Below, in pieces: positions 1 through 64,000 of a stretch of 64,000 nt of DNA. This stretch comes from Bacteroidales bacterium (lineage in GTDB: Bacteria > Bacteroidota > Bacteroidia > Bacteroidales > F082). Below the pieces are notes generated by a model. That model worked only from the letters and a program-made list of their open reading frames with translations. It searched no databases and was not told where the DNA came from. The translations under genes and the position numbers were made by a program. How positions within the stretch are numbered: the stretch's first letter is position 1; each line of letters begins with the position of its first letter. The stretch is from contig JALNZT010000006.1 in NCBI GenBank assembly GCA_023229135.1, forward strand, positions 1,996 to 65,995, in the 5' to 3' direction.

Positions 1-1034
1 TGAGTGGCTTCGCCAACTGTGCCGTTTAGCATCACAGGGGTTACAGGCGACTCGGTATCTCCCAGGTTTAGGCCTGCTTTTTTTAATCCTTGCTGTAATG
101 CATTTACGATTGTCCAAAGTTTTTCGCGCAGTTCAGGCTGCGTACGAATCAGGTCAAGGCGCTTTAACGCACCAATAACCATTGGCATAGGCAGCGATTT
201 TGCAAAAATCTGCGAACGCATATTGTACATCAGGTATTTTATCACGTGATGATCACCGGCAATAAAAGCACCAATTCCGGCCATGGATTTGGCAAAGGTG
301 CCAAAATAAAGATCAACTTCTTTCTGAACGCCGAAATGCTCATCAGTGCCGGCGCCGGTAGCTCCCATCGTTCCGAAGCCATGAGCATCGTCAACCAGCA
401 ACCTGAAATTAAATTTTGATTTTAGAGCAACAATTTCTTTCAGTTTGCCTAAATCGCCCGACATGCCATAAACGCCTTCGGTAATAACCAAAATGCCGCC
501 ACCACTTATCTCCGTCAGTCGTTGAGCGCGTTTTAGCTGGGTTTCCAGGTTTTCGATATTGTTGTGCGGATACACAAAGCGTTTTCCAAAATGTAAGCGC
601 ATTCCATCAATAATGCAGGCATGTGCTTCTGAGTCGTAAACAATGACATCACGGCGGTCAACGATTGAATTAATCACCGAAACCATGCCTTGATAACCAT
701 AGTTGAGCAGGTAAGCCGATTCGCGTTTCACGAAAGCTGCCAGCTCTCTTTCAAGTTGTTCGTGATAGTTCGTCTGACCCGACATCATCCTGGCACCCAT
801 TGGGTAAGCCATGCCATACTCTGCAGCACCTTCGGTATCTGCTTTGCGTACTTCCGGGTGATTTGCCAGCCCGAGGTAGTTATTCAAACTCCAGATTAGC
901 CTTTCTTTGCCCCTAAATATCATTTTATTGCTGATGTCGCCTTCCAGTTTTGGAAACATGAAATAACCTTCTGCCTGATCGGCATATTGGCCTAAAGGGC
1001 CTAAATTAACTGAACATTTATCAAATACATCCAC
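1..1034 (-). CDS. PLP-dependent alpha-oxoamine synthase family protein (8-amino-7-oxononanoate synthase / 2-amino-3-ketobutyrate CoA ligase-like); C-terminus outside window
   Basis: Absent from the ORF track because it runs off the left edge. My reverse-strand translation from GTG at 1034 reads VDVFDKCSVNLGPLGQYADQAEGYFMFPKLEG..WSLNNYLGLANHPEV..LLVDDAHGFG..GTFAKSMAGIG, which includes the PLP-lysine region of this family. An in-frame TAA lies just upstream of the GTG. Confidence 0.8.
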   Translation of the reverse strand, partial: MDVFDKCSVNLGPLGQYADQAEGYFMFPKLEGDISNKMIFRGKERLIWSLNNYLGLANHPEVRKADTEGAAEYGMAYPMGARMMSGQTNYHEQLERELAAFVKRESAYLLNYGYQGMVSVINSIVDRRDVIVYDSEAHACIIDGMRLHFGKRFVYPHNNIENLETQLKRAQRLTEISGGGILVITEGVYGMSGDLGKLKEIVALKSKFNFRLLVDDAHGFGTMGATGAGTDEHFGVQKEVDLYFGTFAKSMAGIGAFIAGDHHVIKYLMYNMRSQIFAKSLPMPMVIGALKRLDLIRTQPELREKLWTIVNALQQGLKKAGLNLGDTESPVTPVMLNGTVGEAT

Positions 1035-1320
1035 TTCTGTAAAGTTTTAGTTTTAGCCTGCAAAGGTAGTAAATATACTGATTTCAAAGGCCTGCTTTAA
1101 TTGCTTCACAGGATACTTTTTTTTGGGACAGTCAGGCTGCCTCATTTTATTTTCTTTAACATTATTTTACTCCTTTCGATGTACTAAACAAAATGATTAT
1201 ACGTTAGATAGACTGATTTTTTATAGATAGTGCCAAACAGCTAAACAATAGGCAAATGACAATAAAAACTCAAAATAAAAATCCTTATTTTTCGATGCTA
1301 ATTTTATGTAATTTTGCCCC

Positions 1321-2121
1321 ATGATAAAAAAACTGCTTTTTTTGGTAGGCATAATAGGCTTGACAAGCCTGTATTCATGCGGTAAATATCAAAAACTTAT
1401 CAAAAGTACGGACAATGAAGCCAAGTATGAGGCAGCGATTGATCTTTTCGAACGGAAAGATTACAGCCGTGCCTTAGAGCTTTTCGACCTATTGCAGGCA
1501 GCATATCGGGGCACAGCAAAAGGCGAAGACATTAGCTATTACACAGCCTATTGCTACTATCATATGCGTGATTATACCGTTGCCAGCTACTACTTTAAAA
1601 GATATGTGCAGTCGTATCCACAATATGCCAGGGCAGAGGAGTGCTTATATATGAATGCTTACTGCTACTATCTAGATTCGCCCCGAGCAAGCCTCGATCA
1701 ATCGAATACTTACCTCGCAATAAGTGAGTTACAGCTGTTTGCAGATACCTATCCAAACAGTGAAAGGGTGGCTGAAGCCAATCAGTTAATTGATGACCTA
1801 AGAGAAAAGTTGGAGCTTAAAGCATACAATATCAGTGTAATGTACTATCGCATGCGCGATTATATGGCAGCAATAACTTCTTTTGAAAACCTCATGAAAA
1901 ACTATCCCGACACGGATCGTAAAGAAGAAATTTTGTATTATATGTCGCTAGCTTACTATGAATTTGCAGAAAATAGCGTGCTGGAAAAGAAAAAGGAACG
2001 CTATGAGGCAGCGGTAGAAACCTATAATAATCTTTTGTATTTATTCCCTGAAAGCGAGCACCTGATTGACCTTGCTCAATTGGATGCAAAAGCCAGAAAA
2101 CGTTTAGAATCGTATCAATAA
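1321..2121 (+). CDS. bamD: outer membrane protein assembly factor BamD (TPR lipoprotein)
   Basis: 266-aa ORF with lipoprotein signal LFLVGIIGLTSLYSC and TPR-like repeats (YEAAIDLFERKDYSRALELF). It sits in the bamD-rpoZ-coaBC neighbourhood typical of Bacteroidota. Confidence 0.8.
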   Translation: MIKKLLFLVGIIGLTSLYSCGKYQKLIKSTDNEAKYEAAIDLFERKDYSRALELFDLLQAAYRGTAKGEDISYYTAYCYYHMRDYTVASYYFKRYVQSYPQYARAEECLYMNAYCYYLDSPRASLDQSNTYLAISELQLFADTYPNSERVAEANQLIDDLREKLELKAYNISVMYYRMRDYMAAITSFENLMKNYPDTDRKEEILYYMSLAYYEFAENSVLEKKKERYEAAVETYNNLLYLFPESEHLIDLAQLDAKARKRLESYQ

Positions 2122-2128
2122 TAATTTT

Positions 2129-2461
2129 ATGGACTTTAAGAAGATCAAAACAGAAACTACTGCTGTTACACGGCAGAAAGACCAGTTTTACGAAGGAACT
2201 GGAAATATTTACGAAACAGTTGCTATTCTTGCCAAGCGAGCCAACCAGATTTCGGCAGACCTGAAAGAAGAACTCAATAATAAGATTGCGGAATTCGCCT
2301 CTTCATCCGATAACCTGGAAGAAGTGTTTGAAAACCGGGAGCAAATTGAAATTGCTAAATTTTATGAACGCCTGCCTAAACCTACGCTCATTGCTGTGCA
2401 TGAATTTTTGCACAACGAAATCTATCACCGCAACCCACACAAAGAAAGTAGCGACTTTTAA
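2129..2461 (+). CDS. rpoZ: DNA-directed RNA polymerase subunit omega (long Bacteroidota form)
   Basis: 110-aa ORF. The segment NIYETVAILAKRANQI resembles the omega core helix (NRFDLVLVAARRARQM in E. coli). Its position between bamD and coaBC also fits. Confidence 0.65.
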   Translation: MDFKKIKTETTAVTRQKDQFYEGTGNIYETVAILAKRANQISADLKEELNNKIAEFASSSDNLEEVFENREQIEIAKFYERLPKPTLIAVHEFLHNEIYHRNPHKESSDF

Positions 2462-2472
2462 TCTATTTTTGC

Positions 2473-3687
2473 ATGCTGAAAGGTAAAAAAATTCTTATCG
2501 GAATTACTGGAAGCATTGCAGCTTATAAAATTCCGCTGCTGGTACGCTTGCTGGTGAAACAACAAGCTGAGGTGCAAATTGTTATGACGCCTTCAGCCCA
2601 TGATTTCGTTACGGCACTCACCTTATCAACGCTTAGCAAACGTCCCGTTTTATCCAAAGCTTTTGACCCCGAAACCGGCCAATGGGACAGCCATGTGGAG
2701 CTGGGATTGTGGGCCGATTTGATGCTTATTGCTCCAGCTTCTGCCAATACCTTGGCGAAAATGACACAGGGTTTGGCGGATAATTATTTGCTTACCGTTT
2801 ATTTGTCAGCACGTTGTCCTGTATTTTTTGCACCGGCCATGGATCTCGATATGTATAAACATCCGGCAACACAGCAAAATGTAAAATCCCTTGTGCAACG
2901 CGGTTACCAGCTTATTGCACCTTCTTCGGGAGAGTTGGCAAGCGGCTTGTGCGGCGAAGGCAGGATGGAAGAGCCGGAACAGATTTTTGAAAGAATCAGA
3001 TCGTATTTTGCTAAAGGACAGCGGTTTAAAGATAAAAAGGTGTTGGTTAGTGCCGGTCCTACTTACGAAGCCATCGATCCGGTGCGTTTTGTAGGCAATT
3101 ATAGCAGTGGCCGCATGGGCGTTGAGATTGCCAAAGCTTTTGCTGCCCAAGGTGCTTCCGTTACCTTGGTTTTAGGTCCGGTAAGTATCGTGCTCGATTT
3201 GTCAGGGGAAATTGATGTGATTCCCGTTACTACAGCACAAGAAATGTTTGATGGCTGCATGGCGTTTTTCGCACAGGCGGATATTGCTGTTATGACCGCT
3301 GCCGTTGCGGATTACAGGCCTGAAGAAGTGTCAGAAACAAAAATTAAAAAGCAGGCAGACGACCTCACTATAAAACTGGTTAAGAACAAAGATATTTTAG
3401 CTACAATGGGTAGTCAAAAGCGTGAGGATCAGTTTTTAGTTGGTTTTGCGCTGGAGACAGACAATGAAATTGAAAACGCGAAAAAGAAACTACATACCAA
3501 AAAGCTGGATTTGATCGTTCTTAACTCACTGTCGGATGCCGGAGCAGGTTTCGGTCATCATACCAATAAGGTTAGCTTTATTGATAAATCAGGTGAAACA
3601 AAGCCTTACAGCTTGAAATCAAAAACTGAAGTAGCTGAGGATTTGACGGATACTGTTTTTGCGAAAACTAAGAATGTAAATAATTGA
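2473..3687 (+). CDS. coaBC: bifunctional phosphopantothenoylcysteine decarboxylase / phosphopantothenate-cysteine ligase
   Basis: 404-aa ORF with the N-terminal flavoprotein motif KKILIGITGSIAAYK and a C-terminal ligase half (VSAGPTYEAIDPVRFVGNYSSGRMG). Confidence 0.92.
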   Translation: MLKGKKILIGITGSIAAYKIPLLVRLLVKQQAEVQIVMTPSAHDFVTALTLSTLSKRPVLSKAFDPETGQWDSHVELGLWADLMLIAPASANTLAKMTQGLADNYLLTVYLSARCPVFFAPAMDLDMYKHPATQQNVKSLVQRGYQLIAPSSGELASGLCGEGRMEEPEQIFERIRSYFAKGQRFKDKKVLVSAGPTYEAIDPVRFVGNYSSGRMGVEIAKAFAAQGASVTLVLGPVSIVLDLSGEIDVIPVTTAQEMFDGCMAFFAQADIAVMTAAVADYRPEEVSETKIKKQADDLTIKLVKNKDILATMGSQKREDQFLVGFALETDNEIENAKKKLHTKKLDLIVLNSLSDAGAGFGHHTNKVSFIDKSGETKPYSLKSKTEVAEDLTDTVFAKTKNVNN

Positions 3688-3716
3688 GATTAAGCGCCAC
3701 TAAGCTAAAACTATTT

Positions 3717-4622
3717 ATGTCGAAAAAAGTATTATTGTTTATTTTCAGTTTATTGCTGCTTTTGCCTGCAGCTAAATCTCAGGAATTTTTGGCAGACATC
3801 CGCGTAACCACGCCAACTATTGAAGGGACAGACAAACGTGTTTTCGAGGCTTTGCAATCGGCTTTATATGATTTTGTGAATAACCGGAAATGGACCAATA
3901 TCAATTTTAAAAATCAGGAACGCATTGAGTGTTCTATATTGATAACCATTAAGGAACGCGTTTCGTCTGATGAGTTTAAAGGCACAATAAATTTGGTGCT
4001 GAGGCGTCCGGCTTTTAAATCATCCTACAATAGTGTGTTGCTAAACTATATTGACGAGAATTTCCAGTTTCGCTATATTGAGTCGCAACCGCTTGATTTT
4101 ATTGAGAATACCTATAGCTCAAGCCTTACCTCAACGGTAGCTTTTTACCTTTATTATTTTTTAGGACTAGATTTTGATAGCTATTCGCTTTACGGTGGCG
4201 ATCCCTTTTACCGGGTAGCCGAAGCCATTGTTAACTCAGCACAAAACGCCCAGGAAAGAGGCTGGAAAGCCTTTGACGGAAACAGAAATCGCTATTGGCT
4301 GGTAGAAAATATGACCAATCCCGCTTATCGTCCTCTCCGTCAATTTTCTTATGAATATCACCGACTTGGTTTAGATATCATGTCAGAAAAACCTGACGAA
4401 GGCCGCGCTGCCATTGGCCAAAGTCTCACTTACTTGCAGCAAACCTGGAAAGATCGGCCAAACCTGCTGACTCTACAACTGATTTTTGATGCTAAACGTG
4501 ACGAAATCATCAATGTTTTCTCTCAGGGAAGCCCGCAGGAAAAAACCAAAGCGGTAAATATCATGCGTGAAGTTGACCCGTCTAATGCTTCTAAGTATGA
4601 GAAGATTTTGGCACCGAATTGA
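3717..4622 (+). CDS. DUF4835-like secreted protein; its 3' end is the insertion hotspot
   Basis: The track ORF starts at TTG 3684, overlapping the coaBC stop. ATG 3717 gives the signal peptide MSKKVLLFIFSLLLLLPAAKSQ. The family name is recalled from the conserved coaBC-DUF4835-recN neighbourhood and has not been verified by search. Confidence 0.65.
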   Translation: MSKKVLLFIFSLLLLLPAAKSQEFLADIRVTTPTIEGTDKRVFEALQSALYDFVNNRKWTNINFKNQERIECSILITIKERVSSDEFKGTINLVLRRPAFKSSYNSVLLNYIDENFQFRYIESQPLDFIENTYSSSLTSTVAFYLYYFLGLDFDSYSLYGGDPFYRVAEAIVNSAQNAQERGWKAFDGNRNRYWLVENMTNPAYRPLRQFSYEYHRLGLDIMSEKPDEGRAAIGQSLTYLQQTWKDRPNLLTLQLIFDAKRDEIINVFSQGSPQEKTKAVNIMREVDPSNASKYEKILAPN

Positions 4623-4764
4623 TGCTGGTTATTAGCAGGAATAATCTGTTGTGGTGTTGTTCGTAATGCTTTTGAATTTAATTTACGAAAATTAAAGCAT
4701 GAAAACTTGTATTTTTTTCATTGCAGAGAGTGTTAGTGAAAATCAATAATAACCAAAATCCATA

Positions 4765-6561
4765 CTAGAGTTTTGAAACCCCAAGGTAAACGGTCTCATC
4801 GTTCCTCATGATGCTAAAAATCATGATTTCACCTGAATCATTTCGGCTAATACTATAAGGTGTTGTCTTGAGAGTATTATAGGTCTCAGGAAAAACTTTT
4901 ATTAATTTGGTGTTGCTTGTTCCAACAGTTGTTTGAGAAATATAAAAATAGCTTCCATCAAAAATAATACTATAGACCAAATCATCTTTTACTATGAAAT
5001 CTATGACTTTCTTGTTCAATACTGATCCTAATTCCGTAAAATACTCAAGAGATATTTCTTGTAATTTAACTGAATCTTCAGGTGTACTCCAAGCTTCAAA
5101 AATCGTTGTTACCCGACTATTCCGCTCCATTTGTGAAGATAAGGTATATAGCTGTCCAATATAACTGTCCATCAAATAGAAATTACTATCTACACCTTTT
5201 TTTATTATTGGTTTAAAAAATGAATAACCGGTTTTGTGCTGTTTGTGCCAAACGGGGAGTGATCCTACTGTTGAAACAAAGTTACCACTGAGGTCGAACA
5301 TATTCAATGCCGGAGTTTGTTGATAAAAATTTTCATTAAACGGATTATCGCTTTCACTCTCAGGAGTATCACCTGTGCCTGTTATGGGCCATCCTGTTTT
5401 CACTGGCAAGTATATTGAATTCTCAATAACGAAAAAATTCGTGTGACTAAACCCTTTAATCTTATTTATGGCCTCTTCTTCAAAAGTCACTTTACTCCAT
5501 TCGCCATTATTATGATCAGTATCTATTTTTCGATGAAAGATTACGGGTTTGTTCTTATAACCTATGCTTTCGTTTTCTCTATCTTCATAAAATAAATGAG
5601 GTAAGGATGCTGTACAAAAGACACTTCCACTGCTCATTATTGATTTAAGAAACATGGTATGCAAAACATTGGTAGCTTTCAGGTAATCCACAAGCATTGA
5701 AGGTATATCATCTTCAATAAACAATCTGTCGTTGAAAGAAGAGTCAGGTGTGCTGGCATTAACTTTAAAAACTGAATCTTTCAATATGTAATGGATTGAT
5801 TTATCAGTGAGGTGATCGTCAATTGTAATATGTTGCATATCATCAGAAATGGAAAAGTTCATTATATCAGACAAAATGAATTCGGATTGGTCAATGAGGT
5901 ATTGCTTATAGTTAAGCATAAACTCAGGCTCATATTTAATATTTGGATAATCTTTAAAGGATGCTGAGAATTGAAGCGCAGTACTTTTTTCTTTCAAGAT
6001 TGGCTTATCGGATTTATCGTCTATTATAAAACTGCTGTCTGATTGTTGAGGTTTTTCAAAAGCCTGAAAATAGGATTCAGCAATTTCCTCCTTGTATTGG
6101 AGGCCAAGTAAAGCATCAGATTTTAATAAAACACCCCTTTTGGTGTCAAACTTCATTATGTATGGAACCTGAACTCCACTTGTAGAAAACTTGAAATTGT
6201 CAAATAATTCATCATTGGGTTCAATTACAACAATCCTTGAAGCACCGTAATTCTTCTTTTTAAGGTAGTCTAATGCAGCAAGTTGGTATGGGTAAACAAC
6301 TATTAGTAAGGTTTCCTCATCATTAATTATACGGGATATATCTTTAAAAAATGGAGCTATTGCCCCTTCGCATCTCGGGCAGTTGCCAAGAGGGAGAAGA
6401 ACAGCATACAAATCACCTGCGGGAATATCGCGCTTACTAAACCAATCGCTCAACTTTGGCTCTGTTTCATTAAGCTGTTCCACTTGATGTAGGGCTTGCT
6501 GCTGTGCAAAAGCTTGGATGACAATTAATGACATGACTAAAAAAGAAGTTGTTGTTTTCAT
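4765..6561 (-). CDS. secreted protein with an N-terminal thioredoxin-fold-like CPRC domain and a large C-terminal domain of unknown function
   Basis: 598-aa ORF with signal peptide MKTTTSFLVMSLIVIQAFAQQ. It has a CxxC motif (LPLGNCPRCEGAI) and a later VPYIMKFD segment resembling the cis-Pro loop of TlpA/ResA-type redoxins. I recognise nothing in the C-terminal roughly 400 aa. Confidence 0.55.
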   Translation of the reverse strand: MKTTTSFLVMSLIVIQAFAQQQALHQVEQLNETEPKLSDWFSKRDIPAGDLYAVLLPLGNCPRCEGAIAPFFKDISRIINDEETLLIVVYPYQLAALDYLKKKNYGASRIVVIEPNDELFDNFKFSTSGVQVPYIMKFDTKRGVLLKSDALLGLQYKEEIAESYFQAFEKPQQSDSSFIIDDKSDKPILKEKSTALQFSASFKDYPNIKYEPEFMLNYKQYLIDQSEFILSDIMNFSISDDMQHITIDDHLTDKSIHYILKDSVFKVNASTPDSSFNDRLFIEDDIPSMLVDYLKATNVLHTMFLKSIMSSGSVFCTASLPHLFYEDRENESIGYKNKPVIFHRKIDTDHNNGEWSKVTFEEEAINKIKGFSHTNFFVIENSIYLPVKTGWPITGTGDTPESESDNPFNENFYQQTPALNMFDLSGNFVSTVGSLPVWHKQHKTGYSFFKPIIKKGVDSNFYLMDSYIGQLYTLSSQMERNSRVTTIFEAWSTPEDSVKLQEISLEYFTELGSVLNKKVIDFIVKDDLVYSIIFDGSYFYISQTTVGTSNTKLIKVFPETYNTLKTTPYSISRNDSGEIMIFSIMRNDETVYLGVSKL

Positions 6562-6598
6562 TTTATTTATTATTTAGTTAGACAAGTAATACTAAATC

Positions 6599-6640
6599 AA
6601 GGTTGCTGTGCTACTTTATTGTCAGAAGCACAGCAACCTT
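6599..6640 (-). terminator. perfect 14-bp stem hairpin between the small-protein genes and the 598-aa gene
   Basis: aaggttgctgtgct (6599-6612) pairs with agcacagcaacctt (6627-6640). On the minus strand it is followed by gatttagtatt. Confidence 0.5.
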
Positions 6641-6647
6641 GTACCGC

Positions 6648-7028
6648 CTATTTGAAATTAATGCGATCACCAAGTATAAACTCAGGCGCGTGGCTTTCAT
6701 TGAGGTTCGTAAGGTCTATTTCACTCACTTGTAATAATTTAGCCATGGTTTCATTGCCATCAGCATCGTAAAACGTGACTGAAACGAAAGGAGGTTCATT
6801 ACCATCACTATTCGTAATGTAATCCCATATCTCTTGCCAGGAAACAGAAATAGAAGCACATTTATTAAATGCAAAGCCAGGGCATATTTTAATGTTGCCA
6901 TTATTGATTTCAGCGCCTGCCTTGCCGTAAATAGGAACTTCTACACCGTAAGAATAATTCGTTGCAAATGCGAATAAGCATATCAAGAGATATTTTGTCA
7001 TTGTTGATGAGACGAATTTTTTCATCAT
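6648..7028 (-). CDS. small secreted Cys-containing protein, paralogue of 7025-7357
   Basis: 126-aa ORF with a signal-like N-terminus (LLICLFAFATNYSYG). It shares YGK[GA]G..IKICP..C[AS] motifs with its neighbour. Its start overlaps the upstream stop (ATGATGA). Confidence 0.7.
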   Translation of the reverse strand: MMKKFVSSTMTKYLLICLFAFATNYSYGVEVPIYGKAGAEINNGNIKICPGFAFNKCASISVSWQEIWDYITNSDGNEPPFVSVTFYDADGNETMAKLLQVSEIDLTNLNESHAPEFILGDRINFK

Positions 7029-7357
7029 TCAATTAGTTTAATTTTAATAGATTCACCTTGAACACCACCTTCAGGACTTATTTCAGGCAGCATAAAGACT
7101 CCAATATCATCTTTGCTAATCACAATGATGTTGCCATCAACTCCATTTATTTTTAAGTCATCGATGTCAATTGTTAAGGTCGCGCATAGCGCAGAACTAG
7201 CTTCAGGGCAAATTTTAATAGTAGTGCCTCCACTGCCATGGTCTCCAGACACACCGCCCTTTCCATATACCTTTAGTTCCGCAGCTTCGGTTGATTGAGT
7301 AAAAAGAAATGCTAAAGCTGTAAATGCTATAACAGTTAAACTTTTAAACGTTTTCAT
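7025..7357 (-). CDS. small secreted Cys-containing protein, paralogue of 6648-7028
   Basis: The track ORF 7025-7429 has an implausible N-terminal extension into the leader hairpin. The internal ATG at 7357 gives MKTFKSLTVIAFTALAFLFTQSTEA followed by AELKVYGKGG..IKICPEASSALCA. Confidence 0.7.
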   Translation of the reverse strand: MKTFKSLTVIAFTALAFLFTQSTEAAELKVYGKGGVSGDHGSGGTTIKICPEASSALCATLTIDIDDLKINGVDGNIIVISKDDIGVFMLPEISPEGGVQGESIKIKLIE

Positions 7358-7448
7358 TTTTTTTAAGTTTAGTGGTTTGTAAATATGGTAAGTAACGAAG
7401 AACGCCATCTCAATAAAATATAACATCATTGAGACGGCCCACCTCGGC

Positions 7449-7999
7449 CGAACTTATTCTTCCCCAGCCAAAAGATGTATTTAGTTGTGCAATATGGCAC
7501 AAATTGTCTATCAAATAAAAGTGTGTAGTAAAGCTCATGACAACAAGCTACATCAAAGGATACTAACCGGGCTAAACCACCATGCCTTGCTTTTGCGGGG
7601 GGGGGTAAAGCCATATTGTTCAGGATACCAGAGCGAACTTATCAGCTGCCTACGCTTTAAAGCACACAACTTAAAGATTGCGGTTAGAAAAGACCTAAAA
7701 AAACGGATAGTTTTCATAAGCTGGTTTTGAGGCTTCAAGTATAAGTACAATAAACATAAAGCACAACTTTTTTTTTGCGATTTTGCAATAAAAAAAACAA
7801 ATATTTTTTATGTTACTGAAATTCAATTGAATAAAACTGTTTTTTAAGCTTGATAAATTCTAAAAGGTGGCTGAGAGAGCTTATATTAACTAAATGCGCT
7901 GGAAAAAATGGGAGCAAAACTCAAGCTCTATAACTGATTATCAATGCCAATAGAGACGGATTTAGGGAGGCACGGATTGCAAATCCGCGCCAGCGGGTG
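7449..7999 (-). repeat. promoter/leader module copy A (heads cassette A)
   Basis: It aligns by eye along its whole length with 17736-18270, 24793-25358 and 26807-27299. It contains a G9 run at 7597-7605. Confidence 0.9.
7736..7766 (-). promoter_or_regulatory. Bacteroidota-type promoter in module A (TTG-20 nt-TATACTTG)
   Basis: The minus strand reads agTTGtgctttatgtttattgtactTATACTTGaagcc. This is one mismatch from the TAnnTTTG -7 consensus, and copies D and E match it perfectly. Confidence 0.45.
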
Positions 8000-8065
8000 A
8001 ATATTATGCGTGAGGTTGATCCGGCTAATGCTTCTAAGTATGAGAAGATTTTGGTGCCGAGGTAA
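8000..8065 (+). pseudogene. displaced 3'-end fragment of the DUF4835 gene
   Basis: aatattatgcgtgaggttgatccggctaatgcttctaagtatgagaagattttggtgccgaggtaa is colinear with 4557-4622. It encodes NIMREVDPANASKYEKILVPR* versus NIMREVDPSNASKYEKILAPN* in the gene. Confidence 0.85.
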
Positions 8066-8082
8066 TAGTTTTTTATTCAATC

Positions 8083-9381
8083 TCACGTTTTGTCGAAAAG
8101 AATATGCTTTAATGGTTGTAATACTCTATGAAACAGGCGAATATCGTTTGTGATTATCTCAGCAGTACCTTTCAGGCGTTGTTTGAAAACAAAGGTTTTA
8201 CCATAGCTGGTTTTTAAACCTGCCGGAAAATTTACTGTTGCATAGTAAACTCCCTCGTCAGGTATTTCAGAAATATGCGAGATTACGCCTTCGAGCATGC
8301 CATACTCCATATAAGGATAATTATCCAATCTGATATTTACTTTTTGACCCGGTTCAACTTTGCCGGCTCCTTCGGCTGGTAGCAGTAGCATTCCTTTTAG
8401 CGCTCCATGCGAATCGGGTAATATGGTAAAAACCGTTTCATTAGCATTCAGGTTCTGATTTTTTGCCCAATACTTAGTAAAAACACACTTGCCTGACTGA
8501 GGTGTTCTTAGCACATATTTTTGCTCCCAGATTTCCAATTGCGCCTTCAGATTATTTCCGGCTTCAACAAGTGCTGAATACAAACTTTCGTGTTGTTGTT
8601 TGTCCAGCATTTTAAACTCTGCAATAGTACTTTGCATTTGACTGATCTGTATTTGAATATTAGCCATGTTTGTTCTGATACTTTCAAAAGCCAGTTTTCT
8701 GTTAAGGTATTGGCTTTGGGCTTTTTCAAGTTCCTGCTCCGGAATTACCTGCTCATCAAATAGTTTTACATAGCGTTTATAGTCTTTTGAGGCTAATTCA
8801 AAATCACTTTTCAAGGTTTTAAACTGCTCATTAGTAAAGTCATATAATGTGCGGTAGTCAATTAATTGAAGCTGTGTTGTATTGATTTTGTTATTATAAT
8901 AGTCTATTTCCCTATAACTTTGATAGGCATGCTGTGCCGATGTAAATGCTGAATAATAAACCTGAAGCTCACCCAACTTACCTAAGCTAATAGGAATATC
9001 CCATTTATTCAAGCTATCATTTGCCTGCCATTGGCTACTTAGCGTGTTTAAATGTTTTTTAAGAACTACAATTTCTGAATAATCGGCAGGATTTTCCACC
9101 AGTCCAAGAACTTGATCTTCATGTACTTTCTGATTTTCTATAACAAAAAAAGTATCTATTTTACCACTTACCCTGGCCTTAATCTCAGTCGGTGGAAGGT
9201 TTCCGGTAATTTCAATACTTGCATGTACTACATCAGGATATTTAAAAAACCAACTCGCTGTTATAAATAGCGCAATAATGACAAAAAATACCGAGATGCC
9301 CCAGCTCACAAGACTTCCCGGGGTTTTTCCCAGTATTTCGTCAATTTCGCCTGTGCGTATGTCTGTCAGATTTGCTGGCAT
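8083..9381 (-). CDS. HlyD-family membrane fusion / secretion adaptor protein
   Basis: 432-aa ORF with one N-terminal TM segment (VSWGISVFFVIIALFITASWFF) and a long coiled-coil middle. It lies directly downstream of the C39 ABC exporter. Confidence 0.8.
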   Translation of the reverse strand: MPANLTDIRTGEIDEILGKTPGSLVSWGISVFFVIIALFITASWFFKYPDVVHASIEITGNLPPTEIKARVSGKIDTFFVIENQKVHEDQVLGLVENPADYSEIVVLKKHLNTLSSQWQANDSLNKWDIPISLGKLGELQVYYSAFTSAQHAYQSYREIDYYNNKINTTQLQLIDYRTLYDFTNEQFKTLKSDFELASKDYKRYVKLFDEQVIPEQELEKAQSQYLNRKLAFESIRTNMANIQIQISQMQSTIAEFKMLDKQQHESLYSALVEAGNNLKAQLEIWEQKYVLRTPQSGKCVFTKYWAKNQNLNANETVFTILPDSHGALKGMLLLPAEGAGKVEPGQKVNIRLDNYPYMEYGMLEGVISHISEIPDEGVYYATVNFPAGLKTSYGKTFVFKQRLKGTAEIITNDIRLFHRVLQPLKHILFDKT

Positions 9382-9456
9382 GGAATATACTATTTTTAAC
9401 TGTTTATTTACGCTTATGAATTTTCGTTCAGTTTTTTCAAATCTAATGTTTATTGT

Positions 9457-11664
9457 TTAGTTTCCAAGTTCTAGTTGATTTTTGACCAGTTTGTAATAGC
9501 TTCCCTTAAGTTTTGTCAATTCCTGGTGCGTGCCTTGTTCGATGATACTACCTTTTTCCAGCACTACAATCTGATCTGCATTTTTAACAGTGCTGAGCCT
9601 GTGGGCAACCACCACAACAGTTCGTCCTTTGAAAAATTCATTCAGGTTTTCCATGATCACTTTTTCGTTGTTGGCATCCAGCGCATTAGTCGCCTCATCA
9701 AAAAAAATAAATTGAGGGTCTTTATAGACTGCCCTGGCAATTAATATACGCTGTTTTTGTCCTTGACTAAGTCCAACTCCTTCCTGACCGATCATGGTAT
9801 TAAAGCCAAGTGGTAGTGTTTCGATATGTTCCAATATATTGGCAACCCGAGAAGCATGTAGTAGCTTACTGAAATCCAACTCGTCTTCGCTGATGCTGAT
9901 GTTGCCGGCAATGGTATCAGAAAAAATAAAGCCATCCTGCATTACAGCACCCACTTTGGAACGCCAGACACTGGCAGAAAGATTATCCACCCGAAATGGG
10001 CCTATACGTATTTCACCCGCCACAGGCTTGTAAAAGCCCAAAAGCAGTTTGAGCAAAGTGGTTTTTCCACTTCCCGATGTGCCTACAATTGCTGTTACTT
10101 TGTTTTGAGGGATTTTGAGGTCTAGCGCGTTAAGTACCAAAGGCGAACGAGGCCCGTCATACTGGTATGAAACGCCACTTAACAAGATGTCCTGTTCTGT
10201 GTCAAGTTCCCTTATTTTTACATTCATCTTATCGGCCGGTTCTTCATCTTCACGCAGGTGTATTTCACCCAATCTTTCAAGACTGATTTTGGCGTCTTGG
10301 GCAGCACGTACAAATCCTATCATTTGGTCAACCGGGGCATTCATCATACCAATGATGTACTGCACGGCCATCATCATACCGAGCGTCATCTCGCCTTTTA
10401 CAACCGCGTAAGCCGCCATAAAGGTGATGAGTATATTTTTTGACTGGTTAAAAAACGTTGCCCCGGCCTGTTGGTACTGGTTGAGTGCTAAGCCTTTTAT
10501 ATTTACGCGAAACAACCTGGCCTGTATTTTTTCCCACTCCCATCGTTTCTGTTTCTCGCAGTTGTTAAGTTTAATCTCCTGCATACCAGTAATCAATTGT
10601 ATCAGGTTACTTTGATTACCGGCCATTTGCGCGAAGCGTTTAAAATCCAATTCGCGGCGTTTTTTCATAAAGACCAGCACCCAAAGGGTATATAAAATGC
10701 TTCCGGCAAGGAAAACGAGTAAGATGCCCACATTATATACGCCAAGCACGATGGCAAATACAGCAAGGTTCACCACGGCAAACAAGATTTGCAAGGAAGA
10801 GGCTGTCAAAAAGCTTTCGATACGGCTATGATCACCAATGCGTTGCATCAGGTCGCCAATCATTTTGCTGTCAAAATAGCCCAGGGGCAGCTTCATCAGC
10901 TTGATCAGGAAATCGCTTATAAGCGAAATGTTGATGCGTGTGCTGATATGTAGCAATATCCAGCTACGAATAAACTCAACGGCTGTCTGGCCAAAAAATA
11001 AAACCAATTGCGCTATCAGCACTAAAGTGATAAAATTGAGATCACGTGTGTTGATACCCACATCTACTACTGCCTGGGTGAGGAATGGAAAGATAAGCTG
11101 TATGATACTGCCCAACAGCATGCCCAATATAAGCTGTACTAAAAGTTTGCGGTGCGGGCGCAAATAGGAGAACAAAAACCGGAAGTTTTTTTTGTTGACT
11201 ATTTCTTCTTCGTTGGTATAGAAATCCGGTGTGGGTTCCAGCAACAGACAAACGCCCATGTCCTCGTCTTCGTTTTTAGTGCTTACCCAGCCTTTTAGGA
11301 ATTCTTCCCTGCTATACGTAATAAGCCCGTGCGCAGGATCGGCTACTTTTACTTTGTCTTTTTTCTTCCCGCTAATCTCATATACCACCACAAAATGCTG
11401 CTGTTTCCAGTGGGCGATGCATGGTAGCGGGACTTCGTTAGCCAGCTTGTCGAAGGTGATTTTTACACCCATAGTTCTGAAACCGATTTTCTCGGCTGCA
11501 TCGCTGATGCCGAGCAAGGAAACCCCTTCACGGTTAATATGACAATACTCCCTTAGCACGGGCAAACTGTGTCGCTTGCCGTAGTGTCTGCTAATCGCAT
11601 CCAGGCAGGCCGGGCCACAGTCGCGGGCGTCGAGTTGGGGGGTGAAATTATATCTCACTTTCAA
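9457..11664 (-). CDS. peptidase C39 domain-containing ABC transporter (double-glycine leader cleavage/export)
   Basis: 735-aa ORF. It has the N-terminal C39 Cys motif PQLDARDCGPACL, six-TM region, Walker A GTSGSGKTTL, ABC signature LSQGQKQRI and Walker B IFFDEATNALD. Confidence 0.93.
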   Translation of the reverse strand: MKVRYNFTPQLDARDCGPACLDAISRHYGKRHSLPVLREYCHINREGVSLLGISDAAEKIGFRTMGVKITFDKLANEVPLPCIAHWKQQHFVVVYEISGKKKDKVKVADPAHGLITYSREEFLKGWVSTKNEDEDMGVCLLLEPTPDFYTNEEEIVNKKNFRFLFSYLRPHRKLLVQLILGMLLGSIIQLIFPFLTQAVVDVGINTRDLNFITLVLIAQLVLFFGQTAVEFIRSWILLHISTRINISLISDFLIKLMKLPLGYFDSKMIGDLMQRIGDHSRIESFLTASSLQILFAVVNLAVFAIVLGVYNVGILLVFLAGSILYTLWVLVFMKKRRELDFKRFAQMAGNQSNLIQLITGMQEIKLNNCEKQKRWEWEKIQARLFRVNIKGLALNQYQQAGATFFNQSKNILITFMAAYAVVKGEMTLGMMMAVQYIIGMMNAPVDQMIGFVRAAQDAKISLERLGEIHLREDEEPADKMNVKIRELDTEQDILLSGVSYQYDGPRSPLVLNALDLKIPQNKVTAIVGTSGSGKTTLLKLLLGFYKPVAGEIRIGPFRVDNLSASVWRSKVGAVMQDGFIFSDTIAGNISISEDELDFSKLLHASRVANILEHIETLPLGFNTMIGQEGVGLSQGQKQRILIARAVYKDPQFIFFDEATNALDANNEKVIMENLNEFFKGRTVVVVAHRLSTVKNADQIVVLEKGSIIEQGTHQELTKLKGSYYKLVKNQLELGN

Positions 11665-11715
11665 ATCAATTCTTGCTTAAGCATTTACTTGCCTTTCTCC
11701 AGAACAACATCATTA

Positions 11716-12996
11716 TTATTCAGTCTTATCATTATCTTGCCATGTTTTTTTAACAGGATCGTAATTACAAAGATTCATAATACCAAAGTAAAGCTCATAA
11801 CTAGATATTGGCTGACATAAATATCGGTATACACAATTTTTACAGGGTTCAACTTTTGCCCTTGTTAAATACCAGGAGCTATCTTCTATCGTATGAGCGT
11901 TGCGCAATATTTCAATCAGTTTGTTGCTTTTTATATTGCCAATATGAGGCATGTTCAAATTAGCATGAACATCACCATTGGGAAGAATAAATAACTTCCC
12001 AAAGCTTAAATGGTTTATAAACAATCTGGAGGCAATTTCACGATGAGTTAATGACTGATTCTCAACATCTGCCTTGTTACTTTTTATCACTTCAAATAAA
12101 GCATTTGACGTTGAGTTATCTATGAATGGGATCAATTCATAGGTAATGCCTTGTGTAATAAAAATTTGCTCCAAGTCTGAAATATCATTCACATCACGAA
12201 TAATTATCTTAAAAACTATTCTTGAGATGGAATCCTCATTCATCGAGAAAAAGTCAAATAATAACTTACGTTCGGTTTTGAAATCGACCCATAAAATAAA
12301 TTTTAAGTTCTCTGTATAAGTAAGTGTTTTATTATCTAATAATTCTATTACAGCGTCAGAGATATAAGCATTATAATGAACAAAACAATCCTTAAAAAAA
12401 TCGCACGTATCCTTTATTTTCTTTAGTGAAATCTCATTTCCATACAATTGAACTTTTCTAAGGCCCGGAAAAGCTTCACCCCTAAAAAAACGTAAAACCA
12501 AGTTACTACTTTCATACTGAGCCTCATTTAGGTTTATGATTGGAGCATTGATTTGTTTACTACCCGACGTATTAAATGCTGAATCAGTAATGTTTGTTGA
12601 GGAATCTCCGTAATATATAAACACCTCTTTTAGTGAATATCGGAGGTTCAAAGTTTGCCATGTTTTATCATTATTTATGTTATTAACATCGAAGTTCAGT
12701 TTTGGCGCAAAAGGCAGGATTAAAGGACGATAATGACTTTCAATTAAATCCCCGTGAAAATAATCTCTGCATAAAACTATGAATGCTGTGATTTCATCGT
12801 CAATCAACTCATTTTCATCCAAAAGGGTAATTCTATTAACATCATCTTTGAGTAATCTCGAAATGAATTCAACCCCTTTTATTCCTTTAAATAGAAAGGT
12901 AGAAGTTATACTATTAATCGTATTATGTAGCAAAATTTGATTATCAATGAGATCTGAATGAACATAAGGTTCAAGATAAAAAAAGGAATTAAGCAT
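11716..12996 (-). CDS. pseudo-rSAM protein (SPASM-like Cys cluster, no CxxxCxxC), partner of the radical SAM maturase
   Basis: The track ORF extends to 13086. ATG 12996 (MLNSFFYLEPYV) overlaps the rSAM stop as ATGCTTAA. The C-terminus has CKNCVYRYLC..C, and there is no radical-SAM Cys triad. This matches my memory of the GG-Bacteroidales pseudo-rSAM family. Confidence 0.7.
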   Translation of the reverse strand: MLNSFFYLEPYVHSDLIDNQILLHNTINSITSTFLFKGIKGVEFISRLLKDDVNRITLLDENELIDDEITAFIVLCRDYFHGDLIESHYRPLILPFAPKLNFDVNNINNDKTWQTLNLRYSLKEVFIYYGDSSTNITDSAFNTSGSKQINAPIINLNEAQYESSNLVLRFFRGEAFPGLRKVQLYGNEISLKKIKDTCDFFKDCFVHYNAYISDAVIELLDNKTLTYTENLKFILWVDFKTERKLLFDFFSMNEDSISRIVFKIIIRDVNDISDLEQIFITQGITYELIPFIDNSTSNALFEVIKSNKADVENQSLTHREIASRLFINHLSFGKLFILPNGDVHANLNMPHIGNIKSNKLIEILRNAHTIEDSSWYLTRAKVEPCKNCVYRYLCQPISSYELYFGIMNLCNYDPVKKTWQDNDKTE

Positions 12997-14476
12997 AGCG
13001 CGTTTTTCTCCATATTTCTGAGTAAACATCAGTAAATGCCTCAAAGAATGAGTAGTAATCCCTAAGAAGATCAATGTGATCTTCATTTTTTAGATGGGAA
13101 CATTTTACTGTTTTATCTTCCTTTATTATATTTAGAAACAAACATTCTTTGCATAGGTTGACTCGATAACAGTTATTGCATTTCCCTTTTAATTTTTCAA
13201 AGTGATTATTATACATCATAACAATCTTTTCATAATCTAAAAATACTTTTCCATTTTGAACATTACCTAATGAATACTCATGCGCAATGGCTTCGCAGGG
13301 CAGTATTTTTCCCTTTGCTGTGACAAACATTCTTTTGCTAAACGGATTGCAGGTGCCAGTAGGAAGAAAATTGCCCTTAGTATTGTAATTAAATAAGTCA
13401 TCAATTGTAGAAAAATGGTTATTCGTATAGTTTCTAAGAAACATGTTATAGCTCAAAGATTCACCTGAGGAAAGAAAACACTTTTTATGCTCTGATTTAT
13501 TAAGATCGTAATTATGACCATCGTAATTGAATTTTTTTCCAACTAATAGCGGATTTACCTCGGTGCCGGCAATTGATTTTTTGAATTCTCTCCAAATAAA
13601 TTCCTGAATAGAAATGAAATCATTTCTGTCGTGTAGTACCGCATTAAAAAGTACATTTTGTTCAAAAAATGAAGGGTAGTTCCTCTTAACCAAGTGGATG
13701 TTCTTGAATACAACCTTAAATGATTCTTTGTTATTAGGAAAAAGTCTGTAGCTATTCGCAAATGAGTCTCCGTCAAGACTAATAGTAAGCGCAAAGTTGT
13801 TTTTTGCAATGAATTCAATGTGTTGGTTTAACAAAACACCATTAGTTGTCATGTTAAACCTAAAGTTGAGGGGAGTGTTTTTGCTCAATTCTTCAATATA
13901 GGAAACTAATTCCTCAATGAAAGGAAAGTTCAATAACGGTTCGCCACCAAAAAATCCGATGAATATTTCTTTTTCAAGATTACTGTTAACTTTACTAAGC
14001 CACTTTGGTATTAAGTATTCTATTACTGCTTTAGCATTAGCAATACTTAAATCAAGATTATTCCGTGAATCATGAGTGTGATAATTATCTCCATAAAAGC
14101 AGTACTTACACTGGAGATTGCATCTTTCAGTAATTTCAAACACTAGAGCGCGTAAGTTTGATAACTCATAGTTAATATCGGAAGGCTTTAGTCGCCCTCC
14201 AATAATTTGTTCGTTGCTAATAGTATTAAAAAATCCGTTTTCTTTTAGGAACTCAAACTTACGTTTATAGTATATATCTGCTTTCTCCTTTGTCTTAAAA
14301 AGTAAGCTATCAGATTCGTCTTGATTTTCCTCAGTAATGGACCTATTGTTTGTTGCGTTGAAATCTTTTAGTTTTATATACCTAACTACCATTGGATTCA
14401 TATAAATAATATGCTTCTTATAAAAGCTAAATAAGTATTGATTATGTTTGGTAGTGAATAAATTAAAATCAGGCAT
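12989..14476 (-). CDS. radical SAM/SPASM domain peptide maturase
   Basis: 495-aa ORF with the radical SAM triad ITERCNLQCKYCFYG. SPASM motifs are GTCNPFSKRMFVTAKGKILPCEA and CNNCYRVNLCKEC. Confidence 0.9.
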   Translation of the reverse strand: MPDFNLFTTKHNQYLFSFYKKHIIYMNPMVVRYIKLKDFNATNNRSITEENQDESDSLLFKTKEKADIYYKRKFEFLKENGFFNTISNEQIIGGRLKPSDINYELSNLRALVFEITERCNLQCKYCFYGDNYHTHDSRNNLDLSIANAKAVIEYLIPKWLSKVNSNLEKEIFIGFFGGEPLLNFPFIEELVSYIEELSKNTPLNFRFNMTTNGVLLNQHIEFIAKNNFALTISLDGDSFANSYRLFPNNKESFKVVFKNIHLVKRNYPSFFEQNVLFNAVLHDRNDFISIQEFIWREFKKSIAGTEVNPLLVGKKFNYDGHNYDLNKSEHKKCFLSSGESLSYNMFLRNYTNNHFSTIDDLFNYNTKGNFLPTGTCNPFSKRMFVTAKGKILPCEAIAHEYSLGNVQNGKVFLDYEKIVMMYNNHFEKLKGKCNNCYRVNLCKECLFLNIIKEDKTVKCSHLKNEDHIDLLRDYYSFFEAFTDVYSEIWRKTRYA

Positions 14477-14492
14477 AAATTATCTATTATCG

Positions 14493-15752
14493 TTAATAAT
14501 GATTGTTAATAAACTCCCTAATGTAATCATTTAAATCTGATCGTTTTATCTTTAATACTTCCTCGATACAGTTGTAGAAATCTTCTTCATTGTCAGCTTC
14601 ACACAGATAAAGTTCTTTTACTTTTTCGTAGCCGCCCTGGCGGTATGCAATGTCAACAATTGCTGCATGAATGGTGTAAATAAAAGGCGTTTGCATTTCA
14701 TCATCTTTGTAATGCTTTAAACTTTCAATGTATTTACCATCCAAAGGATAGCCAAACGTTAAATAGCCATCATCATTATAATAATAGCAAACAAGACTCC
14801 CGGAAAGATCAATCCAGGGGTTGGTATTTAGATAATGTTTGAGTCTGTAAATATGGAATAGGTAGTTTTTTGTTAATACCCCACCAAAGTAGGTAGCGAT
14901 CCCTTCCTCAAAATAAGTGGTTTTTTCTTTTTGGAAAAAGTTAAGTAACAGATGTATTATTTCATGAAGGTCATCTTCACCAGTTCCACCAGCTATAATA
15001 ATATTATTAGCTGATAGTGCCATAGCTTCTCTATTACTCAATCCGGAAATAAAATCTGTATCATAGTGTTGCACACCAAACAATATTGCAGCATCAGTTA
15101 GATTATCAGCTAAAACGTATGTAATCGAATCATTGAATTCAATTCCGAATCCATCTTTGAAAGTTTGTATTTTGGATTGCATAGCGATAGCCTTTTCAGT
15201 ATTAAACACATAGTCGCGATCATAATAGAATCTGATTAAACCAATTCTTTTTGTTTCTAACATATTCTTATGATGTGAGAAAGCATTGGTAAGCTTAAAC
15301 TCTCCATTGGCTTGTTTTTTTATTGGGACAGTGATCATGTATGAAGGGATTCGCTTCCACATTTCTTCAGGATAGGCCAAAAACATGGCTCTTAACTCAA
15401 ACAAACTTTCCTCCCGTTTGATAATGCCCAATAAATATTCCTTTTCCATTGGGTAAAAAACGTTTCCACTAGCCCTTTTAAAAGAATAAAATAAATCCGG
15501 GAATTTGTATTGATCAATTTCGTTTTGATCCCAATATTTATGTAATTCCTCAGGAAACTCGTTTAATATGTAGCTTTTTTTTGCACTGTGATAATTAAGC
15601 TCGTCAAGGTAGCTTTCCCATAAATCATAAATTTCTGTAAATCCGGTGAATGTTGTGTCAACGAATGGACTAATTATTGTTTCCGGTCGTGTTTGTGTTT
15701 GGCTGCTAAGAGAAATCAATAAACCGACAAATAGTAAGAATATTCTTTTCAT
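14493..15752 (-). CDS. secreted HExxH (gluzincin-like) putative zinc metallopeptidase, paralogue 1
   Basis: 419-aa ORF with a signal-like N-terminus MKRIFLLFVGLLISLSSQ and the motif LHEIIHLLL...YFEEGIATYFGG (HExxH plus a downstream Glu). Confidence 0.6.
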   Translation of the reverse strand: MKRIFLLFVGLLISLSSQTQTRPETIISPFVDTTFTGFTEIYDLWESYLDELNYHSAKKSYILNEFPEELHKYWDQNEIDQYKFPDLFYSFKRASGNVFYPMEKEYLLGIIKREESLFELRAMFLAYPEEMWKRIPSYMITVPIKKQANGEFKLTNAFSHHKNMLETKRIGLIRFYYDRDYVFNTEKAIAMQSKIQTFKDGFGIEFNDSITYVLADNLTDAAILFGVQHYDTDFISGLSNREAMALSANNIIIAGGTGEDDLHEIIHLLLNFFQKEKTTYFEEGIATYFGGVLTKNYLFHIYRLKHYLNTNPWIDLSGSLVCYYYNDDGYLTFGYPLDGKYIESLKHYKDDEMQTPFIYTIHAAIVDIAYRQGGYEKVKELYLCEADNEEDFYNCIEEVLKIKRSDLNDYIREFINNHY

Positions 15753-15785
15753 ATTTATAATTCATTAAGAATAACACCAAATAGA

Positions 15786-15820
15786 AGTTAAAATCCTGTC
15801 TAAATAGCAGGATTTTAACT
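15786..15820 (-). terminator. hairpin immediately after a precursor gene
   Basis: agttaaaatcctg (15786-15798) pairs with caggattttaact (15808-15820). On the minus strand it is followed by ttctatttggtgttattc. Confidence 0.55.
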
Positions 15821-15832
15821 CCTAATCAATAG

Positions 15833-16030
15833 TTAATATTCAAGATTATTCTTTGGGCCAGTTATTCCTGCACTTTGCCGGTTTGACTGTGTTTGGTCAT
15901 GAATTGAGCCCGGATCACCGCAATCGCAACTGCAACTGCAAGCTGGTGTAGAACCTCCACCACCCTGATCTCCACCTTTAATGTGGTTTAATGAATCTTG
16001 GGTCATTTTGATTAATTTTAGATTTTTCAT
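15833..16030 (-). CDS. RiPP precursor peptide with a double-glycine leader and CxCxCxC core
   Basis: MKNLKLIKMTQDSLNHIKGG | DQGGGGSTPACSCSCDCGDPGSIHDQTQSNRQSAGITGPKNNLEY. It lies next to rSAM, C39-ABC and HlyD genes. Confidence 0.85.
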   Translation of the reverse strand: MKNLKLIKMTQDSLNHIKGGDQGGGGSTPACSCSCDCGDPGSIHDQTQSNRQSAGITGPKNNLEY

Positions 16031-16111
16031 ACTTTGAATTGTTAAATTGTTAATAATCGTGATAAACTATAAATAAATTGTAAAGCCGAACATAAAAAGT
16101 CAGGCATAAGC

Positions 16112-17371
16112 TTAATAATGATTGTTAATAAACTCCCTTATGTAATCATTTAAATCTGATCGTTTTATCTCTAATACTTCTTCAATGCAATTATAGAACT
16201 CCTCTTCATTGTCAGCTTTACAAAGATAAAGTTCTTTTACTTTTTCGTAGCTGCCCTGGCGGTAAGCAATATCTACAATTGCTGCATGTATCACGTAAAT
16301 AAAGTTAGACTTCATTTCTTTGTCACTAAAGTATTGTTTTATAAATGAATCGCTGGCAGGTGGATTCCCAAAATGGATATTGTTGTTGTCATCTTTATAA
16401 TATGCAGACAGACTGCCTGAAAGATCAATCCAGGGATTTTCCGATAAATAATTCTTTAATCTGCTGATGTGAAAGGGGTATTCATGCGTTAAAGAACCGC
16501 CAAAATATGTAGCAATTCCTTCCTCAAACCAATGATAAGAGCTTCTTTCTCCTAGTTTGCTAAGTAATAAATGAATAATCTCATGGAAATGATCCTCCCC
16601 GATTCCGCCGCTTATAACCATATTATTAGTTTTCAGGGCTCTGGCTTCATACATATTCAAGCCTGTCAAAAAATCCATATCAAAGTGTTGCACACCAAAC
16701 AATTTTGCAGCATCAGTCATATTGTCTGATAAAATATATGTAATTGAATCATTAAACACAATTCTAAATCCCTCTATAAAGGCTTGTATTTTTGATTGCA
16801 TTGCAAGTGCTTTTTCTTTATTGAACTTGTAGTCGCGATCATAATAGTACCTGACTAAACCAAGTCTTTTTGTCTGTAGCTTAGATCTGTAAGATGTGAA
16901 AGCATTGGTAAGCTTAAAACCCCCATCAGTTTGTCTTTTCACTGGGACAGTGATAATGTATGAAGGGATTCTCCTCCACATTTCTTCAGGATAGGTCAAA
17001 AACATGGTTCTTAATTCAAATAAATTCTCCTCCCTTTTAACAATGCCCAATAAATATTCCTTTTCCATTGGATAGAAAACGTTTCCGTAACTTCTTTTAA
17101 AAGAATAATACAAATCTGGAAAATCATATAACTCTAACTCCTTTTGATCCCAATATTTGAGCAGCTGGTCTGGAAACTGATTTAATATATAACTGTTTTT
17201 TGCGCTGACTTTGTTTAAATCATTCAGGTAGCTTTCCCATAAATCATAAATTTCTGTAAATCCGGTGAATGTTGTGTCAACGAATGGGCTAACAATGGTT
17301 TGTGGTCGTGTTTGTGTTAAGCTACAAAGAGAAATCAATAAACCGACAAATAGTAAGTATATTCTTTTCAT
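16112..17371 (-). CDS. secreted HExxH (gluzincin-like) putative zinc metallopeptidase, paralogue 2
   Basis: 419-aa ORF colinear with 14493-15752. It has the motif FHEIIHLLL...WFEEGIATYFGG, and the last roughly 50 aa are nearly identical to paralogue 1. Confidence 0.6.
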   Translation of the reverse strand: MKRIYLLFVGLLISLCSLTQTRPQTIVSPFVDTTFTGFTEIYDLWESYLNDLNKVSAKNSYILNQFPDQLLKYWDQKELELYDFPDLYYSFKRSYGNVFYPMEKEYLLGIVKREENLFELRTMFLTYPEEMWRRIPSYIITVPVKRQTDGGFKLTNAFTSYRSKLQTKRLGLVRYYYDRDYKFNKEKALAMQSKIQAFIEGFRIVFNDSITYILSDNMTDAAKLFGVQHFDMDFLTGLNMYEARALKTNNMVISGGIGEDHFHEIIHLLLSKLGERSSYHWFEEGIATYFGGSLTHEYPFHISRLKNYLSENPWIDLSGSLSAYYKDDNNNIHFGNPPASDSFIKQYFSDKEMKSNFIYVIHAAIVDIAYRQGSYEKVKELYLCKADNEEEFYNCIEEVLEIKRSDLNDYIREFINNHY

Positions 17372-17402
17372 ATTTATAATTGATTAATAGTAATACCAAA
17401 TA

Positions 17403-17441
17403 GGAGTTAAAATCCTATATAAAGAGTAGGATTTTAACTCC
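17403..17441 (-). terminator. hairpin immediately after a precursor gene
   Basis: ggagttaaaatccta (17403-17417) pairs with taggattttaactcc (17427-17441). It is followed on the minus strand by a T-rich stretch. Confidence 0.55.
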
Positions 17442-17451
17442 TTTTCAATAG

Positions 17452-17649
17452 TTAATACGCAAAATTATTCCTAGAGCCAGTTATTCCTGCACTTTGCCGG
17501 TTTGAATATGTTTGCTGATATGTAGTGTCGCCAGAACCACAATCACAACTGCAACTGCAAACTGGTGTCGAACCTCCACCTCCCTGTTCTCCACCTTTAA
17601 TATGACCTAATGAATTTTGGGTCATTTTGATTAATTTTAGATTTTTCAT
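17452..17649 (-). CDS. RiPP precursor peptide with a double-glycine leader and CxCxCxC core
   Basis: MKNLKLIKMTQNSLGHIKGG | EQGGGGSTPVCSCSCDCGSGDTTYQQTYSNRQSAGITGSRNNFAY. Confidence 0.85.
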   Translation of the reverse strand: MKNLKLIKMTQNSLGHIKGGEQGGGGSTPVCSCSCDCGSGDTTYQQTYSNRQSAGITGSRNNFAY

Positions 17650-17735
17650 ACTTTGAATTGTTAGACTGTAAATAATTGTGAGTAGTTAAAAGTGAATTGT
17701 GAAGCCGTCCTTAAAAGAAAGACGGCACAATTCAA

Positions 17736-18270
17736 TCGAACTTATTCTTCCCCAACCAGAAAATATATTTTGTCGTGCAACAAGGCACAAATTGTTTATC
17801 AAATAAAAGTGCGTGGGATAATTCATGACAACAGTCTGCATTAAAGCTATCTAGCCGGGCTATACCACCATACCTTACTTTTGCGGGGGGGGGGTAGGAT
17901 AGCAGAGCAAGCTAATCAGCTGCGTACGCTTTAAAGCACACGGCTTGAGGATTGCGTTTAGAAAAGACCTAAAAAAACGGATAGTTTTCATAAGCTGGTT
18001 TTGAGGCTTCAAGTATAAGTACAATAAACATAAAGCGCAACTTTTTTTTGCGATTTTGCAATAAAAAAAACAAATATTTTTTATGTTACTGAAATTCAAT
18101 TGAATAAAACTGTTTTTTAAGCTTGATAAATTCTAAAAGGTGGCTGAGAGAGCTTATATTAACTAAATGCGCTGGAAAAAATGGGAGCAAAACTTATGCT
18201 TTACAACTGAACATCAATGGCAAAAGAGACGGATTTAGGGGGGCACGGATTGCAAATCCGCGCCAGCGGG
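17736..18270 (-). repeat. promoter/leader module copy B (heads the complete rSAM operon)
   Basis: It aligns with copies A, D and E. It has a G10 run at 17885-17894, and its upstream end abuts a truncated gene at 18270/18271. Confidence 0.9.
18010..18040 (-). promoter_or_regulatory. Bacteroidota-type promoter in module B (TTG-20 nt-TATACTTG)
   Basis: Same sequence context as module A, about 355 nt upstream of the precursor ATG at 17649. Confidence 0.45.
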
Positions 18271-18841
18271 GAGAAATCTTATTTCCATACAATTGAACTT
18301 TTCTAAGACCTGGTAAAGCTTCATCTCTAAAAAAACGCAAAACCAAGTCACTATTTTTATACTGAGCCTCATTTAGGTTTGTGATTGGAGCATTGATTTG
18401 TTTATTACCCGACGTATTAAATGCTGAATCAGTTATGTTTGTTAAGGAATCTCCATGATATATAAACAACTCATGAAATGTATTTCTAAGGTTCATTGTT
18501 CGCCAGGTTCTTTCATCATTGAGATGTTCAAAATCAAAATTGAGTTTAGGGGCAAAAGGCATGATCACCGGCCGATAATCGCTTTCGATTATATCACCAT
18601 AATAATATTCCCTACATATTTCTATGAATTCCCTGATCTCACTATTAACCAATTCAAATTCACTTAATAGAGCAATTCTGTTAACATCATCATCGAGTAA
18701 TCTTTTTGCAAAACCAACGGATTCTTTATTTCTAAATAGGTAAAGAGAAGTTTTGTGACTTAAGGTATTATATAATAGAATATGGTTATCAATCAAGTCA
18801 GCATGAACAAATGGTTCGATATAGAAGTAGTTGTTAGGCAT
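18271..18841 (-). pseudogene. 3'-truncated pseudo-rSAM gene (only the first ~190 codons remain)
   Basis: From MPNNYFYIEPFVHADL.. to ..LRKVQLYGNKIS it is colinear with 11716-12996. It then reads into leader module B (PRWRGFAIRAP..). Its start overlaps the rSAM stop as ATGCCTAA. Confidence 0.85.
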
Positions 18842-20318
18842 AACGTGTTTTTCTCCAAATTTCTGAATACAATTCTGGCAAAGCCTCAAAAAAAGAATAA
18901 TAGTCGTTTAAAAGTCCCTTGTGACTTTCGTTATTAAGGAAAGAACATTTCAATGATTGCTCATCATTTAGCATGTTTAGAAACAAACATTCTTTACATA
19001 AATTGACTCGATAACAACTATTACATCTACCTTTCAGTTTCTCAAAATAGCCATTGTACATTTTGACTATCACTTTTGGTTCCAAATTTACAGTTCCACC
19101 TTGAACGTTTCCAAGGGCATATTGATGAGAAATAGCTTCGCATGGAAGTATTTTGCCTTTTGCTGTTACAAACATTCTTTTGCTAAAAGGGTTGCATGTT
19201 CCGGTTGGAAGGGAGTTCGAAATGGCATTGAAATTATACAAATCGTCTATCGCTGCAAAATGATTATTTGAATAGTTACGCAAAAACATATTATAGCTTA
19301 ATGACTCGCCCGAAGACAGAAAACATCTTTTGTGCCCAGATTTCCTAAAATCATAACTATGTCCATCATAATTGAAATTGTTTCCTGTCAACAAAGGGTT
19401 AACTTCAGATCCTTGAATAGATTTGTTAAACTCTCTCCATGCAAATTGCTGTGTTGATATATAATCATTCCTATCATGCAGAACTGCATTAAATAGCACA
19501 TTACGTTCAAAATAATCAGGATGCTTTTCCTTTACCAAACGTAAGTTCTTAAAAACTATGTCAAAAGATTCTTTTCCATTCGGAAAAAGCCTGTAACTAT
19601 TTGCAAAAGCCTCACCATCCAGGCTAATAGTGAGAGCGAAGTTGTTGTTTGAAATGAAATCGATGTATTTGTTTAGCAAAACACCGTTTGTTGTCATATT
19701 AAATCTAAACGTTAAACCGGTATTTTTGCTTACTTGGTTAATATACAAAACAAACGCTTCAATAAAACTAAAGTTCAACAAAGGCTCACCGCCAAAAAAA
19801 CCTATAAAAATTTCCTTTTCAGGATTTTTATTTAACTTACTAAGCCATTTTGGAATAAGATAATCAACTATCGCTCTGGCATCTAAAATATTCAAATCAA
19901 GATTCATCCGCGAATCATGTGTGTTATAACTATCTCCATAGAAACAATATTTACATTGTAGATTACATCTTTCTGTGATTTCAAATACAATTGCCCGTAG
20001 GTTTGACAGTTCGTACTCAATATCAGATTCTTTCAGGCGACCACCAATTATTTGTTCATTATCAATGTTTTCAAAAAATCCGTGTTCCCGAAGAAATTCG
20101 TATTTCTTTTTGTAATATACCAACTTATCATTTTTGTTTTGATTTACTAAGTTGGCTGTTTCTTTTTTATCTACCAATTGATTTTCATTGTTTTGCATTT
20201 TGAGTTTTTGATCGTGTGTCAAACTACTCATTAAGGGATGAAAATTAATCGAATACTTTTTATTAAAGCTAAATAGATAGTTATTGTATTTAGTTGAAAA
20301 GGTAGTGTAATCAGGCAT
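18834..20318 (-). CDS. radical SAM/SPASM domain peptide maturase (second copy)
   Basis: 494-aa ORF with ITERCNLQCKYCFYG, GTCNPFSKRMFVTAKGKILPCEA and CNSCYRVNLCKEC. It is colinear with 12989-14476. Confidence 0.9.
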   Translation of the reverse strand: MPDYTTFSTKYNNYLFSFNKKYSINFHPLMSSLTHDQKLKMQNNENQLVDKKETANLVNQNKNDKLVYYKKKYEFLREHGFFENIDNEQIIGGRLKESDIEYELSNLRAIVFEITERCNLQCKYCFYGDSYNTHDSRMNLDLNILDARAIVDYLIPKWLSKLNKNPEKEIFIGFFGGEPLLNFSFIEAFVLYINQVSKNTGLTFRFNMTTNGVLLNKYIDFISNNNFALTISLDGEAFANSYRLFPNGKESFDIVFKNLRLVKEKHPDYFERNVLFNAVLHDRNDYISTQQFAWREFNKSIQGSEVNPLLTGNNFNYDGHSYDFRKSGHKRCFLSSGESLSYNMFLRNYSNNHFAAIDDLYNFNAISNSLPTGTCNPFSKRMFVTAKGKILPCEAISHQYALGNVQGGTVNLEPKVIVKMYNGYFEKLKGRCNSCYRVNLCKECLFLNMLNDEQSLKCSFLNNESHKGLLNDYYSFFEALPELYSEIWRKTRYA

Positions 20319-20332
20319 CCTATAGCTGGTGT

Positions 20333-21583
20333 TTAGTAATTCGTATTTATAAAATTTCTCAAATATGTATTCATATCAGCTCGCTTTATCTTCAATACTT
20401 CTTCAATACAGTTGTAGAATTGATCCTCGTTATCAGCTTTGCAGAGAAATAGTTCTTTTACTTTTTCGTACCCACCATCTTTAAATGCAATTTCGCATAA
20501 AACAGCATGGATCATATACTGGAAATTATAGCTTGACTCTAAATCCCTAAACTGTAAAATTTCTTCATTCTCTTTCTTTAGCATCTCATCTTCAAGATTA
20601 TTAATACTTACCTTTGAATGACCAAAAAAGCTCTGAGACAAATCAATCCATACATTTTGGTCTAAGAATGTTTTAAAACGTGGCATATGCTCTTTATATG
20701 TATAACCAACATGCTCACCAAAATATGTAGCAACACCTTCCTCGAATAAAGCATATTTCCCTCTTTCATAGTTGCTTAATAAAATATGAATTATCTCGTG
20801 AAAGTAGTTCTCTCCACCGCCTCCAATGTAAACCATGTTATTTAAAACCGTGTAACCTCCTTGAATGGTGTTTGAAACACTACCATAGTCGAAATAATTG
20901 TAATCAACACCAAACAATTGTGAAATATCGGTCGTCCTATGTGATAAAACATAGTTGATAGGTTTTGAGCATTGGAGGTTAAAACCCTTTTTAAACTGCT
21001 CAATTTTCAAGCCTAATAAAGCTGTAAGACTATCATTCAATATATATTCCATTGGATAATAATATTTTATGCTATTAGGTAATTCTGTTTTTACAATACT
21101 AGAATGATGATTGAAGGCATTTTCAAGTTGGAGTCCATTCTCTGTCTTTCTAACATATATGGTTAAAAATGCCGAGGGGAACCCTCTAAATGGGGATTCC
21201 TCTGATGTTTTGAACATCGTTTTAATTTGGTACAGGTCATCTCTCCGATTGGTTATGCCTAGAAAATATTCAGTATCGTTTGTATACCATACATTTCCTT
21301 TAGACCGAAAATACGCATAGTACAGATCGGGGAAGTCAAACATAGAATTATCTTTTTCAGACCAATAGACTTTTAATTGCTCTGGCATATCATCTAGGAG
21401 GGCACCATTTTTAAGGTTTACAACATTTAATTCATCCATATAACTTTTCCAAAACTTAAAAACCTCCTTAAATTGTGGAGGTATCGTATCAGCAAAAGGA
21501 TAGATTTCAATATTTCTTTGTATTTGACCAAAAGAGATATGAAATGAATAGAAAAGGAATAGAAATAGAAGTGTTTTTTTCAT
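20333..21583 (-). CDS. secreted HExxH (gluzincin-like) putative zinc metallopeptidase, paralogue 3 (more divergent)
   Basis: 416-aa ORF with signal-like MKKTLLFLFLFYSFHISFG, the motif FHEIIHILL...LFEEGVATYFGE and a conserved C-terminal block GGYEKVKELFLCKADNEDQFYNCIEEVLKIKRAD. Confidence 0.6.
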   Translation of the reverse strand: MKKTLLFLFLFYSFHISFGQIQRNIEIYPFADTIPPQFKEVFKFWKSYMDELNVVNLKNGALLDDMPEQLKVYWSEKDNSMFDFPDLYYAYFRSKGNVWYTNDTEYFLGITNRRDDLYQIKTMFKTSEESPFRGFPSAFLTIYVRKTENGLQLENAFNHHSSIVKTELPNSIKYYYPMEYILNDSLTALLGLKIEQFKKGFNLQCSKPINYVLSHRTTDISQLFGVDYNYFDYGSVSNTIQGGYTVLNNMVYIGGGGENYFHEIIHILLSNYERGKYALFEEGVATYFGEHVGYTYKEHMPRFKTFLDQNVWIDLSQSFFGHSKVSINNLEDEMLKKENEEILQFRDLESSYNFQYMIHAVLCEIAFKDGGYEKVKELFLCKADNEDQFYNCIEEVLKIKRADMNTYLRNFINTNY

Positions 21584-21643
21584 TTTTGAATTACCCTTAA
21601 TACCTTTATTAATAAATAATTAAGAAATGTTAAAACTAAAAGA

Positions 21644-21712
21644 TTAAGGCTGTATATTATAATTCAAATTCATACTGTTGATGAAAATAGTGAGCATAAG
21701 ATACAGCCTTAA
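21644..21712 (-). terminator. 12-bp stem hairpin (large loop) after the third precursor gene
   Basis: ttaaggctgtat (21644-21655) pairs with atacagccttaa (21701-21712). Confidence 0.35.
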
Positions 21713-21722
21713 ACTAAGTCAA

Positions 21723-21926
21723 TTATGTTGGATTAGCTATTGACTTCATTGTTGAGTGATTAGTTGCACTTGTGGTTGTTGACCTATTCATATTATATGT
21801 TGTATCTTCACCACTACAACTACATGTACAGCTACAAGCTGGGGTTGTACCACCTCCGCCTTCTTCACCACCTTTGATTTGACTTAATGCATTCTGAGAC
21901 AAATTGATTAATTTTAAGTTTTTCAT
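21723..21926 (-). CDS. RiPP precursor peptide with a double-glycine leader and CxCxCxC core (divergent tail)
   Basis: MKNLKLINLSQNALSQIKGG | EEGGGGTTPACSCTCSCSGEDTTYNMNRSTTTSATNHSTMKSIANPT. Confidence 0.8.
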   Translation of the reverse strand: MKNLKLINLSQNALSQIKGGEEGGGGTTPACSCTCSCSGEDTTYNMNRSTTTSATNHSTMKSIANPT

Positions 21927-22007
21927 CGTTTGAAAAGTTTAATTGGAAATAATAATAACTAGAAAATGAGGGTACGCCGTCAATTAATTAATGACGGCAA
22001 TCATCGA

Positions 22008-22090
22008 TCGAACTTATTCTTCCCCAGCCAAAAGATATATTTTGTTGTGCAACACCGCACAAACTGTTTGCGAAATAAAAGGGTGTGAGC
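22008..22090 (-). repeat. partial promoter/leader module copy C (only the precursor-proximal ~80 nt conserved)
   Basis: tcgaacttattcttccccagccaaaagatatattttgttgtgcaaca..aaataaaag matches the low-coordinate end of copies A, B, D and E. The sequence from 22090 to about 22345 is unique and contains a G6 run at 22159-22164. Confidence 0.75.
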
Positions 22091-22440
22091 CTGATCGTGC
22101 ATGCAAGCAACAAGCTGCCGGATGATGCCTGTAAGACTCTTCCACTCGGTATTTATTAGGGGGGTTAATGGCTTGTATATCATAATTATATAAAGATTTG
22201 GTCATACAAACAACCAAGCATGCAAACAATTTGTTTGGGGCAGATAAACTTGGTGGGTAGGTGCTGGCTGATCTCATGGCTTTGTTTTCGGCTTTAAAAC
22301 TAAAAACAACATTTTTAGAAAGCAAATATTTTTTTGCATGATGTTTCTTTTCTTAATGGAGCAAATTTCTTAATCCGGCTGTTTATAGGGCATTGCAATG
22401 CTATTTAAAATGGATATAAATTGAGAAGTAATGTTTTCAG

Positions 22441-22681
22441 CCATACAGGGCAGCGGCACTTCGTTAGCCAGCTTGTCGAAGGTGATTTTTACACCCATAG
22501 TTCTGAAACCGATTTTCTCGGCTGCATCGCTGATGCCGAGCAAGGAAACCCCTTCACGGTTGATATGACAATAATCCCTTAGCTTGGGCAGGCTGTGTTG
22601 CTTGCCATGATGCCTGGCAATCGCATGCAGGCAGGCAGGGCCACAGTCGCGGGCGTCGAGTTGGGGGGTGAAGGGGAACAT
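22441..22681 (-). pseudogene. 5' fragment of a C39-peptidase ABC transporter gene (~80 codons)
   Basis: MFPFTPQLDARDCGPACLHAIARHHGK..KITFDKLANEVPLPC matches the N-terminus of 9457-11664. The DNA is near-identical by eye to 11425-11664, and the similarity stops abruptly near 22441. Confidence 0.85.
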
Positions 22682-22819
22682 CTTTTTGCGGTAATAATTT
22701 TTTTCAAGTATAATTTATAAGTTGATAACTATTCTAAAGGCTTTGTTACTTTTACTACCTCAACCTTTTTGCTCTTTTTATTAGTTATATGAATCTTAGC
22801 TAAAGTATATAAATTTGAA

Positions 22820-23770
22820 TCATTGATTAAGTTCTTTTTCATATAATAAATTTGCAATGTATTCATCAATTTCAGGATAACAATGTTCATATATCTCATC
22901 ATATTGCCCACATGGATTAAAATCTATAAACCAAAGTAATCCTGATTTGTCAACCAGTAGATCAATTACCGCAAAATTCGTCTGTAATAATTTGCAAAGG
23001 TTAAAAATGGACTGTTGTACTTCCTCACTTAATTTAGTTCTTTCATAGAATTCGCCGCTATTGGATTGATGACGGGAATCAACATGCCCCCTTATTTTAT
23101 GACTGTATTTTACGGCGAAAATTTTACGCTCCACGCACAGTAGTCTGATTTCTTGATCAAAATCAACTGCCTCTTGAAAAAAAGAATTGCCAAAATAATT
23201 CTTCAATTTGGAAACTTCGTATTCTTCAATAAATGTATGATACAAACTATTCTCTGAATCCATGAACAGAACATCACTAAATGGTTTACAGACAAACTTA
23301 TTGATTCCTGTTTCTATCAAGACTGATTTTTTATATGTGACATACGATTTAGGAATGCGTAAGGCTACAGATTTTGCTGCTAATAAAACTTCTAATTTAC
23401 CAATATTATGTATATTAGGATTACCTATGCAATAATGCCTTTTCAAAATAACTTTGGAAAGAAATACTTCCAAAGCTTTTTTTTCCTCAGCAATGAAATC
23501 TATAAAGCTTAGGTTTTTATCATCATTTATAAAAAGATACGAACCAAAGTTGCCACGTCTAAACCAAAAAACATCCTTTGAATCAATTTTTCTTTCAACT
23601 CCATCATAATAAATGTTTATGCCGGTCTGATTCAACATATCTAAGTTAAAGCTAAATCCCAAATAGTTTTCATCAAGATTTACTCTTAACACGCTAGTAT
23701 TGCATTTACGCAGGACATCAATTACTCTACTTGTTGGCTCATCATTAGCCTCAGTTAAAATAAATATCAT
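22820..23770 (-). CDS. ATP-grasp peptide maturase-like protein (MvdC/MvdD-type architecture)
   Basis: 316-aa ORF. The N-terminus MIFILTEANDEPTSRVIDVL resembles microviridin-type ATP-grasp ligases. The C-terminal FAVIDLLVDKSGLLWFIDFNPCGQYD resembles the ATP-grasp Mg-binding E/D-x-N-P-x-G region. Confidence 0.6.
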   Translation of the reverse strand: MIFILTEANDEPTSRVIDVLRKCNTSVLRVNLDENYLGFSFNLDMLNQTGINIYYDGVERKIDSKDVFWFRRGNFGSYLFINDDKNLSFIDFIAEEKKALEVFLSKVILKRHYCIGNPNIHNIGKLEVLLAAKSVALRIPKSYVTYKKSVLIETGINKFVCKPFSDVLFMDSENSLYHTFIEEYEVSKLKNYFGNSFFQEAVDFDQEIRLLCVERKIFAVKYSHKIRGHVDSRHQSNSGEFYERTKLSEEVQQSIFNLCKLLQTNFAVIDLLVDKSGLLWFIDFNPCGQYDEIYEHCYPEIDEYIANLLYEKELNQ

Positions 23771-24471
23771 CGTATATCTATAAGTTCTAGTCTGGTTGTT
23801 ATACCATTAATCTCATTTTCAATAAGAACAAAACCATAATCTTTGTTAAATAAAAATACTGAGTACCCTGTGCCCAACTTTGATTGTGAAACAGCAGTAA
23901 CTTTACGGCACGCAATTTTTATCCCTTGATAAATTATAATGGAATCACCAACAATCTTATATCTTGATATTATCTTTGTTTTTTTTGGTATGTTCCATCC
24001 TTCAAAAGCTGTTAAAGTTTGTTTCCATTTAAAATTGATATTCTTTCTTAATCTAATCTCAGGAAATGGGAGTAGTTGATGAATTTCATTTTCATTTGCT
24101 CTGGGCGGGTGTATTTCATAAGATTTCTTATTTTCAGTAGCAAGAGTCTCCTCCCATGTATAGTCTATTTTTTTATTTAGAGAATCTAAGCTTAAGAAAT
24201 ATGTGTATCTGACCAGAGTTTGATTAAACTTTGGTTCGGGCTGTACTGTCAGCAAAATGAAAAACTTACGAATTATGCCTGAAGAATCAGCATAAACTTC
24301 TTCATACAAATATTGTTTTCCAGGGTTTAAGATCCTGTTATCATCGTTTGGGTTATTTCTTGCTGAGAAGCAAAATGAATTCAGACTTAACACACATGCT
24401 AAACACAACAAGATGTTAATAAGCAAGCGGTTATGACTACCGCTTGCCTTGAAAAACCTATTCGTTAACAT
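23767..24471 (-). CDS. hypothetical secreted/membrane-anchored protein in the ATP-grasp cassette
   Basis: 234-aa ORF with the hydrophobic N-terminus LLINILLCLACVLSLNSFCFS. Its stop overlaps the ATP-grasp start (ATGA). I recognise no motif. Confidence 0.6.
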   Translation of the reverse strand: MLTNRFFKASGSHNRLLINILLCLACVLSLNSFCFSARNNPNDDNRILNPGKQYLYEEVYADSSGIIRKFFILLTVQPEPKFNQTLVRYTYFLSLDSLNKKIDYTWEETLATENKKSYEIHPPRANENEIHQLLPFPEIRLRKNINFKWKQTLTAFEGWNIPKKTKIISRYKIVGDSIIIYQGIKIACRKVTAVSQSKLGTGYSVFLFNKDYGFVLIENEINGITTRLELIDIR

Positions 24472-24473
24472 TT

Positions 24474-24683
24474 TTAGTTTGCATTGATTTTAATTACTAT
24501 GCCTAAAATTTTACGATCGGTACGTTGAATATTGTTATGCATATAGTATGTTTTCTTCCCAAAGATACCATCAACTTGTATATCCTCGTCTGTCTCAATA
24601 TAATCTGTAATTATATCGCTTTCAGAAGTGCCTCCAATAACATTATCCATATCTGTTTTGTCAATGAAAATTACTTTTTTCAT
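24474..24683 (-). CDS. candidate RiPP precursor with a GG leader and Thr/Ser/Asp/Glu/Lys-rich core
   Basis: MKKVIFIDKTDMDNVIGG | TSESDIITDYIETDEDIQVDGIFGKKTYYMHNNIQRTDRKILGIVIKINAN. It is the first gene after leader module D and lies two genes upstream of the ATP-grasp enzyme. Confidence 0.6.
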   Translation of the reverse strand: MKKVIFIDKTDMDNVIGGTSESDIITDYIETDEDIQVDGIFGKKTYYMHNNIQRTDRKILGIVIKINAN

Positions 24684-24792
24684 AAAATAATATATTAATT
24701 TAGTTGATTAAAACCTAAAATTCTCCAACGGTATAAATCTATCCGTGAATAAAGCCGTCCATCCAATGGTTTTGGTAGACGGCCCACCTCGG

Positions 24793-25358
24793 TCGAACTT
24801 ATTCTTCCCCAACCAATCCCGAAAGCTTTCGGGAATATTTCGTCGTGCAATAAGGCACAAATTGTCTATCAAATAAAAGTATGTAGTAAAGCTCATGACA
24901 ACAAGCTCCATTAAAGGCGGCTAACCGGGCTAAACCACCATAGTCTTGCTTTTGCGGGGGGGGGGGTAAAGCCATGTTGTTCATGATAACACAACAAGCT
25001 TATCAAACGTGTACACTTTATAGTACACAACTTAAAGATTGCGGTTAGAAAAGACCTAAAAAAACGGATAGTTTTCATAAGCTGGTTTTGAGGCTTCAAA
25101 TATAAGTACAATAAACATAAAGCGCAACTTTTTTTTACGATTTTGCAATAAAAAAACAAATATTTTTTATATTACTGAAAATCAACTGAATAAAACTGTT
25201 TTTTAAGCTTGATAAATTGCCAAATGCGGCTGAGAGAGCTTAGATTAACTAAATATGCTGGAAAAAATGGGAGCAAAACTTATGCTTTACAACTGATTAT
25301 CAATGGCAAAAGAGAAGGATTTAGGGGGGCACGGATTGCAAATCCGCGCCAGCGGGTG
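24793..25358 (-). repeat. promoter/leader module copy D (heads the ATP-grasp cassette)
   Basis: It aligns with copies A, B and E and has a G11 run at 24956-24966. It carries an extra small hairpin insertion cccgaaagctttcggg at 24818-24833. Confidence 0.9.
25097..25127 (-). promoter_or_regulatory. Bacteroidota-type promoter in module D (TTG-20 nt-TATATTTG, perfect TAnnTTTG)
   Basis: The minus strand reads gTTGcgctttatgtttattgtactTATATTTGaagcc. Confidence 0.5.
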
Positions 25359-25516
25359 TTTGTAGTAAACGGCGCTTTCCCTAATATTATAGATTTATTG
25401 TTTTGACCAATTGTTTGGCAAGTCCAATTATCACCAGCAACTTGTGCAAATATAAAATTATTAACAACCAGAAAAAAGATTAGTAAAATAGGTTTGAAAT
25501 TAAATTTTGTCATCAT
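25280..25516 (-). pseudogene. truncated ORF running into leader module D
   Basis: MMTKFNFKPILLIFFLVVNNFIFAQVAGDNWTCQTIGQNNKSIILGKAPFTTN is followed, from 25358 downward, by the same module-encoded tail (RWRGFAIRAPLNPSLLPL) seen on the truncated pseudo-rSAM gene. Confidence 0.6.
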
Positions 25517-25517
25517 T

Positions 25518-25829
25518 TTATTTTTTTGAAATAGTTATAATTTTTATTTGGCTGAATTTGTTATCTTGCCAATTACAAGTCCATTTAGCATCTAATAATT
25601 CATATTCAACATTTACAATTAAACCATCTACTGAAAATTCAGATTCTAATTCAATAGGTTTATACATAGTATCTTTTATCAATAAAAAGTATCCGCACCC
25701 ATCCATTGCAGGATTTCCCTCGAATAATATCGTGGCCTTATCCTTTAATGTTGTGATGTTATTTTTATCGCAACTACTTAGTAGTAATAGGGTTATTAAA
25801 AAAAAACATGTTAACTTTATATACTTCAT
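25518..25829 (-). CDS. small lipoprotein, unknown function
   Basis: 103-aa ORF with the lipobox LLLLSSCDKNN. Confidence 0.65.
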   Translation of the reverse strand: MKYIKLTCFFLITLLLLSSCDKNNITTLKDKATILFEGNPAMDGCGYFLLIKDTMYKPIELESEFSVDGLIVNVEYELLDAKWTCNWQDNKFSQIKIITISKK

Positions 25830-25970
25830 GATTTCAGGGTTTTAGTTAATAATATGACTAACCTTCAGAAGGCCGTTTATAGCATCTTGTATTACAATTT
25901 CATTTAATTATTTTTTCTTGAAAGAAAATTGTGATAGGAATAATTATCAATATTGTCAAAAATAGATTTT

Positions 25971-26381
25971 TCATTTTTCTTCGATTTTAGTTAAAATTAA
26001 ACGATTATAAGTATAATCAGCGGGTGCAAATGTTTTTTGACAAGTTTCCGTAACATATCCGGAAAATTTCACTTGTATAATTTCTCCTGATACTAATTTT
26101 GATTTTAGTGTATCAGACAAAAAATCTTCATTACATAATATATAGGCATGTACACAATTAATACAATTAGGCACTGTATAACCAAACCAAAATTTATTGT
26201 TATAGAAATCGTCCAAGCTATCCAATTGTATTTTATAACTCAAACTTCCATATAGTGGTTCAGCATCAGGAATTGTATATTGTATTATGCCATTGCAACC
26301 GCATTCATCTTTTTTATTTGTTTCTTTTTTGCAAGCAACAAATAACGTAAATAGTGTAATTAATAATAATAGTTTTTTCAT
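25971..26381 (-). CDS. small Cys-rich lipoprotein, unknown function
   Basis: 136-aa ORF with the lipobox LFTLFVACKKE and several Cys pairs (ECGCNG, PNCINCV). Confidence 0.65.
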   Translation of the reverse strand: MKKLLLLITLFTLFVACKKETNKKDECGCNGIIQYTIPDAEPLYGSLSYKIQLDSLDDFYNNKFWFGYTVPNCINCVHAYILCNEDFLSDTLKSKLVSGEIIQVKFSGYVTETCQKTFAPADYTYNRLILTKIEEK

Positions 26382-26441
26382 TTTTAAATTAATTTTAAGT
26401 GCTTAAATGTTATCACTTATGGAAAAAGCACATTCATAATG

Positions 26442-26655
26442 TCAAGAATATCCCAGAACGTCTTCATCTGTATTATAGCCACAACCATCTGATAAACAGC
26501 CGTCATCAATTAGATTAGCTGTGATAGTTTTTCTATTATTTTTGTAAATACCCAGCCTGAAATCATAGTCTAAGTATATCCCTCATTCTCAGTATTTAAT
26601 TCTGAATGGTTTAAATTGTCTATTTTTACTTTCTTAATATCTAATTTTTTTTCAT
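26442..26655 (-). pseudogene. possible decayed leader-peptide gene interrupted at an A8 tract
   Basis: ATG + A8 + TTAG gives MKKN*. With one extra A it would read MKKKLDIKKVKIDNLNHSELNTENEGYT. A third frame continues as GIYLDYDFRLGIYKNNRKTITANLIDDGCLSDGCGYNTDEDVLGYS*. It occupies the position of the first small ORF after leader module E. Confidence 0.3.
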
Positions 26656-26806
26656 GCTATTTATTGTTAAATTATTAAATTCTATAACGGGTTCATTATG
26701 ACTGATTTATGCGTAAAAAACGATTTTGACAATGAGAACCCAAAACCTTATAATATAAAAACATGTTTCGCCGCTACTTTATTCTATATAGTTGCGGCTA
26801 ACTCGA

Positions 26807-27299
26807 TCGAACTTATTCTTCCCCAACCAGAAAATATATTTTGTCGTGCAATAGGACACAAATTGTCTATTGTATAAAAGTGTACAGTAAAGCTCATGAC
26901 AACAATCAGCATTAAAGGCCGCTAAGTGGGCTAAACCACCACACCTTACTTTTTCGGGGGGGGGGGGTAGGATAGCAGAGCGAGCTAATCAGCTGCGTAT
27001 GCTTTAAAGCGCACAGCTTGAAGATTGCGGTTAGAAAAGACCTAAAAAAACGGATGGTTTTCATAAGTTGGTTTTGAGGCTTCAAATATAAGTACAATAA
27101 ACATAAAGCGCAACATTTTTTTTTACGATTTTGCAATAAAAAACAAATATTTTTTATGTTACTGAAAATCAACTGAATAAAACTGTTGTTTAAGCTTGAT
27201 AAATTCTAAAAGGTGGCTGAGAGAGCTTAGATTAACTAAATATGCTGGAAAAAATGGGAGCAAAACTCCAGGTTTACAACTAATTCTCTATTTCAAAAA
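26807..27299 (-). repeat. promoter/leader module copy E (heads the lipoprotein cassette)
   Basis: It aligns with copies A, B and D and has a G11 run at 26956-26966. Its upstream end joins a DUF4835-gene fragment at 27300 instead of the hairpin end of the other copies. Confidence 0.9.
27083..27113 (-). promoter_or_regulatory. Bacteroidota-type promoter in module E (TTG-20 nt-TATATTTG)
   Basis: Same context as module D. Confidence 0.5.
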
Positions 27300-27440
27300 A
27301 GACGAAATCATTTATATTTTCTCACAAGGAAGCCCGCAGGAAAAAACCAAAGTGGATAATGAGGCTCGCCAGTCAGGGCGCAACAAATTGGATTCGCCTC
27401 AGAGTCGCACCCTTACTCTTCACCCTGACTCTTAAAAAGC
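27300..27440. repeat. direct repeat 1 flanking the FtsX permease gene (begins with a copy of DUF4835 nt 4500-4559)
   Basis: gacgaaatcatttatattttctcacaaggaagcccgcaggaaaaaaccaaagtggataat is colinear with 4500-4559. It then continues gaggctcgccagtcagggcgcaac..., which is shared with 30162-30285. Confidence 0.85.
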
Positions 27441-27485
27441 GAAACTTTAGTTCCATACTTCTATGCACCATGTAAGGAACTCTTT

Positions 27486-29876
27486 TTATTTATTTCCTTT
27501 CAAATGTTTTATTGGACTGGTATTTAGTGTTTTGCTCAGCACGAAATAGCAAATCAATACTATAAAAGCTAGCATGCTGGTCGAAATAGCAAAGAGTACA
27601 AGATAGGAATAGGGAAGTGCTTGGTCAAACATTTCGTTAAACCTTGAAGTCAGCTCACCGGAAAATGGTATGGAAAAAACTATTACAATCGATATCATCA
27701 GCACGAAGTATTTTGAAAAATCTTTTATAATTATAGTATCAGGAGCGCCATAAACCCGTTTTACGGAAATATTGTATTGGTTTTCGTTCAAGAAGTATAA
27801 GGTTATACCTGTCAAACCAATTAACGCAATAGCTGAGATTATAACTGTAAAGAACAATATGAAGTTACGAAGTCCGATATCCTTTTCATACAAGCTATCA
27901 AGTGCTTCATTGAATGTGTTGCTACTAAACAACCTATTTGGCAAAACCTTTGAAATAATATCGTGTATGGCTTGTGTTTTTTCGGGAGAAACCTCATGAT
28001 GGAACCGAATCGCCATTTGCCGCGTTGTCATTTCGTTTGGATAAAAAATCATTGGCGATATCTGTTTATGCAGGCTGTGAAAACGGAAATTTTCAACAAC
28101 ACCCAGCACAGGCAAACCAGCAATTCGCTCCTCAAGTGGATTAGCAAATCCAAAAACATTGGCTGCTTTCCTGTTGATAAAAAGACCATGCGTTAAGGCC
28201 ATATTATCTGACAAATACAGCGAATCACCATCAACAAAAAGGCCATAAGTTTCAAAAAAGTCGTTGTTCACACGGTATATTTCGCATACCACTGATTTTG
28301 TTCTGTCATTATCAGGTTTTAAATCCTTTTGTGCGGAAGCATTCGAAGGTGGAAGTAGGATTCCACCTGTAACAGCTTTAACCATACCATAGTCTAATAG
28401 ATTCGATTTCAATTTGTTGTAGTCCTTTCTGCTGATATTTGAATCAAAGTATATATTGAGAATATTAGCTGTTTTATGGGTTGAATGCACGGATAAACCG
28501 TAATTCAATTGACGGTAAATATGGATTGAAAAAGTGAGCAGAACAAGGGAAACGAAAAATTGCACCCCTACAATAACATAAATACCAAACTTTCTGCCGA
28601 CTTGCTGCTTACTTTTTCTATGAATGGCTTCAATAGGTTTTAGGGCAGAAACATAAACACTTAAATAAACGGTAGAAATTGCAATTATTACAAACAACAA
28701 TATGCCAAGCCAAATAAAATACTCCCAAAGTTTATTCGTATGTACGATCACTTGTGGAAGCAGATATCCATCCAGAAAATTTTGATATAAAGCGTAATAC
28801 AATACAATAAATGGCGTTGTGAAAACTGCCAGAATCAAGGCTTCAGCAAAAAGCTGTCTAGCCAAACTTATATGGCTGGCACCAAAAACCTTACGAATGC
28901 CTATTTCGAGATGACGTTTTGCTGTAAGATTGGTTTGCAGCAATATGTAATTGAACGAAGTAAGTAACAAAAGCACCAAAATTGAAACGCGGTAATATTT
29001 TAAACTAAGGATATCCCCTTTTTCAATAAAATCATTTTTCACATTAGCCGAATAGTGAAATATATCTTCAAAACGCTGAAGCAGAAGGCTGTTTTCCGGT
29101 CGCGTATTTTTATAGGCATCTTTTGTTAAGCGGCTAAATGAGGTAACAAATTCTATTTCGCTAATATTTCGTTCTCTTTTGAGTAAAAAACACACATTAT
29201 CATCCGATAAAGAGTTTAGAAGATTATCCCGGTCGTAGCCATATTCATATACTAAGATGTCTTGGTGAAAGCTTAAATCACAAACAAAACCCGGTCGGTA
29301 GGTATTGTTCCACACGATATCCTCAAAAACACCTGAAACAATAAAGTCATGTCGCTTGTCCTTTAGCTTCATTGTAAACACTTTTCCAATAATATCTGAA
29401 GTGCCAAAATACTTATGCGCATTAGACTTCGAGAGTAATATATTTCCTGGTATTAGTTTTAAAGTTTCAGAACCAAATAAATTTTTAAAATTTAGTAATT
29501 TCATAAAATTGCTGTCAGCTGCATATACTTCCTCTTCAACCATCCCGACATCATCAATCATGCCATACATTTGGCCAATATTATTGGGTAGTTTTACGAA
29601 TCGTGAGTAGGCTGAAAAGTGCGGTGATTGCTTCAAGGCCATTTCAAAAAGGGGGTAAGGTACGGCAGGCTGTTTGAATCCGCTTTCATACCTGCTTATA
29701 ATCCGGTAGAGCAATTCGCTGTTTTCGATGTTTTTATTGTAGCTCATTTCGTTGATAAGCTTGAGCGATAGGGTGAAAATACCGAACAGGCCAAGGCTTA
29801 AGCCGAGAAGTGCAAGCAATGCGATAACTTTATTCCTGAAATAAAAGTTAAAGAAAGTTTTAATTAGGCCATTCAT
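27486..29876 (-). CDS. FtsX/MacB-like ABC transporter permease (two FtsX-type TM bundles)
   Basis: 796-aa ORF with an N-terminal TM, a large extracytoplasmic domain and a TM cluster, the whole arrangement repeated twice. This is the typical ~800-aa Bacteroidota ABC transporter permease. No ATPase gene is adjacent. Confidence 0.75.
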   Translation of the reverse strand: MNGLIKTFFNFYFRNKVIALLALLGLSLGLFGIFTLSLKLINEMSYNKNIENSELLYRIISRYESGFKQPAVPYPLFEMALKQSPHFSAYSRFVKLPNNIGQMYGMIDDVGMVEEEVYAADSNFMKLLNFKNLFGSETLKLIPGNILLSKSNAHKYFGTSDIIGKVFTMKLKDKRHDFIVSGVFEDIVWNNTYRPGFVCDLSFHQDILVYEYGYDRDNLLNSLSDDNVCFLLKRERNISEIEFVTSFSRLTKDAYKNTRPENSLLLQRFEDIFHYSANVKNDFIEKGDILSLKYYRVSILVLLLLTSFNYILLQTNLTAKRHLEIGIRKVFGASHISLARQLFAEALILAVFTTPFIVLYYALYQNFLDGYLLPQVIVHTNKLWEYFIWLGILLFVIIAISTVYLSVYVSALKPIEAIHRKSKQQVGRKFGIYVIVGVQFFVSLVLLTFSIHIYRQLNYGLSVHSTHKTANILNIYFDSNISRKDYNKLKSNLLDYGMVKAVTGGILLPPSNASAQKDLKPDNDRTKSVVCEIYRVNNDFFETYGLFVDGDSLYLSDNMALTHGLFINRKAANVFGFANPLEERIAGLPVLGVVENFRFHSLHKQISPMIFYPNEMTTRQMAIRFHHEVSPEKTQAIHDIISKVLPNRLFSSNTFNEALDSLYEKDIGLRNFILFFTVIISAIALIGLTGITLYFLNENQYNISVKRVYGAPDTIIIKDFSKYFVLMISIVIVFSIPFSGELTSRFNEMFDQALPYSYLVLFAISTSMLAFIVLICYFVLSKTLNTSPIKHLKGNK

Positions 29877-30161
29877 TTTGAAAAGGTATTTAGTATTCTA
29901 TTATACAAATTGAACTTTTCCGATACCATTATGGGGCAAGATGAATTTTTAACTCGAAGCTGGTACTGTAATATAATGATTGGCTGTTTCATAGCATGTT
30001 AATTAAAGTACGATATTACAAAATTATCTTTTCAAAAGCAAGCAACGAATTAGGTTCGTATTTTAAAAAATAGAGGAATATTATGTAAAAGGCTCAATAA
30101 ATTGCTATTGCTCCTTGTTTAAGATGTGTTTAATTGACTTTCAAGGGTAGGCGACGAAATC

Positions 30162-30285
30162 ATTTATATTTTCTCACAAACAAGCCCGTAGAAAAAAACC
30201 AAAGTGGTGAATGAGGCTCGCCAGTCAGGCCGCAACTAATCCGGAAACGATAAAATTCGCACCCTGACTTCAAAGCAATAAATAT
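30162..30285. repeat. direct repeat 2 flanking the FtsX permease gene
   Basis: gacgaaatcatttatattttctcacaaacaagcccgtagaaaaaaaccaaagtggtgaatgaggctcgccagtcaggccgcaac... is colinear with 27300-27440 apart from a ~24-nt internal deletion. Confidence 0.85.
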
Positions 30286-30354
30286 TCAGCTCTAAGAAAT
30301 ACCATTTACCATTGACAAAAAATCTCGTACTTTTGCTGCTAAACACGCGCTTTC

Positions 30355-32013
30355 ATGCTACAAAAAATTTCAATTTCCAATTATGCTTTAATCGAGGCAC
30401 TTAACATCAGCTTCGGGAATGGATTTACGGTAATCACCGGGGAAACCGGTGCCGGGAAGTCTATTTTGTTGGGTGCGCTGGGCTTGGTTTTAGGCAAAAG
30501 AGCCGATGTGAGTGTATTATTCAACAAGGATGAAAAGTGTATTGTTGAACTCAGTTTTCAACTTGAAAACGACAGCCTGAAACCACTTTTCGAAAGTTGG
30601 GATTTGGAATACGACAACGAATGCCTGATGCGGCGTGAGATAAGTCCTAAAGGAAAATCCAGGGCGTTTATCAATGATACGCCGGTAAATCTTCAGCAGA
30701 TGAAAACTCTTGGAAGTCAGCTTATTGATGTGCATTCCCAGCACGATTCTTTATTGCTGGTTGATCAAAACTATCAGTTGAAAATGCTGGATACTTTGAT
30801 AGAAGATCAATCGACAATTAAACAGTATAAATCGCATTATCAGGAATATATAAAACTTAAACACGAAATAGAGCAGCTTAAAAGCGAACTAAGCAACAAC
30901 CTGGCTGAAATGGATTTTTTGCGTTTTCAACTCGACGAACTCGAAGCGGCTAATTTGGTTGAGTCTGAGTTTGACGAATTGCAGCAAAGGCTGCTGATGC
31001 TCGATCATGCAGAAGAAATTAAAACTTCGCTGGTCGAAATAAATGGGATGATGCAGCAGGACGAACAGCCTGTTTTGCCGCAGCTTATGCAAATTAAACG
31101 ACAGCTCGAAAAATTACGAAAATATTTACCGCAAGCCACAAGCCTCGACGAACGCCTCAATAGCGTTTTGATCGAACTGAAAGATATTTCCTTTGAAACA
31201 GATCAGTTGGAAGCCGATGTGCAATTTGATCCCAACGAATTGGAACAGGCTTCAATACGCATGGATTTGATAAATCATTTGATGCACAAACATCATATCA
31301 AGGAATTTGATGAGCTACTGAAATTGAAAGTTGAGCTGGCCGAAAGATTGTCAAGTATTGATAGTTCTGAAGATTTGCTGACGCAAAAAACAAAGCTTTT
31401 CGATAGCAAATTAAGACTGCTCCAAACGCTTGCTGCCGATATTCACAAGCAAAGGCTTGCCGCTGCAAAACCTTTTGAGCAATCGGTTTCTGCCTTGTTG
31501 AAGCAGCTGGGAATGCCTTATGGGAGTTTCAAGATTGATTGCGCCCTCACCTCAAGCGTTTCGGAATCGGGTAGGAGTCGGGTACGTTTTTTATTTTCGG
31601 CCAACAAAGGCATTGCCGAAGCTGAAATTGATAAGGTAGCTTCCGGTGGCGAGCTTTCCAGGTTGATGCTCGCCATCAAATGGATGATAGCCGGCGCAGG
31701 ATTTGTTTCTACGGTAATTTTTGATGAAATTGATACCGGTGTTTCGGGTGAGGTGGCTGCTAAGGTAGCCCGGTTACTGAGGCAAATGGCTGAAAAAGTG
31801 CAGGTGGTCAGCATAACACATCTCCCACAGATTGCCAGCAAGGCTGATGCGCATTTCTTTGTTTTTAAGGAAGACGCTAAAGAGCGGAGTTTTACAAATA
31901 TGCGTCTTTTAAACCAGAATGAACGTTACGAGGAGGTAGCTAAAATGATTAGCAATGATGCTGTTTCTGATGTGGCTTTGCAGGCCGCCAAAAGTCTTTT
32001 TGAAGTTAATTGA
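30355..32013 (+). CDS. recN: DNA repair protein RecN
   Basis: 552-aa ORF with the N-terminal Walker A VITGETGAGKSILLGAL, a long coiled coil and the C-terminal SGGELSRLMLAIK..VIFDEIDTGVSG. Confidence 0.95.
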   Translation: MLQKISISNYALIEALNISFGNGFTVITGETGAGKSILLGALGLVLGKRADVSVLFNKDEKCIVELSFQLENDSLKPLFESWDLEYDNECLMRREISPKGKSRAFINDTPVNLQQMKTLGSQLIDVHSQHDSLLLVDQNYQLKMLDTLIEDQSTIKQYKSHYQEYIKLKHEIEQLKSELSNNLAEMDFLRFQLDELEAANLVESEFDELQQRLLMLDHAEEIKTSLVEINGMMQQDEQPVLPQLMQIKRQLEKLRKYLPQATSLDERLNSVLIELKDISFETDQLEADVQFDPNELEQASIRMDLINHLMHKHHIKEFDELLKLKVELAERLSSIDSSEDLLTQKTKLFDSKLRLLQTLAADIHKQRLAAAKPFEQSVSALLKQLGMPYGSFKIDCALTSSVSESGRSRVRFLFSANKGIAEAEIDKVASGGELSRLMLAIKWMIAGAGFVSTVIFDEIDTGVSGEVAAKVARLLRQMAEKVQVVSITHLPQIASKADAHFFVFKEDAKERSFTNMRLLNQNERYEEVAKMISNDAVSDVALQAAKSLFEVN

Positions 32014-32118
32014 TTTAATAAAAAATCACAACATACAGAATATCAATGTGATGACAAAAGCAATGATATTTCATTAATTCTTATCTTTGCCGCCAGCTAA
32101 TTAAAAAAAACTCACATC

Positions 32119-32973
32119 ATGGCATACAATCTTTTAAAAGGTAAAAAAGGAATTATTTTCGGTGCTCTCGATCACAAATCTATTGCCTGGAAAGTAGCAG
32201 AATTAGCCCACGAAGAAGGGGCAGTCTTTACATTAAGCAATACGCCAACGGCTTTGCGTTTCGGCGAATTGGATGAATTGGCGGCAAAAACCAATTCTAC
32301 GGTAATCCCTGCCGATGCTACTTCGGTAGATGACCTGACTCATGTTTTTGAAGAAAGCATGAAAGTGCTGGGTGGCAAAGTGGACTTCGTACTCCATTCC
32401 ATTGGGATGTCGCTCAACGTACGCAAGAAAAGGGTTTACAATGATGTGGATTATAACTACTTAAATAAAACGCTTGATATCTCGGCAATTTCATTTCATA
32501 AAATGCTTCAGATAGCTTTTAAACTGGATGCCATCAATGAATGGGGTTCGGTTGTGGCACTTTCCTATGTTGCCGCTCAACGCACCCATTATGGTTACAA
32601 CGATATGGCCGATGCCAAGGCGCTGCTGGAATCCATCGCGCGTAGCTTTGGTTATATTTATGGCCGCGACCGTAGAATCCGTATCAATACAGTTTCGCAG
32701 TCGCCTACCATGACTACTGCGGGGGGTGGCGTGAAAGGAATTGACGGACTGATGGATTTTACAAACAGGATGTCGCCTTTAGGTAATGCCGATGCAGCAG
32801 AATGCGCCAATTATTGTATCACGCTTTTTTCCGATTTGACACGAAAAGTAACCATGCAAAATCTTTTCCACGATGGTGGCTTCTCGAGCATGGGCATGAG
32901 CTGGAAAGCGATGGAGATGTATAACAAAAGCTTTGAATGCGATTGTAACGACGAAAAACTTATCACGGAATAG
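32119..32973 (+). CDS. fabI: enoyl-ACP reductase (NADH), FabI type
   Basis: 284-aa SDR with N-terminus LLKGKKGIIFGALDHKSIAW and a mid-protein Y-x6-K region (YNDMADAKALLES). Confidence 0.85.
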   Translation: MAYNLLKGKKGIIFGALDHKSIAWKVAELAHEEGAVFTLSNTPTALRFGELDELAAKTNSTVIPADATSVDDLTHVFEESMKVLGGKVDFVLHSIGMSLNVRKKRVYNDVDYNYLNKTLDISAISFHKMLQIAFKLDAINEWGSVVALSYVAAQRTHYGYNDMADAKALLESIARSFGYIYGRDRRIRINTVSQSPTMTTAGGGVKGIDGLMDFTNRMSPLGNADAAECANYCITLFSDLTRKVTMQNLFHDGGFSSMGMSWKAMEMYNKSFECDCNDEKLITE

Positions 32974-33001
32974 TTTGTAACAAGTTAACAGTTCAATGCT
33001 T

Positions 33002-33035
33002 AAACCTCAAATATTTCCGAAAATATTTGAGGTTT
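33002..33035 (+). terminator. perfect 15-bp inverted repeat downstream of fabI
   Basis: aaacctcaaatattt (33002-33016) pairs with aaatatttgaggttt (33021-33035). There is no clear U-tract. Confidence 0.45.
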
Positions 33036-33526
33036 AATAGACCTTATAATGATTGAAATCGTAATTAGGCGGAATTTAAGATTTTTTGGATTGTTAAGGC
33101 ATTTTTCTTTTGCATAGCCGTAGCTATGGAAAATGGTAGCTATGGAAAATGAAAATAACGAAAGCAAGCGGAAAAAGATAAATTGTGCCATACGATTTTA
33201 GTTGTTATGAGGTCTAGTAGTTGTTCTGTCTTGTTTTTTTTTGACCTTTTTATGATAATATCACCCTTTCAGGGTTTTTTTGACGCTTAGTATTTCAGGT
33301 ATTATAATAATGCCAGCCTTTCAGGCTTGATTCAAAGATGTTGGTGGTTTTTTTCTTTAAAATAATCGAGTTGATACCATAGCTACCAAGCTTCATATCA
33401 TCACAGGTAAATCGTTTATGCAAAGATTGCGGTGCGCCACATCTTTTTTATAAAAACATCTTTCTCCACATTTTCTTTTTCACTTTCCACTTTTAGTTTG
33501 TAACTTGTGGCGGAAATTAACCAGCC

Positions 33527-36500
33527 ATGAAATCAAAGGCTTTTTTGCTGCTTTTTTTACTGCAACTCCTTTTGCAGCCCCTGTTAGCGCAAGATATTAC
33601 TAAAGACAGCCTGCCTCCACGGTGGGAAATATCCGCTGATTACTTTGCACGGTTTACCAAATTTTCTCCTGTCAATTTTCGCGAAATCGGAACTGTAAAT
33701 GATATTGTCCAGGATCGTACCGGCTTTATTTGGCTGGCCGGCGAAAATGGTCTTGGCCGTTTTGATGGCTATGAGTTTAAGATTTATCAGGCTGCTGAAA
33801 GTGAAAACAGCCTTAACGGCAGCCTGATTAGCAGCCTGTTAGTAGATCCAAAGGGTGATTTGTGGCTTGGCCATTCGGGTGGATTATCACGCTACAATAA
33901 GACTGCTGATAATTTTGTAAACCTTTTTGGTGCTTATACGCCTTTCGGGACTTATGCTGACAGCAACTACGTGCGCGCCCTGCTAATGGATGGCGACAGC
34001 TTGATTTGGTTTGAAACTGTCGATGGCTGGTTGCATTCGTATAACTTTGTAAATGAGAGTTATAAAAAGCACGCCAAGCATAGCGCGATCGATCAGCATT
34101 ATTACTTTTATCATGCCTTAGCCCGAAGTATGGATGGCGAATTATACGTAGGCGGCAGGGGAGTAGGGCCTTATGTCTACGATGAGAAATCCGGGAAATT
34201 TGAGATTTTGCCTGTTGATAAAAATGACCTACCTGGTTTTAAGCGTGAGTCTGATGTATCCTTAATTCTGCCTTTTAAGAAAGCGCAAACCTGGATTGGC
34301 AGCCTGGAAGGCCTCTATCTATTCGATAGAAAACGTAATTATTTTGAAATGTATTTTCAAGGTACGGTCTATGATTTTATTTGCGACAGAAATGGCCATC
34401 ATTGGCTGGGAACAGCTAATGGTGCTTTAAAAATAGATATAAAAACCGGTCTGGCTACTCATTATCAGCTTGACAATAATGATCCGGGATCGCTTGGTGG
34501 AGAACGAATTTTTGTTGTGTATGAGGACCGGAGCGGACGCCTGTGGATGGCACATGAAAATGGGGTTTCAACCCATCTTCCTCAGCAAGTTGGATTGAGT
34601 TATATGTTTCATGTTCCCGGTATTGAAAACACGCCGGCTTCTTCACGCATTACCAGCCTGGCCAAGAAATCTGATGATGAAATCTGGATTGGCACTGCCG
34701 ATGAAGGACTTGATTTGATGATGCTGCAAAATATGCAGTTTCAGCATTTTCATCCTGATAATCATTCAGGAGTTTTATCAAAACAGATTAGAAAACTTGT
34801 AAATCATCCTGATGGTACGCTGTACATCGCCTATTGGGCCGGAAAAGGCTTTGGACGCTATTTCAGTGAAAAAAGACTGTTTCAAAACTTTAGATTTGAT
34901 ACTGTAGGATTGACGCAGGACTGGTATAACGATTTTGCTTTTGATAAGGAGGGCGATGTTTATCTTGGTTTTTGGGGTGGCCCGGGACTAACACTTTTTA
35001 GTCATAAAAAGGGCAAATTTGATAAAGTGCTTGCCGGTAAACTTCCTGATGCGTATAATGCCAGGCTGATTACCAGTTTGATTAGCGCCGACAATCAGCT
35101 TTGGATTAGCACCTCTAACTCAGGTTTGATTCGCTACGATAGCGAGAAGGATACAGCAGTTTCGTACTACGCAGAAATTAACCCTAATGGGGGCATTGAT
35201 ACCGATTTAGTGTATGATGTTGCCGCAGATTGCGATAGAAATATTTGGGCAGCTGCTCAGGGACTATACCTATATGATCGCAAACTTGATCGATTTGTAA
35301 AAGTGTCCGGAGGCGTACGTTTTAATCAACTGCAAACCTATAGAATCAGTGCTGACAACCAAAATAACTTATGGTTGCTAACTTCTAAAGGACTGATGAA
35401 ATATGACGCAAAAAACGGGATTACAACGGATTACAGTATGCTTGTGGATATTAGTTTCAATTCAAACCAAGCCGCTATTTTACAACTCGATAGCACAAAA
35501 ATACTCATCGGTGGAGCCAATGGAATGGCCTTGATTGAAACTGATAAACTTGGTTTTAAGCACCGTTTTCCAAAGGTTTTTTTAACGCATCTCGATGTTT
35601 TTAATGAAGTTTATATTCCGTTTATACACAATTGTGAAGTCGTTAAGCTGGCATATAATCAAAACTTTTTCACCATAAATTTTGGTACAGACTGCTGGGA
35701 ATCATCTAACCTTTATACCTATTACTACAAACTGGAAGGCTTTGATGACCGCTGGCATAGTTTAACGTCTGAACAGCGTTCTGTTTACTTCACCAATGTT
35801 CCGGCGGGCAGCTACCTGTTTAAAATGCGTACCGGCGATGCTTATGGCAACAGAGGCGAGCAGGAGGCCAGCCTGAAAATTGAAGTTGTTGGTCCCTGGT
35901 GGAAGCAGTGGTGGTTTATCACTTTTGTAGCCATGTTCGTAATTTCTATTGTCCTCATGCTCTGGATCGTACGCCTACGCGATGTGAAAATGAAGTTGCT
36001 AAATATAGAGCTGAATCAAAAACTACTTCGTCTGCAAATGAATCCGCATTTTATTTTTAACTCACTCACCTCTATTCAGAGTTATATTTATTCCAATCAA
36101 AAACACCTCGCCGGACAGTATCTCTCCGATTTCGCTCGTTTAATCAGGCTGATTTTAGAAAATAGCCGCCATGAACGCATAAATCTCGAAAAAGAAATTG
36201 AGACGATCAGTTTGTATATGGAACTCCAACAATTGCGCTTTACGAATAGGTTCAGTTTCGAGGTTATCGTGGATACTGCCATTGACAAAGAAATAACTTT
36301 CGTTCCTCCCATGATGGTGCAGCCGTTTTTGGAAAACGCCTTGGAGCATGGCCTTAAAAATAAAACCGATGGCATCGGTAGAATTCAGGTGAAGTATTCG
36401 CTGCTTAAAAACAGTCTGCAATATGAAGTAAGAGATAATGGCGTTGGGCTTGCTATGGCAGCTCAGCAGAGCAAGTTGCACAAAGGCGAATCCCTTTCCA

Positions 36501-36658
36501 TAGCGATATGTAAGGAAAGGTTACAACTGATAGAAAAACAATCAAATATAAAGATTAATTTTATTATTGAGGAAATTATAGAAAACGGTAGTGTGAAAGG
36601 TACACGTGTAGTGTTTAGCGTTCCGCTAACTGGAAAATTCACAGGACAAACCAATTGA
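33527..36658 (+). CDS. sensor histidine kinase with a large periplasmic beta-propeller-repeat/Y_Y_Y-type domain and a LytS-type kinase core
   Basis: 1043-aa ORF with a signal peptide and repeated W..T..GL..YD propeller-like units. One TM (WWFITFVAMFVISIVLMLWIV) is followed by LRLQMNPHFIFNSLTSIQ (LytS/YehU-type His box) and an HATPase N-box (FLENALEHG). Confidence 0.8.
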   Translation: MKSKAFLLLFLLQLLLQPLLAQDITKDSLPPRWEISADYFARFTKFSPVNFREIGTVNDIVQDRTGFIWLAGENGLGRFDGYEFKIYQAAESENSLNGSLISSLLVDPKGDLWLGHSGGLSRYNKTADNFVNLFGAYTPFGTYADSNYVRALLMDGDSLIWFETVDGWLHSYNFVNESYKKHAKHSAIDQHYYFYHALARSMDGELYVGGRGVGPYVYDEKSGKFEILPVDKNDLPGFKRESDVSLILPFKKAQTWIGSLEGLYLFDRKRNYFEMYFQGTVYDFICDRNGHHWLGTANGALKIDIKTGLATHYQLDNNDPGSLGGERIFVVYEDRSGRLWMAHENGVSTHLPQQVGLSYMFHVPGIENTPASSRITSLAKKSDDEIWIGTADEGLDLMMLQNMQFQHFHPDNHSGVLSKQIRKLVNHPDGTLYIAYWAGKGFGRYFSEKRLFQNFRFDTVGLTQDWYNDFAFDKEGDVYLGFWGGPGLTLFSHKKGKFDKVLAGKLPDAYNARLITSLISADNQLWISTSNSGLIRYDSEKDTAVSYYAEINPNGGIDTDLVYDVAADCDRNIWAAAQGLYLYDRKLDRFVKVSGGVRFNQLQTYRISADNQNNLWLLTSKGLMKYDAKNGITTDYSMLVDISFNSNQAAILQLDSTKILIGGANGMALIETDKLGFKHRFPKVFLTHLDVFNEVYIPFIHNCEVVKLAYNQNFFTINFGTDCWESSNLYTYYYKLEGFDDRWHSLTSEQRSVYFTNVPAGSYLFKMRTGDAYGNRGEQEASLKIEVVGPWWKQWWFITFVAMFVISIVLMLWIVRLRDVKMKLLNIELNQKLLRLQMNPHFIFNSLTSIQSYIYSNQKHLAGQYLSDFARLIRLILENSRHERINLEKEIETISLYMELQQLRFTNRFSFEVIVDTAIDKEITFVPPMMVQPFLENALEHGLKNKTDGIGRIQVKYSLLKNSLQYEVRDNGVGLAMAAQQSKLHKGESLSIAICKERLQLIEKQSNIKINFIIEEIIENGSVKGTRVVFSVPLTGKFTGQTN

Positions 36659-36660
36659 TT

Positions 36661-37416
36661 ATGAGACCAAAAGCATTGATAGTGGACGATGAGGAAAGCG
36701 CCAGAAAAGCGCTTGCGAATATGCTGGAATATTATTGCAAAGAAATAGAAGTAGTAGCAACCGCAGCTAATATTTCCGAAGCTTATGACCAGATCAAAAC
36801 ATTAAATCCGGCAGTGGTTTTTTTAGACATTCAAATGCCCGGCGGCAATGGGTTTGATTTATTGAAAAAATACCGCCAAATACCTTTTAAAGTAATTTTC
36901 GTTACGGCCTACGACCAGTTTGCGCTCAGAGCCCTCAAGTTAAGTGCTATTGATTACCTGCTTAAACCACTAAGTCCGCGCGAGTTGATAAAAGCTGTAG
37001 AAAAACTTGGGCAGCAGTTAGAGGTAGAAGAGCGTTTTGATCAGCAGCTTAACGCTTTGGAAGACAATATGAAGACCGAAAGACGGCAAAAGAAAATTAT
37101 TCTTAATACTTCCGGTAATATGTATGTGCTTCGAGTAGACGATATTATCAGATGCGAAGCCGACGAAAACTATACGCGTATTATCGACCTTAAAGGTAAA
37201 GCAATTTTGGTCGCAAAAACCCTTAAAGAATTTGATGAATTGCTTTCGCCCCTTGGCTTTTGCCGGATTCACCAATCGCATCTGATAAACCTCGATCATG
37301 TACTCAGTTATGAAAAAGGTACAGGAGGCATGATTGTGCTATCAAACAAAGAGCGGCTTCCTGTATCGGGCAGGCGAAAGGATTTTTTCCTGAACAGCCT
37401 GCGTAACCATTTGTAG
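36661..37416 (+). CDS. LytTR-family response regulator
   Basis: Receiver domain (ALIVDDEESARKAL..VFLDIQMPGGNGFDL..KP) plus a C-terminal LytTR-like domain (IIRCEADENYTRI..FCRIHQSHLINL). I prefer ATG 36661 over the TTG at 36655. Confidence 0.88.
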   Translation: MRPKALIVDDEESARKALANMLEYYCKEIEVVATAANISEAYDQIKTLNPAVVFLDIQMPGGNGFDLLKKYRQIPFKVIFVTAYDQFALRALKLSAIDYLLKPLSPRELIKAVEKLGQQLEVEERFDQQLNALEDNMKTERRQKKIILNTSGNMYVLRVDDIIRCEADENYTRIIDLKGKAILVAKTLKEFDELLSPLGFCRIHQSHLINLDHVLSYEKGTGGMIVLSNKERLPVSGRRKDFFLNSLRNHL

Positions 37417-37537
37417 CTTTTCAAATACTAACTCAATCATAGCGCTTAATCAGTTTTTGGTTTCAATTGTCATTTTAAATTGACTTTAAGGTGTTTGCTG
37501 TTGTAGATTGCTGCATATCACTTAAAATCATATCCAA

Positions 37538-37957
37538 ATGAAAACAAAAAACGTACTTTTAGCACTCGGTCTTATGCTGATGGCAGTTGTCGTTACAACC
37601 TCCTCATGCAAAAAGAAAGACGATCCGGAACCGGCTCCAGCTCCAGCAGCTTATACGCCGTCTTTTTCTGCCACATCAATTGCCATTGATGCAACTACTA
37701 TCGATTTTTATATCACCTGCGTATCAGATGATTATGAATTGATTAAAGTAGAAGTAAAATCTCCTGGCGCCTTGCAGGACGACACTTATCTGGGAAATGC
37801 CATGCTGTTGATTAGAGGAGAACCGATCACTTTTCCCAATTATTTTCTAAGAACCTCCGGAAACTGGACTTTTATTGTTACCGGAACCATCAGGAGCGGT
37901 GCTAATATTGGCACTTCTTTTACGGTCTCATGCAGTGTTAGTGTAGGCGGTAAATAG
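37538..37957 (+). CDS. small lipoprotein, unknown function
   Basis: 139-aa ORF with lipobox VVTTSSCKKKD. Confidence 0.6.
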   Translation: MKTKNVLLALGLMLMAVVVTTSSCKKKDDPEPAPAPAAYTPSFSATSIAIDATTIDFYITCVSDDYELIKVEVKSPGALQDDTYLGNAMLLIRGEPITFPNYFLRTSGNWTFIVTGTIRSGANIGTSFTVSCSVSVGGK

Positions 37958-37997
37958 TTATTTAGGTTCGTTTTTTCATCTGTTGAATGATACTAAT

Positions 37998-38459
37998 ATG
38001 TCAAAATTTTATATGCTTGCTATTTTGGCTTTCCTATGTTTAATTGAGGCATGCGGTCATCAATCAACAGATGAAAATTTCCCTTCTGACGTTGTCTTTT
38101 ATATGGAAATAAAGGATGGCAGCGGTAAACAAGTTAGTTCTAAAACAATCGAGAAATATCAACTTCTTGATAATGCCTTAAACCTCAGTGTGCTTAATGA
38201 TGAATTGGCAGGCAAGGTTATTTTTAAAATTTCGCTCGAACCTTTTTCAGGATCGGCAACCTACGAACTGGGGCCAAACCATAAACACAAATGTGAGCTT
38301 ATTGTACAAGGATCAACCGATGAATTTTACAAATGTACCTCCGGGACTTTTACCGTGGAAAAAGCTGAGGAAAAACAGTTAATAGCTGATTTCGAAATTG
38401 TGGTCGAAGGCTTTTACAACAAAAAAATCATTCATGCCCAGGGAAGGGTACGTTTGTAG
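37998..38459 (+). CDS. small lipoprotein, unknown function
   Basis: ATG 37998 gives MSKFYMLAILAFLCLIEACGHQ (lipobox). The track start at 37983 is a TTG. Confidence 0.6.
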   Translation: MSKFYMLAILAFLCLIEACGHQSTDENFPSDVVFYMEIKDGSGKQVSSKTIEKYQLLDNALNLSVLNDELAGKVIFKISLEPFSGSATYELGPNHKHKCELIVQGSTDEFYKCTSGTFTVEKAEEKQLIADFEIVVEGFYNKKIIHAQGRVRL

Positions 38460-38483
38460 TTTTCTCGTTTGATGTGAGCAGCT

Positions 38484-38507
38484 GAAGCCGGCCTAATGGT
38501 CGGCTTC
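38484..38507 (+). terminator. hairpin gaagccg-N10-cggcttc followed by a T-rich stretch
   Basis: It lies 25 nt after the stop of 37998-38459 and is followed by gctgtttatatt. Confidence 0.5.
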
Positions 38508-38680
38508 GCTGTTTATATTAGTAAATAAACAGAAGGTTTTTTTAGACAAAAGCAAAATTGCTTAAAAACTAAAACATTTCGATATCAAAGGGCATAAGCA
38601 ATAACCCATGGTATTTTTTAAAGCAGGAGGCTAAAAAATATATTCTATATTAAAAAAAGTCAGAAAAATAATGTTTTATC

Positions 38681-39361
38681 TTAATTATAATTTCGTCTTG
38701 ATTTTTTTGTGTCTAATTGCTGATTTTCAAAAGTCATAACTTGATTTCCTTTGGACTCTGGATATGTTAACAACATGGTTTGTGCACAATTTAATTGGCC
38801 GTTGTATGTTTCATCTGTTGGGGTAAACAAGTATCCACTCAATTGTAAAACCCTTATTGTATATGATCCCTTTGGTATGTAATATAGCGATTTTGATGTT
38901 CCACCATCCATGTCAAGTATAAAATCACCATTAACATAAACTCGATAAGGATTACTTGATTTATTCGTAAATTTTAGAATTCCTGTGCATGTAAGAATTA
39001 CATTGTGAATGTTGTTTATGTTTTTCGTTAGAGGAGAAGTAGTCGAAATGGAACCATTAACATTGTTATAAAAATGTTTTTCAACAAAAAAATAATACTT
39101 AATATCCGTCAAATCAATAAACCTTACTACACCTGCATCATTTGAGATTTGAGTTTCCCCAATTTGATCTGTTATGTTTTCCCAATCGTCCTTTGAAGAG
39201 TATAATTCAACCCGCGCATCAGTTACTATATTTCCAATGTCGTCCCTTATAATAAGCTCTAAACTTGTTGTTACTGGTAATTTTTCATCCTCTTTTTTTT
39301 TACATGAACTAAGGGTAGTCAGACCAATCAATGCTGCTAGTATAAGTGTGAATTTTTTCAT
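38681..39361 (-). CDS. lipoprotein with a carboxypeptidase-regulatory-like N-terminal segment, unknown function
   Basis: ATG 39361 gives MKKFTLILAALIGLTTLSSCKKKE. The segment LELIIRDDIGNIVTDARVELYSS resembles CarboxypepD_reg-type beta-sandwich starts. Confidence 0.55.
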   Translation of the reverse strand: MKKFTLILAALIGLTTLSSCKKKEDEKLPVTTSLELIIRDDIGNIVTDARVELYSSKDDWENITDQIGETQISNDAGVVRFIDLTDIKYYFFVEKHFYNNVNGSISTTSPLTKNINNIHNVILTCTGILKFTNKSSNPYRVYVNGDFILDMDGGTSKSLYYIPKGSYTIRVLQLSGYLFTPTDETYNGQLNCAQTMLLTYPESKGNQVMTFENQQLDTKKSRRNYN

Positions 39362-39566
39362 AATTAAAAATGGTTGTTTCAATTCAGTAAAATTAGAGCG
39401 TAAATTTATGAATATTAATCTTATTGAGCTAAATGTTTTCTAAAACATTTTGGTTTTAACAACGATTTATCAAAAACTCAACAACCAATAGTCATAATTA
39501 TCATATAGAGTTTAAAGCCCTACTTATGATAGCACATAATTGTATTTTTGCATCCAAAGAAAAACG

Positions 39567-40340
39567 ATGGATTTGGAACAAGATCAGCTGCGCGAATTTT
39601 TGGATGCTAAAGTGAAGCAGTATAATAGACCATTTTTTATCGAATCGGATCCCATTTCTATTCCGCACCGCTTTCACACGAAAGAGGATATTGAAATTGC
39701 CGGATTTCTAACGGCAATAATTTCCTGGGGTAACAGGGTTTCTATCCTGAAAAACGCTTCGCGAATGATGGATTTAATGGGTAATAATCCGTATGATTTC
39801 GTGATGAATCACCAAGAAACTGATCTCAAACGAATGGAAGGTTTTGTGCATCGCACCTTCAATTCCAGTGATTTAATTGTTTTTATTATTGCCTTAAAAC
39901 AACTATACGCCACCCAAAATGGTTTGGAAGGCATTTTCAATACCTATAAAACAGAGGATTCTTTGCAGCCTGCAATTCATCATTTGAAGCAGCTGTTTTT
40001 CACAGTGCCACACTTGCCCCGAACGCGAAAACATGTTTCGGATCCTTATGCTGGTTCAGCTGCAAAGCGCATCAATATGTTTTTGCGCTGGATGGTGCGA
40101 AGTGACGATGCCGGCGTTGATTTTGGAATCTGGAAAACGATTTCGCCAGCTATTTTATCCTGTCCACTCGATGTGCATTCGGGCAATGTTGCCAGGAAGT
40201 TAGGCCTGCTGAGCAACAAACAAAACAACGCCAAAGCCGTACACGAACTTGATCAGGCATTGCGCCAATTAGATCCTGATGATCCTGTAAAATATGATTA
40301 CGCTTTGTTTGGTTTGGGGGTTTTTGAGAAGCTGAGGTAG
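39567..40340 (+). CDS. TIGR02757/DUF2400-family protein
   Basis: MDLEQDQLREFLD..FIESDPISIPHRF..ISWGNR motifs, as I remember them for this widely conserved Bacteroidota family. The track start at 39540 is a TTG. Confidence 0.6.
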   Translation: MDLEQDQLREFLDAKVKQYNRPFFIESDPISIPHRFHTKEDIEIAGFLTAIISWGNRVSILKNASRMMDLMGNNPYDFVMNHQETDLKRMEGFVHRTFNSSDLIVFIIALKQLYATQNGLEGIFNTYKTEDSLQPAIHHLKQLFFTVPHLPRTRKHVSDPYAGSAAKRINMFLRWMVRSDDAGVDFGIWKTISPAILSCPLDVHSGNVARKLGLLSNKQNNAKAVHELDQALRQLDPDDPVKYDYALFGLGVFEKLR

Positions 40341-40367
40341 TTGCTACAAAGAAAAAGGACAATAGCT

Positions 40368-40658
40368 ATGGATACTAAAAGTTGGAAGGACATAAAAGAT
40401 AGCGTTTACGGTGAAAAAGGAACTGAACGCAGAGACGAACTGGAAAGAGATTTTGAATCTTTTAAAATTGGTACGCTAATACGAAAAGCCAAGGAAGAAA
40501 AAAAGCTAACGCAAGAGCAACTGGGTGATTTGATTGACAAAAAGCGAACTTATATCTCCCGTGTCGAAAATGATGGAAGCAATATCACCTTGAAAACCCT
40601 TTTCGATATCGTTGAGAAAGGCCTTGGAGGAAAGGTGAATATTTCAATTGAGGTTTAG
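40368..40658 (+). CDS. XRE-family helix-turn-helix transcriptional regulator
   Basis: IRKAKEEKKLTQEQLGDLIDKKRTYISRVENDGSNITLKTLFDIV is a classic HTH_XRE pattern. Confidence 0.75.
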   Translation: MDTKSWKDIKDSVYGEKGTERRDELERDFESFKIGTLIRKAKEEKKLTQEQLGDLIDKKRTYISRVENDGSNITLKTLFDIVEKGLGGKVNISIEV

Positions 40659-40731
40659 CTGGATAGCTTAATTCATTGAATGTTAATGAAATAATCATTG
40701 CTCTTATTTTTTGTTTTACAAGAAGATTACC

Positions 40732-41295
40732 TTATTCTTCCTTTATCAAATCCGTATTCAGCTTCAGGATCACAATATTCGGCTCGTGTTTTTTAAATCT
40801 TTCAGTCACTTTTTTAATCAAATTCCTGCCCGGAATTCCTGTGTAGGTTGCCCAGTAAATCACGGCAACGGCTTGCGAATTTTCAAGTTTTGGTATAGTT
40901 GTTTGTATCAGTTCAAGCTCGTCCTGAAGCCGGTAACTGCTGTCGATAGCGGTGATGTTTCGTGGTGGAAACTGTGTTTCAATGGCCGTATTTTTCAAGC
41001 TGCCTTCGCAGGAACTGTATTGAAATACCAATTGTCCGTCAGCATCAAAAAGTTTGCATTGTATAGGCCGAAAACCGGCTTCCCAACCCGGCTTGAAAGG
41101 CTGGCTTTTTAGTAGTTCAAAAGCTTCAGGTTTTATAAACACCGTGTTTGTGGTGTCAATATCATGTTTCTGCAAATACGCCAATACTTCTGTTCTGGTC
41201 TTTTTTTCCGGATTTTTAATGCCTAAAATAGAAGCGCAACTGCTGAAAATAGTGAGTAAAACGAAATACAGAGCAAGGCGTGTTATAGTTTTCAT
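40732..41295 (-). CDS. lipoprotein, unknown function
   Basis: The internal ATG at 41295 gives MKTITRLALYFVLLTIFSSCAS. I regard the overlapping plus-strand ORF 40711-41112 as a shadow ORF. Confidence 0.6.
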   Translation of the reverse strand: MKTITRLALYFVLLTIFSSCASILGIKNPEKKTRTEVLAYLQKHDIDTTNTVFIKPEAFELLKSQPFKPGWEAGFRPIQCKLFDADGQLVFQYSSCEGSLKNTAIETQFPPRNITAIDSSYRLQDELELIQTTIPKLENSQAVAVIYWATYTGIPGRNLIKKVTERFKKHEPNIVILKLNTDLIKEE

Positions 41296-41486
41296 TTCCG
41301 TAATGTTTTTCGGTTCATGCGGGTTAACAATAGCTTGCATAGCCAGCTCAAATGTAGTAAAAAATAATCACGCTTGCCTATTCTTGAGAAGCCTTGTCCT
41401 GAAATATGTTTATGGGTTTACTGGTTCACGGTATTAGACTTCTGAACTCGTCAACTCTTGAATCCGTAAACTTTTAAATAATTCAC

Positions 41487-41518
41487 AAAAAAAACCTTCC
41501 ACTTTTCAGGGGAAGGTT
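41487..41518 (-). terminator. rho-independent terminator after the oxidoreductase operon
   Basis: The minus strand reads aaccttcc-cctgaaaagt-ggaaggtt followed by ttttttgtg. Confidence 0.7.
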
Positions 41519-41540
41519 TGGGGTTTGGTTTTTGGTTACA

Positions 41541-42095
41541 CTAATTTAATTCGTGAAAGGCTTTAACATTTTTAAGTCCACTATTGATTGCGTCTTCATT
41601 TAGTGGGATTAGTTTGTGGTAGCGTTCGGGCAATGATTCTTTCAGGCCCAGAATTACATTTTCCATTTTCACAATGGGTTTTATCTTCAGGTAGGCACCT
41701 AACACTATCATATTGAATATTTTAGCATTCCCCATTTCGGAGGCTAAATGAGAAGCTTCAACCTGGTAAATATTGATGTCCTTTCTTGTAGGATGTCGGA
41801 TGATTCCGTTGGGGTCGTACAACAAAACGCCACCTGGTCTGACAGACTTTTCAAACTTATCCATTGATTGCTGATTAAGTATGATAGCGCTGTCAAAGAT
41901 TGTTAAGATGGGCGAGCTGATTCTTTCATCACTAACGATAACGATAACGTTGGCAGTTCCGCCACGCATTTCAGGGCCGTAACTGGGCATCCAGCTCACT
42001 TCCTGGTCTTGCATTATACCGCTGTACGCCAGTATCTTACCCATTGAAAGAACACCTTGTCCACCAAATCCGGCTATGATTAATTCTTCTGTCAT
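41541..42095 (-). CDS. 2-oxoacid:ferredoxin oxidoreductase, gamma subunit
   Basis: 184-aa ORF with the N-terminus IIAGFGGQGVLSMGKILA typical of gamma subunits. It is the last gene of a four-gene delta-alpha-beta-gamma operon. Confidence 0.85.
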   Translation of the reverse strand: MTEELIIAGFGGQGVLSMGKILAYSGIMQDQEVSWMPSYGPEMRGGTANVIVIVSDERISSPILTIFDSAIILNQQSMDKFEKSVRPGGVLLYDPNGIIRHPTRKDINIYQVEASHLASEMGNAKIFNMIVLGAYLKIKPIVKMENVILGLKESLPERYHKLIPLNEDAINSGLKNVKAFHELN

Positions 42096-42121
42096 TTTGT
42101 AATTTTTTAAAAATTCAACAA

Positions 42122-42907
42122 TTAAATCAACTTACCGTCAACTTTGATGTCGCCTAATGGGAAGAAAGGAAACATATTTTCTTCCATCCATTTATTGGAG
42201 TCGTTCGGGGTCATTTTCCAGCCTGAGTTGCAGTTGGAAACAATTTCCACGAAAGACACGCCCGGCTTTCCGTCGCGCTGATTTTCAAAAGCCATTTTAA
42301 TAGCTTTTTTGGCTCTTCTAACAAAGCGTGGGGTGTGAACAGCATGTCGGGTAACAAAATGGGTTCCCGGGAGTTGTGCAACCAGTTCTGTTATTTTCAA
42401 TGGATTTCCCATCGTTTTAACGTCGCGGCCATAAGGTGATGTGGACGATATCATACCTGGAATGGTAGTTGGAGCCATTTGGCCTCCGGTCATCCCGTAG
42501 ATTCCGTTATTGATAAAAATAATTACAATATTTTCGCCACGGTTGCAGGCATGAATGGTTTCGTTGGTGCCAATGGCAGCCAGGTCGCCATCACCCTGAT
42601 AGGTGAAAACGATTTTGTTGGGCCAAACACGTTTTATGGCAGTGGCAACTGCGGGAGCGCGTCCGTGAGCAGCCTGCTGCATGTCGATATTCATAAATTC
42701 GTAGGCCAATACCGAGCAGCCCACTGGTGCTACACCTATAGTGTTTTCTTCCATACCCAGTTCCTCAATAACCTCCATGACAATGCGATGTGCTGTTCCG
42801 TGGCCGCAACCAGGACAATAGCTCAATACATTGTCGGTCATGAGTTCTGTTTTGACATAAACCCTGTTTTCGGGTTTAATGATATCTTCTAATGTGATCT
42901 CAGCCAT
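42122..42907 (-). CDS. 2-oxoacid:ferredoxin oxidoreductase, beta (TPP-binding) subunit
   Basis: 261-aa ORF with CPGCGHG and the GDGD..A.G TPP motif (YQGDGDLAAIGTNE). Confidence 0.88.
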   Translation of the reverse strand: MAEITLEDIIKPENRVYVKTELMTDNVLSYCPGCGHGTAHRIVMEVIEELGMEENTIGVAPVGCSVLAYEFMNIDMQQAAHGRAPAVATAIKRVWPNKIVFTYQGDGDLAAIGTNETIHACNRGENIVIIFINNGIYGMTGGQMAPTTIPGMISSTSPYGRDVKTMGNPLKITELVAQLPGTHFVTRHAVHTPRFVRRAKKAIKMAFENQRDGKPGVSFVEIVSNCNSGWKMTPNDSNKWMEENMFPFFPLGDIKVDGKLI

Positions 42908-42910
42908 AGC

Positions 42911-43996
42911 TTAACCTCCTATAATTTTTTGTTCCATTGCCTCTAATACTTCTTCCGGCGTATGCACGATGCCGCCATATCTTCCATAGTGCTCTACTTT
43001 AGCACAGCCTTTCACGGCTAAATGCACATCTTCAACCATTTGTCCGGCACTCATTTCTACGGCTAAAAAGCCTTTCATGCCTTTACTGCACATTTCTTGA
43101 ATTTGTTTAGTAGGGAAGGGGAACAGTGTGATTAGTCTGAAAAGACCTACTTTTAGTCCTTTAGCACGTGCCAGCCTTACTGCTTTTTGCGCAATGCGGG
43201 CACTTGAACCGTAAGCTACAAAAACATATTCTGCATCTTCGCAATCGATCAGCTCAAAGCGAACTTCCTTTTCGGAGATTTCCTTGTACTTCTTTTGAAG
43301 CTTGATATTATGCTGCTCCATTTCATTGCTATCCAGATAGAGGGAAGTAATGATACGCCTTTCTGTGCCATGCTTTTTGCCTGTTGTGGCCCAAGGATAT
43401 TTTTCTTTGATTTCTTCTTCTGTAAGCCGTGGAATGGGTTCAAAAAGCTTAACTTTTTCCATCATTTGGCCGATAACGCCGTCTGACAGAATCAAGACAG
43501 GGATACGGTATTTAAAAGCCAAATCAAATCCATCTCTCACAAAATCAGACATTTCCTGCACTGATGCTGGAGCTAATACGATTTGCCTGTAGTCGCCATG
43601 GCCACCGCCCTTAGTGCTTTGGAAATAATCGGCCTGCGAAGGTTGGATTGTTCCAAGTCCCGGGCCGCCACGCACCACGTTGGCATATACACAGGGCAAT
43701 TCCGCTCCGGCAATATAAGAGATTCCTTCCAGCTTCAGGCTCACGCCCGGACTCGAGGAAGAGGTCATAACTTTTTTGCCGGCACCAGCTGCACCGTAAA
43801 CCATATTGATAGCCGCAATTTCACTTTCGGCCTGTAAAACCACCATTCCCGTTCTTTCAAAAGGCTTTTCTGCCATCAGGTATTCAATTACCTCTGACTG
43901 GGGGGTGATAGGGTATCCAAAATAAGCGTCGGCTCCGGCTCTTATGGCGGCTTCGGCTAAGGCTTCGTTACCCTTCATGAGTTTTAATTCGCTCAT
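42911..43996 (-). CDS. 2-oxoacid:ferredoxin oxidoreductase, alpha subunit (VorB/KorA-like)
   Basis: 361-aa ORF with MKGNEALAEAAIRAGADAYFGYPITPQSE. Confidence 0.88.
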   Translation of the reverse strand: MSELKLMKGNEALAEAAIRAGADAYFGYPITPQSEVIEYLMAEKPFERTGMVVLQAESEIAAINMVYGAAGAGKKVMTSSSSPGVSLKLEGISYIAGAELPCVYANVVRGGPGLGTIQPSQADYFQSTKGGGHGDYRQIVLAPASVQEMSDFVRDGFDLAFKYRIPVLILSDGVIGQMMEKVKLFEPIPRLTEEEIKEKYPWATTGKKHGTERRIITSLYLDSNEMEQHNIKLQKKYKEISEKEVRFELIDCEDAEYVFVAYGSSARIAQKAVRLARAKGLKVGLFRLITLFPFPTKQIQEMCSKGMKGFLAVEMSAGQMVEDVHLAVKGCAKVEHYGRYGGIVHTPEEVLEAMEQKIIGG

Positions 43997-44029
43997 TATG
44001 CTATTTTTTTATTGTTTGACAATGTACTG

Positions 44030-44254
44030 TTAAGGTCTTAGCCTGTAAACAGTAATAACACCATCCGGACAAACGATGGCACAGTTTGAACAACCGGTAC
44101 ACGCCTCTGGATCTTCCATATAGGCGTAATGATATCCTTTGCTATTCACTTCATTTGCCAGTGCGATAACATCGGTTGGGCAGGCCGGAATACATACTTC
44201 GCAACCCTTACATTTCTCGATATCAACCACTATGGCTCCTCTGACTTTTGCCAT
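44030..44254 (-). CDS. 4Fe-4S ferredoxin-type delta subunit
   Basis: 74-aa ORF with two CxxCxxCxxxCP clusters (CKGCEVCIPACP, CTGCSNCAIVCP). Confidence 0.9.
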   Translation of the reverse strand: MAKVRGAIVVDIEKCKGCEVCIPACPTDVIALANEVNSKGYHYAYMEDPEACTGCSNCAIVCPDGVITVYRLRP

Positions 44255-44453
44255 TATTATTATTTTTAAGTTAGATAATTCAACTGCACGAAATTAAGCT
44301 TTTAAGATGATTATTTGACGGTTTGAAGCTTCTGAACGTCCTGATTTGCTTAATTTATAAACAGTTTAAATAGTAAGCTCGTTTTGGCGTTCAGATCAAT
44401 TATTTACTTTGAATAAATGGTGAAAACAGCACTTTTTTTAACCTTCAAAGAAC

Positions 44454-45770
44454 CTACTGTTTATGATGTTCATGAAACAGCTTTAAACGTTCTTCGAGTG
44501 CATCCATCTGATCCATTCTGATTAAGGAAGTGCAGGCACGAATGCCTTCGTGGCGCTCGCTTCCGGTGATGTCTAATGAAATAGCACTGATGCCGTAATA
44601 GATCATTTTTTCCAATAAGTCAACACCCGAAAAGCCAGGATAGGAATAGGTGAAATAAAATCCGTCCGCAATGGGCTGATCTTCGTCCATGTCATAAACA
44701 ATGCTGAAGCCGTTGTCGGTAAAAAGTTTTTTCATTATTGCAGCTTTCTCTCCGTAAATCTTCACTTCTTCCACAAAGTTGAGGCTGCCACTATTTGCGG
44801 CTTCCAACAAGGCTGTCAGTGCATATTGTGCTGAGTGTGAAGTGCCTGAGCTTAAGGGGTATAAAGTACCAAAAACCATAGTATGACCAAATAAATCATT
44901 GCCATAAAAGCGTTTCAAATCCGGGAATCGGCGGTTGAAGAGGGCATCGGAAATCACCATCATACCGATACGTTCGCCTGCATAGCTAAATGCTTTTGAG
45001 CTGGAAATGAACAAGATATAATTATCAGTATAATTAGCTACTGAGAATTGATAAGGAGGCTGGCCTGGCTTGCTTAAATCTCTGCGGAAATCCATGCCGA
45101 AATAGGCCAAATCTTCCATGATTACTACGTCATATTTGTTGGCCAGCTCGCCAATAATTTGAAGCTCTTTCTCTGTGAAGCAAATCCAGGATGGGTTGTT
45201 GGGATTGGAATATAAAACCGAGTGAATGTTACCTTTGGAAAAATAACTTTCGAGTTTTTCGCGTAGTTTCTCACCGCGGAAGTTATATACGTCAAATGAC
45301 TCATATTTGAGGTTGAGCACTTTATGCTGTTGCATATGCACCGGAAAACCGGGATCGATAAACAGCGTGGTATCGCGCTCTTTGTGAATTCTGCTCAGCG
45401 TGAGAAAGGATGCAAAACCACCCTGCATGGAACCTACTGTTGGCAGGCAACTGGCCGGGTTTACATCAACATTCATAAAGTTTTTTACAAAACTGCTGAT
45501 CTGTTGTTTTAGCTGTGGGATTCCTTGGATATCAGGGTACTTTGCGGCAACGCCATTTTGAAGGGCTGCAATTTGTGCCTCGGTGCCAATTTTTGAAGGA
45601 GGAAGCCCGGGAATGCCCATTTCCATGCGGACAAACTCAACCTCGCTGGCTTGTTCGATGGTATCAATTAATCTTTTGATTTCTCTGATAGAGGCTCCAC
45701 CAATACTGCTCAGGCCACTTTCTTTAAATTTATCCTGAACGATTTGACTTGGAATGGGAGTATTTTTCAT
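44454..45770 (-). CDS. PLP-dependent aminotransferase (class I/II)
   Basis: 438-aa ORF with a SSSKAFSYAGERIG region containing the PLP lysine context. Confidence 0.75.
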   Translation of the reverse strand: MKNTPIPSQIVQDKFKESGLSSIGGASIREIKRLIDTIEQASEVEFVRMEMGIPGLPPSKIGTEAQIAALQNGVAAKYPDIQGIPQLKQQISSFVKNFMNVDVNPASCLPTVGSMQGGFASFLTLSRIHKERDTTLFIDPGFPVHMQQHKVLNLKYESFDVYNFRGEKLREKLESYFSKGNIHSVLYSNPNNPSWICFTEKELQIIGELANKYDVVIMEDLAYFGMDFRRDLSKPGQPPYQFSVANYTDNYILFISSSKAFSYAGERIGMMVISDALFNRRFPDLKRFYGNDLFGHTMVFGTLYPLSSGTSHSAQYALTALLEAANSGSLNFVEEVKIYGEKAAIMKKLFTDNGFSIVYDMDEDQPIADGFYFTYSYPGFSGVDLLEKMIYYGISAISLDITGSERHEGIRACTSLIRMDQMDALEERLKLFHEHHKQ

Positions 45771-45978
45771 ATAAGATAAGGTTTTATCGTGTGATTAAAA
45801 ATGTAATTTTAGAGGTATGCCAGTAGTAATCTTCTGTTAAAATATTCACAAAAGACTTTTGGTCAAAATTAAGGAATTTGTTTCAAACTTTCGCATCCGA
45901 TTTTACTCAAATGCTTATTTAAAATGATTTTAACCAAAACGGTGTAGGATGTCTTAAGAAATTTTTATTTATCAAGCC

Positions 45979-47238
45979 TTAAAAAAAGTAACTGGCAGAT
46001 AGCAACAGCCTGGCATTGTTAACGCTTTGCTTGTCGGAAAAATAAGATTTATTGTCCTTTGTGCCGTATGTGGCAACAGTATATTCCATTTCGGCGCCTA
46101 GCTCGAAAGCACCAGGACGATACGAAACTCTTGGCACGATGCGGCTTACAGACTTGATGTCGTCATTGCGACCATAAAAAATTCCACCAACGGCTTGCGT
46201 TTTCTTGTAGGGCAGATTTTCGGTGTAGCCCGCAAAAATAGAGAAATTCCAATTTTCATACTGTCTCAAAACCTGCGTCCAAACAGAGAGTAAGGGTGTT
46301 GCTGCAAAATCTTTTGTGTGTGAAACGCTGTCGATACTATGCTCATAATAACCACCAAGCATCAAATGGTCGCTCAGGTTATGACCATAAAGCGCAGCAG
46401 TTTTCACCGTCCAGTTGTTTTGCTCATATTTTCCAAAAATTATGGCGGAAAAACTGTTGACAACGGCATCAGAAACGTACTGACGTTCATTGAAGACAGT
46501 GGTTTTTTCAGGTTTTATTTTTTTGTAATCCACACCTGTCCCCACGATAAAGTTTTTGGTCTGATACTGTAGTTGCAAGTGCAGGTTAGGCAACTTAGCA
46601 TCGCGCATATATACAGAGCTTGCGCCTTGCGGGCCACTGCTCACAAAATCGCGCTGTGAGGCAGCTGACGCAATCAGTTTAAGTTTATTTTTGGTAAATG
46701 TTACACGAATTTGATTGTGCCTCGAAAACGGGTGAAAAGGTGCGCCGGTATTGAGGTTGAAAACCATAGGCCGACATTCAATCGTGTTGATGGGATGCCA
46801 GTATTGGCCAGCCAAAACAGCAATATTCTCCCACTGTAATTGTATGTACGCCTCGCGCAATCGAAAACTATTGTTATCAAAACTTGATGCACCGCTAAAA
46901 TCACCTTCTATAACTGCAAATGGTTTTGCGCCAAGCACTTTTGGGCCTTGGATTGTAAGGCGTAGTCGGCTGGTCATCGAAAGCTGGTTGAAAACGCCAC
47001 CAGCGTTTACATCGTTGCCATCGGCATCTAAAACACGTTTTTTAGGATAAAGACTAAGCATATGCTCCCGCGATTCGACAATTTGGCGGCTGTCTGCAAA
47101 CAGTTGTGTGCTGACAAAACCATGCAGGTCGATTTTTATTTTAGTGCTGTCGTCTTTTTGATTTCCGAGAGCAGAAGAACATGGGAAAAGCGTGATTCTA
47201 GCCAATAAAATCAGCACAGCAAATGTTTTGTAACTCAT
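45979..47238 (-). CDS. outer-membrane beta-barrel (porin-like) protein
   Basis: The internal ATG at 47238 (MSYKTFAVLILLARITLF) overlaps the upstream stop as ATGA. The sequence has an alternating beta-strand pattern and ends in aromatic ...LLLSASYFF. I reject the longer track ORF (to 47412). Confidence 0.6.
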   Translation of the reverse strand: MSYKTFAVLILLARITLFPCSSALGNQKDDSTKIKIDLHGFVSTQLFADSRQIVESREHMLSLYPKKRVLDADGNDVNAGGVFNQLSMTSRLRLTIQGPKVLGAKPFAVIEGDFSGASSFDNNSFRLREAYIQLQWENIAVLAGQYWHPINTIECRPMVFNLNTGAPFHPFSRHNQIRVTFTKNKLKLIASAASQRDFVSSGPQGASSVYMRDAKLPNLHLQLQYQTKNFIVGTGVDYKKIKPEKTTVFNERQYVSDAVVNSFSAIIFGKYEQNNWTVKTAALYGHNLSDHLMLGGYYEHSIDSVSHTKDFAATPLLSVWTQVLRQYENWNFSIFAGYTENLPYKKTQAVGGIFYGRNDDIKSVSRIVPRVSYRPGAFELGAEMEYTVATYGTKDNKSYFSDKQSVNNARLLLSASYFF

Positions 47239-47933
47239 GCAGGAGTTTCTTTTTTTTGTGTAGCAAAACTCAATATCACTCCCAAAGCCACGCCCAGTGC
47301 GGCAGCAAATAGCACCTGATAATCGGGTGGCAGCAAAAAGGTGATGGTGTGAGCCGGAATCCAGAAAAGTGGAAGTGTTTTTTTGAATACGAAATTCCAT
47401 TGGGTATCCCAATCGAGTTCCCTGAAAATTTTGCGCACATCAATCGGACTGAATAAGCCGCTGACAGTTCCACCATTTTGGATAATGTGCGTATCCGTAA
47501 CTTTATGTGTGGTCATCATCACAGGCGCATAAGTCAGGTTCATAGCAGTGCTGATAGAAAAAGCCACCAATAATGCCGACCAGCTAAAGCCCGTAGCCAA
47601 AGCAGTTTGCGCGTTTTCTAAACCGAGGTAGGTTAGCAAAATGGGTGTTCCGCTGGCAAAAATCATAAAGGCCATTTTGATGGTAAATCCAAGGAACCCC
47701 CAAACGATGGCGCGCGGAATTAGTCCAAAACCTTTTCGGTTGTATTGGCCTGTTTTGATGCGTAAAGCCAGCGATTCGCCAAAGGTTGAAAGCAGTGCAA
47801 ACTTTACAAAGCTCATCCACATACCGTGGCTGGCATTGAGGTTTTCGTAGCCGGTTTTAAATCCGGGAATAAACACAAAGGCGGCAATAACAGCGGCTAT
47901 CACCAGCAATATAATCCAATCTTTCAGTTTCAT
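47235..47933 (-). CDS. polytopic membrane protein, unknown function
   Basis: 232-aa ORF with about six hydrophobic segments. It is co-operonic with the acyl-CoA synthetase and the porin. Confidence 0.6.
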   Translation of the reverse strand: MKLKDWIILLVIAAVIAAFVFIPGFKTGYENLNASHGMWMSFVKFALLSTFGESLALRIKTGQYNRKGFGLIPRAIVWGFLGFTIKMAFMIFASGTPILLTYLGLENAQTALATGFSWSALLVAFSISTAMNLTYAPVMMTTHKVTDTHIIQNGGTVSGLFSPIDVRKIFRELDWDTQWNFVFKKTLPLFWIPAHTITFLLPPDYQVLFAAALGVALGVILSFATQKKETPA

Positions 47934-47939
47934 TAGCGG

Positions 47940-49997
47940 CTATTTTTCTATTCTGATACGGGCATCCACTGCAACCACATCTTTGGCATTGCCCAAAAGT
48001 GGGTTCATATCCATTTCAGCAATTTCCGGCGCTGCCGTTAGCAATGCTGATAGGCGAACCAGGATATCTCTCAGCTTTTCTTCGTTGATACCGGCCTGAC
48101 CGCGTACTCCATGTATTATAGGATAGCTTTTGATCGATTGAATCATATTTTTAGCCTCATCAGCCGAAAGAGGCGCCAATGTAGAAGCCACATCTTTAAG
48201 CACTTCTATAAAAATTCCGCCCAGGCCAAAGAAAATTAGGTGGCCAAAATTGCCTTCTTTGCTTGCGCCGGCAAACAGCTCAGTGCCCTGCAGCATAGGC
48301 TGCATCAGGATGGATGTGGTGTCTTTAATTTTTATCATCCGATCGAACTCCGACCGCACTTGTTCTTCTGTTTTGATGCCCAGCACTACACCGCCAACAT
48401 CAGATTTATGTACGGGACCAATTACTTTCATCACCAGCGGGAAACCAAGTTTTGAAGCGGCTGCGATAGCTTCTTCGCGGGTTTTGGCAACGGCTTCACC
48501 AGCACGGGAAATTCCGGCAGCATCTAACAATCGGCTCACTTGCTCGGGGCTTAAATAGCCTGATTCGCAACTTTCTATAGTTCTGCGAATTGTCTCTGTG
48601 TCAATATCAGTAAGGGTTTCTGCTTTTCCAGCGGGTTTAGCAGTTTTGTAAACTTTGGAGAGTGCTCTACCCAGATTCACCTCGTCAGGGAAGTTAACCC
48701 TACCTTTCGATAGGAAAAATTCTACCTCTTTAGCAGCTGTTAGCGTGGAAGGCAAAACAGGGAAAAGTGGCTTTTTAATGCTATTCATCTTTTGATGAAG
48801 CACCTCATACACATCGAAAATCTCGACCAATCCTGGTGTGCCGAAAATAACAACTATCGCGTCGATATCGTCAAAATCTTTGTCGCAAGCATCGATGATA
48901 ATGCCAAGCTGTTCGGCTGTTCCTGTTGCCAGAAAGTCGATAGGATTGGCAACAGAGGAACCAGGGAATAACTTTTCTTTCAGCAATTCTGCTTTTTCTC
49001 CGCTGATGGTGGGTATTTCAAGGCCTCCTTCAGAAAGTGCGTCGGTAAGCATCACGGCGGGACCACCGGCATGGGTGATGATGGCAATACGTTTGCCCTG
49101 CATTTCGGGATGCATAAAAACGGAGGCTACCGAAATCAGCTCTTCGCGTCCATAACACCGCACAATACCTGCTTTTCTGAAGAGTGCATCTACGGCCGTA
49201 TCGGAACTGGCCAAAGCACCAGTATGTGAGGAGGCTGCACGGCTTCCGGCTTCGCTGCTCCCGGCTTTGATGGCGGCAATTTTACAGCCTTTTTGTATCA
49301 GCGAACGGGCATGTTTTAGCAGTTTTTGTGGGTTAGAAATAGTTTCGATATAAAGCAGTTTCACCGTAGAATCCTTCTCTGCATCAAAGGTTTCATCCAT
49401 ATTTTGTAGGATTTCTTCCACACCCATTTGCGCTGAATTACCCACACTGTATACGTTGGCGAAGCTGAGTCCTTTAGGGATTCCGGCTTCCATAATAAAG
49501 CAGGCTGTAGCGCCTGATCCAGTGATGAAATCGCAACCTTTCGGGTTTAATTTTGGAATGGGTTCGATGAAAATACTGTGGTGATGCGGTGTTAAAATTC
49601 CTACGCAGTTGGGACCAATTAGTGCGCCATTTACTTTGTTGATGCTGGCTACAATACGATCTTCCAGTAGCTTTCCGGCTTCACTTTCTTCACTAAAACC
49701 AGCCGAAATTATGATAAAAGCACGGGTATTATTATCGGCTATCAATGCATCAACCAAATCGGGGATATATTTTGCTGCAATAGCGATTACTGCCAAATCT
49801 ACGTTGGGCATATCTTTGTTAGAGGAATAACTTTTGATACCCTGGATACTCGTCTCTTTGGGATTCATTACATAAAGTCCACCCTCAAAACCTCCGTCGA
49901 GGATATTTTTAAGGACTTTACCACCGGGTTTTTGAATATCATTGGATGCGCCAACAACTACAATACTTCTAGGATGCGTTAATGCTTTGTTAATCAT
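47940..49997 (-). CDS. acetate-CoA ligase family protein (ADP-forming acyl-CoA synthetase, fused alpha/beta)
   Basis: 685-aa ORF with the CoA-binding N-terminus PRSIVVVGASNDIQKPGGKV and a succinyl-CoA-synthetase-like middle. The C-terminal ATP-grasp domain includes FPLVMKVIGPVHKSDVGGV. Confidence 0.85.
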   Translation of the reverse strand: MINKALTHPRSIVVVGASNDIQKPGGKVLKNILDGGFEGGLYVMNPKETSIQGIKSYSSNKDMPNVDLAVIAIAAKYIPDLVDALIADNNTRAFIIISAGFSEESEAGKLLEDRIVASINKVNGALIGPNCVGILTPHHHSIFIEPIPKLNPKGCDFITGSGATACFIMEAGIPKGLSFANVYSVGNSAQMGVEEILQNMDETFDAEKDSTVKLLYIETISNPQKLLKHARSLIQKGCKIAAIKAGSSEAGSRAASSHTGALASSDTAVDALFRKAGIVRCYGREELISVASVFMHPEMQGKRIAIITHAGGPAVMLTDALSEGGLEIPTISGEKAELLKEKLFPGSSVANPIDFLATGTAEQLGIIIDACDKDFDDIDAIVVIFGTPGLVEIFDVYEVLHQKMNSIKKPLFPVLPSTLTAAKEVEFFLSKGRVNFPDEVNLGRALSKVYKTAKPAGKAETLTDIDTETIRRTIESCESGYLSPEQVSRLLDAAGISRAGEAVAKTREEAIAAASKLGFPLVMKVIGPVHKSDVGGVVLGIKTEEQVRSEFDRMIKIKDTTSILMQPMLQGTELFAGASKEGNFGHLIFFGLGGIFIEVLKDVASTLAPLSADEAKNMIQSIKSYPIIHGVRGQAGINEEKLRDILVRLSALLTAAPEIAEMDMNPLLGNAKDVVAVDARIRIEK

Positions 49998-50091
49998 GTC
50001 TTTAATTATTGTTTATTTATTAACAATATCAAAAGACAAAAGTAGCAAATTGGCTGGAGGTAGCGGCGTTAAAGCGGTATTTAGAATCAAT

Positions 50092-50127
50092 ACAAAAAAG
50101 GCAGGTCAAAAAAAGATTGACCTGCCT
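50092..50127 (-). terminator. rho-independent terminator after the DAK2-DegV gene
   Basis: The minus strand reads aggcaggtcaa-tcttttt-ttgacctgcct followed by tttttgtatt. Confidence 0.75.
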
Positions 50128-50150
50128 TTACGAATTTTTTGGCGTATGTT

Positions 50151-51944
50151 TTATTCTAACATAACGGAAAGTGCTACTACGCCAATGCCAGTATTTGTGA
50201 CGAGTACGGGCGAAGCTTCCTGAATAAACACGGGTTCTTTTCCGCCGGTTAATTCTTTTACTTGATCGGCATACCATTGGGCTGTTTCCAAGTTGTCGGC
50301 ATGAGAAATGGCATAACCCCATACTTTTTTATCGCCGACAAATCGGGTCATTTCTTTCATCACCATTTTCATGCTCGCCTTTTCATTGAGCGGTTTCCCA
50401 AAAACTTCTGTTTTGCCATGTGGTTTAACTTCCACAATCGGCTTAATACCTAAAAGTTTACCCATCAGGCCTTTCGAATAGCTAACGCGACCACTTTTTA
50501 CCATATATTTCATGGTTTTGGAAGTAACAAGGATGCGGGTATTGTTGGACCATTCCGGCATTTTTTTAACAATCTCGTCATGATCCATGCCACTTTCGAT
50601 AGCCATTGCTGTACGTAAAACGATCAAGCCCAGCGCACTGGTAAGTTTTTTGGTGTCAACGACATCAATTTTTTTACCGCTTTCGTTGTGAATTTTACGT
50701 GAAGCATTTAAACTGTTTTGCCAGGTTCCACTCATGCCCGAGCTGATGTGCGCGCTAATTATTGATTTGTAATGCGTTGATAAATAGTTATAACGGTTTA
50801 CAAATTCGCTGATGGTGGGCTGAGCTGTAGTAGGATAAACATCAGAGCTTACCAATTTATGGAAAAACTGTTTCGGCTGCATTGTAAGGCGGTCGAGGTA
50901 GAAGTCTTGTCCGAAATGTACGGTCAGCGGAATTACCTGAATCTGGTATTTTTCGATGATATCCATCGGCAAGTCGCAGGTGGAATCGGTAATCAGGCCG
51001 ATATCAAACTTGCGGTTGGAAGCCAGATCATTTTGCAACACCATATCATCTACCTTTTTATAGGTGATGGTGCCAAGAGGTGCAATTTTTTCAAACAGCT
51101 CCCAAGGCTCATCGGTGTGAATGTGAATGCGAACCTTTTTCTCGGAGCCGGCAATTACCATTGAATCGCCAAAGGGCTTCATAATTTCGTCGAAAGTCTC
51201 GCGCTTCAGGTTTTCACCGTTGATCATCGCCTCTGTACAATATCGGAAGGTGATTTCTTCGTGATTGATAGAATCTATTGCTTCGGCGATTTCAATTTTT
51301 TGGTTTTCAAAGTTTATGGCAATCTGGCCATTTTTGAAATAATCGAACATGCCTTCCAAAAATACCACAAAGCCTTTTGCGCCGGCGTCCACCACATTGC
51401 TTTTAGCCAAAACGGCCAAGGTTTCTGTGGTCATTTTCAACGATTCCATGGCTTTATTTAAGCCATCCAGTAACAGACGGATAAAGTCGTCAAACTTATC
51501 TTTGAGCAGGTAAATATACTCAGCCCAGTCTTTAATCACAGAAATCATTGTGCCTTCGATAGGATTGGCAATGGCCTCGTAGGCATAGCGTACAGCGTTT
51601 TTCATGTACTCAGCGAACGCAGATACTGTAAGGGTTTCTTCTTCTTTAATTTCATTGCTGAAACCATAAAGAAATTGCGCAAAAATGATTCCCGAATTGC
51701 CTCTTGCGCCCGTCAAAGCCGCATCGGCAAGCGCCATAGCGGTATATTTTAAATTTTGTTGGGGCTCTGCTGTGTTTACAATGCTGCGCATTGTTGAGGC
51801 AAGATTTGTGCCCGTGTCTGCATCAGCTACCGGAAAAACATTGATTTTGTTGAGCAGTGTCTGGTTTTCAAAAATACGCTGAGCGCCGGCCATAAAGCTA
51901 TGATATAGCTGGAAGCCGTTAATTTCAGTTATTTTACTTTCCAA
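50151..51944 (-). CDS. DAK2 (DhaL-like) domain fused to a DegV (fatty-acid-binding) domain
   Basis: 597-aa ORF. The N-terminal half has VFPVADADTGTNL (DAK2 motif). The C-terminal half has IGLITDSTCDLP..IQVIPLTV (DegV start). Confidence 0.75.
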   Translation of the reverse strand: MESKITEINGFQLYHSFMAGAQRIFENQTLLNKINVFPVADADTGTNLASTMRSIVNTAEPQQNLKYTAMALADAALTGARGNSGIIFAQFLYGFSNEIKEEETLTVSAFAEYMKNAVRYAYEAIANPIEGTMISVIKDWAEYIYLLKDKFDDFIRLLLDGLNKAMESLKMTTETLAVLAKSNVVDAGAKGFVVFLEGMFDYFKNGQIAINFENQKIEIAEAIDSINHEEITFRYCTEAMINGENLKRETFDEIMKPFGDSMVIAGSEKKVRIHIHTDEPWELFEKIAPLGTITYKKVDDMVLQNDLASNRKFDIGLITDSTCDLPMDIIEKYQIQVIPLTVHFGQDFYLDRLTMQPKQFFHKLVSSDVYPTTAQPTISEFVNRYNYLSTHYKSIISAHISSGMSGTWQNSLNASRKIHNESGKKIDVVDTKKLTSALGLIVLRTAMAIESGMDHDEIVKKMPEWSNNTRILVTSKTMKYMVKSGRVSYSKGLMGKLLGIKPIVEVKPHGKTEVFGKPLNEKASMKMVMKEMTRFVGDKKVWGYAISHADNLETAQWYADQVKELTGGKEPVFIQEASPVLVTNTGIGVVALSVMLE

Positions 51945-52329
51945 TGCTTGAGGTGTTAATGAATACTTAAATGCTTTTAAAAAGTTGATAACACGATAGT
52001 TAGATCAAAATTGATGAAATTTTTCGCGACTAAATATTCCTATAAGTGGGGCAAAGATAACAAAAGATTAATTGGTGGGTGATTTTGTGAACTTTCGAAA
52101 GACATGGTTACAATCGTTTTGAGTAAATAGATTGACAATCAGATTATTGTAATTATTCGTGTTGATAAGTTTTTTTGTTATTTAACATTTAAAACGCTTT
52201 AAACCAATATATTAAACTATTAATTCGCTTATGCTGTTTATTTGCACTTCTCAGTCAAGGTGCGACTATCTTGCGACAACCAACAGTCGCGCCCTGACGT
52301 ACAACCACAGCGCCCTGACCTATATGTAC

Positions 52330-55272
52330 TCACCCTTCCCGTGGATCTTTTTTTACGGGCATACGCGCCATTTTTTGCACTTCCAGCGTGGGATAACCAA
52401 ATTCCTGCACGATTTTACCCAGCAACAAATATATTCCTGCACCCTGAAAAGGATACTGTTTGAGCGTAGGTGGAAAATGCACGGTATCAAACAGCTCGCC
52501 TTTATAATCCATAAAAGTGCCAAAGTGCATCAGCTCGCCGCGAACGGTTTTCACGTATTTTATAGTTACCAGTTTGCCTAACATTCGTTTGTTTTGGCCG
52601 CTATGTTGCAGCATTTCTTCGGCAAACACCTCGCCCCTGAATTTGGTGATCAGCATCTCGAAATCTGTCATGCTCACCGGAAAGCCAATCAACTCAATTT
52701 CATCGTAAGCATCTTCAAGTGGTTCTGTATCAAGGCTTGGAAGCTGATATTGCCGTGCCTGTTCTTTAAATAGCAAAGCGGGTTGGTCGGTATTGTGGCT
52801 TTTCTTGCGATACAGGTGCGCCTCCCAAAGTAGGCCGGGTTTGGGCTGTCCCGTAAAAGCAAAAGCACCGATTCTGATGAGCAGGATAAGCTGTTCCATG
52901 CCGGGCTTTACACGATCTATAAAATCTTGTAAATCCTTATACTTTCCGCGTTTATCGCGCTCGTCAATGAGTTGGCGCACTAGCTTTTCCTCAGCGCCAG
53001 CTACATGCACAAACCCGATATATATGGTGGTTTCGAGTAGTGAAGTATTGTAGCGGCTGTAATTTACGCAGGGCAAATGGATAAATCCACCCTGACGGCG
53101 GGCTTCGTTAAAATAGACCCAGCTGTGGTAAAATCCACCAAAGTTATTGATAACGGCCACCTGAAATTCAAGTGGAAAATGTGCTTTGAGATACAGGCTT
53201 TGAAAGCTTTCCACTGCGTAAGAAGCCGAGTGGGCTTTGGAAAATGAATAGCCGGCAAAGGATTCAATTTGTCGCCACACCTCTTTTATAATAGCTTCGG
53301 GATAGCCGCGCTCCCTGCAGTTGCTAAAAAACCGTTCTACGATTTCTTCAAACTCATTTTGTTTCCGCTTTTTACCGCTCATAATGCGCCGCAGCACATC
53401 GGCATCGGCCAGATCCAGGCCGGCAAAATGATGACAAACCTTAAGCACATCTTCCTGATATACCATCACGCCATAAGTTTCCTGTAGTTGTGCCTTCATC
53501 ACCGGATGGATATAGTCGAAACTGTTGGGATGGTGAAAGCGTTGAATATATTCGCGCATCATGCCCGACTTGGCCACGCCTGGGCGGATGATAGAGCTGG
53601 CGGCCACCAGTGTGAGGTAGTTGTCGCATTGCAGCTTGCGCAAAAGGCCACGCATGGCCGGACTTTCAATATAAAAGCAGCCGTTGGTTTCGGCACGTCG
53701 CAGCTGGTCTTTCACCTTAGGATCGTCCTTAAATTGCTGCACCTGATGCACATCAATGGTGATGCGGCGGTTTTCTTTGATGATGTCGGCGGCTTCTTTG
53801 ATATGTCCGATGCCGCGCTGGCTCAGTATGTCAAGCTTTTCGTAGCCCAGCTCTTCGGAAACGTACATATCCCATTGGGTGGTAACAAAGCCTTTAGGCG
53901 GCATATCGAGGGCTACATAATTGGTGATTGGTTCCTCAGAAATGAGTATGCCACCTGCGTGAATGCTGCGCTGGTTGGGGAAGTCAACGATTTGCTGTGC
54001 CAGTTCGTGGATGTGTTGTGTGATTTTGTTGAGGGTGTGGTAGCGCACAGGATTGCTGACCAGCTCATCAATTTCTGCTTTGGGCAAACCATGAACTTTG
54101 CCTAATTCTCTGTAAATAGATTTCCCCCTGAAGGTGGAAATAGTGCCTAAAAGTGCGGTATGTTTATGGCCGTAACGCTTGAAAATATAATCAATCACCT
54201 CATCGCGTTCTTTCCAGGAGTAGTCGATGTCGAAATCGGGCGGACTGCTGCGCTTGGGATTTAGAAAACGTTCAAAATACAAATCCAGCTCAATGGGATC
54301 CACATCGGTGATGCGCAGGCAATAGGCCACAACGCTGTTGGCGCCGCTGCCACGTCCCACGTGATAAAAACCGCGCGACATGGAATAGCGGATCACATCC
54401 CAGGTGATAAGAAAATAGGCTGAAAAACCCAGCTTGTCGATGATAGCCAGCTCGTCTTCAACGCGTTGCTGCGCAATGGTATTTTCGTGTCCATAGCGAT
54501 AATGCAAGCCGTCGTAAGCCAGTTTGTGCAGCAGCTCTCGATCATCAGAAGCCTTTCCGGTGAAGGTCTTTTTGTTTTTGATGGTGTTGAAATCAAAATC
54601 TATCTCGCAATCGTTGAGTAGCTTTTCTGTGGTTTTGAGCAAGCCCGGATACAAAGCAAAAGCGGCTTTTAGCCGGAGTGGCAGCTGCATAAACTCATCA
54701 GCGGAAGCAAATTGGTCAGGATTTAGCTTGCTTAACAAGCTGTTGTGGTCGATGGCACGCAGATTTTGATGCACATACCAGCTTTTTTCGTCGCTGAAAG
54801 TTACGGGCTGCATCAGCACCAGCTTTTCCTGCTTAAAACGCAAGTCGGAATTTAAAAGCCTGGCAACCTGCGACAGCCGAACTCCCAAAAACTCATGCCC
54901 GCGCAGTTGTCCTGCTTTTTTGCTTCCTGCTGGATAAATCACATAAACCTGCTCAAAATCCGGTGCTGTTTCCGGGTAAGGTTCTTTACTTAGGTTGTGT
55001 TGGGTGAGCATCTCGTTCAGCTCCCTGAAACCAGCGTTGTTGATGGCCAACGCTACATATTGTAATTGGTCGCCATTGCGAAATTCCACGCCGGCAACTG
55101 GCCTGATACCTTGCTTGCGGCATTCGCGCACAAAATCGACCATGCCCATGCTGTTGTTGATGTCGGTGAGTGCCAGTGTTTGCACGCCTCTTTCTTTGGC
55201 CTGGCTCACCAAGGTTTCAACAGGCAGCGTGCCATAACGAAGGCTGTAATAGCTGTGGTTATTGAGATACAT
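52330..55272 (-). CDS. DNA polymerase III alpha-subunit family protein, short (~980 aa) DnaE2-like form
   Basis: The PHP domain starts MYLNNHSYYSLRYGTL..ALTDINN. The polymerase core has GRGSGANSVVAYCLRITDVDP and PDFDIDYS. I prefer ATG 55272 over the track start at 55314. Confidence 0.8.
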   Translation of the reverse strand: MYLNNHSYYSLRYGTLPVETLVSQAKERGVQTLALTDINNSMGMVDFVRECRKQGIRPVAGVEFRNGDQLQYVALAINNAGFRELNEMLTQHNLSKEPYPETAPDFEQVYVIYPAGSKKAGQLRGHEFLGVRLSQVARLLNSDLRFKQEKLVLMQPVTFSDEKSWYVHQNLRAIDHNSLLSKLNPDQFASADEFMQLPLRLKAAFALYPGLLKTTEKLLNDCEIDFDFNTIKNKKTFTGKASDDRELLHKLAYDGLHYRYGHENTIAQQRVEDELAIIDKLGFSAYFLITWDVIRYSMSRGFYHVGRGSGANSVVAYCLRITDVDPIELDLYFERFLNPKRSSPPDFDIDYSWKERDEVIDYIFKRYGHKHTALLGTISTFRGKSIYRELGKVHGLPKAEIDELVSNPVRYHTLNKITQHIHELAQQIVDFPNQRSIHAGGILISEEPITNYVALDMPPKGFVTTQWDMYVSEELGYEKLDILSQRGIGHIKEAADIIKENRRITIDVHQVQQFKDDPKVKDQLRRAETNGCFYIESPAMRGLLRKLQCDNYLTLVAASSIIRPGVAKSGMMREYIQRFHHPNSFDYIHPVMKAQLQETYGVMVYQEDVLKVCHHFAGLDLADADVLRRIMSGKKRKQNEFEEIVERFFSNCRERGYPEAIIKEVWRQIESFAGYSFSKAHSASYAVESFQSLYLKAHFPLEFQVAVINNFGGFYHSWVYFNEARRQGGFIHLPCVNYSRYNTSLLETTIYIGFVHVAGAEEKLVRQLIDERDKRGKYKDLQDFIDRVKPGMEQLILLIRIGAFAFTGQPKPGLLWEAHLYRKKSHNTDQPALLFKEQARQYQLPSLDTEPLEDAYDEIELIGFPVSMTDFEMLITKFRGEVFAEEMLQHSGQNKRMLGKLVTIKYVKTVRGELMHFGTFMDYKGELFDTVHFPPTLKQYPFQGAGIYLLLGKIVQEFGYPTLEVQKMARMPVKKDPREG

Positions 55273-55880
55273 AATCAGCAGCTTTTGAGCGTGAAACAAC
55301 AGACCGTAGAGCAAATAGCGGGAGAGGAGTGGTGAGGGATTTTCGGTAGCGGTTCATTATGAGTAGGAAAGCGGATAAATGATTAATATTGCGTCAAAAA
55401 TAACGATGTTAAGTTAATCATTTAAAAAAAGCTGTCAAGTAGAAATACGTTTTTTTTTGATAAAAACGGCTATCTCAATAGAAACCAAGCCTTCTGAATT
55501 TGTAAAAATTTTAGTAAAAAGAAAACAGGAAAATGCCGGCAACTAAAAAAAGTAATGCCAGAGTGTAATCTCATACTGAGAACTCCTGTCCTATCGTGAT
55601 CTAATAATGTCGCGACTTATCACGAAAGTAGAGCATGAGCGTCACGCAGGGAGGAGCTTCCTGTATGGGAAAACCTATGAACCCGTAAACTCTTAAAACT
55701 CTACGACAATTTTATTTAACGAACGAAAACTGCTAACAAACTGAATGTCTGTTGATAGGGTAGGAGCTTAGAATCTCATGCTTTATCAAAAAACCAACAG
55801 AATTGAAAGTGACAAGAAATTCGTTGAAGCAGAAAGACTTAAGAAAGAAATTGATGCGCTCGAAAAGTAATAAATACATA

Positions 55881-56897
55881 TTAAACGCCTGCCTGCCTGA
55901 AGCTTACAAGTTGTTGCTGCTGCTCATCCCACAAACGTAATTTTAGGGTATGAAAGCTATTCATCAAGGTTACAGGAACCAACTGATGAAAAGCCTCGTT
56001 TTCGTTGTGACAGCGTTCCAGCTTGTAGTTCGGGATTTTCGAGCTCAGGTGATGGATGTGATGAAAGCCAATATTTCCAGAAAACCATTGCAGCACTTTG
56101 GGTAGTTTCAGGTAAGAAGCACCGGTAATCGCTACTGTGCTGTAGTCCCAAACATCGTCGCGGTACCAATGCACATCAGGGAATTGATGCTGCACATAAA
56201 ACAAAAATACGCCTGCGGCAGCGGCAAAATAAATTATTCCGAGCTGAATCAGCAAAAAGGCCTTCAAGCCGATAAGCCAGCTCACGCCTAAGAAGAGTGC
56301 CAGCAATCCGAGATTGGTTAAATAAACGCTGATACGTTCGCGGCGGCTAAACCCCTTGCGGGCAAAGCGGTTACTGACCAAAAACATCAGCGGAGCTCCC
56401 ACCAAAAACATGATGATTGGATTGCGATAAACGCGGTACCAACGCTGTTTTCTTGGTGATAATTCCTTGAATTCTTCTACCGTTAAAGTCCAGACATCAC
56501 CAACGCCACGTTTGTCAAGGTTTCCGGAAGTGCGGTGATGAATCAGATGCGCATGGTGCCAGCGGTGATAAGGCGTAAAAGTGAGTACACCCAAAATAAC
56601 ACCAACAATATCATTAGCTATTTTTGACTTAAAAAAGGCGCCATGTCCGCAATCGTGGAAAATGATAAATAAGCGAGCCGTGAATCCGGCGGCCAAAACA
56701 ATTAACGGAATTATCAATAAAAAAGAAAACTGGATGAGATAGGCCATCGCTACCCAAAGGCCAATATATGGAAGTAAAGTATTGATAATCTGCCATATAC
56801 TCTTGCCAATGGCGGGGGTGTTATAGTTTCTGATAAGTTTAAGCAAAAACTTAAAGCCCACTTCTTGATGTGGTTGTGGTTGCATATTTTTCTGCAA
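55881..56897 (-). CDS. membrane fatty-acid desaturase
   Basis: 338-aa ORF with three His boxes: HDCGH, HRWHHAHLIHH and HHIHH. Confidence 0.85.
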   Translation of the reverse strand: MQKNMQPQPHQEVGFKFLLKLIRNYNTPAIGKSIWQIINTLLPYIGLWVAMAYLIQFSFLLIIPLIVLAAGFTARLFIIFHDCGHGAFFKSKIANDIVGVILGVLTFTPYHRWHHAHLIHHRTSGNLDKRGVGDVWTLTVEEFKELSPRKQRWYRVYRNPIIMFLVGAPLMFLVSNRFARKGFSRRERISVYLTNLGLLALFLGVSWLIGLKAFLLIQLGIIYFAAAAGVFLFYVQHQFPDVHWYRDDVWDYSTVAITGASYLKLPKVLQWFSGNIGFHHIHHLSSKIPNYKLERCHNENEAFHQLVPVTLMNSFHTLKLRLWDEQQQQLVSFRQAGV

Positions 56898-57123
56898 AGG
56901 TAAGTCGGTTTGGGTTTACATATCGAAGTATAAGCATATTTAAATATTTTTTAACAAGATTTATGCTCCTATCATTGCGGGAATTTTACAATTCGTGCTG
57001 TGATTTTTATCCTAATTTCTGAATTAATTAGATTCCTAATAATATAAGGAGTAAAAAACTGATGATTTCGGCAGAACCTCTATTTTTGCACACACCGAAA
57101 TACTACTTTCGTTTTTTTAAATT

Positions 57124-58506
57124 ATGCAAACAGCTAACTCACAGCACAAACGCTACGCCATCATTGATGTTGAAACCACCGGTTTGAAAGCCGGTCAGGA
57201 GAAGATTACCGAGATTGCGGTGGTTATTCACGATGGAAAGCAGGTGTTGGACACTTTTAGCTCACTTATAAATCCGGAGAAAAATATTCCTTACCGCATC
57301 ACACAGCTCACGGGCATCAACGATCAGATGGTGGTGGGCGCACCCAAATTCTATGAGATTGCCAAGCAATTGGTTGAACTTACCGACGACACCATTGTGG
57401 TGGGGCACAATGTGAGTTTCGACTACCGCTTTATTCAGGCTGAGTTTAAAAGTCTGGGTTACGATTTTAAGCGTCAAACTCTTGATACAGTAAGACTTAG
57501 TCGAAAATTAATTCCCGGGCAGCCTTCTTACAGCCTCGGAAAGCTTTGCCAGTCCATCAACATCAATATCGAGAACCGTCACCGTGCTCTTGGCGATGCC
57601 TTGGCTACTACCAAGCTTTTTGAGCTTCTGTGTAGCATGGAGGCTGAGCCGGAAAAGCTTAACTTGAAAGGAACAAACGCCAACCTGAGTCATTCGTTGA
57701 TTGAAAAACTGCCCGAATCGCATGGCGTATATTATTTTTTTGACCACAGCGGCAAGCTGATTTACGTGGGCAAATCGGTAAATATTAAGTCGCGGGTGTT
57801 GCAGCACCTGAGCAACAACGGCACCCGCCGCGCTATTGAGATGAAACAGAATATTGCTGATATTGATTTCAAACTCACCGGCAACGAATTGGTAGCTTTG
57901 CTGCTGGAATCAGACGAGATTAAGAAGCAAAAACCGGTTTATAACAGGGCACAGCGCCGGGCATTTTTTAATTTTGGGCTGTATCATTTTGAAAATGAAG
58001 CCGGTTTTTTATGTCTCAAAGTGGCCAAGACCATTGATAAAATACAGCCACATTATACCTATGCTTCGGCTGCCGAGGCGCGTTCGCATCTCTTTATGCT
58101 GAGCGAGCGTTTTCAGCTTTGTCAGGGCTTAAATGGTTTATACCCAGGCAACGGGCCTTGTTTTCAATTCCAGATTGGGCAATGTTTGGGTGCCTGCTGC
58201 GGACAGGAAAAGCCCGAAACTTATAACCAGCGCGTGCAGGAAGCCTTGGAACGCTATCATTTTGATTATGAGAACTTCTTGATAGTTGAACAAGGCACAT
58301 CCGAAGAGGAAAAAGCGGTGGTAAAAATTCAAAACGGTATTTACAGAGGATTTGGTTTTGTACCAACGGAAATGCTGCAAAACGGCTTTGAGTTGGCCGA
58401 TGAATTTATCCGTGTTTATCCTGACAATCGTGATGTGCGCCAGATTATTCAAAGCTATATGCGGAAGCATCCGAAGCTAAAAATCATTCCTTTCGATCAG
58501 GTTTAG
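57124..58506 (+). CDS. DnaQ-like 3'-5' exonuclease domain fused to a GIY-YIG nuclease domain
   Basis: YAIIDVETTG..GHNVSFDYRF..HRALGDA gives the ExoI-III motifs. These are followed by HGVYYFFDHSGKLIYVGKSVNIKSR (GIY-YIG). Confidence 0.8.
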   Translation: MQTANSQHKRYAIIDVETTGLKAGQEKITEIAVVIHDGKQVLDTFSSLINPEKNIPYRITQLTGINDQMVVGAPKFYEIAKQLVELTDDTIVVGHNVSFDYRFIQAEFKSLGYDFKRQTLDTVRLSRKLIPGQPSYSLGKLCQSININIENRHRALGDALATTKLFELLCSMEAEPEKLNLKGTNANLSHSLIEKLPESHGVYYFFDHSGKLIYVGKSVNIKSRVLQHLSNNGTRRAIEMKQNIADIDFKLTGNELVALLLESDEIKKQKPVYNRAQRRAFFNFGLYHFENEAGFLCLKVAKTIDKIQPHYTYASAAEARSHLFMLSERFQLCQGLNGLYPGNGPCFQFQIGQCLGACCGQEKPETYNQRVQEALERYHFDYENFLIVEQGTSEEEKAVVKIQNGIYRGFGFVPTEMLQNGFELADEFIRVYPDNRDVRQIIQSYMRKHPKLKIIPFDQV

Positions 58507-58592
58507 CAAGCTTTTCTAAACGAAAGAACTCACCAAAAAGCTTGATTTCCAAATTATTTTAGCTTTTTCGCCACTGCAATCCAAAATTATAG

Positions 58593-58600
58593 TATCTTTG
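58593..58600 (+). promoter_or_regulatory. possible -7 box TATCTTTG upstream of the RRM gene (implies a ~200-nt 5' UTR)
   Basis: It matches the TAnnTTTG consensus. No convincing -33 TTTG is seen. Confidence 0.35.
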
Positions 58601-58802
58601 CAGCGATTTCATGATTTGAGAATTTGCGATTTCGTTACTTATTTGATCTTTCGTTCAATTTTTCGTTACCCGCCTTGTTATTAAATCCTGATATTTTATA
58701 GATGTTACCAGTTGGTTGTGTAAATAGTTCTGTCAAATCTTGGCGAATTTTGTTTCTGACAGCAGGTTACAGATTTTTATTACTCATTTTAATTTTATTT
58801 AC

Positions 58803-59069
58803 ATGAACATTTATGTAGGAAATCTTGATTACAACATTAACGATCAAGATCTTGAACGTTTTTTCGCGGAATATGGTACCGTGGAATCAGCAAAAATTAT
58901 CATTGACAAATACAATGGCCGTTCCAAAGGTTTTGGATTTGTAGAGATGAGCAATGAGGAAGAAGCACAAAAAGCCATTAAAGAGCTTAACGGTGCAACC
59001 CTCGAAAACAGAGAAATGGTAGTTAACGAAGCACGTCCAAAAACGGAAGCACCCCGCCGTCGTTACTAA
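58803..59069 (+). CDS. RNA-binding protein (RRM domain)
   Basis: MNIYVGNLDYNI (RNP2) ... KGFGFVEM (RNP1). ATG 58803 lies inside the longer track ORF. Confidence 0.9.
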   Translation: MNIYVGNLDYNINDQDLERFFAEYGTVESAKIIIDKYNGRSKGFGFVEMSNEEEAQKAIKELNGATLENREMVVNEARPKTEAPRRRY

Positions 59070-59087
59070 TCAATCTTAAAAACTTAA

Positions 59088-59143
59088 AGCGGTTGGGGGC
59101 TGTGTAAAATATTGCAATAGCCGACCAACCGCTTTTTCTTTTG
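59088..59143 (+). terminator. rho-independent terminator after the RRM gene
   Basis: agcggttgg (59088-59096) pairs with ccaaccgct (59125-59133), followed by ttttcttttg. Confidence 0.65.
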
Positions 59144-59184
59144 ATTATTAAAATCGTATTTTTCACTAAATCTAAATTATATAC

Positions 59185-59637
59185 ATGGCAAGATCACAGG
59201 AATCAATGAACAAAAAAGCTGTAAGACAGAAGAAAGAAAAGAAACGTAAAGACAAAGAAAAACGTCGCCTGGAAAGCAAAGATCAGGAGAGTAGCAGCTT
59301 TGATGATATGATTGCCTATGTTGATGAATTTGGAAATATCACCGATACGCCGCCCGATCCTAACCAGAAAAAAGAAGAGATTGATCTTGATTCTATTGAG
59401 GTGAGCGTGGCCAAGAGCGACCCTAACGATAAGCCCGACCTCGTGCGCAAAGGCATTGTAAGTTTTTACAACGATGCCAAAGGCTTTGGATTTATTCGCG
59501 ACTTGGAAACAGACCAAAGGGTTTTTGTGCATACCTCAAACCTGTTAGAAGAGATTAAAGAGAATAATATGGTGAAGTTCGAGATTGGCAAAGGGCCAAA
59601 AGGGCCAACTGCCATGGAGGTTTCCGTAGTTCGCTAA
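59185..59637 (+). CDS. cold-shock domain protein with a Lys/Glu-rich N-terminal extension
   Basis: The C-terminal KGIVSFYNDAKGFGFIRD..VFVHTS is a CSD RNP1/RNP2 pattern. The N-terminal ~85 aa are highly charged. Confidence 0.85.
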   Translation: MARSQESMNKKAVRQKKEKKRKDKEKRRLESKDQESSSFDDMIAYVDEFGNITDTPPDPNQKKEEIDLDSIEVSVAKSDPNDKPDLVRKGIVSFYNDAKGFGFIRDLETDQRVFVHTSNLLEEIKENNMVKFEIGKGPKGPTAMEVSVVR

Positions 59638-59727
59638 AATCACCCATTTCTTTTAGCTAAGCTCAACGCTACGAAAATGCGTTAAATATGCTACTTTTGT
59701 TTTTGGAAAACCTTGAATTCTAAAACG

Positions 59728-61005
59728 ATGGGAGTGTATTACGCGCCAATCAAACCAGGCGATATTTATTTTTTACGCTTTGAAGCAGATAAGGCCTTCT
59801 TGGCTGATCGTGCGCTTTCATTTGATCAACTCGGACTGGCTGTTTTGCTAAAAACCTTTGAATCAAAGGCTTGCTGGCGTATAAGGGTAACACGCTACAA
59901 AACCGAAACGGCCTGTCTGCACGCCGAAATTCTTTCTTATTTTGCCAATAGCCCGGCATTGGATGAGCTTCCCGACGAGGAAACCAACGCGGCGCTAAAC
60001 CGTGTGGAACAAGTTAAGTTTCGGCATATTGATACCGACGGACTGCTGAAAAGTGCTGCCGGAAACCGATTGCCACGGATTGCGGTGCGTGGCATTTCAG
60101 AGATAGATGACGATGTCGACGAAGAAACGCAAGAAGAACTGCCGTTAGACAAATCCGATGACCAAAAAGCGACTTTTCAAATTCTTCAGAAACAATTTGA
60201 AGTGCCGATCAGTGCACTAAGGTTTCAGCTAGGCGCGGTGAGTTTTAACCATCAGTTTAATTTTTTTGATGAACCGGTAAGTTTTCTAATCCATAACTAT
60301 GAGCTGCGTGAAGAGTTTGATGCTGTAAAAAATTACTTCGCCAATGTGCTGAAAACCAATAATATTACTGTGATTGCAAAGCTTGAATTACACAACGACA
60401 CACTCACGGTTTTGGAAGCCAATTCGCCTGAAATCAGTAAAATTGACAAAAAACTTATCGAGAGTTTTCGTTTTGAGTTTGTGGCCGACATGAAAAAGAA
60501 AAAGTTTATGATCGACATCGACCAGTCGCTGTTTACCATGGACGAGCTTTTTGCCGCCTATGCAGATGATGGGTTCAATTCTAACACCTTTTTTCAGAAC
60601 GAACAGGATTTGATGGATAGCTTGCTGCAAATAACCGACACCAAACATTATCGCAACCTGCGCTATCTTTCCAGCATTCATGCGCATCATATTATGAAAC
60701 TGCGCTTTGTATTGCAGCCCTTTTCATTCGTGTTTTTGGTAGAAGGCGAAAAACAATATCACCTGATTTGGGAAACCCTCGACACCGAGGAAGCCACTTA
60801 TGTGTGGCATGCCGACAAAAACTTGCCGGCTTTGAAACAAAGTGCGCGCAAGTTGGAAGATATTCTGAGCGTGATAAAAGCGCAGGGTAAAATCGCTTAT
60901 ATCAACAGCAGTGAAGACCCTTTCCGACGTATTTACCACGATTATTCTGAGCTCGTTGACGGCTTCGTAAAATGGAAAGCCGAGCTGGAGCAATACCTGA
61001 GTTAA
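59728..61005 (+). CDS. hypothetical protein
   Basis: Long ORF with unbiased composition and no motif I recognise. ATG 59728 follows the TTG track start. Confidence 0.5.
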   Translation: MGVYYAPIKPGDIYFLRFEADKAFLADRALSFDQLGLAVLLKTFESKACWRIRVTRYKTETACLHAEILSYFANSPALDELPDEETNAALNRVEQVKFRHIDTDGLLKSAAGNRLPRIAVRGISEIDDDVDEETQEELPLDKSDDQKATFQILQKQFEVPISALRFQLGAVSFNHQFNFFDEPVSFLIHNYELREEFDAVKNYFANVLKTNNITVIAKLELHNDTLTVLEANSPEISKIDKKLIESFRFEFVADMKKKKFMIDIDQSLFTMDELFAAYADDGFNSNTFFQNEQDLMDSLLQITDTKHYRNLRYLSSIHAHHIMKLRFVLQPFSFVFLVEGEKQYHLIWETLDTEEATYVWHADKNLPALKQSARKLEDILSVIKAQGKIAYINSSEDPFRRIYHDYSELVDGFVKWKAELEQYLS

Positions 61006-61142
61006 GTTTTTATATAGATGTCGGAAAGCGAAACAGGATTTGAGTTTGTTTGCCTTCTTTTATTTCTATTTCACTTGATGTAGATGACCTCCGGCCTTTC
61101 CACAAAACTGTCTTATCTTTGTGCCTCAAAATGATTATCCGC

Positions 61143-63107
61143 ATGAAGCTTTCGATTGTAATTGTAAACTACAATGTAGAGCATTTCCTCGAGCAATGTT
61201 TGTACTCGGTGCGCAAGGCTGTCAAAAATTTGGAAGCTGAGGTATTTGTGGTCGATAACAATTCTGTGGATGGCTCCTTGCGTATGCTGCGCGAAAAATT
61301 CCCAGAAGTTATTCTAATTGACAACAAAGTTAATGTAGGTTTTAGCAAGGCTAATAATCAGGCTATCAGGCAATCGAAAGGTGAATATGTGTTGTTGCTC
61401 AATCCTGATACCGTGGTGGAGGATGATACTTTTACCAAAGTGCTTGACTTTATGGATGCACATCCCGACGCGGGCGGCCTGGGTGTGAAAATGGTTGATG
61501 GCAAAGGAAATTTCTTGCCCGAGAGCAAGCGCGGACTGCCAACACCTATCACTGCTTTTTACAAGATTTTTGGTTTTGCGAGCCTTTTTCCGCGCTCAAA
61601 ACGTTTTTCGAAATACCATTTAGGTTATCTAGATAAAAACCAAACCCACGAAGTTGATGTGCTTGCCGGTGCTTTTATGCTTATGCGCATGTCAGTACTC
61701 GACGAGGTTGGCCTGCTCGACGAGGCTTTCTTTATGTACGGCGAAGATATTGACCTGTCCTACCGTATCACGCTGGGCGGATATAAAAATTATTATTTCC
61801 CCGAGACGCGCATCATTCATTATAAAGGTGAAAGCACCAAGAAAAGTAGCGTAAATTATGTGTTTGTTTTTTACAATGCGATGATCATTTTTGCTCGGAA
61901 GCATTTTAGCCAGAAACGGGCCTCTACCTTTACTTTTTTAATCAATATCGCTATTTATTTCAGGGCTGCAATGGCTATTGGAGCGCGTTTTATCAAGCGT
62001 GCCAGGCTGCCTTTTGCCGATGCGCTTTTCGGCTTTGCCGGATTGCTGGCTATCAAAAATTATTGGGGAGAGTTTACCATTTATCGCGAAGGCGGCGACT
62101 ATCCGCTGGTGCTGGTGACAGTTGTGCTGCCCGCTTATTTGCTAATCTGGTTGCTGTCGGTGTTTTTCAGCGGAGGCTACGACAAGCCATTTCAGATTCC
62201 CAAAGCATTGCGCGGACTTGGCATCGGCAGTTTACTGATTTTGGTGCTTTATGCGCTGCTGCCCGAAAACTTACGTTTCTCGCGTGCTCTGATTTTGCTC
62301 GGAATGCTTTGGCTGGGTGCTGTTGTTAGTATCAATCGTTTTGTGGGCTACATGCTCAAGGCAGAAGGTTTTACTTTTGGTGGCGATCTGAAGAAACGTT
62401 TTTTAGTGATTGGCCATGCCGATGAGGCAATGCGCGTTGATAGCCTGCTGAAAAGTACTGCCATTAAACCTGATTTTATTGGCCTCGTGGAAACGGATTC
62501 GAAGACTACGCTACCCGATGAATTTATAGGACACATTTATCAGGTGCCTGAAATGATTCAGATTTATGGCATCAATGAAGTGATTTTTTGCTCCAAAGAT
62601 ATTCCACACCAGCTTATTATCGATAAAATGGTTGACTGGCACGCTGCCGGTGTTGACTACAAAATTGCACCCGAAGACAGTCTTTCTATCATCGGAAGTA
62701 ATTCGATAAATACACGTGGTGACCTTTATACAATAGGAATTGACGCTATTGATTCGCGTAGTAACAGGCGCAGCAAACGGCTGTTTGACGTGGTTTCAGC
62801 AACTTTGAGTATAGCTTCCTGGCCGCTTACTTTATGGTTTGTAAACAAACCTTTTGGATTTCTTGCCAATGCGCTTTTGGTACTTTGGGGCCGTAAAACC
62901 TGGGTAGGTTATTGTGGCAGCAATAGCGAAGCTGGGAAGCGGCTTCCTGTCATTCGCAAAGGCGTGATTTGTCCGGGATCAGTGTTCAAAAACTTCCGTG
63001 AAACCGAAGAAATGAACCAACGCATCAACCTTTTCTATGCCCGAGATTATAACGTTTGGAAAGATTTTGGGTTGTTTTTCAGAGCTTTCCGGAAACTGGG
63101 CAGCTAA
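61143..63107 (+). CDS. family-2 glycosyltransferase fused to a polytopic membrane / sugar-transferase-like C-terminal region
   Basis: MKLSIVIVNYNVEHFLEQCL..VVDNNSVDGS..LLNPD (GT2 DxD region). Several TM segments follow, and there is a KRLFDVVSA segment reminiscent of bacterial sugar transferases. Confidence 0.7.
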   Translation: MKLSIVIVNYNVEHFLEQCLYSVRKAVKNLEAEVFVVDNNSVDGSLRMLREKFPEVILIDNKVNVGFSKANNQAIRQSKGEYVLLLNPDTVVEDDTFTKVLDFMDAHPDAGGLGVKMVDGKGNFLPESKRGLPTPITAFYKIFGFASLFPRSKRFSKYHLGYLDKNQTHEVDVLAGAFMLMRMSVLDEVGLLDEAFFMYGEDIDLSYRITLGGYKNYYFPETRIIHYKGESTKKSSVNYVFVFYNAMIIFARKHFSQKRASTFTFLINIAIYFRAAMAIGARFIKRARLPFADALFGFAGLLAIKNYWGEFTIYREGGDYPLVLVTVVLPAYLLIWLLSVFFSGGYDKPFQIPKALRGLGIGSLLILVLYALLPENLRFSRALILLGMLWLGAVVSINRFVGYMLKAEGFTFGGDLKKRFLVIGHADEAMRVDSLLKSTAIKPDFIGLVETDSKTTLPDEFIGHIYQVPEMIQIYGINEVIFCSKDIPHQLIIDKMVDWHAAGVDYKIAPEDSLSIIGSNSINTRGDLYTIGIDAIDSRSNRRSKRLFDVVSATLSIASWPLTLWFVNKPFGFLANALLVLWGRKTWVGYCGSNSEAGKRLPVIRKGVICPGSVFKNFRETEEMNQRINLFYARDYNVWKDFGLFFRAFRKLGS

Positions 63108-63196
63108 ATTTGATCGAAAAATATTAATGCTTCAGCTCACGTGTTTTTTTATACCTTTGCGCCCTCTTAAACAGTACAAATAATTCTCTTTTCCAT

Positions 63197-64000
63197 TATG
63201 CTCAGCAGAAGGCATCTCAGAGTCAAAGTTCTCCAGGCAGTTTACGCTTATTTTCAGTCCGGCAATCAGGATTTATACAAGGGCGAAAAGCAATTGATAC
63301 TCAGTATCAATAAATTATATGAGTTATTTATCTGGCAGCTGTCCTTTTTAATTGAGCTGAGTCGCTTTGCCGAAAACAGGATGGAAGAGAACAAGAAAAA
63401 GCATTTCCCAACAGCAGAGGATCTCGAACCTAACCTTAGGTTTATTAATAATAGAGCACTTAAAAGTCTGAATGATAACAAAGATTTTAAGCGCTACGAA
63501 AATCTTTACAAAATCAATTGGAGCGAAGGTCAGGAGGTGGTCAGGAAGTTTTATAACCAGCTGCGCGAAACACCGGAATATCAAAAATATATGCATTCAG
63601 AGGTCAATGATTTTGAGGAAGATAAGAAATTCCTCATCCTGTTGGCCGAACGCTATTTTGCTGACCAGGAATTGCTGGAATCTTTTTATGAAGAAAAATC
63701 CATCTATTTTGTGGATGATTATCACTTGATTTCTTATCTGATTATCAAGTTTTTTAAAGGTATGAACGAAGATTTCAATGAGTGGACGGCCATGCCGGAT
63801 ATCTTAAAAACGGCCAAAGAGGAAGATAATGAAGACCTCGACTTTGTGAAAAAACTTTTCAGAAATACCCTTATCAAAGGCGAAGAATATGCAACGATGA
63901 TTTCGGCTACCACGGCCAATTGGGAACAAGATCGTATCGCCGTGATGGATATGCTGATCTTGAAAATGGCACTGGCCGAGATTTTCACATTTCGATCTAT
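63197..64000 (+). CDS. nusB: transcription antitermination factor NusB (long Bacteroidota form); 3' end outside window
   Basis: Own translation from ATG 63197: MLSRRHLRVKVLQAVYAYFQSGN...NWEQDRIAVMDMLILKMALAEI. The frame is open to the window edge and absent from the ORF track. Confidence 0.8.

Follow-up and report, generated by a model that had tools for sequence, protein, structure and literature searches.

What does the operon at 8083-17649 make, within this 64,000-nt window of DNA from an uncultured Bacteroidales bacterium? It runs on the minus strand in the order precursor, HExxH protein, precursor, HExxH protein, radical SAM (rSAM)/SPASM enzyme, pseudo-rSAM, C39-ABC exporter and HlyD adaptor (Table 1). 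The eight ORFs listed by a first-pass annotation of the sequence were all found in place on that strand, and all eight genes are intact. We infer, with a probability of about one half, that the operon makes a secreted, thioether-cross-linked (sacti/ranthi-type) RiPP and that the pseudo-rSAM is a non-catalytic partner in its maturation, with the chemistry, acceptor residues and protein roles proposed below.

Table 1. Features of the operon, its upstream module and the second copy
Feature	Position	Strand	Basis
Precursor A (65 aa)	17452-17649	minus	ORF scan
Stem-loop directly 3' of precursor A	17402-17442	minus	RNA fold -24.4 kcal/mol, z = -6.45
HExxH-1 (419 aa)	16112-17371	minus	ORF scan
Precursor B (65 aa)	15833-16030	minus	ORF scan
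Stem-loop directly 3' of precursor B	15782-15824	minus	RNA fold -27.5 kcal/mol, z = -7.35
HExxH-2 (419 aa)	14493-15752	minus	ORF scan
rSAM/SPASM peptide maturase, TIGR04148 family	12989-14476	minus	TIGR04148, Pfam
Pseudo-rSAM, divergent TIGR04150-like	11716-12996	minus	TIGR04150 below cutoff, fold
C39-ABC exporter (PCAT)	9457-11664	minus	Pfam, NCBIfam
HlyD-family membrane-fusion adaptor	8083-9381	minus	TIGR01843 below cutoff
Putative promoter/5'-leader module	17650-18270	minus	repeat families D1-D3
Precursor C	21723-21926	minus	second copy
HExxH-3	20333-21583	minus	second copy
rSAM-2	18834-20318	minus	TIGR04148, 382.8 bits
Pseudo-rSAM-2, truncated	18194-18841/18889	minus	matches TIGR04150 positions 1-133
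C39 fragment	22370-22681		

The operon is a conserved, divergent relative of the GG-Bacteroidales system

The same arrangement of genes, including the small ORFs, is found again in loci from different MAGs (L001/L002, L007, L008 and L009), and the position of HlyD 3' of the exporter is conserved in L007 and L009. In all, the operon is known from no fewer than four Bacteroidales MAGs besides this one. The gene cluster is real and conserved, beyond what chance would give. The annotation had placed it in the GG-Bacteroidales system, which consists of the TIGR04148 maturase, the TIGR04149 precursor and the TIGR04150 pseudo-rSAM (Haft & Basu 2011; IPR026418), enzyme families that have been in databases since 2011. 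As in that system, an rSAM/SPASM gene is followed by a pseudo-rSAM gene of the same size, with a double-Gly precursor upstream and PCAT and HlyD downstream. The operon is indeed of this kind, and its rSAM is a member of TIGR04148 (388.5 bits, cutoff 300), but the precursors score 12.3 bits against TIGR04149 (cutoff 25), and the pseudo-rSAM, a divergent relative of TIGR04150, scores 178.9 bits against that family (cutoff 250), its sole strong match. Because both fall below the family cutoffs, the locus represents a divergent clade and not a textbook member; it also carries a Sec-exported gluzincin gene for each precursor, which L010-L013, the further family loci examined, do not have. As the annotation had stated, no characterised product or chemistry of the TIGR04148 or TIGR04150 family was found in the searchable literature; with enzyme families that are known but none of which has a known product, the operon makes a worthwhile target, though not one without precedent.

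The precursors are under selection and share a Gly4-Cys4 core

Precursor A consists of a double-Gly leader, MKNLKLIKMTQNSLGHIKGG, with a hydrophobic residue at each of -4/-7/-12/-15, and a core, EQGGGGSTPVCSCSCDCGSGDTTYQQTYSNRQSAGITGSRNNFAY. Precursor B is its paralogue (75% identity); both have the Gly4-STP-CSCSCDC core, and L007 retains the orthologous pair. The clade is very rare, with only six related clusters among 5.8 billion proteins, and its invariant residues are IKGG, G24-26, P29, C31/33/35/37, S49 and S53. Across residues 21-37 of the orthologues, synonymous codon differences outnumber non-synonymous ones (155 against 106), and Cys codons (TGC/TGT) and Gly codons (GGA/GGT/GGC) change while the residues stay fixed, which argues for purifying selection on these small ORFs; their possible lack of conservation had been named as grounds for doubt, and they are conserved in the homologous loci. 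The stem-loop behind precursor A is likely an attenuator or an mRNA-stabilising hairpin, and stem-loops so placed would probably raise the precursor:enzyme ratio; in the proposed pathway the 65-aa precursors would be translated in excess.

The annotation had considered the alternating Cys unfamiliar as a sactipeptide or ranthipeptide substrate pattern. This does not hold, as two sactipeptides in the literature, StsA (CxCxCx4GxGxG) and BlaA (CxCx4GxG), space their Cys donors in exactly this way (PMC10288494). Its case for novelty is further weakened by other TIGR04148/04150-linked precursors, in which CC/CxC clusters right behind the GG site are common.

The rSAM resembles thioether-forming maturases

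The rSAM carries CNLQCKYC (CNNCYRVNLCKEC), and thus a CX3CX2C motif, together with GGEP and a conserved seven-Cys SPASM region, and it matches the Pfam models Radical_SAM and SPASM. Its invariant Cys are C119/123/126, C376, C394 and C433/436/442/445, together with a conserved distal Cys. Among solved structures its best relative is CteB (5WGG), at E = 2e-24 or, in a profile search, 9e-33, and the next-best NCBIfam families are CcpM (205 bits), lachnocin (145), PapB (134), RumMC (114), SCIFF (109) and QhpD (96). All of these are families of Cys-peptide maturases, and those members that have been characterised form thioethers; to our knowledge, the CcpM and lachnocin families, nearest by HMM, are themselves uncharacterised. 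The ranthipeptide maturases SCIFF/CteB and PapB (freyrasin) thus supply the closest solved structure (CteB) and the closest characterised HMM families, and the seven-Cys SPASM region and a Cys-rich core are common to them and the operon. However, the rSAM falls far under the cutoffs of both families (SCIFF, 109 vs 425; PapB, 134 vs 340), and SCIFF and freyrasin have CX3-type spacing, Thr or Asp acceptors and no pseudo-rSAM partner.

A second likeness is to the hairpin sactipeptide systems StsA/StsB/StsC and BlaA/BlaB (PMC10288494), where CxCxC donors are joined to Gly acceptors, a Gly lies four positions from the Cys tract, a Pro precedes the first Cys, and the rSAM/SPASM enzyme needs a separate peptide-binding partner (RRE) for complete processing. 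StsA, however, has its Gly acceptors on the C-terminal side of the Cys, whereas the conserved Gly tract here is N-terminal and contiguous (GGGG vs GxGxG) and is followed by four Cys. StsB is an MftC-like enzyme from actinobacteria, while the nearest families to the rSAM here are CcpM, PapB and CteB; and the Sts partner is a small RRE, in place of which the operon has a degenerate rSAM of full length as its putative partner.

In the reading that we favour, the TIGR04148 enzyme would cleave SAM reductively in the cytoplasm, take a hydrogen atom from the acceptor residues and link the thiols of C31, C33, C35 and C37 to the acceptor carbons, so that as many as four S-C bridges could form, at -2 Da each. 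By analogy with StsA, the best-conserved candidates for acceptors are invariant Gly residues in the Gly tract, which sits exactly four residues (S/T-T/A-P-x) upstream of the Cys; a tight "mirror" hairpin could join C31 to G26 and C33 to G24, the other Cys being linked elsewhere. When the register was examined with a hairpin loop at 27-30, C31/C33 stood opposite invariant G26/G24 in 8/8 precursors; the downstream register was not conserved among them. C35 falls opposite Q/E/S22 and C37 opposite G20, the P1 residue of leader cleavage, and the mirror hairpin would have unproblematic Gly partners for only two of the four Cys, which speaks against it. In all characterised hairpin sactipeptides that we know of, the acceptors are C-terminal to the Cys, and by analogy this too would count against a hairpin with the Gly tract.

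The rSAM could also perform other, non-thioether chemistry on the Cys-rich core: oxidation of Cys to formylglycine or of the dehydroalanine type (as in anSME), epimerisation, S-methylation, or C-C or C-O cross-links with the conserved Tyr/Ser/Thr tail. The Cys would then end as disulfides or as a metal site, for which CxCxCxC can be likened to the metallothionein CxC motif. The enzyme does match anSME (85 bits) as well as several SPASM enzymes that form cyclophanes or C-C bonds, S49 and S53 of the tail are invariant, and alternating Cys would, by our own reasoning, line all the thiols up along a single face of a beta-strand, an arrangement suited to metal chelation. SPASM enzymes of similar sequence are moreover polyfunctional, and it has been stressed that rSAM/SPASM function is not reliably readable from sequence (PMC10288494). 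We consider such chemistry unlikely, because every top-scoring family is one of Cys-peptide maturases and CteB is the best match among structures; in addition, post-GG Cys clusters are the sole feature common to the otherwise unrelated precursors of the enzyme family, which points to the Cys as the site of action.

The pseudo-rSAM retains the fold and a single four-Cys site

As annotated, the pseudo-rSAM overlaps the rSAM stop codon by its start (8 nt, ATGCTTAA), carries CKNCVYRYLC and has no CxxxCxxC. When ligands were mapped against the neighbouring rSAM, CX3CX2C and the Aux I ligands were absent and only one four-Cys site, of Aux II type (CX2CX5C...C), was retained. Its C385/388/394/410 are the only Cys that are invariant family-wide; an Arg (R379), a Pro and a Gly are invariant too, and the GGEP-like motif is degenerate (YGNE). 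An AF2 model (pLDDT 88.5) with Foldseek matches to SuiB, SkfB and EpeE predicts a full RRE–rSAM barrel–SPASM-like fold. Because it is without CX3CX2C, the protein should be unable to cleave SAM, and in the favoured reading it would be a translationally coupled, non-catalytic partner whose RRE-like N-domain and barrel hold the peptide and whose one retained [4Fe-4S]-type site may serve structure or electron transfer. CxxxCxxC is retained in 55% of sampled TIGR04150 relatives, so its loss is recurrent in a family otherwise conserved, which suggests that the core role needs no SAM cleavage. The members that have the motif may be active enzymes and, because they make up over half of the family, a scaffold-only role is not established even family-wide; a 2023 paper states explicitly that no function is assigned to pseudo-rSAMs.

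It is quite unlikely, in our estimation, that the pseudo-rSAM is a catalyst, making a SAM-independent second modification through its Fe-S site or barrel, or the substrate-binding subunit of an obligate heterodimer. Either role would suit the conserved full fold, the invariant four-Cys site with R379, Pro and Gly, the translational coupling, the size of the family (at least 925 clusters at 50% identity) and the annotation of the related SPASM-only protein of "grasp-with-spasm" (TIGR04193) as a maturase. Catalysis is opposed by the absent SAM-binding triad, YGNE in place of GGEP and the missing Aux I ligands, and also by the fact that we know of no precedent for rSAM-fold catalysis without its cluster.

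Predicted export and a paired, probably extracytoplasmic peptidase

The exporter matches Pfam Peptidase_C39 (3e-34), ABC_membrane and ABC_tran as well as NCBIfam bacteriocin-ABC families, and is predicted to cut the leader after GG and export the peptide; together with HlyD (TIGR01843, E = 1e-19, below cutoff), it would cleave after IKGG and release a 45-aa core. HExxH-2 is a paralogue of HExxH-1 (71% identity), and HExxH-1 has no Pfam match and no NCBIfam match even at E<=10. H263, E264, H267, E283, E284 and Q20 are invariant; the protein starts with a Sec signal peptide, whose predicted cleavage site carries an invariant Gln. The best Foldseek matches of an AF2 model of HExxH-1 (pLDDT 85) are M1 aminopeptidases, M9 collagenases and M30, which makes the protein a metallopeptidase of gluzincin type, exported by Sec and belonging to a family without a name. 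One such gene is paired with each precursor; its product would work outside the cytoplasm, where it might trim the peptide after export, removing for instance E-Q-G-G-G-G-S from the N terminus as far as the invariant X-Pro, or degrade re-entering peptide as self-protection. Because a homologue (~41% identical) was found outside any RiPP cluster, the peptidase could be less tightly tied to the peptide than its 1:1 pairing with precursors implies.

Lanthipeptide leaders can be removed in two steps, by a PCAT and then by an extracellular protease (CylA, LicP), and AplP is an M1-type RiPP peptidase. The operon likewise combines a PCAT cut at GG with a second, extracytoplasmic or dedicated peptidase, here of M1-like gluzincin fold; the differences are that the family is unnamed, without a Pfam or MEROPS-type match, that a GxMEN exopeptidase motif is lacking and that each precursor gene has its own peptidase gene (1:1). 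Some RiPP clusters encode zincin-like HEXXH proteins (ChlH, BpmH, PflC) that were recently shown to be alpha-ketoglutarate/Fe(II)-dependent hydroxylases or oxidative cleavers (PMC12636437), and the gene stands between precursor and rSAM; both points would suit HExxH proteins that are not hydrolases but hydroxylate or oxidatively cleave the peptide. We judge this very unlikely: the HEXXH-hydroxylase family is unmatched, the Sec signal and the invariant Gln after the predicted cleavage place the protein outside the cytoplasm and away from alpha-ketoglutarate, the host is probably an anaerobe, the fold neighbours are hydrolases, and E283/E284, the Glu pair at the third-ligand position, never varies, as in gluzincins.

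A truncated second copy lies in a cassette island

The annotation's description of a complete operon is right for 8083-17649 but overlooked a tandem, truncated second copy (18194-21926, minus strand, directly upstream) and the cassette island, with its C39 fragment at 22370-22681 and a ~570-nt element present five times. Pseudo-rSAM-2 ends at ~215 aa, interrupted by the repeat element; an intact counterpart of the second copy is present in L008. That the operon at 8083-17649 is itself a decaying or silent remnant in this recombining island, without a functional product, would accord with the truncated island genes (pseudo-rSAM-2, two C39 fragments and repeat-element junctions) and with a frameshifted orphan HExxH gene elsewhere (L005), but is highly improbable given its eight intact genes, the intact orthologous operons in several MAGs and the selection on the precursors.

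Cassettes of the grasp-with-SPASM type known from Bacteroidetes (TIGR04192/TIGR04193; ATP-grasp "branch 5", PMC8939145) are neighbours in the island and in L001/L007. They have similar GG-leader peptides and share the PCAT, but their modifying enzymes are ATP-grasp proteins, and their SPASM protein, which has no rSAM domain, is shorter than the pseudo-rSAM here and has a fuller Cys set. All cassettes of this low-GC island have a common promoter/leader module; the one upstream of precursor A is one of the five copies of the ~570-nt element, which consists of a poly-C tract, a conserved block (...TTGCAC..AC.AAATA....GG.TGGGGAAGAATAAGTTCGA) and a variable-sequence hairpin, and which putatively acts as a promoter. 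The block is invariant in the alignment with L001 and occurs in 30 metagenome stretches, mostly 5' of GG-leader peptides or lipoproteins.

Gene content and conservation of the operon

The eight open reading frames that the first-pass annotation had placed on the minus strand at 8083-17649 were all found intact and in the order described, and the motifs quoted from them are present in the window. The stop of the radical SAM (rSAM) gene overlaps the next ATG by 8 nt, as had been noted, and the junction reads ...TATGCTTAA...; a longer open reading frame at 11716-13086 (456 aa) was considered as the true pseudo-rSAM gene and dropped, because the N-termini of the family and the TIGR04150 alignment start at the ATG at 12996. 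The set of genes was therefore as described, but its upstream continuation, with a third precursor/HExxH pair and a second rSAM gene, had been missed. This second operon copy (18194-21926) lies in tandem upstream of the main operon, a fragment of the C39-ABC gene lies farther upstream, and an intact counterpart of the truncated second operon is present in a related metagenome locus, L008. C39 fragments were also observed between cassettes in the related loci L001 and L007, and fragments in such positions suggest that cassettes have been stacked by recombination upstream of a common exporter.

Features of the operon region and their positions in the window
Feature	Position	Strand	Remarks
Precursor A	17452-17649	-	intact ORF
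HExxH-1	16112-17371	-	intact ORF
Precursor B	15833-16030	-	intact ORF
HExxH-2	14493-15752	-	intact ORF
Radical SAM/SPASM enzyme	12989-14476	-	intact ORF
Pseudo-rSAM	11716-12996	-	intact ORF; size as rSAM, without CxxxCxxC
C39-ABC exporter	9457-11664	-	intact ORF
HlyD adaptor	8083-9381	-	intact ORF
Precursor C	21723-21926	-	second operon copy; GG followed by EEGGGGTTPACSCTCSCS...
HExxH-3	20333-21583	-	second operon copy
rSAM-2	18834-20318	-	second operon copy; TIGR04148 382.8 bits
Truncated pseudo-rSAM	18194-18889	-	~215 residues; ends where the ~570-nt repeat element begins
C39-ABC gene fragment	22370-22681		103 aa; DNA 91% identical to 11414-11646 (start of 9457-11664)
Upstream module copies	7432-7997, 17720-18270, 21992-22165, 24790-25356, 26791-27343		also in L001, L007 and L014-L043
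Stem-loops after precursor stops	17402-17442, 15782-15824, ~21650-21715
Small secreted proteins	4765-7429		134, 126 and 598 aa
Graspetide-type cassette	22820-24683		GG-leader peptide at 24474-24683
DUF4835 gene	3684-4622
Last ~60 nt of DUF4835 gene and its two repeats	~4535-4595, 27301-27388, 30153-30240
MacB/FtsX-like permease	27486-29876

The gene order of the whole operon was found again in other Bacteroidales-type metagenome-assembled genomes (L001/L002, L007, L008 and L009), and L009 represents a minimal form comprising precursor, HExxH protein, rSAM, pseudo-rSAM, the C39-ABC exporter (PCAT) and HlyD. The precursor family forms six clusters among 5.8 billion proteins; IKGG, G24-G26, P29, C31, C33, C35, C37, S49 and S53 are invariant in eight precursors. 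The first-pass annotation had left the conservation of these small open reading frames in homologous loci as a point on which its reading could fall; they are kept there, with 155 synonymous versus 106 non-synonymous changes over residues 21-37 and with synonymous differences between loci in the Cys and Gly codons. By this codon evidence, the precursor open reading frames are genes under purifying selection.

In all eight precursors the leader ends in GG and has I, L, M/L and L at -4, -7, -12 and -15, the hydrophobic positions of the double-glycine leader consensus, and the exporter encoded in the same operon carries a strong Peptidase_C39 domain (Pfam, E = 3e-34), as is characteristic of PCAT-processed peptides. 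Based on these features, analogy gives good support to the prediction that the leader is cut off behind IKGG and that an acidic core of 45 aa (~4.6 kDa and pI 4.6 for precursor A) is exported.

Family assignment of the radical SAM/SPASM enzyme

The first-pass annotation had taken the gene set to be of the GG-Bacteroidales kind, and profile searches upheld this for the maturase but not, at the curated cutoffs, for the other two components. The rSAM scored 388.5 bits on TIGR04148, the GG-Bacteroidales rSAM maturase (cutoff 300), matched Radical_SAM and SPASM in Pfam, and has both the CX3CX2C motif and the SPASM auxiliary-cluster cysteines that define that family. The pseudo-rSAM reached 178.9 bits on TIGR04150 in a full-length alignment, its sole strong match, against a cutoff of 250; the precursors stayed below the 25 bits of TIGR04149/PF14406 (12.3 bits for precursor B, 8.6 for precursor C, no match at E<=10 for precursor A) and had no Pfam match.

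Other families scored the rSAM far below their own cutoffs, in the order CcpM, lachnocin, PapB, RumMC, SCIFF, nif11, QhpD and anSME, and the characterized sacti- and ranthisynthase families were not reached (PapB, 134 bits with a cutoff of 340; RumMC, 114 with 720; SCIFF, 109 with 425; QhpD, 96 with 453). Literature searches on CcpM/TIGR04068 returned annotation mentions and unrelated acronyms only. Among solved structures, the thioether synthase CteB comes nearest (E = 2e-24, and 9e-33 with a family profile); ChlB (9GM3), a cyclophane synthase matched over the rSAM core alone, was dropped as a functional guide. Eight family members keep C119/C123/C126, GGEP, C376, C394, C433-x2-C436-x5-C442-x2-C445 and a distal Cys, and by this alignment the SPASM region has a complete seven-Cys set.

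The triad-less pseudo-rSAM and the TIGR04150 family

Because its score lies below the cutoff, the pseudo-rSAM of the window is, as judged by profile, a divergent TIGR04150 relative and not a member by the curated criterion. Its gene comes directly after that of a TIGR04148 rSAM and close to the gene of a GG-leader peptide, an order that was also found in L001 and L007-L013. An exhaustive profile search recovered 1,756 relatives in all, among which 925 reach E<=1e-30, and the family comprises at least 925 clusters at 50% identity. Across an alignment of 74 sequences, only P91, G333, R379, C385, C388, C394 and C410 are invariant; the four cysteines align with C433, C436, C442 and the distal Cys of the rSAM, and the positions of rSAM C376, C394 and C445 are occupied by N328, N346 and I397. 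From the anSME and CteB structures we take the kept cysteines to be the Aux II ligands and the lost ones to be those of Aux I, an assignment by which the pseudo-rSAM keeps the Aux II-type set only. A search of the PDB with the sequence returned nothing meaningful, leaving the predicted fold as the informative comparison: the AlphaFold model (pLDDT 88.5) best matched the complete RiPP maturases SuiB (1e-7), SkfB and EpeE. The fold matches and the ligand mapping therefore indicate an rSAM barrel with an RRE-like domain at the N-terminal side and a cluster domain at the C-terminal side, with no SAM-cluster ligands in the modeled protein.

The absence of CxxxCxxC reported in the first-pass annotation holds for the window protein, which has S133, S139 and N142 at the triad positions, but does not extend to the TIGR04150 family as a whole. 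Of the 74 sampled relatives (P0031-P0180; alignment A6), 41 have CxxxCxxC intact, together with a fourth Cys that follows a conserved KQ, so that the family name does not fit about half of its members. Motif-bearing and motif-less relatives alike score 334-430 bits on TIGR04150, all five of the motif-bearing relatives tested pass, and the family profile places their triad on the genuine rSAM motif of SuiB. In a rough, star-like neighbor-joining tree without support values, the two states interleave with at least nine changes. Given this interleaving and the common scores, the sequence comparisons indicate that the "pseudo" state is a recurrent loss of the triad within a genuine rSAM lineage, which suggests that whatever keeps TIGR04150 proteins conserved is independent of SAM cleavage. 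Two structure-function statements are thus gained, namely the retention of the Aux II-type Cys set alone and the recurrent loss of the SAM-cluster triad.

Cysteine pattern of the core peptide

The main surprise of the first-pass annotation was the alternating CxCxCxC behind a Gly tract, which it took to match no known substrate pattern. This view is weakened by other precursors linked to TIGR04148/04150, since closely spaced cysteines occur right after GG in L010 (...CQLACFCDC...), L011 (...CWGSCSNMC...), L012 (TCCTCACA...) and L013 (APGDCCICQ...); several of the GG peptides to which the shared upstream element led have close cysteines as well (GG followed by SDSPLCGNTCDCTCSCD... or EPQGQCSCGCHH...). 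The claim that the pattern is unprecedented falls with a published CxCxC sactipeptide, StsA, whose core is P-C-x-C-x-C-x4-G-x-G-x-G and in which StsB makes three nested Cys-to-Gly sactionines; StsC, a separate RRE protein, is needed for full processing, and BlaA (CxCx4GxG) behaves like StsA (PMC10288494). The core in the window (G23-G26, S/T-T/A-P-x, C-S-C-S/T-C-D/S-C) has a Gly tract exactly four residues, the invariant Pro among them, from the alternating cysteines, but on their N-terminal side.

In a hairpin register with the loop at 27-30, C31 and C33 face the invariant G26 and G24 in all eight precursors; C35 lies opposite Q/E/S22, and C37 opposite G20, which is the P1 Gly of the leader. 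As a bridging pattern, the pairing of C31/C33 with G26/G24 is suggestive, not proof. A register with downstream acceptors (loop 38-41) would pair the cysteines with unconserved residues and was therefore given less weight than the upstream Gly register.

The HExxH proteins

The HExxH family comprises 19 clusters without a Pfam domain, and searches of Pfam, NCBIfam and PDB sequences returned no match. The predicted structure (pLDDT 85) matches gluzincins, namely M1 aminopeptidases (IRAP, PepN and ERAP1; E about 2e-5), M9 collagenases and M30 lugdulysin, at modest TM-scores (0.30-0.37) and with a likeness to M1 domains I and II. In line with a gluzincin, an HExxH motif is followed by a downstream Glu, and all 17 sequences compared share H263, E264, H267 and E283/E284; the GxMEN exopeptidase motif is absent, with just a GGxGE[ND] loop directly before HExxH, and Peptidase_M1 of Pfam is unmatched. 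By sequence and model, the protein thus resembles gluzincins without belonging to M1. The sequence predicts a Sec signal peptide, and Q20, at the end of the hydrophobic N-terminal signal, is invariant; Sec export followed by N-terminal pyroglutamate formation is typical of Bacteroidetes and fits this Gln.

A rival identity was considered among the alphaKG-dependent "HEXXH" oxygenases (IPR026337), which were recently found in RiPP clusters (PMC12636437). However, the model of that family was unmatched and no NCBIfam match was obtained at E<=10, a predicted Sec signal peptide with an invariant Q20 disagrees with a cytoplasmic enzyme, and the fold neighbors are hydrolases; the oxygenase identity is accordingly improbable.

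For the gluzincin-like proteins, a 41%-identical homologue stands alone and intact outside RiPP clusters in L003/L004 (10001-11254), and a frameshifted orphan copy is present in L005 (10001-10930). Homologues away from RiPP genes therefore point to a secreted peptidase, probably recruited into the operon, which adds a new, putatively secreted gluzincin family linked to RiPP precursors. The neighbors of the L003/L004 homologue are a Por_Secre_tail protein and dihydroorotate-dehydrogenase-like genes. Both A/1 and B/2 of the window have an orthologous precursor/HExxH pair in L007, and precursor tail types co-vary with peptidase clades; a maintained, old 1:1 pairing fits either trimming or self-protection.

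Proposed maturation and relation to known systems

The analysis shows no more than which genes are present, how their families are related, and what is conserved in sequence, fold and ligand set; the chemistry and the roles that follow are inferred. The rSAM would put in up to four thioether bridges from C31, C33, C35 and C37, with Gly24 and Gly26 as the best-conserved candidate acceptors; the CxCxC/Gly sactionine precedent likewise points to specific acceptors. The translationally coupled pseudo-rSAM may assist without catalysis of its own, by binding the peptide or passing on electrons. The exported gluzincin would work outside the cytoplasm, where it may remove the N-terminal residues E-Q-G-G-G-G-S as far as the X-Pro bond or, alternatively, break down re-entering peptide and so provide self-protection. 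A bolder reading goes further: the product would be a new sactipeptide-like topology, a very tight "reverse ladder" in which alternating cysteines are bridged to the upstream Gly tract across an S-T-P-x turn with the acceptors N-terminal to the donors, a catalytically dead rSAM paralogue would be an obligatory scaffold, and each precursor would have its own dedicated periplasmic gluzincin, from a new family, for activation or immunity. We put the probability of this bolder reading at roughly one in five; if it is true, success would bring a first chemistry to the entire TIGR04148/04150 family.

TIGRFAMs and InterPro have listed the enzyme pair, along with its link to GG-leader peptides, since 2011, and with the mining papers this kind of system was already known; the TIGR04148/TIGR04150 pair is among the commonest RiPP enzyme sets of Bacteroidota. 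Both the pair and the leader association are mentioned in Bacteroidales mining papers (PMC4573289, PMC10352776), and rSAM-only clusters dominate such mining (PMC10352776). The locus stands apart by precursors of a rare clade that score less than the family model asks, by a divergent pseudo-rSAM that lacks the triad, and by a paired secreted gluzincin. As the first-pass annotation had stated, no product, chemistry or pseudo-rSAM role is reported for these families in the literature searched, which makes the locus a worthwhile experimental target; it is compact, complete and conserved, and its core, very simple and strongly conserved with four invariant Cys, three invariant Gly and an invariant Pro, makes it a tractable entry point for co-expression.

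Genomic island, upstream module and neighboring cassettes

The operon lies within a low-GC island (GC 0.32-0.38 versus 0.41-0.45) of about 4.6-30.2 kb, between the DUF4835 gene and recN, that contains all of the peptide cassettes and the MacB/FtsX-like permease. The last ~60 nt of the DUF4835 gene are repeated twice downstream so as to bracket the island, and these repeats look like att-type direct repeats; no tRNA or integrase was found at the island borders.

Five minus-strand cassettes (the main operon, its truncated second copy, the genes for small secreted proteins, the GG-peptide/ATP-grasp genes and two lipoproteins) each start with the same ~570-nt element. Its parts are, in order, a poly-C run (6-15 C, differing in length among copies), an invariant block (...TGCA..AC.AAA...GG.T.GGGAAGAATAAGTTCGA) that ends GGGGAAGAATAAGTTCGA, and a hairpin. 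Judged by per-sequence z-scores and helix-start offsets, the hairpin is fixed in position (21 of 33 copies have its first base 11-13 nt past the block) and varied in sequence, with 26 distinct stems and a mean z of -3.4 over the 33 copies; when 29 leader regions were aligned with MAFFT, RNAalifold predicted no pairs, the variable-length arms being out of register. Thirty metagenome stretches carry the invariant block, in most cases ahead of small lipoproteins or of GG-leader peptides rich in Cys. An Rfam scan of 4000-31000 at E<=1 returned a chance tmRNA fragment only, so the element is not a known RNA family. By its sequence and placement, the module looks like a shared promoter/5'-leader for secreted-peptide cassettes, with a predicted start near GGGAAGAAUAAG, and as such would be a putative common module organizing varied cassettes of this type in the lineage.

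Strong stem-loops (-21 to -27 kcal/mol, z = -4 to -7) stand right after each precursor stop; in L001 the stem-loop (8160-8195) is followed by a U-run, and L009 has none. These structures fit the usual RiPP device that keeps precursor mRNA in excess.

Among the neighboring cassettes, one copy of the module precedes two paralogous small secreted proteins with a common KICP...C and a larger secreted protein, none of which has a Pfam domain. The graspetide-type cassette encodes a GG-leader peptide, an unknown 234-aa protein and an ATP-grasp ligase that resembles TIGR04192 but stays under its cutoff (114 bits); the cassette has no SPASM partner, whereas L001 and L007 have a fuller grasp-with-SPASM version ahead of a PCAT of the same type. 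In L013 (1087-9254), a motif-bearing TIGR04150 protein and its rSAM occur with two LanC-like proteins, two glycosyltransferases and a precursor with APGDCCICQYGE... after GG, and this matches the rSAM plus LanC architecture reported for Bacteroides (PMC10352776).

Follow-up and report, generated by a model that had tools for sequence, protein, structure and literature searches.

Exported candidate zinc peptidases paired with radical SAM peptide precursors in Bacteroidales: possible variant-specific self-protection factors

Results

Gene content of the locus

The window, that is, the whole analysed stretch of 64,000 nucleotides from a Bacteroidales contig, had been described in a preliminary description as encoding three paralogues of about 417 residues. 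Indeed, minus-strand open reading frames for 419, 419 and 416 amino acids are present at these positions; the proteins are called P1, P2 and P3 here (Table 1). Each is located downstream of one gene for a GG-leader precursor of 65-67 amino acids with a CxCxCxC motif. The precursors share the pattern MKNLKLI...IKGG-[DE][QE]GGGG-[ST]TP.CSC[ST]C.C.... A search of precursor 1 against Pfam and NCBIfam, TIGR04149 and PF14406 included, found no family at E<=0.1, although the GG leader is of the usual form when read by eye. A homology search with this precursor yielded only four proteins, and the survey of clusters in other genomes was started from homologues of the radical SAM (rSAM) maturase, not from precursors. 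Loci of other genomes bear L numbers below.

The hairpin reported between precursor and paralogue is present in all three units, each time stable and beginning at the precursor stop codon. That after precursor 1 is likely an attenuator or an mRNA stabiliser. A conserved promoter-like and 5'-UTR element lies upstream of precursor 2. It recurs 5' of precursor 3 and of another GG peptide gene (24474-24683), and it also occurs in L002, L003, L009 and L015. Scans of the window for sigma-70 promoters and terminators performed no better than on shuffled sequences, and no Rfam family matched within the window.

Where an rSAM gene follows a peptidase gene, the distance is 14-16 nt, with rSAM no. 1 starting 16 nt past the P1 stop codon. 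The best match of pseudo-rSAM no. 1 is TIGR04150 (E 2e-52, full length), with a score of 178.6 bits that is below the cut-off of 250. The order of the TIGR04148 rSAM, pseudo-rSAM, C39-peptidase ABC exporter (PCAT) and HlyD genes is that of Bacteroides uniformis, and this order, together with the GG leaders, makes the locus similar to the GG-Bacteroidales rSAM system (PMC4573289, PMC10352776). It differs from that system in that the window precursor has no NCBIfam match at E<=0.1.

Table 1. Features of the precursor-peptidase region and its surroundings. The z-scores of hairpins compare free energy with that of shuffled sequences.
Feature	Position	Strand	Remarks
HlyD-family periplasmic adaptor	8083..9381	-	
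C39-peptidase ABC exporter (PCAT)	9457..11664	-	
Pseudo-rSAM no. 1	11716..13086	-	TIGR04150-like
rSAM/SPASM maturase no. 1	12989..14476	-	TIGR04148, 388.5 bits vs cut-off 300
Candidate peptidase P1 (419 aa)	14493..15752	-	predicted signal peptide aa 1-19, +1 Gln20; HEIIH 263-267, predicted zinc-ligand Glu283
Hairpin after precursor 1	15772..15835	-	from stop codon; -27.3 kcal/mol, z -6.3
Precursor 1 (65 aa)	15833..16030	-	leader ...HIKGG, DQGGGG-STPACSCSCDCG, then hydrophilic tail
Candidate peptidase P2 (419 aa)	16112..17371	-	72% identity to P1
Hairpin after precursor 2	17394..17450	-	-24.4 kcal/mol, z -5.9
Precursor 2 (65 aa)	17452..17649	-	
Conserved promoter-like and 5'-UTR element	17650..17830	-	upstream of precursor 2
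Pseudo-rSAM no. 2	18194..18889	-	cut off after ~205 residues by insertion of ~570-nt repeat element
rSAM maturase no. 2	18834..20318	-	69% identity to no. 1, 97% to rSAM of L003
3' recombination handle	20329..20494	-	last ~160 nt of P3 gene; from here DNA 96.6% identical to L003
Candidate peptidase P3 (416 aa)	20333..21583	-	41% identity to P1
Hairpin after precursor 3	21634..21720	-	-27.1 kcal/mol, z -3.2
Precursor 3 (67 aa)	21723..21926	-	
5' recombination handle	21829..22400	-	upstream region and leader-coding part of precursor 3, 86.7% identical to L003
PCAT remnant	22370..22681	-	just the N-terminal part of the C39 domain left

Sequence motifs and predicted export

The motif HEIIH-x14/15-EEG[IV]ATYFG noted earlier is found in the paralogues. 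Positions H263, E264, H267, E283 and G284 are invariant in an alignment with 26 close and 3 distant relatives, whereas E282 is replaced by N, D, V or H. The spacing between HExxH and E283 in the window peptidases is x15. In the AlphaFold (AF2) model, H263, E264 and H267 belong to a predicted helix at 262-273, and E283-G284 to the next one, at 279-290. The conserved element of the alignments that comes nearest to the GxMEN motif of M1 aminopeptidases is GGxGE[ND], three residues before HExxH. H362, invariant in the first alignment of 19 sequences, was considered as a catalytic residue but rejected, since several relatives have N or M at this position; Y359 is more plausible as a transition-state residue. 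The Cys384/Cys395 pair of the conserved C-terminus does not track with linkage to peptide genes.

The N-termini consist of a K/R-containing n-region and a hydrophobic stretch of about 12 residues, followed by invariant Gln20. The confidence of the AF2 model drops at residues 19-24, just past the predicted signal peptide. Both features agree with the cleavable signal sequence suggested previously, which is predicted to be of the Sec/SPI type, and the +1 glutamine fits the Bacteroidetes Q-rule (PMC5837995, PMC10653852). No Por_Secre_tail match was found in the paralogues in the Pfam search. As they have neither a lipobox nor a T9SS C-terminal domain, P1, P2 and P3 are predicted to be periplasmic.

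The C-terminal block is the most conserved part of the peptidase at both the protein and the DNA level. The strong conservation emphasised in the preliminary description is thus confirmed, yet recombination accounts for at least part of it, as the 3' breakpoints described below lie within the terminal ~160 nt of the peptidase-coding sequence.

Family assignment and predicted fold

No Pfam or NCBIfam model matched P1, P2 or P3 at E<=0.1, nor did ten distant relatives match Pfam at this threshold. Searches of PDB sequences, Pfam and NCBIfam with both the proteins and the family profile as queries retrieved no peptidase family. The sole PDB sequence hit was a weak one (E 9e-6), in which a repeated PsaD-like segment aligned with residues 58-122; it was treated as chance. 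In the Foldseek comparison of the AF2 model (pLDDT 87, pTM 0.82) with PDB, all 33 matches at E<=1e-3 were gluzincins of families M1, M9 and M30, among them PepN, IRAP, ERAP, collagenases T and G, and lugdulysin. Most had probability 1.00, yet the TM-scores of just 0.27-0.37 indicate remote resemblance. The checks proposed in advance, HMM searches and structure prediction, thus gave no Pfam or NCBIfam family and gluzincins as the only structural matches, in agreement with the initial view of an exported, gluzincin-like HExxH protein with a downstream Glu. P1, P2 and P3 belong to an unannotated family and are predicted to be gluzincin-type zinc metallopeptidases; among known folds, their model most resembles the catalytic units of M1 aminopeptidases and M9 collagenases. 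We infer from sequence and secondary structure that HExxH and E283 would superpose on the template ligands.

M1 aminopeptidases are characterised by the GxMEN motif and HExxH-x18-E spacing. Unlike them, the window paralogues do not match PF01433 (Peptidase_M1), have x15 spacing and a signal peptide, comprise ~400 residues without the M1 C-terminal domain, and show no GxMEN upstream of HExxH when the aligned sequences are read by eye. An hhalign comparison of the family profile with the M1-like protein of L036 gave a probability of 0.5%, a value that is uninformative as the template was a single sequence. The wider superfamily comprises 632 representatives at 50% clustering; these are exported proteins.

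Linkage to precursor and rSAM genes

In the close clade, all rSAM-containing loci with readable sequence have the peptidase gene directly upstream of the rSAM gene (two in the window, L003, L008, L010, L017, L020/21, L022, L032, L033, L034). The same is true of L039, where the rSAM identity is 38%. In this sub-branch of the Bacteroidales TIGR04148 system, the gene separating the CxCxCxC precursor from the rSAM is that of the peptidase. In the published Bacteroides clusters, by contrast, the rSAM gene follows the precursor without an intervening gene or with one for a lipoprotein (PMC4573289, PMC10352776). In the more distant TIGR04148 clusters sampled, this slot is occupied by a DUF5128 beta-propeller protein, and L037 has one such protein per precursor. 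These proteins do not match the peptidase A3 profile and are apparently unrelated to it.

The 1:1 unit of precursor and candidate metalloprotease, initially described for the window, is observed for all three precursors and recurs in other genomes. It had been considered foreign to known rSAM architectures. However, an exported partner as such is not unique to this locus, given the DUF5128 proteins of distant clusters. The question raised at the outset, whether family members are mainly found apart from peptide genes, has a mixed answer: ~57% of the close-family genes found via the peptidase itself are linked to peptide genes, and none of nine distant loci examined in the wider superfamily is.

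Cassette exchange

Identities of rSAMs and peptidases are decoupled. Unit B of the window, with rSAM no. 2, and L003 have rSAMs that are 97% identical and peptidases that are 41% identical; the values are 93% and 41% for L003 and L010, and 76% and 41% for window unit A and L008. Two independent comparisons placed the DNA breakpoints alike: one within the leader-coding region, the other within the final ~160 nt of the peptidase gene. Beyond the 3' handle, the L003 peptidase is just 41% identical to P3. The cassette, which is exchanged as a whole, comprises the variable core and tail of the precursor, the hairpin, and residues 1 to ~363 of the peptidase. As in immunity-type pairs, each peptide gene is followed by one partner gene that co-varies with the variable part. 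We infer a cognate relationship between each peptidase and a single peptide variant. Both duplicated units have been kept in two separate lineages, those of the window and of L003.

Orphan copies

Stand-alone peptidase genes are nested in the tree and have at least five independent origins. In the close family, linkage to peptide genes is the basal state, and the orphans are derived. Ten orphans are intact and one is a pseudogene. The dN/dS values are 0.07-0.18 between orphans and 0.12-0.20 between linked pairs; we consider these the same and indicative of purifying selection. Most orphan-bearing genomes are incomplete MAGs, which is a caveat for orphans being kept without producer genes. On the 4.62-Mb chromosome with orphan L001, none of the best 120 rSAM homologues was found. 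In L004, two orphans of different types stand in tandem, and the MAG concerned also carries a complete cluster at another locus (L008). The decayed clusters L002, L009 and L015 retain intact peptidase genes; in L002 the rSAM is destroyed and the precursor carries a Cys-to-Ser change.

Discussion

We favour the possibility that the exported peptidase acts as a periplasmic proteolytic immunity factor for the cognate peptide, and tentatively assign it a probability of about 40%. The PCAT-HlyD machine would cleave the modified peptide at GG and export it. The peptidase would stay in the periplasm and hydrolyse cognate peptide entering or leaking there, probably within the variable tail. The producer would be protected, and non-producers with an orphan copy would be protected as well. 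The window peptidases differ by up to 59%, but the leader and xQGGGG of the precursors are nearly identical; specificity must therefore concern the variable tail. Export by PCAT-MFP systems such as ColV spans both membranes (PMC10352776); under this model, the peptide would encounter a periplasmic enzyme only upon re-entry.

Several similarities to bacteriocin-immunity pairs exist. Each GG-leader peptide gene is followed directly by a single partner gene, the two members of the pair diverge in parallel and are swapped jointly, as a cassette, in front of conserved genes for export and maturation, and partner genes also occur as orphans. On the other hand, classical immunity proteins are small membrane proteins, and a soluble zinc peptidase of 417 residues would be an unusual one. 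The orphans could serve clusters elsewhere in the incomplete MAGs, or could have gone back to a general peptidase role, as in the wider superfamily. Location in the biosynthetic operon, with the rSAM gene beginning 14-16 nt further on, suits a maturation enzyme equally. To our knowledge, no activity of the peptide, antimicrobial or other, has been established for any TIGR04148 system. A precedent for a protease neutralising a thioether peptide is NSR, which inactivates nisin by proteolysis (PMC4698656, PMC4828448). Unlike the window zinc peptidases, NSR is a serine S41 protease of non-producers.

Another candidate role, which we consider somewhat doubtful, is that of a post-export maturation protease: after the C39 cut at GG, the enzyme would trim [DE][QE]GGGG, the variable C-terminal tail, or both, to yield the active product. 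A second processing step after PCAT, typically removal of a hexapeptide, is well documented, and the gluzincins AplP (M1) and MfuP (M61, with PCAT) already process RiPPs (PMC10885120). In each of the three window precursors, GG is followed by exactly six residues, [DE][QE]GGGG. The predicted fold most resembles that of M1 aminopeptidases, and the gene lies within the operon directly before the rSAM. However, the poly-Gly linker is missing from other peptidase-linked precursors (DSGNPVA in L017, YVPKT in L033) and is near-identical in the window although the peptidases are only 41-72% identical. The earlier suggestion of xQGGGG removal is weakened accordingly. Cutting in the variable tail would also account for 1:1 pairing and co-swapping. 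Against maturation, the exopeptidase motif GxMEN was not found by reading the alignments, and the PCAT-HlyD exporter may bypass the periplasm, the predicted site of the enzyme.

The immunity role is preferred over maturation because orphans at five or more places in the tree are under the same purifying selection as linked pairs, whereas loss of biosynthesis should lead to the decay of an enzyme dedicated to maturation; because peptidases remain intact in decayed clusters; because orphans of two types stand in tandem in a MAG with a full cluster; because none of the best 120 rSAM homologues lies on the chromosome of orphan L001; and because apparently unrelated beta-propellers fill the same 1:1 slot in sister clusters. 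Of the two roles proposed in the preliminary description, self-immunity is therefore a better fit than trimming to the cassette swap, the orphans under purifying selection and the non-homologous slot protein.

The relation to known RiPP peptidases is partial. Like AplP and SflL (M1) and MfuP (M61), the window peptidases have HExxH with a downstream Glu and are encoded with a RiPP precursor, and MfuP also resembles them in having PCAT alongside (PMC10885120). Unlike all three, they occur one per precursor, are swapped with the peptide variable region, and are maintained as orphans. HExxH proteins are also encoded in RiPP clusters with a radical SAM enzyme in the case of the alpha-ketoglutarate-dependent PflC and PosC, of TIGR04267 type (PMC12636437). 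The window peptidases differ from these in the lack of a TIGR04267-type NCBIfam match at E<=0.1, in having a signal peptide instead of being cytoplasmic, and in the gluzincin-like predicted fold with Glu as the third ligand. The window peptidases also come from Bacteroidales, which we take to be anaerobic.

It is improbable that the peptide is a ligand or inhibitor of the peptidase family, with the linked copy being a resistant target, a decoy or a signalling receptor. Analogous situations are resistant-target genes in biosynthetic clusters and the resistant receptor orthologues beside the BSAP toxin genes of Bacteroides. The superfamily members at the nine distant loci without peptide genes, exported like the rest, could be ordinary sensitive targets, the pairing is 1:1 and variant-specific, and a beta-propeller in the same slot suggests binding over catalysis. 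Moreover, proteins encoded after Bacteroides precursors have been termed 'putative signaling proteins' (PMC10352776). However, a resistant housekeeping copy should give a pattern opposite to the observed one, with linked genes basal and orphans derived; a decoy would not need the strict conservation of all the catalytic residues; and inhibition of metallopeptidases by the peptide is without any support.

Finally, it is very unlikely that a general periplasmic peptidase with no specific peptide role was co-duplicated and recombined by adjacency alone: tandem duplication does take neighbouring genes along, the distant superfamily members examined are not linked to peptide genes, and the dN/dS values suggest that orphans function on their own, but the gene is present in all readable rSAM loci of the close clade in constant position and orientation at rSAM identities from 38% to 97%, both duplicated units were retained in the window and L003 lineages, the breakpoints hold the peptide variable region and the peptidase body together, and in sister clusters the slot is occupied by a different exported protein, present once for each precursor in L037.

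Conclusions

The TIGR04148/04150 system is common in Bacteroidales, gut species included, and we know of no product, activity or immunity factor for it. Immunity homologues have been reported as not found (PMC10352776). The present analysis adds a predicted unannotated family of exported zinc peptidases with ~630 representatives at 50% clustering, and a defined genetic unit in which the peptide variable region and the peptidase body lie between recombination handles. Our hypothesis is that the gene after each precursor, for a zinc peptidase or, in the distant clusters sampled, for DUF5128, encodes the cognate extracytoplasmic partner. More tentatively still, the rSAM peptides of Bacteroidota might be polymorphic cassettes of a variant and a periplasmic zinc peptidase shuffled before a constant backbone, with the peptidase, or DUF5128 in sister clusters, serving as variant-specific immunity.

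If the enzyme were a maturation protease, it would represent a new class of variant-specific RiPP proteases and a possible source of tools. If it confers immunity, the peptides would mediate competition between relatives, as weapons among close kin; these would be the first immunity determinants for Bacteroidales RiPPs, and they would provide a rule to pair peptides with resistance genes in metagenomes. Since peptide and peptidase are exchanged as one unit, as toxin-immunity pairs are, the peptidase may be the first self-protection factor for such peptides in Bacteroidota.

Organization of the locus

The window belongs to a 138-kb contig of a Bacteroidales MAG (protein names M0Q90_04185 etc.), and all relevant genes of the locus are on its minus strand (see table). 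All features of the three units of precursor, hairpin and HExxH paralogue given in the preliminary description are found in the window. The paralogues, P1, P2 and P3, contain HExxH with the downstream EEG, are 72% (P1/P2) and 41% (P1/P3) identical, and are best conserved in the C-terminal block. The hairpins start at each precursor stop codon and have energies of -24 to -27 kcal/mol (z-scores -6.3, -5.9, -3.2). The precursors share an MKNLKLI..IKGG leader, followed by the linker [DE][QE]GGGG (six residues after GG), a CSC[ST]C.C core and a hydrophilic tail. Against TIGR04148 (cut-off 300) the rSAM maturase reaches 388 bits; the match of the pseudo-rSAM to TIGR04150 covers its full length, with a score under the family cut-off.

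Features of the peptide clusters and their surroundings; the cluster genes of the window come first, in 5' to 3' order
Feature	Sequence	Coordinates	Strand	Remarks
PCAT remnant	window	22681-22370	-	C39 domain, cluster border
Precursor 3	window	21926-21723	-	followed by hairpin, P3
Peptidase P3	window	21583-20333	-	
rSAM no. 2	window	20318-18834	-	cluster B
Pseudo-rSAM no. 2	window	18889-18194	-	truncated by repeat at about 18270
Precursor 2	window	17649-17452	-	followed by hairpin, P2
Peptidase P2	window	17371-16112	-	
Precursor 1	window	16030-15833	-	followed by hairpin, P1
Peptidase P1	window	15752-14493	-	
rSAM no. 1	window	14476-12989	-	cluster A
Pseudo-rSAM no. 1	window	13086-11716	-	
PCAT	window	11664-9457	-	C39-peptidase ABC exporter
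HlyD adaptor	window	9381-8083	-	last gene
PCAT remnants	L003	7395-7553, 14084-14350		C39 domain, cluster borders
L003-like stretch 1	window	22400-21829		86.7% DNA identity; upstream region and precursor leader-coding part
L003-like stretch 2	window	20494-18273		96.6% DNA identity; last 162 nt of P3 through rSAM to repeat insertion
~570-nt repeat	window	17704-18270, 24775-25356, 26775-27343		partial copy 21976-22087
~170-nt element	window	17650-17830, 21927-22100, 24684-24860		
~170-nt element	L002	8540-8790		
~170-nt element	L003	7790-8040		
~170-nt element	L009	130-381		
~170-nt element	L015	7480-7730		
Second peptide unit	window	22820-24683	-	
GG-leader peptide	window	24474-24683	-	
234-aa protein	window	23767-24471	-	
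ATP-grasp ligase	window	22820-23770	-	
796-aa membrane protein	window	27486-29876	-	counterpart L015 10986-13376

The copies of the dispersed ~570-nt repeat are 65-89% identical, and translated fragments of related sequence flank the peptidase loci L002, L009, L015 and L032. Rfam found nothing in the window. Immediately before GG-leader precursor genes of two distinct peptide systems there is a conserved element of ~170 nt, in which a palindromic box (TTTGTGC..TTGCAC) and what we take to be a Bacteroidetes-type promoter (-33 TTTG, -7 TAnnTTTG-like) are accompanied by a conserved hairpin (GCCGTC...GACGGC) in the putative 5' UTR. Precursor 1 lacks this element and must be read through from the promoter of precursor 2.

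In the second peptide unit, too, a putative exported protein directly follows the precursor. This 234-aa protein is probably exported and matches no family; it has homologues with 27% identity beside the stand-alone peptidase of L001 and with 68% identity at 5 kb from the L015/L016 peptidase. The ATP-grasp ligase of the unit resembles TIGR04192 with a score of 114 bits, under the family cut-off (230). Judging by eye from its translation, the 796-aa membrane protein encoded a few kb away from the peptide clusters is FtsX/MacB-like. Its gene shows synteny with the stretch downstream of the precursor and peptidase remnant in L015/L016, which suggests a common genomic island.

The peptidase is gluzincin-like and exported

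No Pfam or NCBIfam model was matched by the three paralogues or by ten more distant relatives, and no solved structure was matched by sequence. An AlphaFold2 model built from a 19-sequence alignment is confident (pLDDT 87, pTM 0.82), and the 33 PDB matches that Foldseek gave for it at E<=1e-3 are without exception gluzincins: from M1, aminopeptidase N (E. coli, Plasmodium), IRAP and ERAP; from M9, peptidase domains of clostridial collagenases; and from M30, lugdulysin. The match probabilities are mostly 1.00 with low TM-scores (0.27-0.37), and thus the resemblance to known gluzincins is remote. In the model, HExxH lies on predicted helix 262-273 and xEG on predicted helix 279-290, which is the gluzincin arrangement. 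H263, E264, H267, E283 and G284 are unchanged in 26 close and three distant relatives, among which E282 varies. Y359 is the same throughout the close family and is a candidate for a transition-state role; H362 varies. Membership in M1 was rejected: the protein matches no model, lacks a GxMEN motif, and has the spacing x15 instead of x18. P1 residues 58-122 (window about 15387-15581) give a weak repeated match (profile E 9e-6) to a triplicated PsaD-like segment of PDB chain 9vfj_D (photosystem I subunit II), probably by chance and without evident meaning.

The protein begins with a classical signal peptide. In the alignment Gln20 is invariant in 26 of 26 close relatives, in agreement with the Q-rule for substrates of signal peptidase I in Bacteroidetes (PMC5837995, PMC10653852). 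Together with the lack of a conserved lipobox cysteine and of any T9SS C-terminal domain detectable by Pfam, this points to a predicted periplasmic location. Thus P1-P3 are exported gluzincin-like proteins with an intact catalytic motif.

Linkage to peptide genes

A word-indexed search of 5.8 billion proteins produced only 20 relatives of the peptidase. With a full profile search of 1.84 billion representatives the number was 632 at E<=1e-3, 38 of them reaching E<=1e-30; the alignment of distant members lies mainly in positions 1-320. Nine loci from genomes and 18 from metagenomes were obtained, and every one that carries a name is from Bacteroidales, Lentimicrobiaceae or Bacteroidetes MAGs. 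Among non-redundant genes of the close family (at least 37% identical), 13 are linked, having a CxCxC precursor immediately before them, a TIGR04148-type rSAM immediately after them, or both: three in the window, two in L003, one each in L008, L010, L017, L020/21 and L022, and three in decayed loci (L002, L009, L015), where the peptidase is intact and the rSAM is destroyed or absent. Another ten stand alone: L001, a tandem pair in L004, L005 (a pseudogene), L018, L019, L023, L024, and L007 and L011, which both sit, in conserved synteny, between a PreA-like and a creatininase-like gene (named by eye from translations). At the examined loci of distant relatives (20-27% identity) there are no peptide genes nearby.

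In the survey from the rSAM side, the homologues of rSAM no. 1 fell into 16 clusters forming a close clade (identity of at least 44%) and a large rest at 40% or less. In the sampled close-clade loci (L032, L033, L034/35), and also in L039 (38%), the gene immediately before the rSAM is a peptidase family member (profile E 1e-82 to 1e-188), and the precursors all have the form GG...CxCxC...G..DTT. Thus the peptidase is obligatory in one clade of the rSAM system.

Besides CxCxC, the motif G-x(2-3)-DTT is kept in most peptidase-linked precursors (e.g. precursors 2 and 3 and those of L015, L017, L021, L033, L034, L039), precursor 1 being without it. The general O-glycosylation sequon of Bacteroidetes is D-[ST]-[AILVMT]. 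DTT fits it and could be such a site; equally, it could be an acceptor of thioether cross-links.

Rooting a neighbour-joining tree on distant relatives placed cluster-linked genes (L039, L034, L033) at the base of the close family, with stand-alone genes nested within it at no fewer than five separate positions. All catalytic residues are kept in these orphans, and dN/dS of orphan pairs (0.18, 0.18, 0.07) is in the same range as that of linked pairs (0.12-0.20). One MAG has both a full cluster (L008) and, on another contig, the L004 tandem, whose members are of two different types. The 4.62-Mb chromosome carrying the L001 orphan contains none of the best 120 rSAM homologues.

Exchange of cassettes

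The trees of peptidase and rSAM are in sharp disagreement. The rSAMs of window cluster B and L003 are 97% identical, those of L003 and L010 93%, and those of window cluster A and L008 76%, whereas the peptidases are 41% identical in each pair. Between the two L003-like stretches of the window there is no detectable DNA similarity to L003; this part holds the core and tail of the precursor, the hairpin, and the peptidase from residue 1 as far as about residue 363. Cluster A and L008 break at two equivalent places, and the three window units are most alike at the same two ends. Thus the variable region of the peptide and the body of the peptidase form one exchangeable cassette, and the peptidase is co-inherited with the variable part of the peptide. 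The conserved C-terminal block is one recombination handle of this cassette, and may have a shared function as well. The C39 remnants at cluster borders look like scars of duplication or recombination.

The position between precursor and rSAM is not always occupied in this way. In B. uniformis the five-gene cluster has no gene there, and in B. fragilis a lipoprotein occupies it (PMC4573289). In three more distant TIGR04148 clusters (L036, L037, L038) it holds a DUF5128 "6-bladed beta-propeller" protein, with a clear lipoprotein signal in two of the three. In L037 (687-11904), where the DUF5128 proteins are lipoproteins, the order is precursor, DUF5128, precursor, DUF5128, glycosyltransferase, rSAM, pseudo-rSAM, PCAT, HlyD; thus the 1:1 architecture also exists with an apparently unrelated partner. 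In L036, a protein of 509 aa encoded three genes upstream also matches Peptidase_M1 (E 6e-7).

Possible role of the peptidase

From export of a gluzincin-like protein, its obligatory presence in the clade and its co-inheritance with the peptide, we infer that each peptidase would act on its own cognate peptide outside the cytoplasm. The leading possibility, with a probability of about 0.4, is self-protection: the peptidase would neutralize the cognate peptide by proteolysis. A precedent is NSR, which neutralizes a thioether peptide proteolytically (PMC4698656, PMC4828448), and the genetics match those of GG-leader bacteriocin-immunity cassettes. No immunity genes were recognised in Bacteroides clusters of this system (PMC10352776). 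The weak point is that no activity is known for any of its peptides.

Somewhat less probable is maturation, in which the exported peptidase would trim the peptide in a second step after cleavage by PCAT. Good precedents exist: once PCAT has cut, removal of a hexapeptide in a second step is documented, as is RiPP processing by the M1 enzyme AplP and, with PCAT, by the M61 enzyme MfuP (PMC10885120). The six-residue linker is suggestive. However, it is the same in the three window precursors, although the peptidases differ by up to 59%, and other linked precursors (L017, L033) lack it. Maturation also leaves unexplained the selected orphans, the apparently unrelated DUF5128 proteins, and the pairing of a periplasmic enzyme with a PCAT-HlyD exporter, a type of machine that crosses both membranes in the ColV paradigm (PMC10352776). 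Self-protection accounts for all these observations. A role of the peptidase as target, decoy or receptor is improbable, and still more so is that of a mere passenger.

RiPP-associated zinc peptidases and peptide-immunity cassettes are already known kinds. New are the protein family and its use as a partner of each precursor in an rSAM peptide system, the defined unit of exchange and its handles, and the analogy to DUF5128 partners.

Follow-up and report, generated by a model that had tools for sequence, protein, structure and literature searches.

Why should a sequence shared by several cassettes of one genome end at the same point in each of them, with entirely different DNA beyond? The question is raised by a window of 64,000 nucleotides (positions 1,996 to 65,995 of contig JALNZT010000006.1 of a Bacteroidales bacterium), in which the leader modules A, B and D finish with the same 43 nt. 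A sequence-only reading of the window had described this end as a sharp, hairpin-bearing boundary and had taken it for a recombination site, integron-attC-like or an integrase arm or core site, rather than the outcome of random deletion. The common end itself is real: three near-identical copies of the 43-mer (7955-7997, 18228-18270 and 25314-25356) each terminate the common module, with unrelated sequence to the right, and a 19-nt core, CACGGATTGCAAATCCGCG, has three exact matches in the window (7971, 18244 and 25330, all on the plus strand) where 0.01 would be expected by chance. What is this sequence? Does it occur elsewhere, and next to what? Did it take part in making the junctions?

The gene order in the window is coaBC, an intact DUF4835 gene (3684-4622, plus strand; Pfam PF16119, E = 1.7e-100), about 25.7 kb of RiPP cassettes (4640-30280) and recN (30355-32013). 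The cassettes are missing from 9/9 other species of the genus, in which coaBC, DUF4835 and recN are contiguous with a gap of 50-180 nt, and thus the RiPP island is an insertion specific to this genome. Its open reading frames encode RiPP, transport or unknown proteins. Repeat finding and alignment yielded four copies of a module of about 0.56 kb, namely A (7432-7997), B (17720-18270), D (24790-25356) and E (26791-27343), which are 76-96% identical overall, and a fifth copy, C, which is divergent and partial and stops short of the position of the 43-mer. The module consists of a putative promoter and a long leader upstream of minus-strand RiPP operons, the 43-mer forming its promoter-distal edge. 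Excluding the terminal sequences considered below, the minus-strand module extends over 7432-7968 in A and 24790-25327 in D, as delimited by repeat families and alignment, and over 17720-18227 in B, where it serves a minus-strand RiPP operon and was delimited by repeat families D1-D3, alignment, tblastn and translations. At the opposite ends of the modules, in the direction of transcription (7403-7439, 17694-17733 and 21976-21998), there is a hairpin whose stem GCCGTC…GACGGC is kept and whose loop differs; in A the mismatched pair of the plus strand is a G·U on the transcribed strand, which suggests an RNA-level structure ahead of the first precursor gene.

The edge is as sharp as had been described. 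In alignments, homology among A, B and D extends to …CCAGCGGG and ends within 0-2 nt of it in every case: A and B split after 7997 and 18270, and A and D have two extra bases in common (TG), to 7999 and 25358, in agreement with the module ends previously placed at about 7999, 18270 and 25358. To the right of A lies a DUF4835 3' fragment, as had been recognized; 7996-8060 matches 4553-4617, and the part directly after the repeat end occupies 7998-8060 on the plus strand. To the right of B lies a truncated pseudo-rSAM gene (18271-18889, minus strand; TIGR04150 match), again confirming the earlier assignment. Its breakpoint was placed with the aid of an intact paralogue (11716-13086, minus strand): homology starts at 18271, equivalent to 12426 of the paralogue, so that the gene is severed at residue ~206 (residue 220 in the paralogue, which has 456), the 236 codons of its 3' half are gone and its frame continues into the repeat. 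This junction, between 18270 and 18271, is blunt (microhomology of at most 1 nt) and cuts the gene at the terminal G-run of the repeat. The right flank of D is occupied by an open frame of 84 codons, or 78 aa counted from its ATG, whose N-terminus resembles a signal peptide and which enters the repeat after ~53 codons (25357-25516, minus strand); the signal-peptide character had been correctly noted, and the truncation attributed to this frame is plausible from its course into the repeat, with no homologue of it among 272 genomes. Module E has no repeat at the corresponding position and, just as had been claimed, runs on into DUF4835 homology (GACG/AAATCAT...).

The 43-mer had been treated as one unit and turned out to be composite. 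Its first 4 nt, GACG, come from a decayed copy of the 3' end of DUF4835; then come 10 nt, GATTTAGGGG, which the alignments assign to no source and which, on the same evidence, are separate from what follows; the rest is a 29-nt repeat, GGCACGGATTGCAAATCCGCGCCAGCGGG. These leading 14 nt (18228-18241 in B, plus strand) are not found before the repeat elsewhere, the flanks of 42 and 110 other copies being different, and only the last 29 nt of the 43-mer are an element in their own right. Exact copies of the 29-mer, supported by alignment, are located on the plus strand at 7969-7997 (A), 18242-18270 (B) and 25328-25356 (D). In the fold of the 29-mer, a 10-bp stem with a single A·C mismatch closes a 3-nt loop (GGCACGGATT-GCA-AATCCGCGCC, 23 nt), and the G-rich tail AGCGGG follows; the inverted repeat had been given as 9 bp with one mismatch, of which the mismatch holds and the length does not. 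On the minus strand the A·C becomes a G·T and the fold is better (-9.6 kcal/mol, z = -3.5).

Beyond the island, the 29-mer is dispersed with different flanks, as the search of this genome and its relatives proposed by the sequence-only reading has revealed. At a looser match this genome (G000) has about 15 copies, spread over nine contigs and including some outside the island, and the repeat is present in 7/10 genomes of the genus, its own genome counted. In the family it is patchy, occurring in 20/272 genomes and 5/17 genera with 1-11 copies each (2-mismatch pattern), and in Bacteroidota as a whole it was found in at least 119 stretches. The matches listed are mostly from Bacteroidales MAGs; the others come from Prolixibacteraceae, Draconibacterium, Carboxylicivirga, Tangfeifania, Paludibacter, Tannerella, Rikenellaceae, Salinimicrobium and one Chloroflexota MAG. 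A 26-nt core is identical across several orders of Bacteroidota. The stem is maintained by compensation: at pair 4/16, for which the search pattern admitted all four combinations equally, the 116 family-wide hits include 74 G-C, 33 C-G, one G-G and no C-C, and further compensated variants are T-A, A-T and a double variant, CACACATT/AATGTGCG, the invariance of the other positions being partly imposed by the pattern. By eye, the variable trinucleotide that follows CCAGC did not covary with the bases on the 5' side of the hairpin, as it would with an IS608-style guide. The dispersed copies are singlets and inverted doublets, the doublets being 59-221 nt apart in many genomes.

The company that the repeat keeps reveals its identity. 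Many of its copies form inverted pairs with their G-rich tails outward, and two such pairs, 675-770 nt apart in one relative (G005:C17 and G005:C30), enclose intact genes for proteins of 170-176 aa. Both proteins match Pfam Y1_Tnp and have the NHVH (HUH) and YIHYNP motifs. The G005:C17 protein (176 aa), on which alone of the two the NCBIfam search was run, scores 97.6 bits against NF047646 REP_Tyr_transpos (REP-associated tyrosine transposase, RAYT; cut-off 80), and its closest solved structures by sequence are those of ISDra2 TnpA. RAYT homologues also lie within 8 kb of the repeat in 12/80 loci of other taxa, and at L091 and further loci among these the RAYT gene is surrounded by inverted copies. 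One species has two intact copies of the RAYT with its repeats, and the inverted pairs 59-221 nt apart are internally deleted shells of the unit. One such derivative, 256 bp long, has an internal deletion in the RAYT and keeps the coding sequence for the RAYT C-terminus; its copies in species G003 and G005 agree at 255/256 positions, and their flanks are unrelated immediately beyond the terminal C/G runs. From the flanking of RAYT genes, the dispersal and the 256-bp derivative it follows that the core of the 43-mer is a REP: the 29-mer is the REP of an IS-like RAYT (HUH Y1 transposase) element with a unit of about 0.7 kb, and the element is mobile. The repeat of copy B, for example, is the very sequence that flanks RAYT genes in relatives.

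Within the window all three copies are solo REPs, in one orientation and at the promoter-distal edge of the module. No inverted partner was found in the window at up to 9 mismatches in 29, and the only matches at 10 mismatches are the same three copies on the opposite strand; a giant REPIN, with the module between inverted REPs, was therefore rejected. Neither module-REP nor DUF4835-REP adjacency was found elsewhere in the genus or in about 150 REP loci, and an exact 40-mer search of metagenome contigs for either adjacency gave no match. Of the cognate RAYT, only a pseudogene remains in this genome (C39:24529-24693); it has a W-to-stop change as well as an internal deletion and lies in a degenerate inverted-REP/RAYT arrangement, and thus the REPs of the window are probably inert now. 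One further REP site of this genome, on C70, is orthologously occupied in G008. Its left flank (C70:28860-29045) is a different high-copy repeat of about 100-185 nt, often tandem; this repeat makes up most of 93 genome matches and lies also on C1, C100, C79, C42, C43, C7, C84 and C46. Another observation concerns a unit of about 225 nt, comprising about 190 nt, one REP and GGGG, which is 83% identical between G009:C30 (L010) and G005:C28 (L030) in unrelated contexts; it is a second block ending in a single REP, with no inverted REP within about 200 nt on the other side.

The nearest known systems are the REP/RAYT systems (REPtrons and REPINs) of E. coli, Pseudomonas fluorescens, Stenotrophomonas maltophilia and Marinomonas; the REP of S. 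maltophilia has 23 nt, with an 8-bp stem and a 3-nt loop. Like these, the present repeat is short, rich in G+C and imperfectly palindromic, and it has a single-stranded tail that is conserved and a stem that covaries; its inverted copies surround an HUH/Y1 gene of about 170 aa, and inverted doublets and solo copies are dispersed. GT[AG]G stands at the foot of the hairpin in some RAYT-proximal copies only (GTAG/GCAC, GTGG/GCAC) and is not conserved overall, the window copies having GGAG or GGGG. Unlike the classical REPs, which number in the hundreds, there are 1-11 copies per genome, as in the IS-like RAYT groups; moreover, the whole RAYT plus REP unit and its 256-bp derivative look mobile and horizontally spread, and the conservation of the 26-nt core across orders is a further difference. 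The NHVH and YIHYNP set fits no single RAYT subclass exactly, the nearest being the Bacteroidetes subclass 2.6, whose genes have atypical flanking hairpins lacking GT[AG]G with copies elsewhere in the genome (PMC6006769). RAYTs cut single-stranded DNA beside REP hairpins through a 5'-phosphotyrosine link, strand transfer being possible (PMC8266576, PMC3333891). In addition, gyrase binds and cuts REPs, and REPs have been linked to recombination and IS insertions (PMC3184786).

The IS200/IS605 elements (IS608, ISDra2) share with the present unit a Y1 HUH transposase and subterminal imperfect hairpins about 8-10 nt from the element end, and no target-site duplication was seen; membership was rejected because here the ends are inverted rather than direct, the ~0.7-kb unit has no tnpB and solo hairpins are dispersed. 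Although the hairpin resembles a tRNA-Cys anticodon arm with GCA, neither the window nor 10 loci with the repeat gave a tRNA with ARAGORN. A known RNA family was also rejected, with no Rfam match at the gathering score in the window and none at E <= 1 in 17600-18300. What is new here is a Bacteroidota family of REP/RAYT elements that is IS-like, has few copies per genome and shows unusual conservation of a 26-nt core, REP/RAYT itself being known. The element is thus part of a family already described, whose ends are defined otherwise. Nevertheless, the suspicion of recombinogenic DNA is upheld, since REP-type repeats are substrates of a single-strand DNA recombinase: the boundary coincides with the terminus of a mobile hairpin repeat and is not a random deletion end, even if the attC or integrase identity is lost.

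How did such an end come to lie at the edge of the module? The remnants of DUF4835 provide clues. Immediately before the 43-mer, ~40-50 nt of the module (from ~7910-7919 in A; ~18183-18227 in B) represent the 3' end of DUF4835 in decayed form; this copy was traced by tblastn with DUF4835 residues 260-311 and by in-frame translations, and it begins at the equivalent of ~4465. In E the remnant is uninterrupted to ~4561 (module and remnant together, 26791-27388 on the minus strand, corresponding to ~4465-4561). In A, 39 nt (the 10 nt plus the 29-mer) stand in place of 51 nt of DUF4835, the reading frame is kept and homology resumes at 4553. B and D carry the REP, the 10-nt linker and the remnant as A does, and their homology to A ends inside the terminal G-run. 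The REP of A thus sits in frame inside a DUF4835 3' pseudo-copy (7955-8062, ending …DGFREARIANPRQRVNIMREVDPANASKYEKILVPR and a stop); ARIANPRQR, GLQIRASG and DCKSAPAG are the translations that the REP would leave in spurious open reading frame calls. The idea that the REP had replaced a REP-like stretch of DUF4835 was discarded, as the likeness by eye is not significant (local score 5, below the genome background mean of 5.9). Elsewhere in the island, 88-nt direct repeats, 91% identical, at 27301-27388 and 30153-30240 lie around the gene for a 796-aa MacB/FtsX-type permease (27486-29876, minus strand), each consisting of a DUF4835 3' remnant (equivalent to ~4500-4561) and ~27 further nt.

An outline of the proposed history is as follows: initially, the module would have lain directly beside a displaced 3' copy of DUF4835, the pre-REP state that E appears to keep. 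Then one REP would have been gained within the DUF4835 remnant, and A, with DUF4835 homology on both sides, would keep this state. Later, at least two rearrangements would have fused the outer end of the REP, within its terminal G-run, to unrelated DNA, in mid-gene in the pseudo-rSAM (B) and inside the frame for a small secreted protein (D). The cognate RAYT, when still active, could have made the break by nicking and transferring a strand, or the extruded hairpin could have been processed, and the module copies would afterwards have been homogenized by gene conversion. This order of events, a role of the REP end in breakage and the RAYT as the cause of the breaks are all inferred from the present arrangement.

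The central reading, that the REP end was a preferred point of breakage and joining, has in our estimation a probability of about 0.5-0.6. It is favored by the ends of B and D, both of which lie within 0-2 nt of a single position where a mobile repeat also terminates; were breakpoints to fall at random in a module of ~560 nt, such a coincidence would have a chance of roughly 1-in-100 to 1-in-200 per event. On the other hand, the three copies represent only ~2 independent joining events. Furthermore, the canonical mobile units of the genus end 2-4 G beyond the junctions of the window (CCAGCGGG plus GG to GGGG), and thus these junctions fall within the G-run, a position that may not be a defined site of cleavage. 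CT and CA are the dinucleotides at which known RAYTs cut; the only conserved CT here (GCT/GG, minus strand) is 6 nt inside the junction.

It may instead be asked whether the REP is merely the last sequence that the modules have in common, the block having been copied by illegitimate or homology-facilitated recombination and the copies kept alike by conversion, with no causal role of the repeat. That the modules are patchworks of conversion tracts is clear from their pairwise identities: 100% between A and B over alignment columns 331-530 (200 columns), 97-100% between A and D in columns 131-170 and 291-330, and 88-95% between B and E in columns 51-130 and 211-290, the last two being the closest pairs in their blocks. 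Identical blocks between different pairs indicate that gene conversion has homogenized the copies, and this mosaicism keeps such a passive origin alive, as do the small number of independent junctions, the dead cognate RAYT and the fit of the island to sequential displacement at a hotspot behind DUF4835. However, conversion needs homology on both sides and cannot by itself make the first junction, and a passive edge would have to fall by chance, in both B and D, within 0-2 nt of a mobile-repeat terminus that was defined independently. We consider this origin rather unlikely. The 200-nt identical stretch of A and B could also have let a short-read assembler swap the flanks of these two copies, and the assembly is a draft of 101 contigs, so that collapse or mis-joining at the modules has to be considered. 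Yet the REP is just 29 nt long, the copies differ at many other positions, and a mis-join in the identical block would swap flanks but could not create ends of homology at the REP; an artefact is therefore highly improbable.

The same weighing applies to what the hairpin might do. It could be a part of the module retained by selection, a terminator or insulator, or an mRNA 3'-end stabilizer, shielding the promoter from read-through of upstream minus-strand genes. Its place, after the preceding minus-strand genes and ahead of the putative promoter region, fits this, as does its stable minus-strand fold, and REPs elsewhere stabilize or attenuate transcripts (PMC3184786). An intrinsic terminator was rejected because there is no U-tract (the minus-strand tail is CCCCCCTAAATCC) and a terminator scan made no call; moreover, module E works without this hairpin and the upstream 'genes' of B and D are truncated remnants. 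Selection for function would account for retention and not for the sharp boundary, and as an explanation of the locus it is very doubtful; it is compatible with a preferred break at the REP end, and weak insulation or transcript stabilization by the REP hairpin may occur. As for a site of site-specific recombination for insertion of RiPP cassettes, whether integron attC-like or a tyrosine or serine integrase att core, the sharp recurrent boundary with an imperfect palindrome looks cassette-like, and the displaced copies of a gene 3' end resemble att-site duplications. Nevertheless, the search for a linked recombinase that had been suggested gave no tyrosine recombinase (PF00589) on the 138-kb contig C32 and no recombinase domain among the island open reading frames, nor is an IntI linked. 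There are only three copies, one per module and none in cassette E; instead of showing the R''-L''/L'-R' architecture of attC, the repeat is a simple 23-nt hairpin with a tail, which is not derived from DUF4835, occurs also outside any array and elsewhere flanks RAYT genes and forms the 256-bp doublets; and the right flanks are truncated genes rather than cassette ends. An attC or att identity is accordingly scarcely credible.

A stronger version of the break at the REP end would make RAYT/REP a cassette shuffler, in which a nick at a solo REP and one-ended strand transfer fuse the promoter/leader module to new DNA. This would account for five unrelated peptide operons being driven from one and the same module, and if the transposase did make the joins, REPs would be seen to drive promoter-cassette fusions. 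Such fusions have been suspected for REP-associated rearrangements, and we know of no demonstration for RAYTs. We regard the shuffler as distinctly unlikely. For the more modest reading, the preferred joining at the REP end, the tie of REP ends to the joints of RiPP cassettes is suggestive, and the junction sequences show that at least part of the patchwork was joined at a transposon-type hairpin end without a dedicated integrase. The island resembles sequential-displacement arrays, the 'orphan' arrays of Rhs and T6SS effector-immunity loci, in its displaced partial 3' copies of a conserved upstream gene, here DUF4835, with newer cassettes nearer the intact gene; unlike in those arrays, three displaced joints coincide with a transposon-type hairpin end, which has not been described for such arrays. 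In any case the boundary now has a concrete, testable identity as the REP of a Bacteroidota RAYT family whose transposase unit still looks mobile. To our knowledge, nearly all that is understood of REP/RAYT biology comes from Proteobacteria, and Bacteroidales now allow intact genes, 256-bp deletion derivatives and solo ends to be compared.

Two further observations lie outside the window. In G003 the 256-bp REP doublet (G003:C49:29716-29971; locus L005, 1499-1754) is situated 27 nt past the conserved end of an Rhs core (…YYPFGITL), at the conserved/variable joint of an Rhs orphan array with at least five copies of the 296-nt core end. If the cassette shuffler were true, this doublet would be a second instance of the same activity; no general association of REPs with Rhs arrays emerged, only the G003 and G001 loci showing one. 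Lastly, the genome of the window has a second full-length RAYT paralogue (C24:70856-71398), 44% identical to the cognate type, with different flanking repeats. Arrays of another repeat of ~100 nt lie on both sides of it (C24:70457-71800) and contain the hairpin TTCCGCAGAGCATTTGCTCTGTGGAA; they are probably a second REP family in the same genome.
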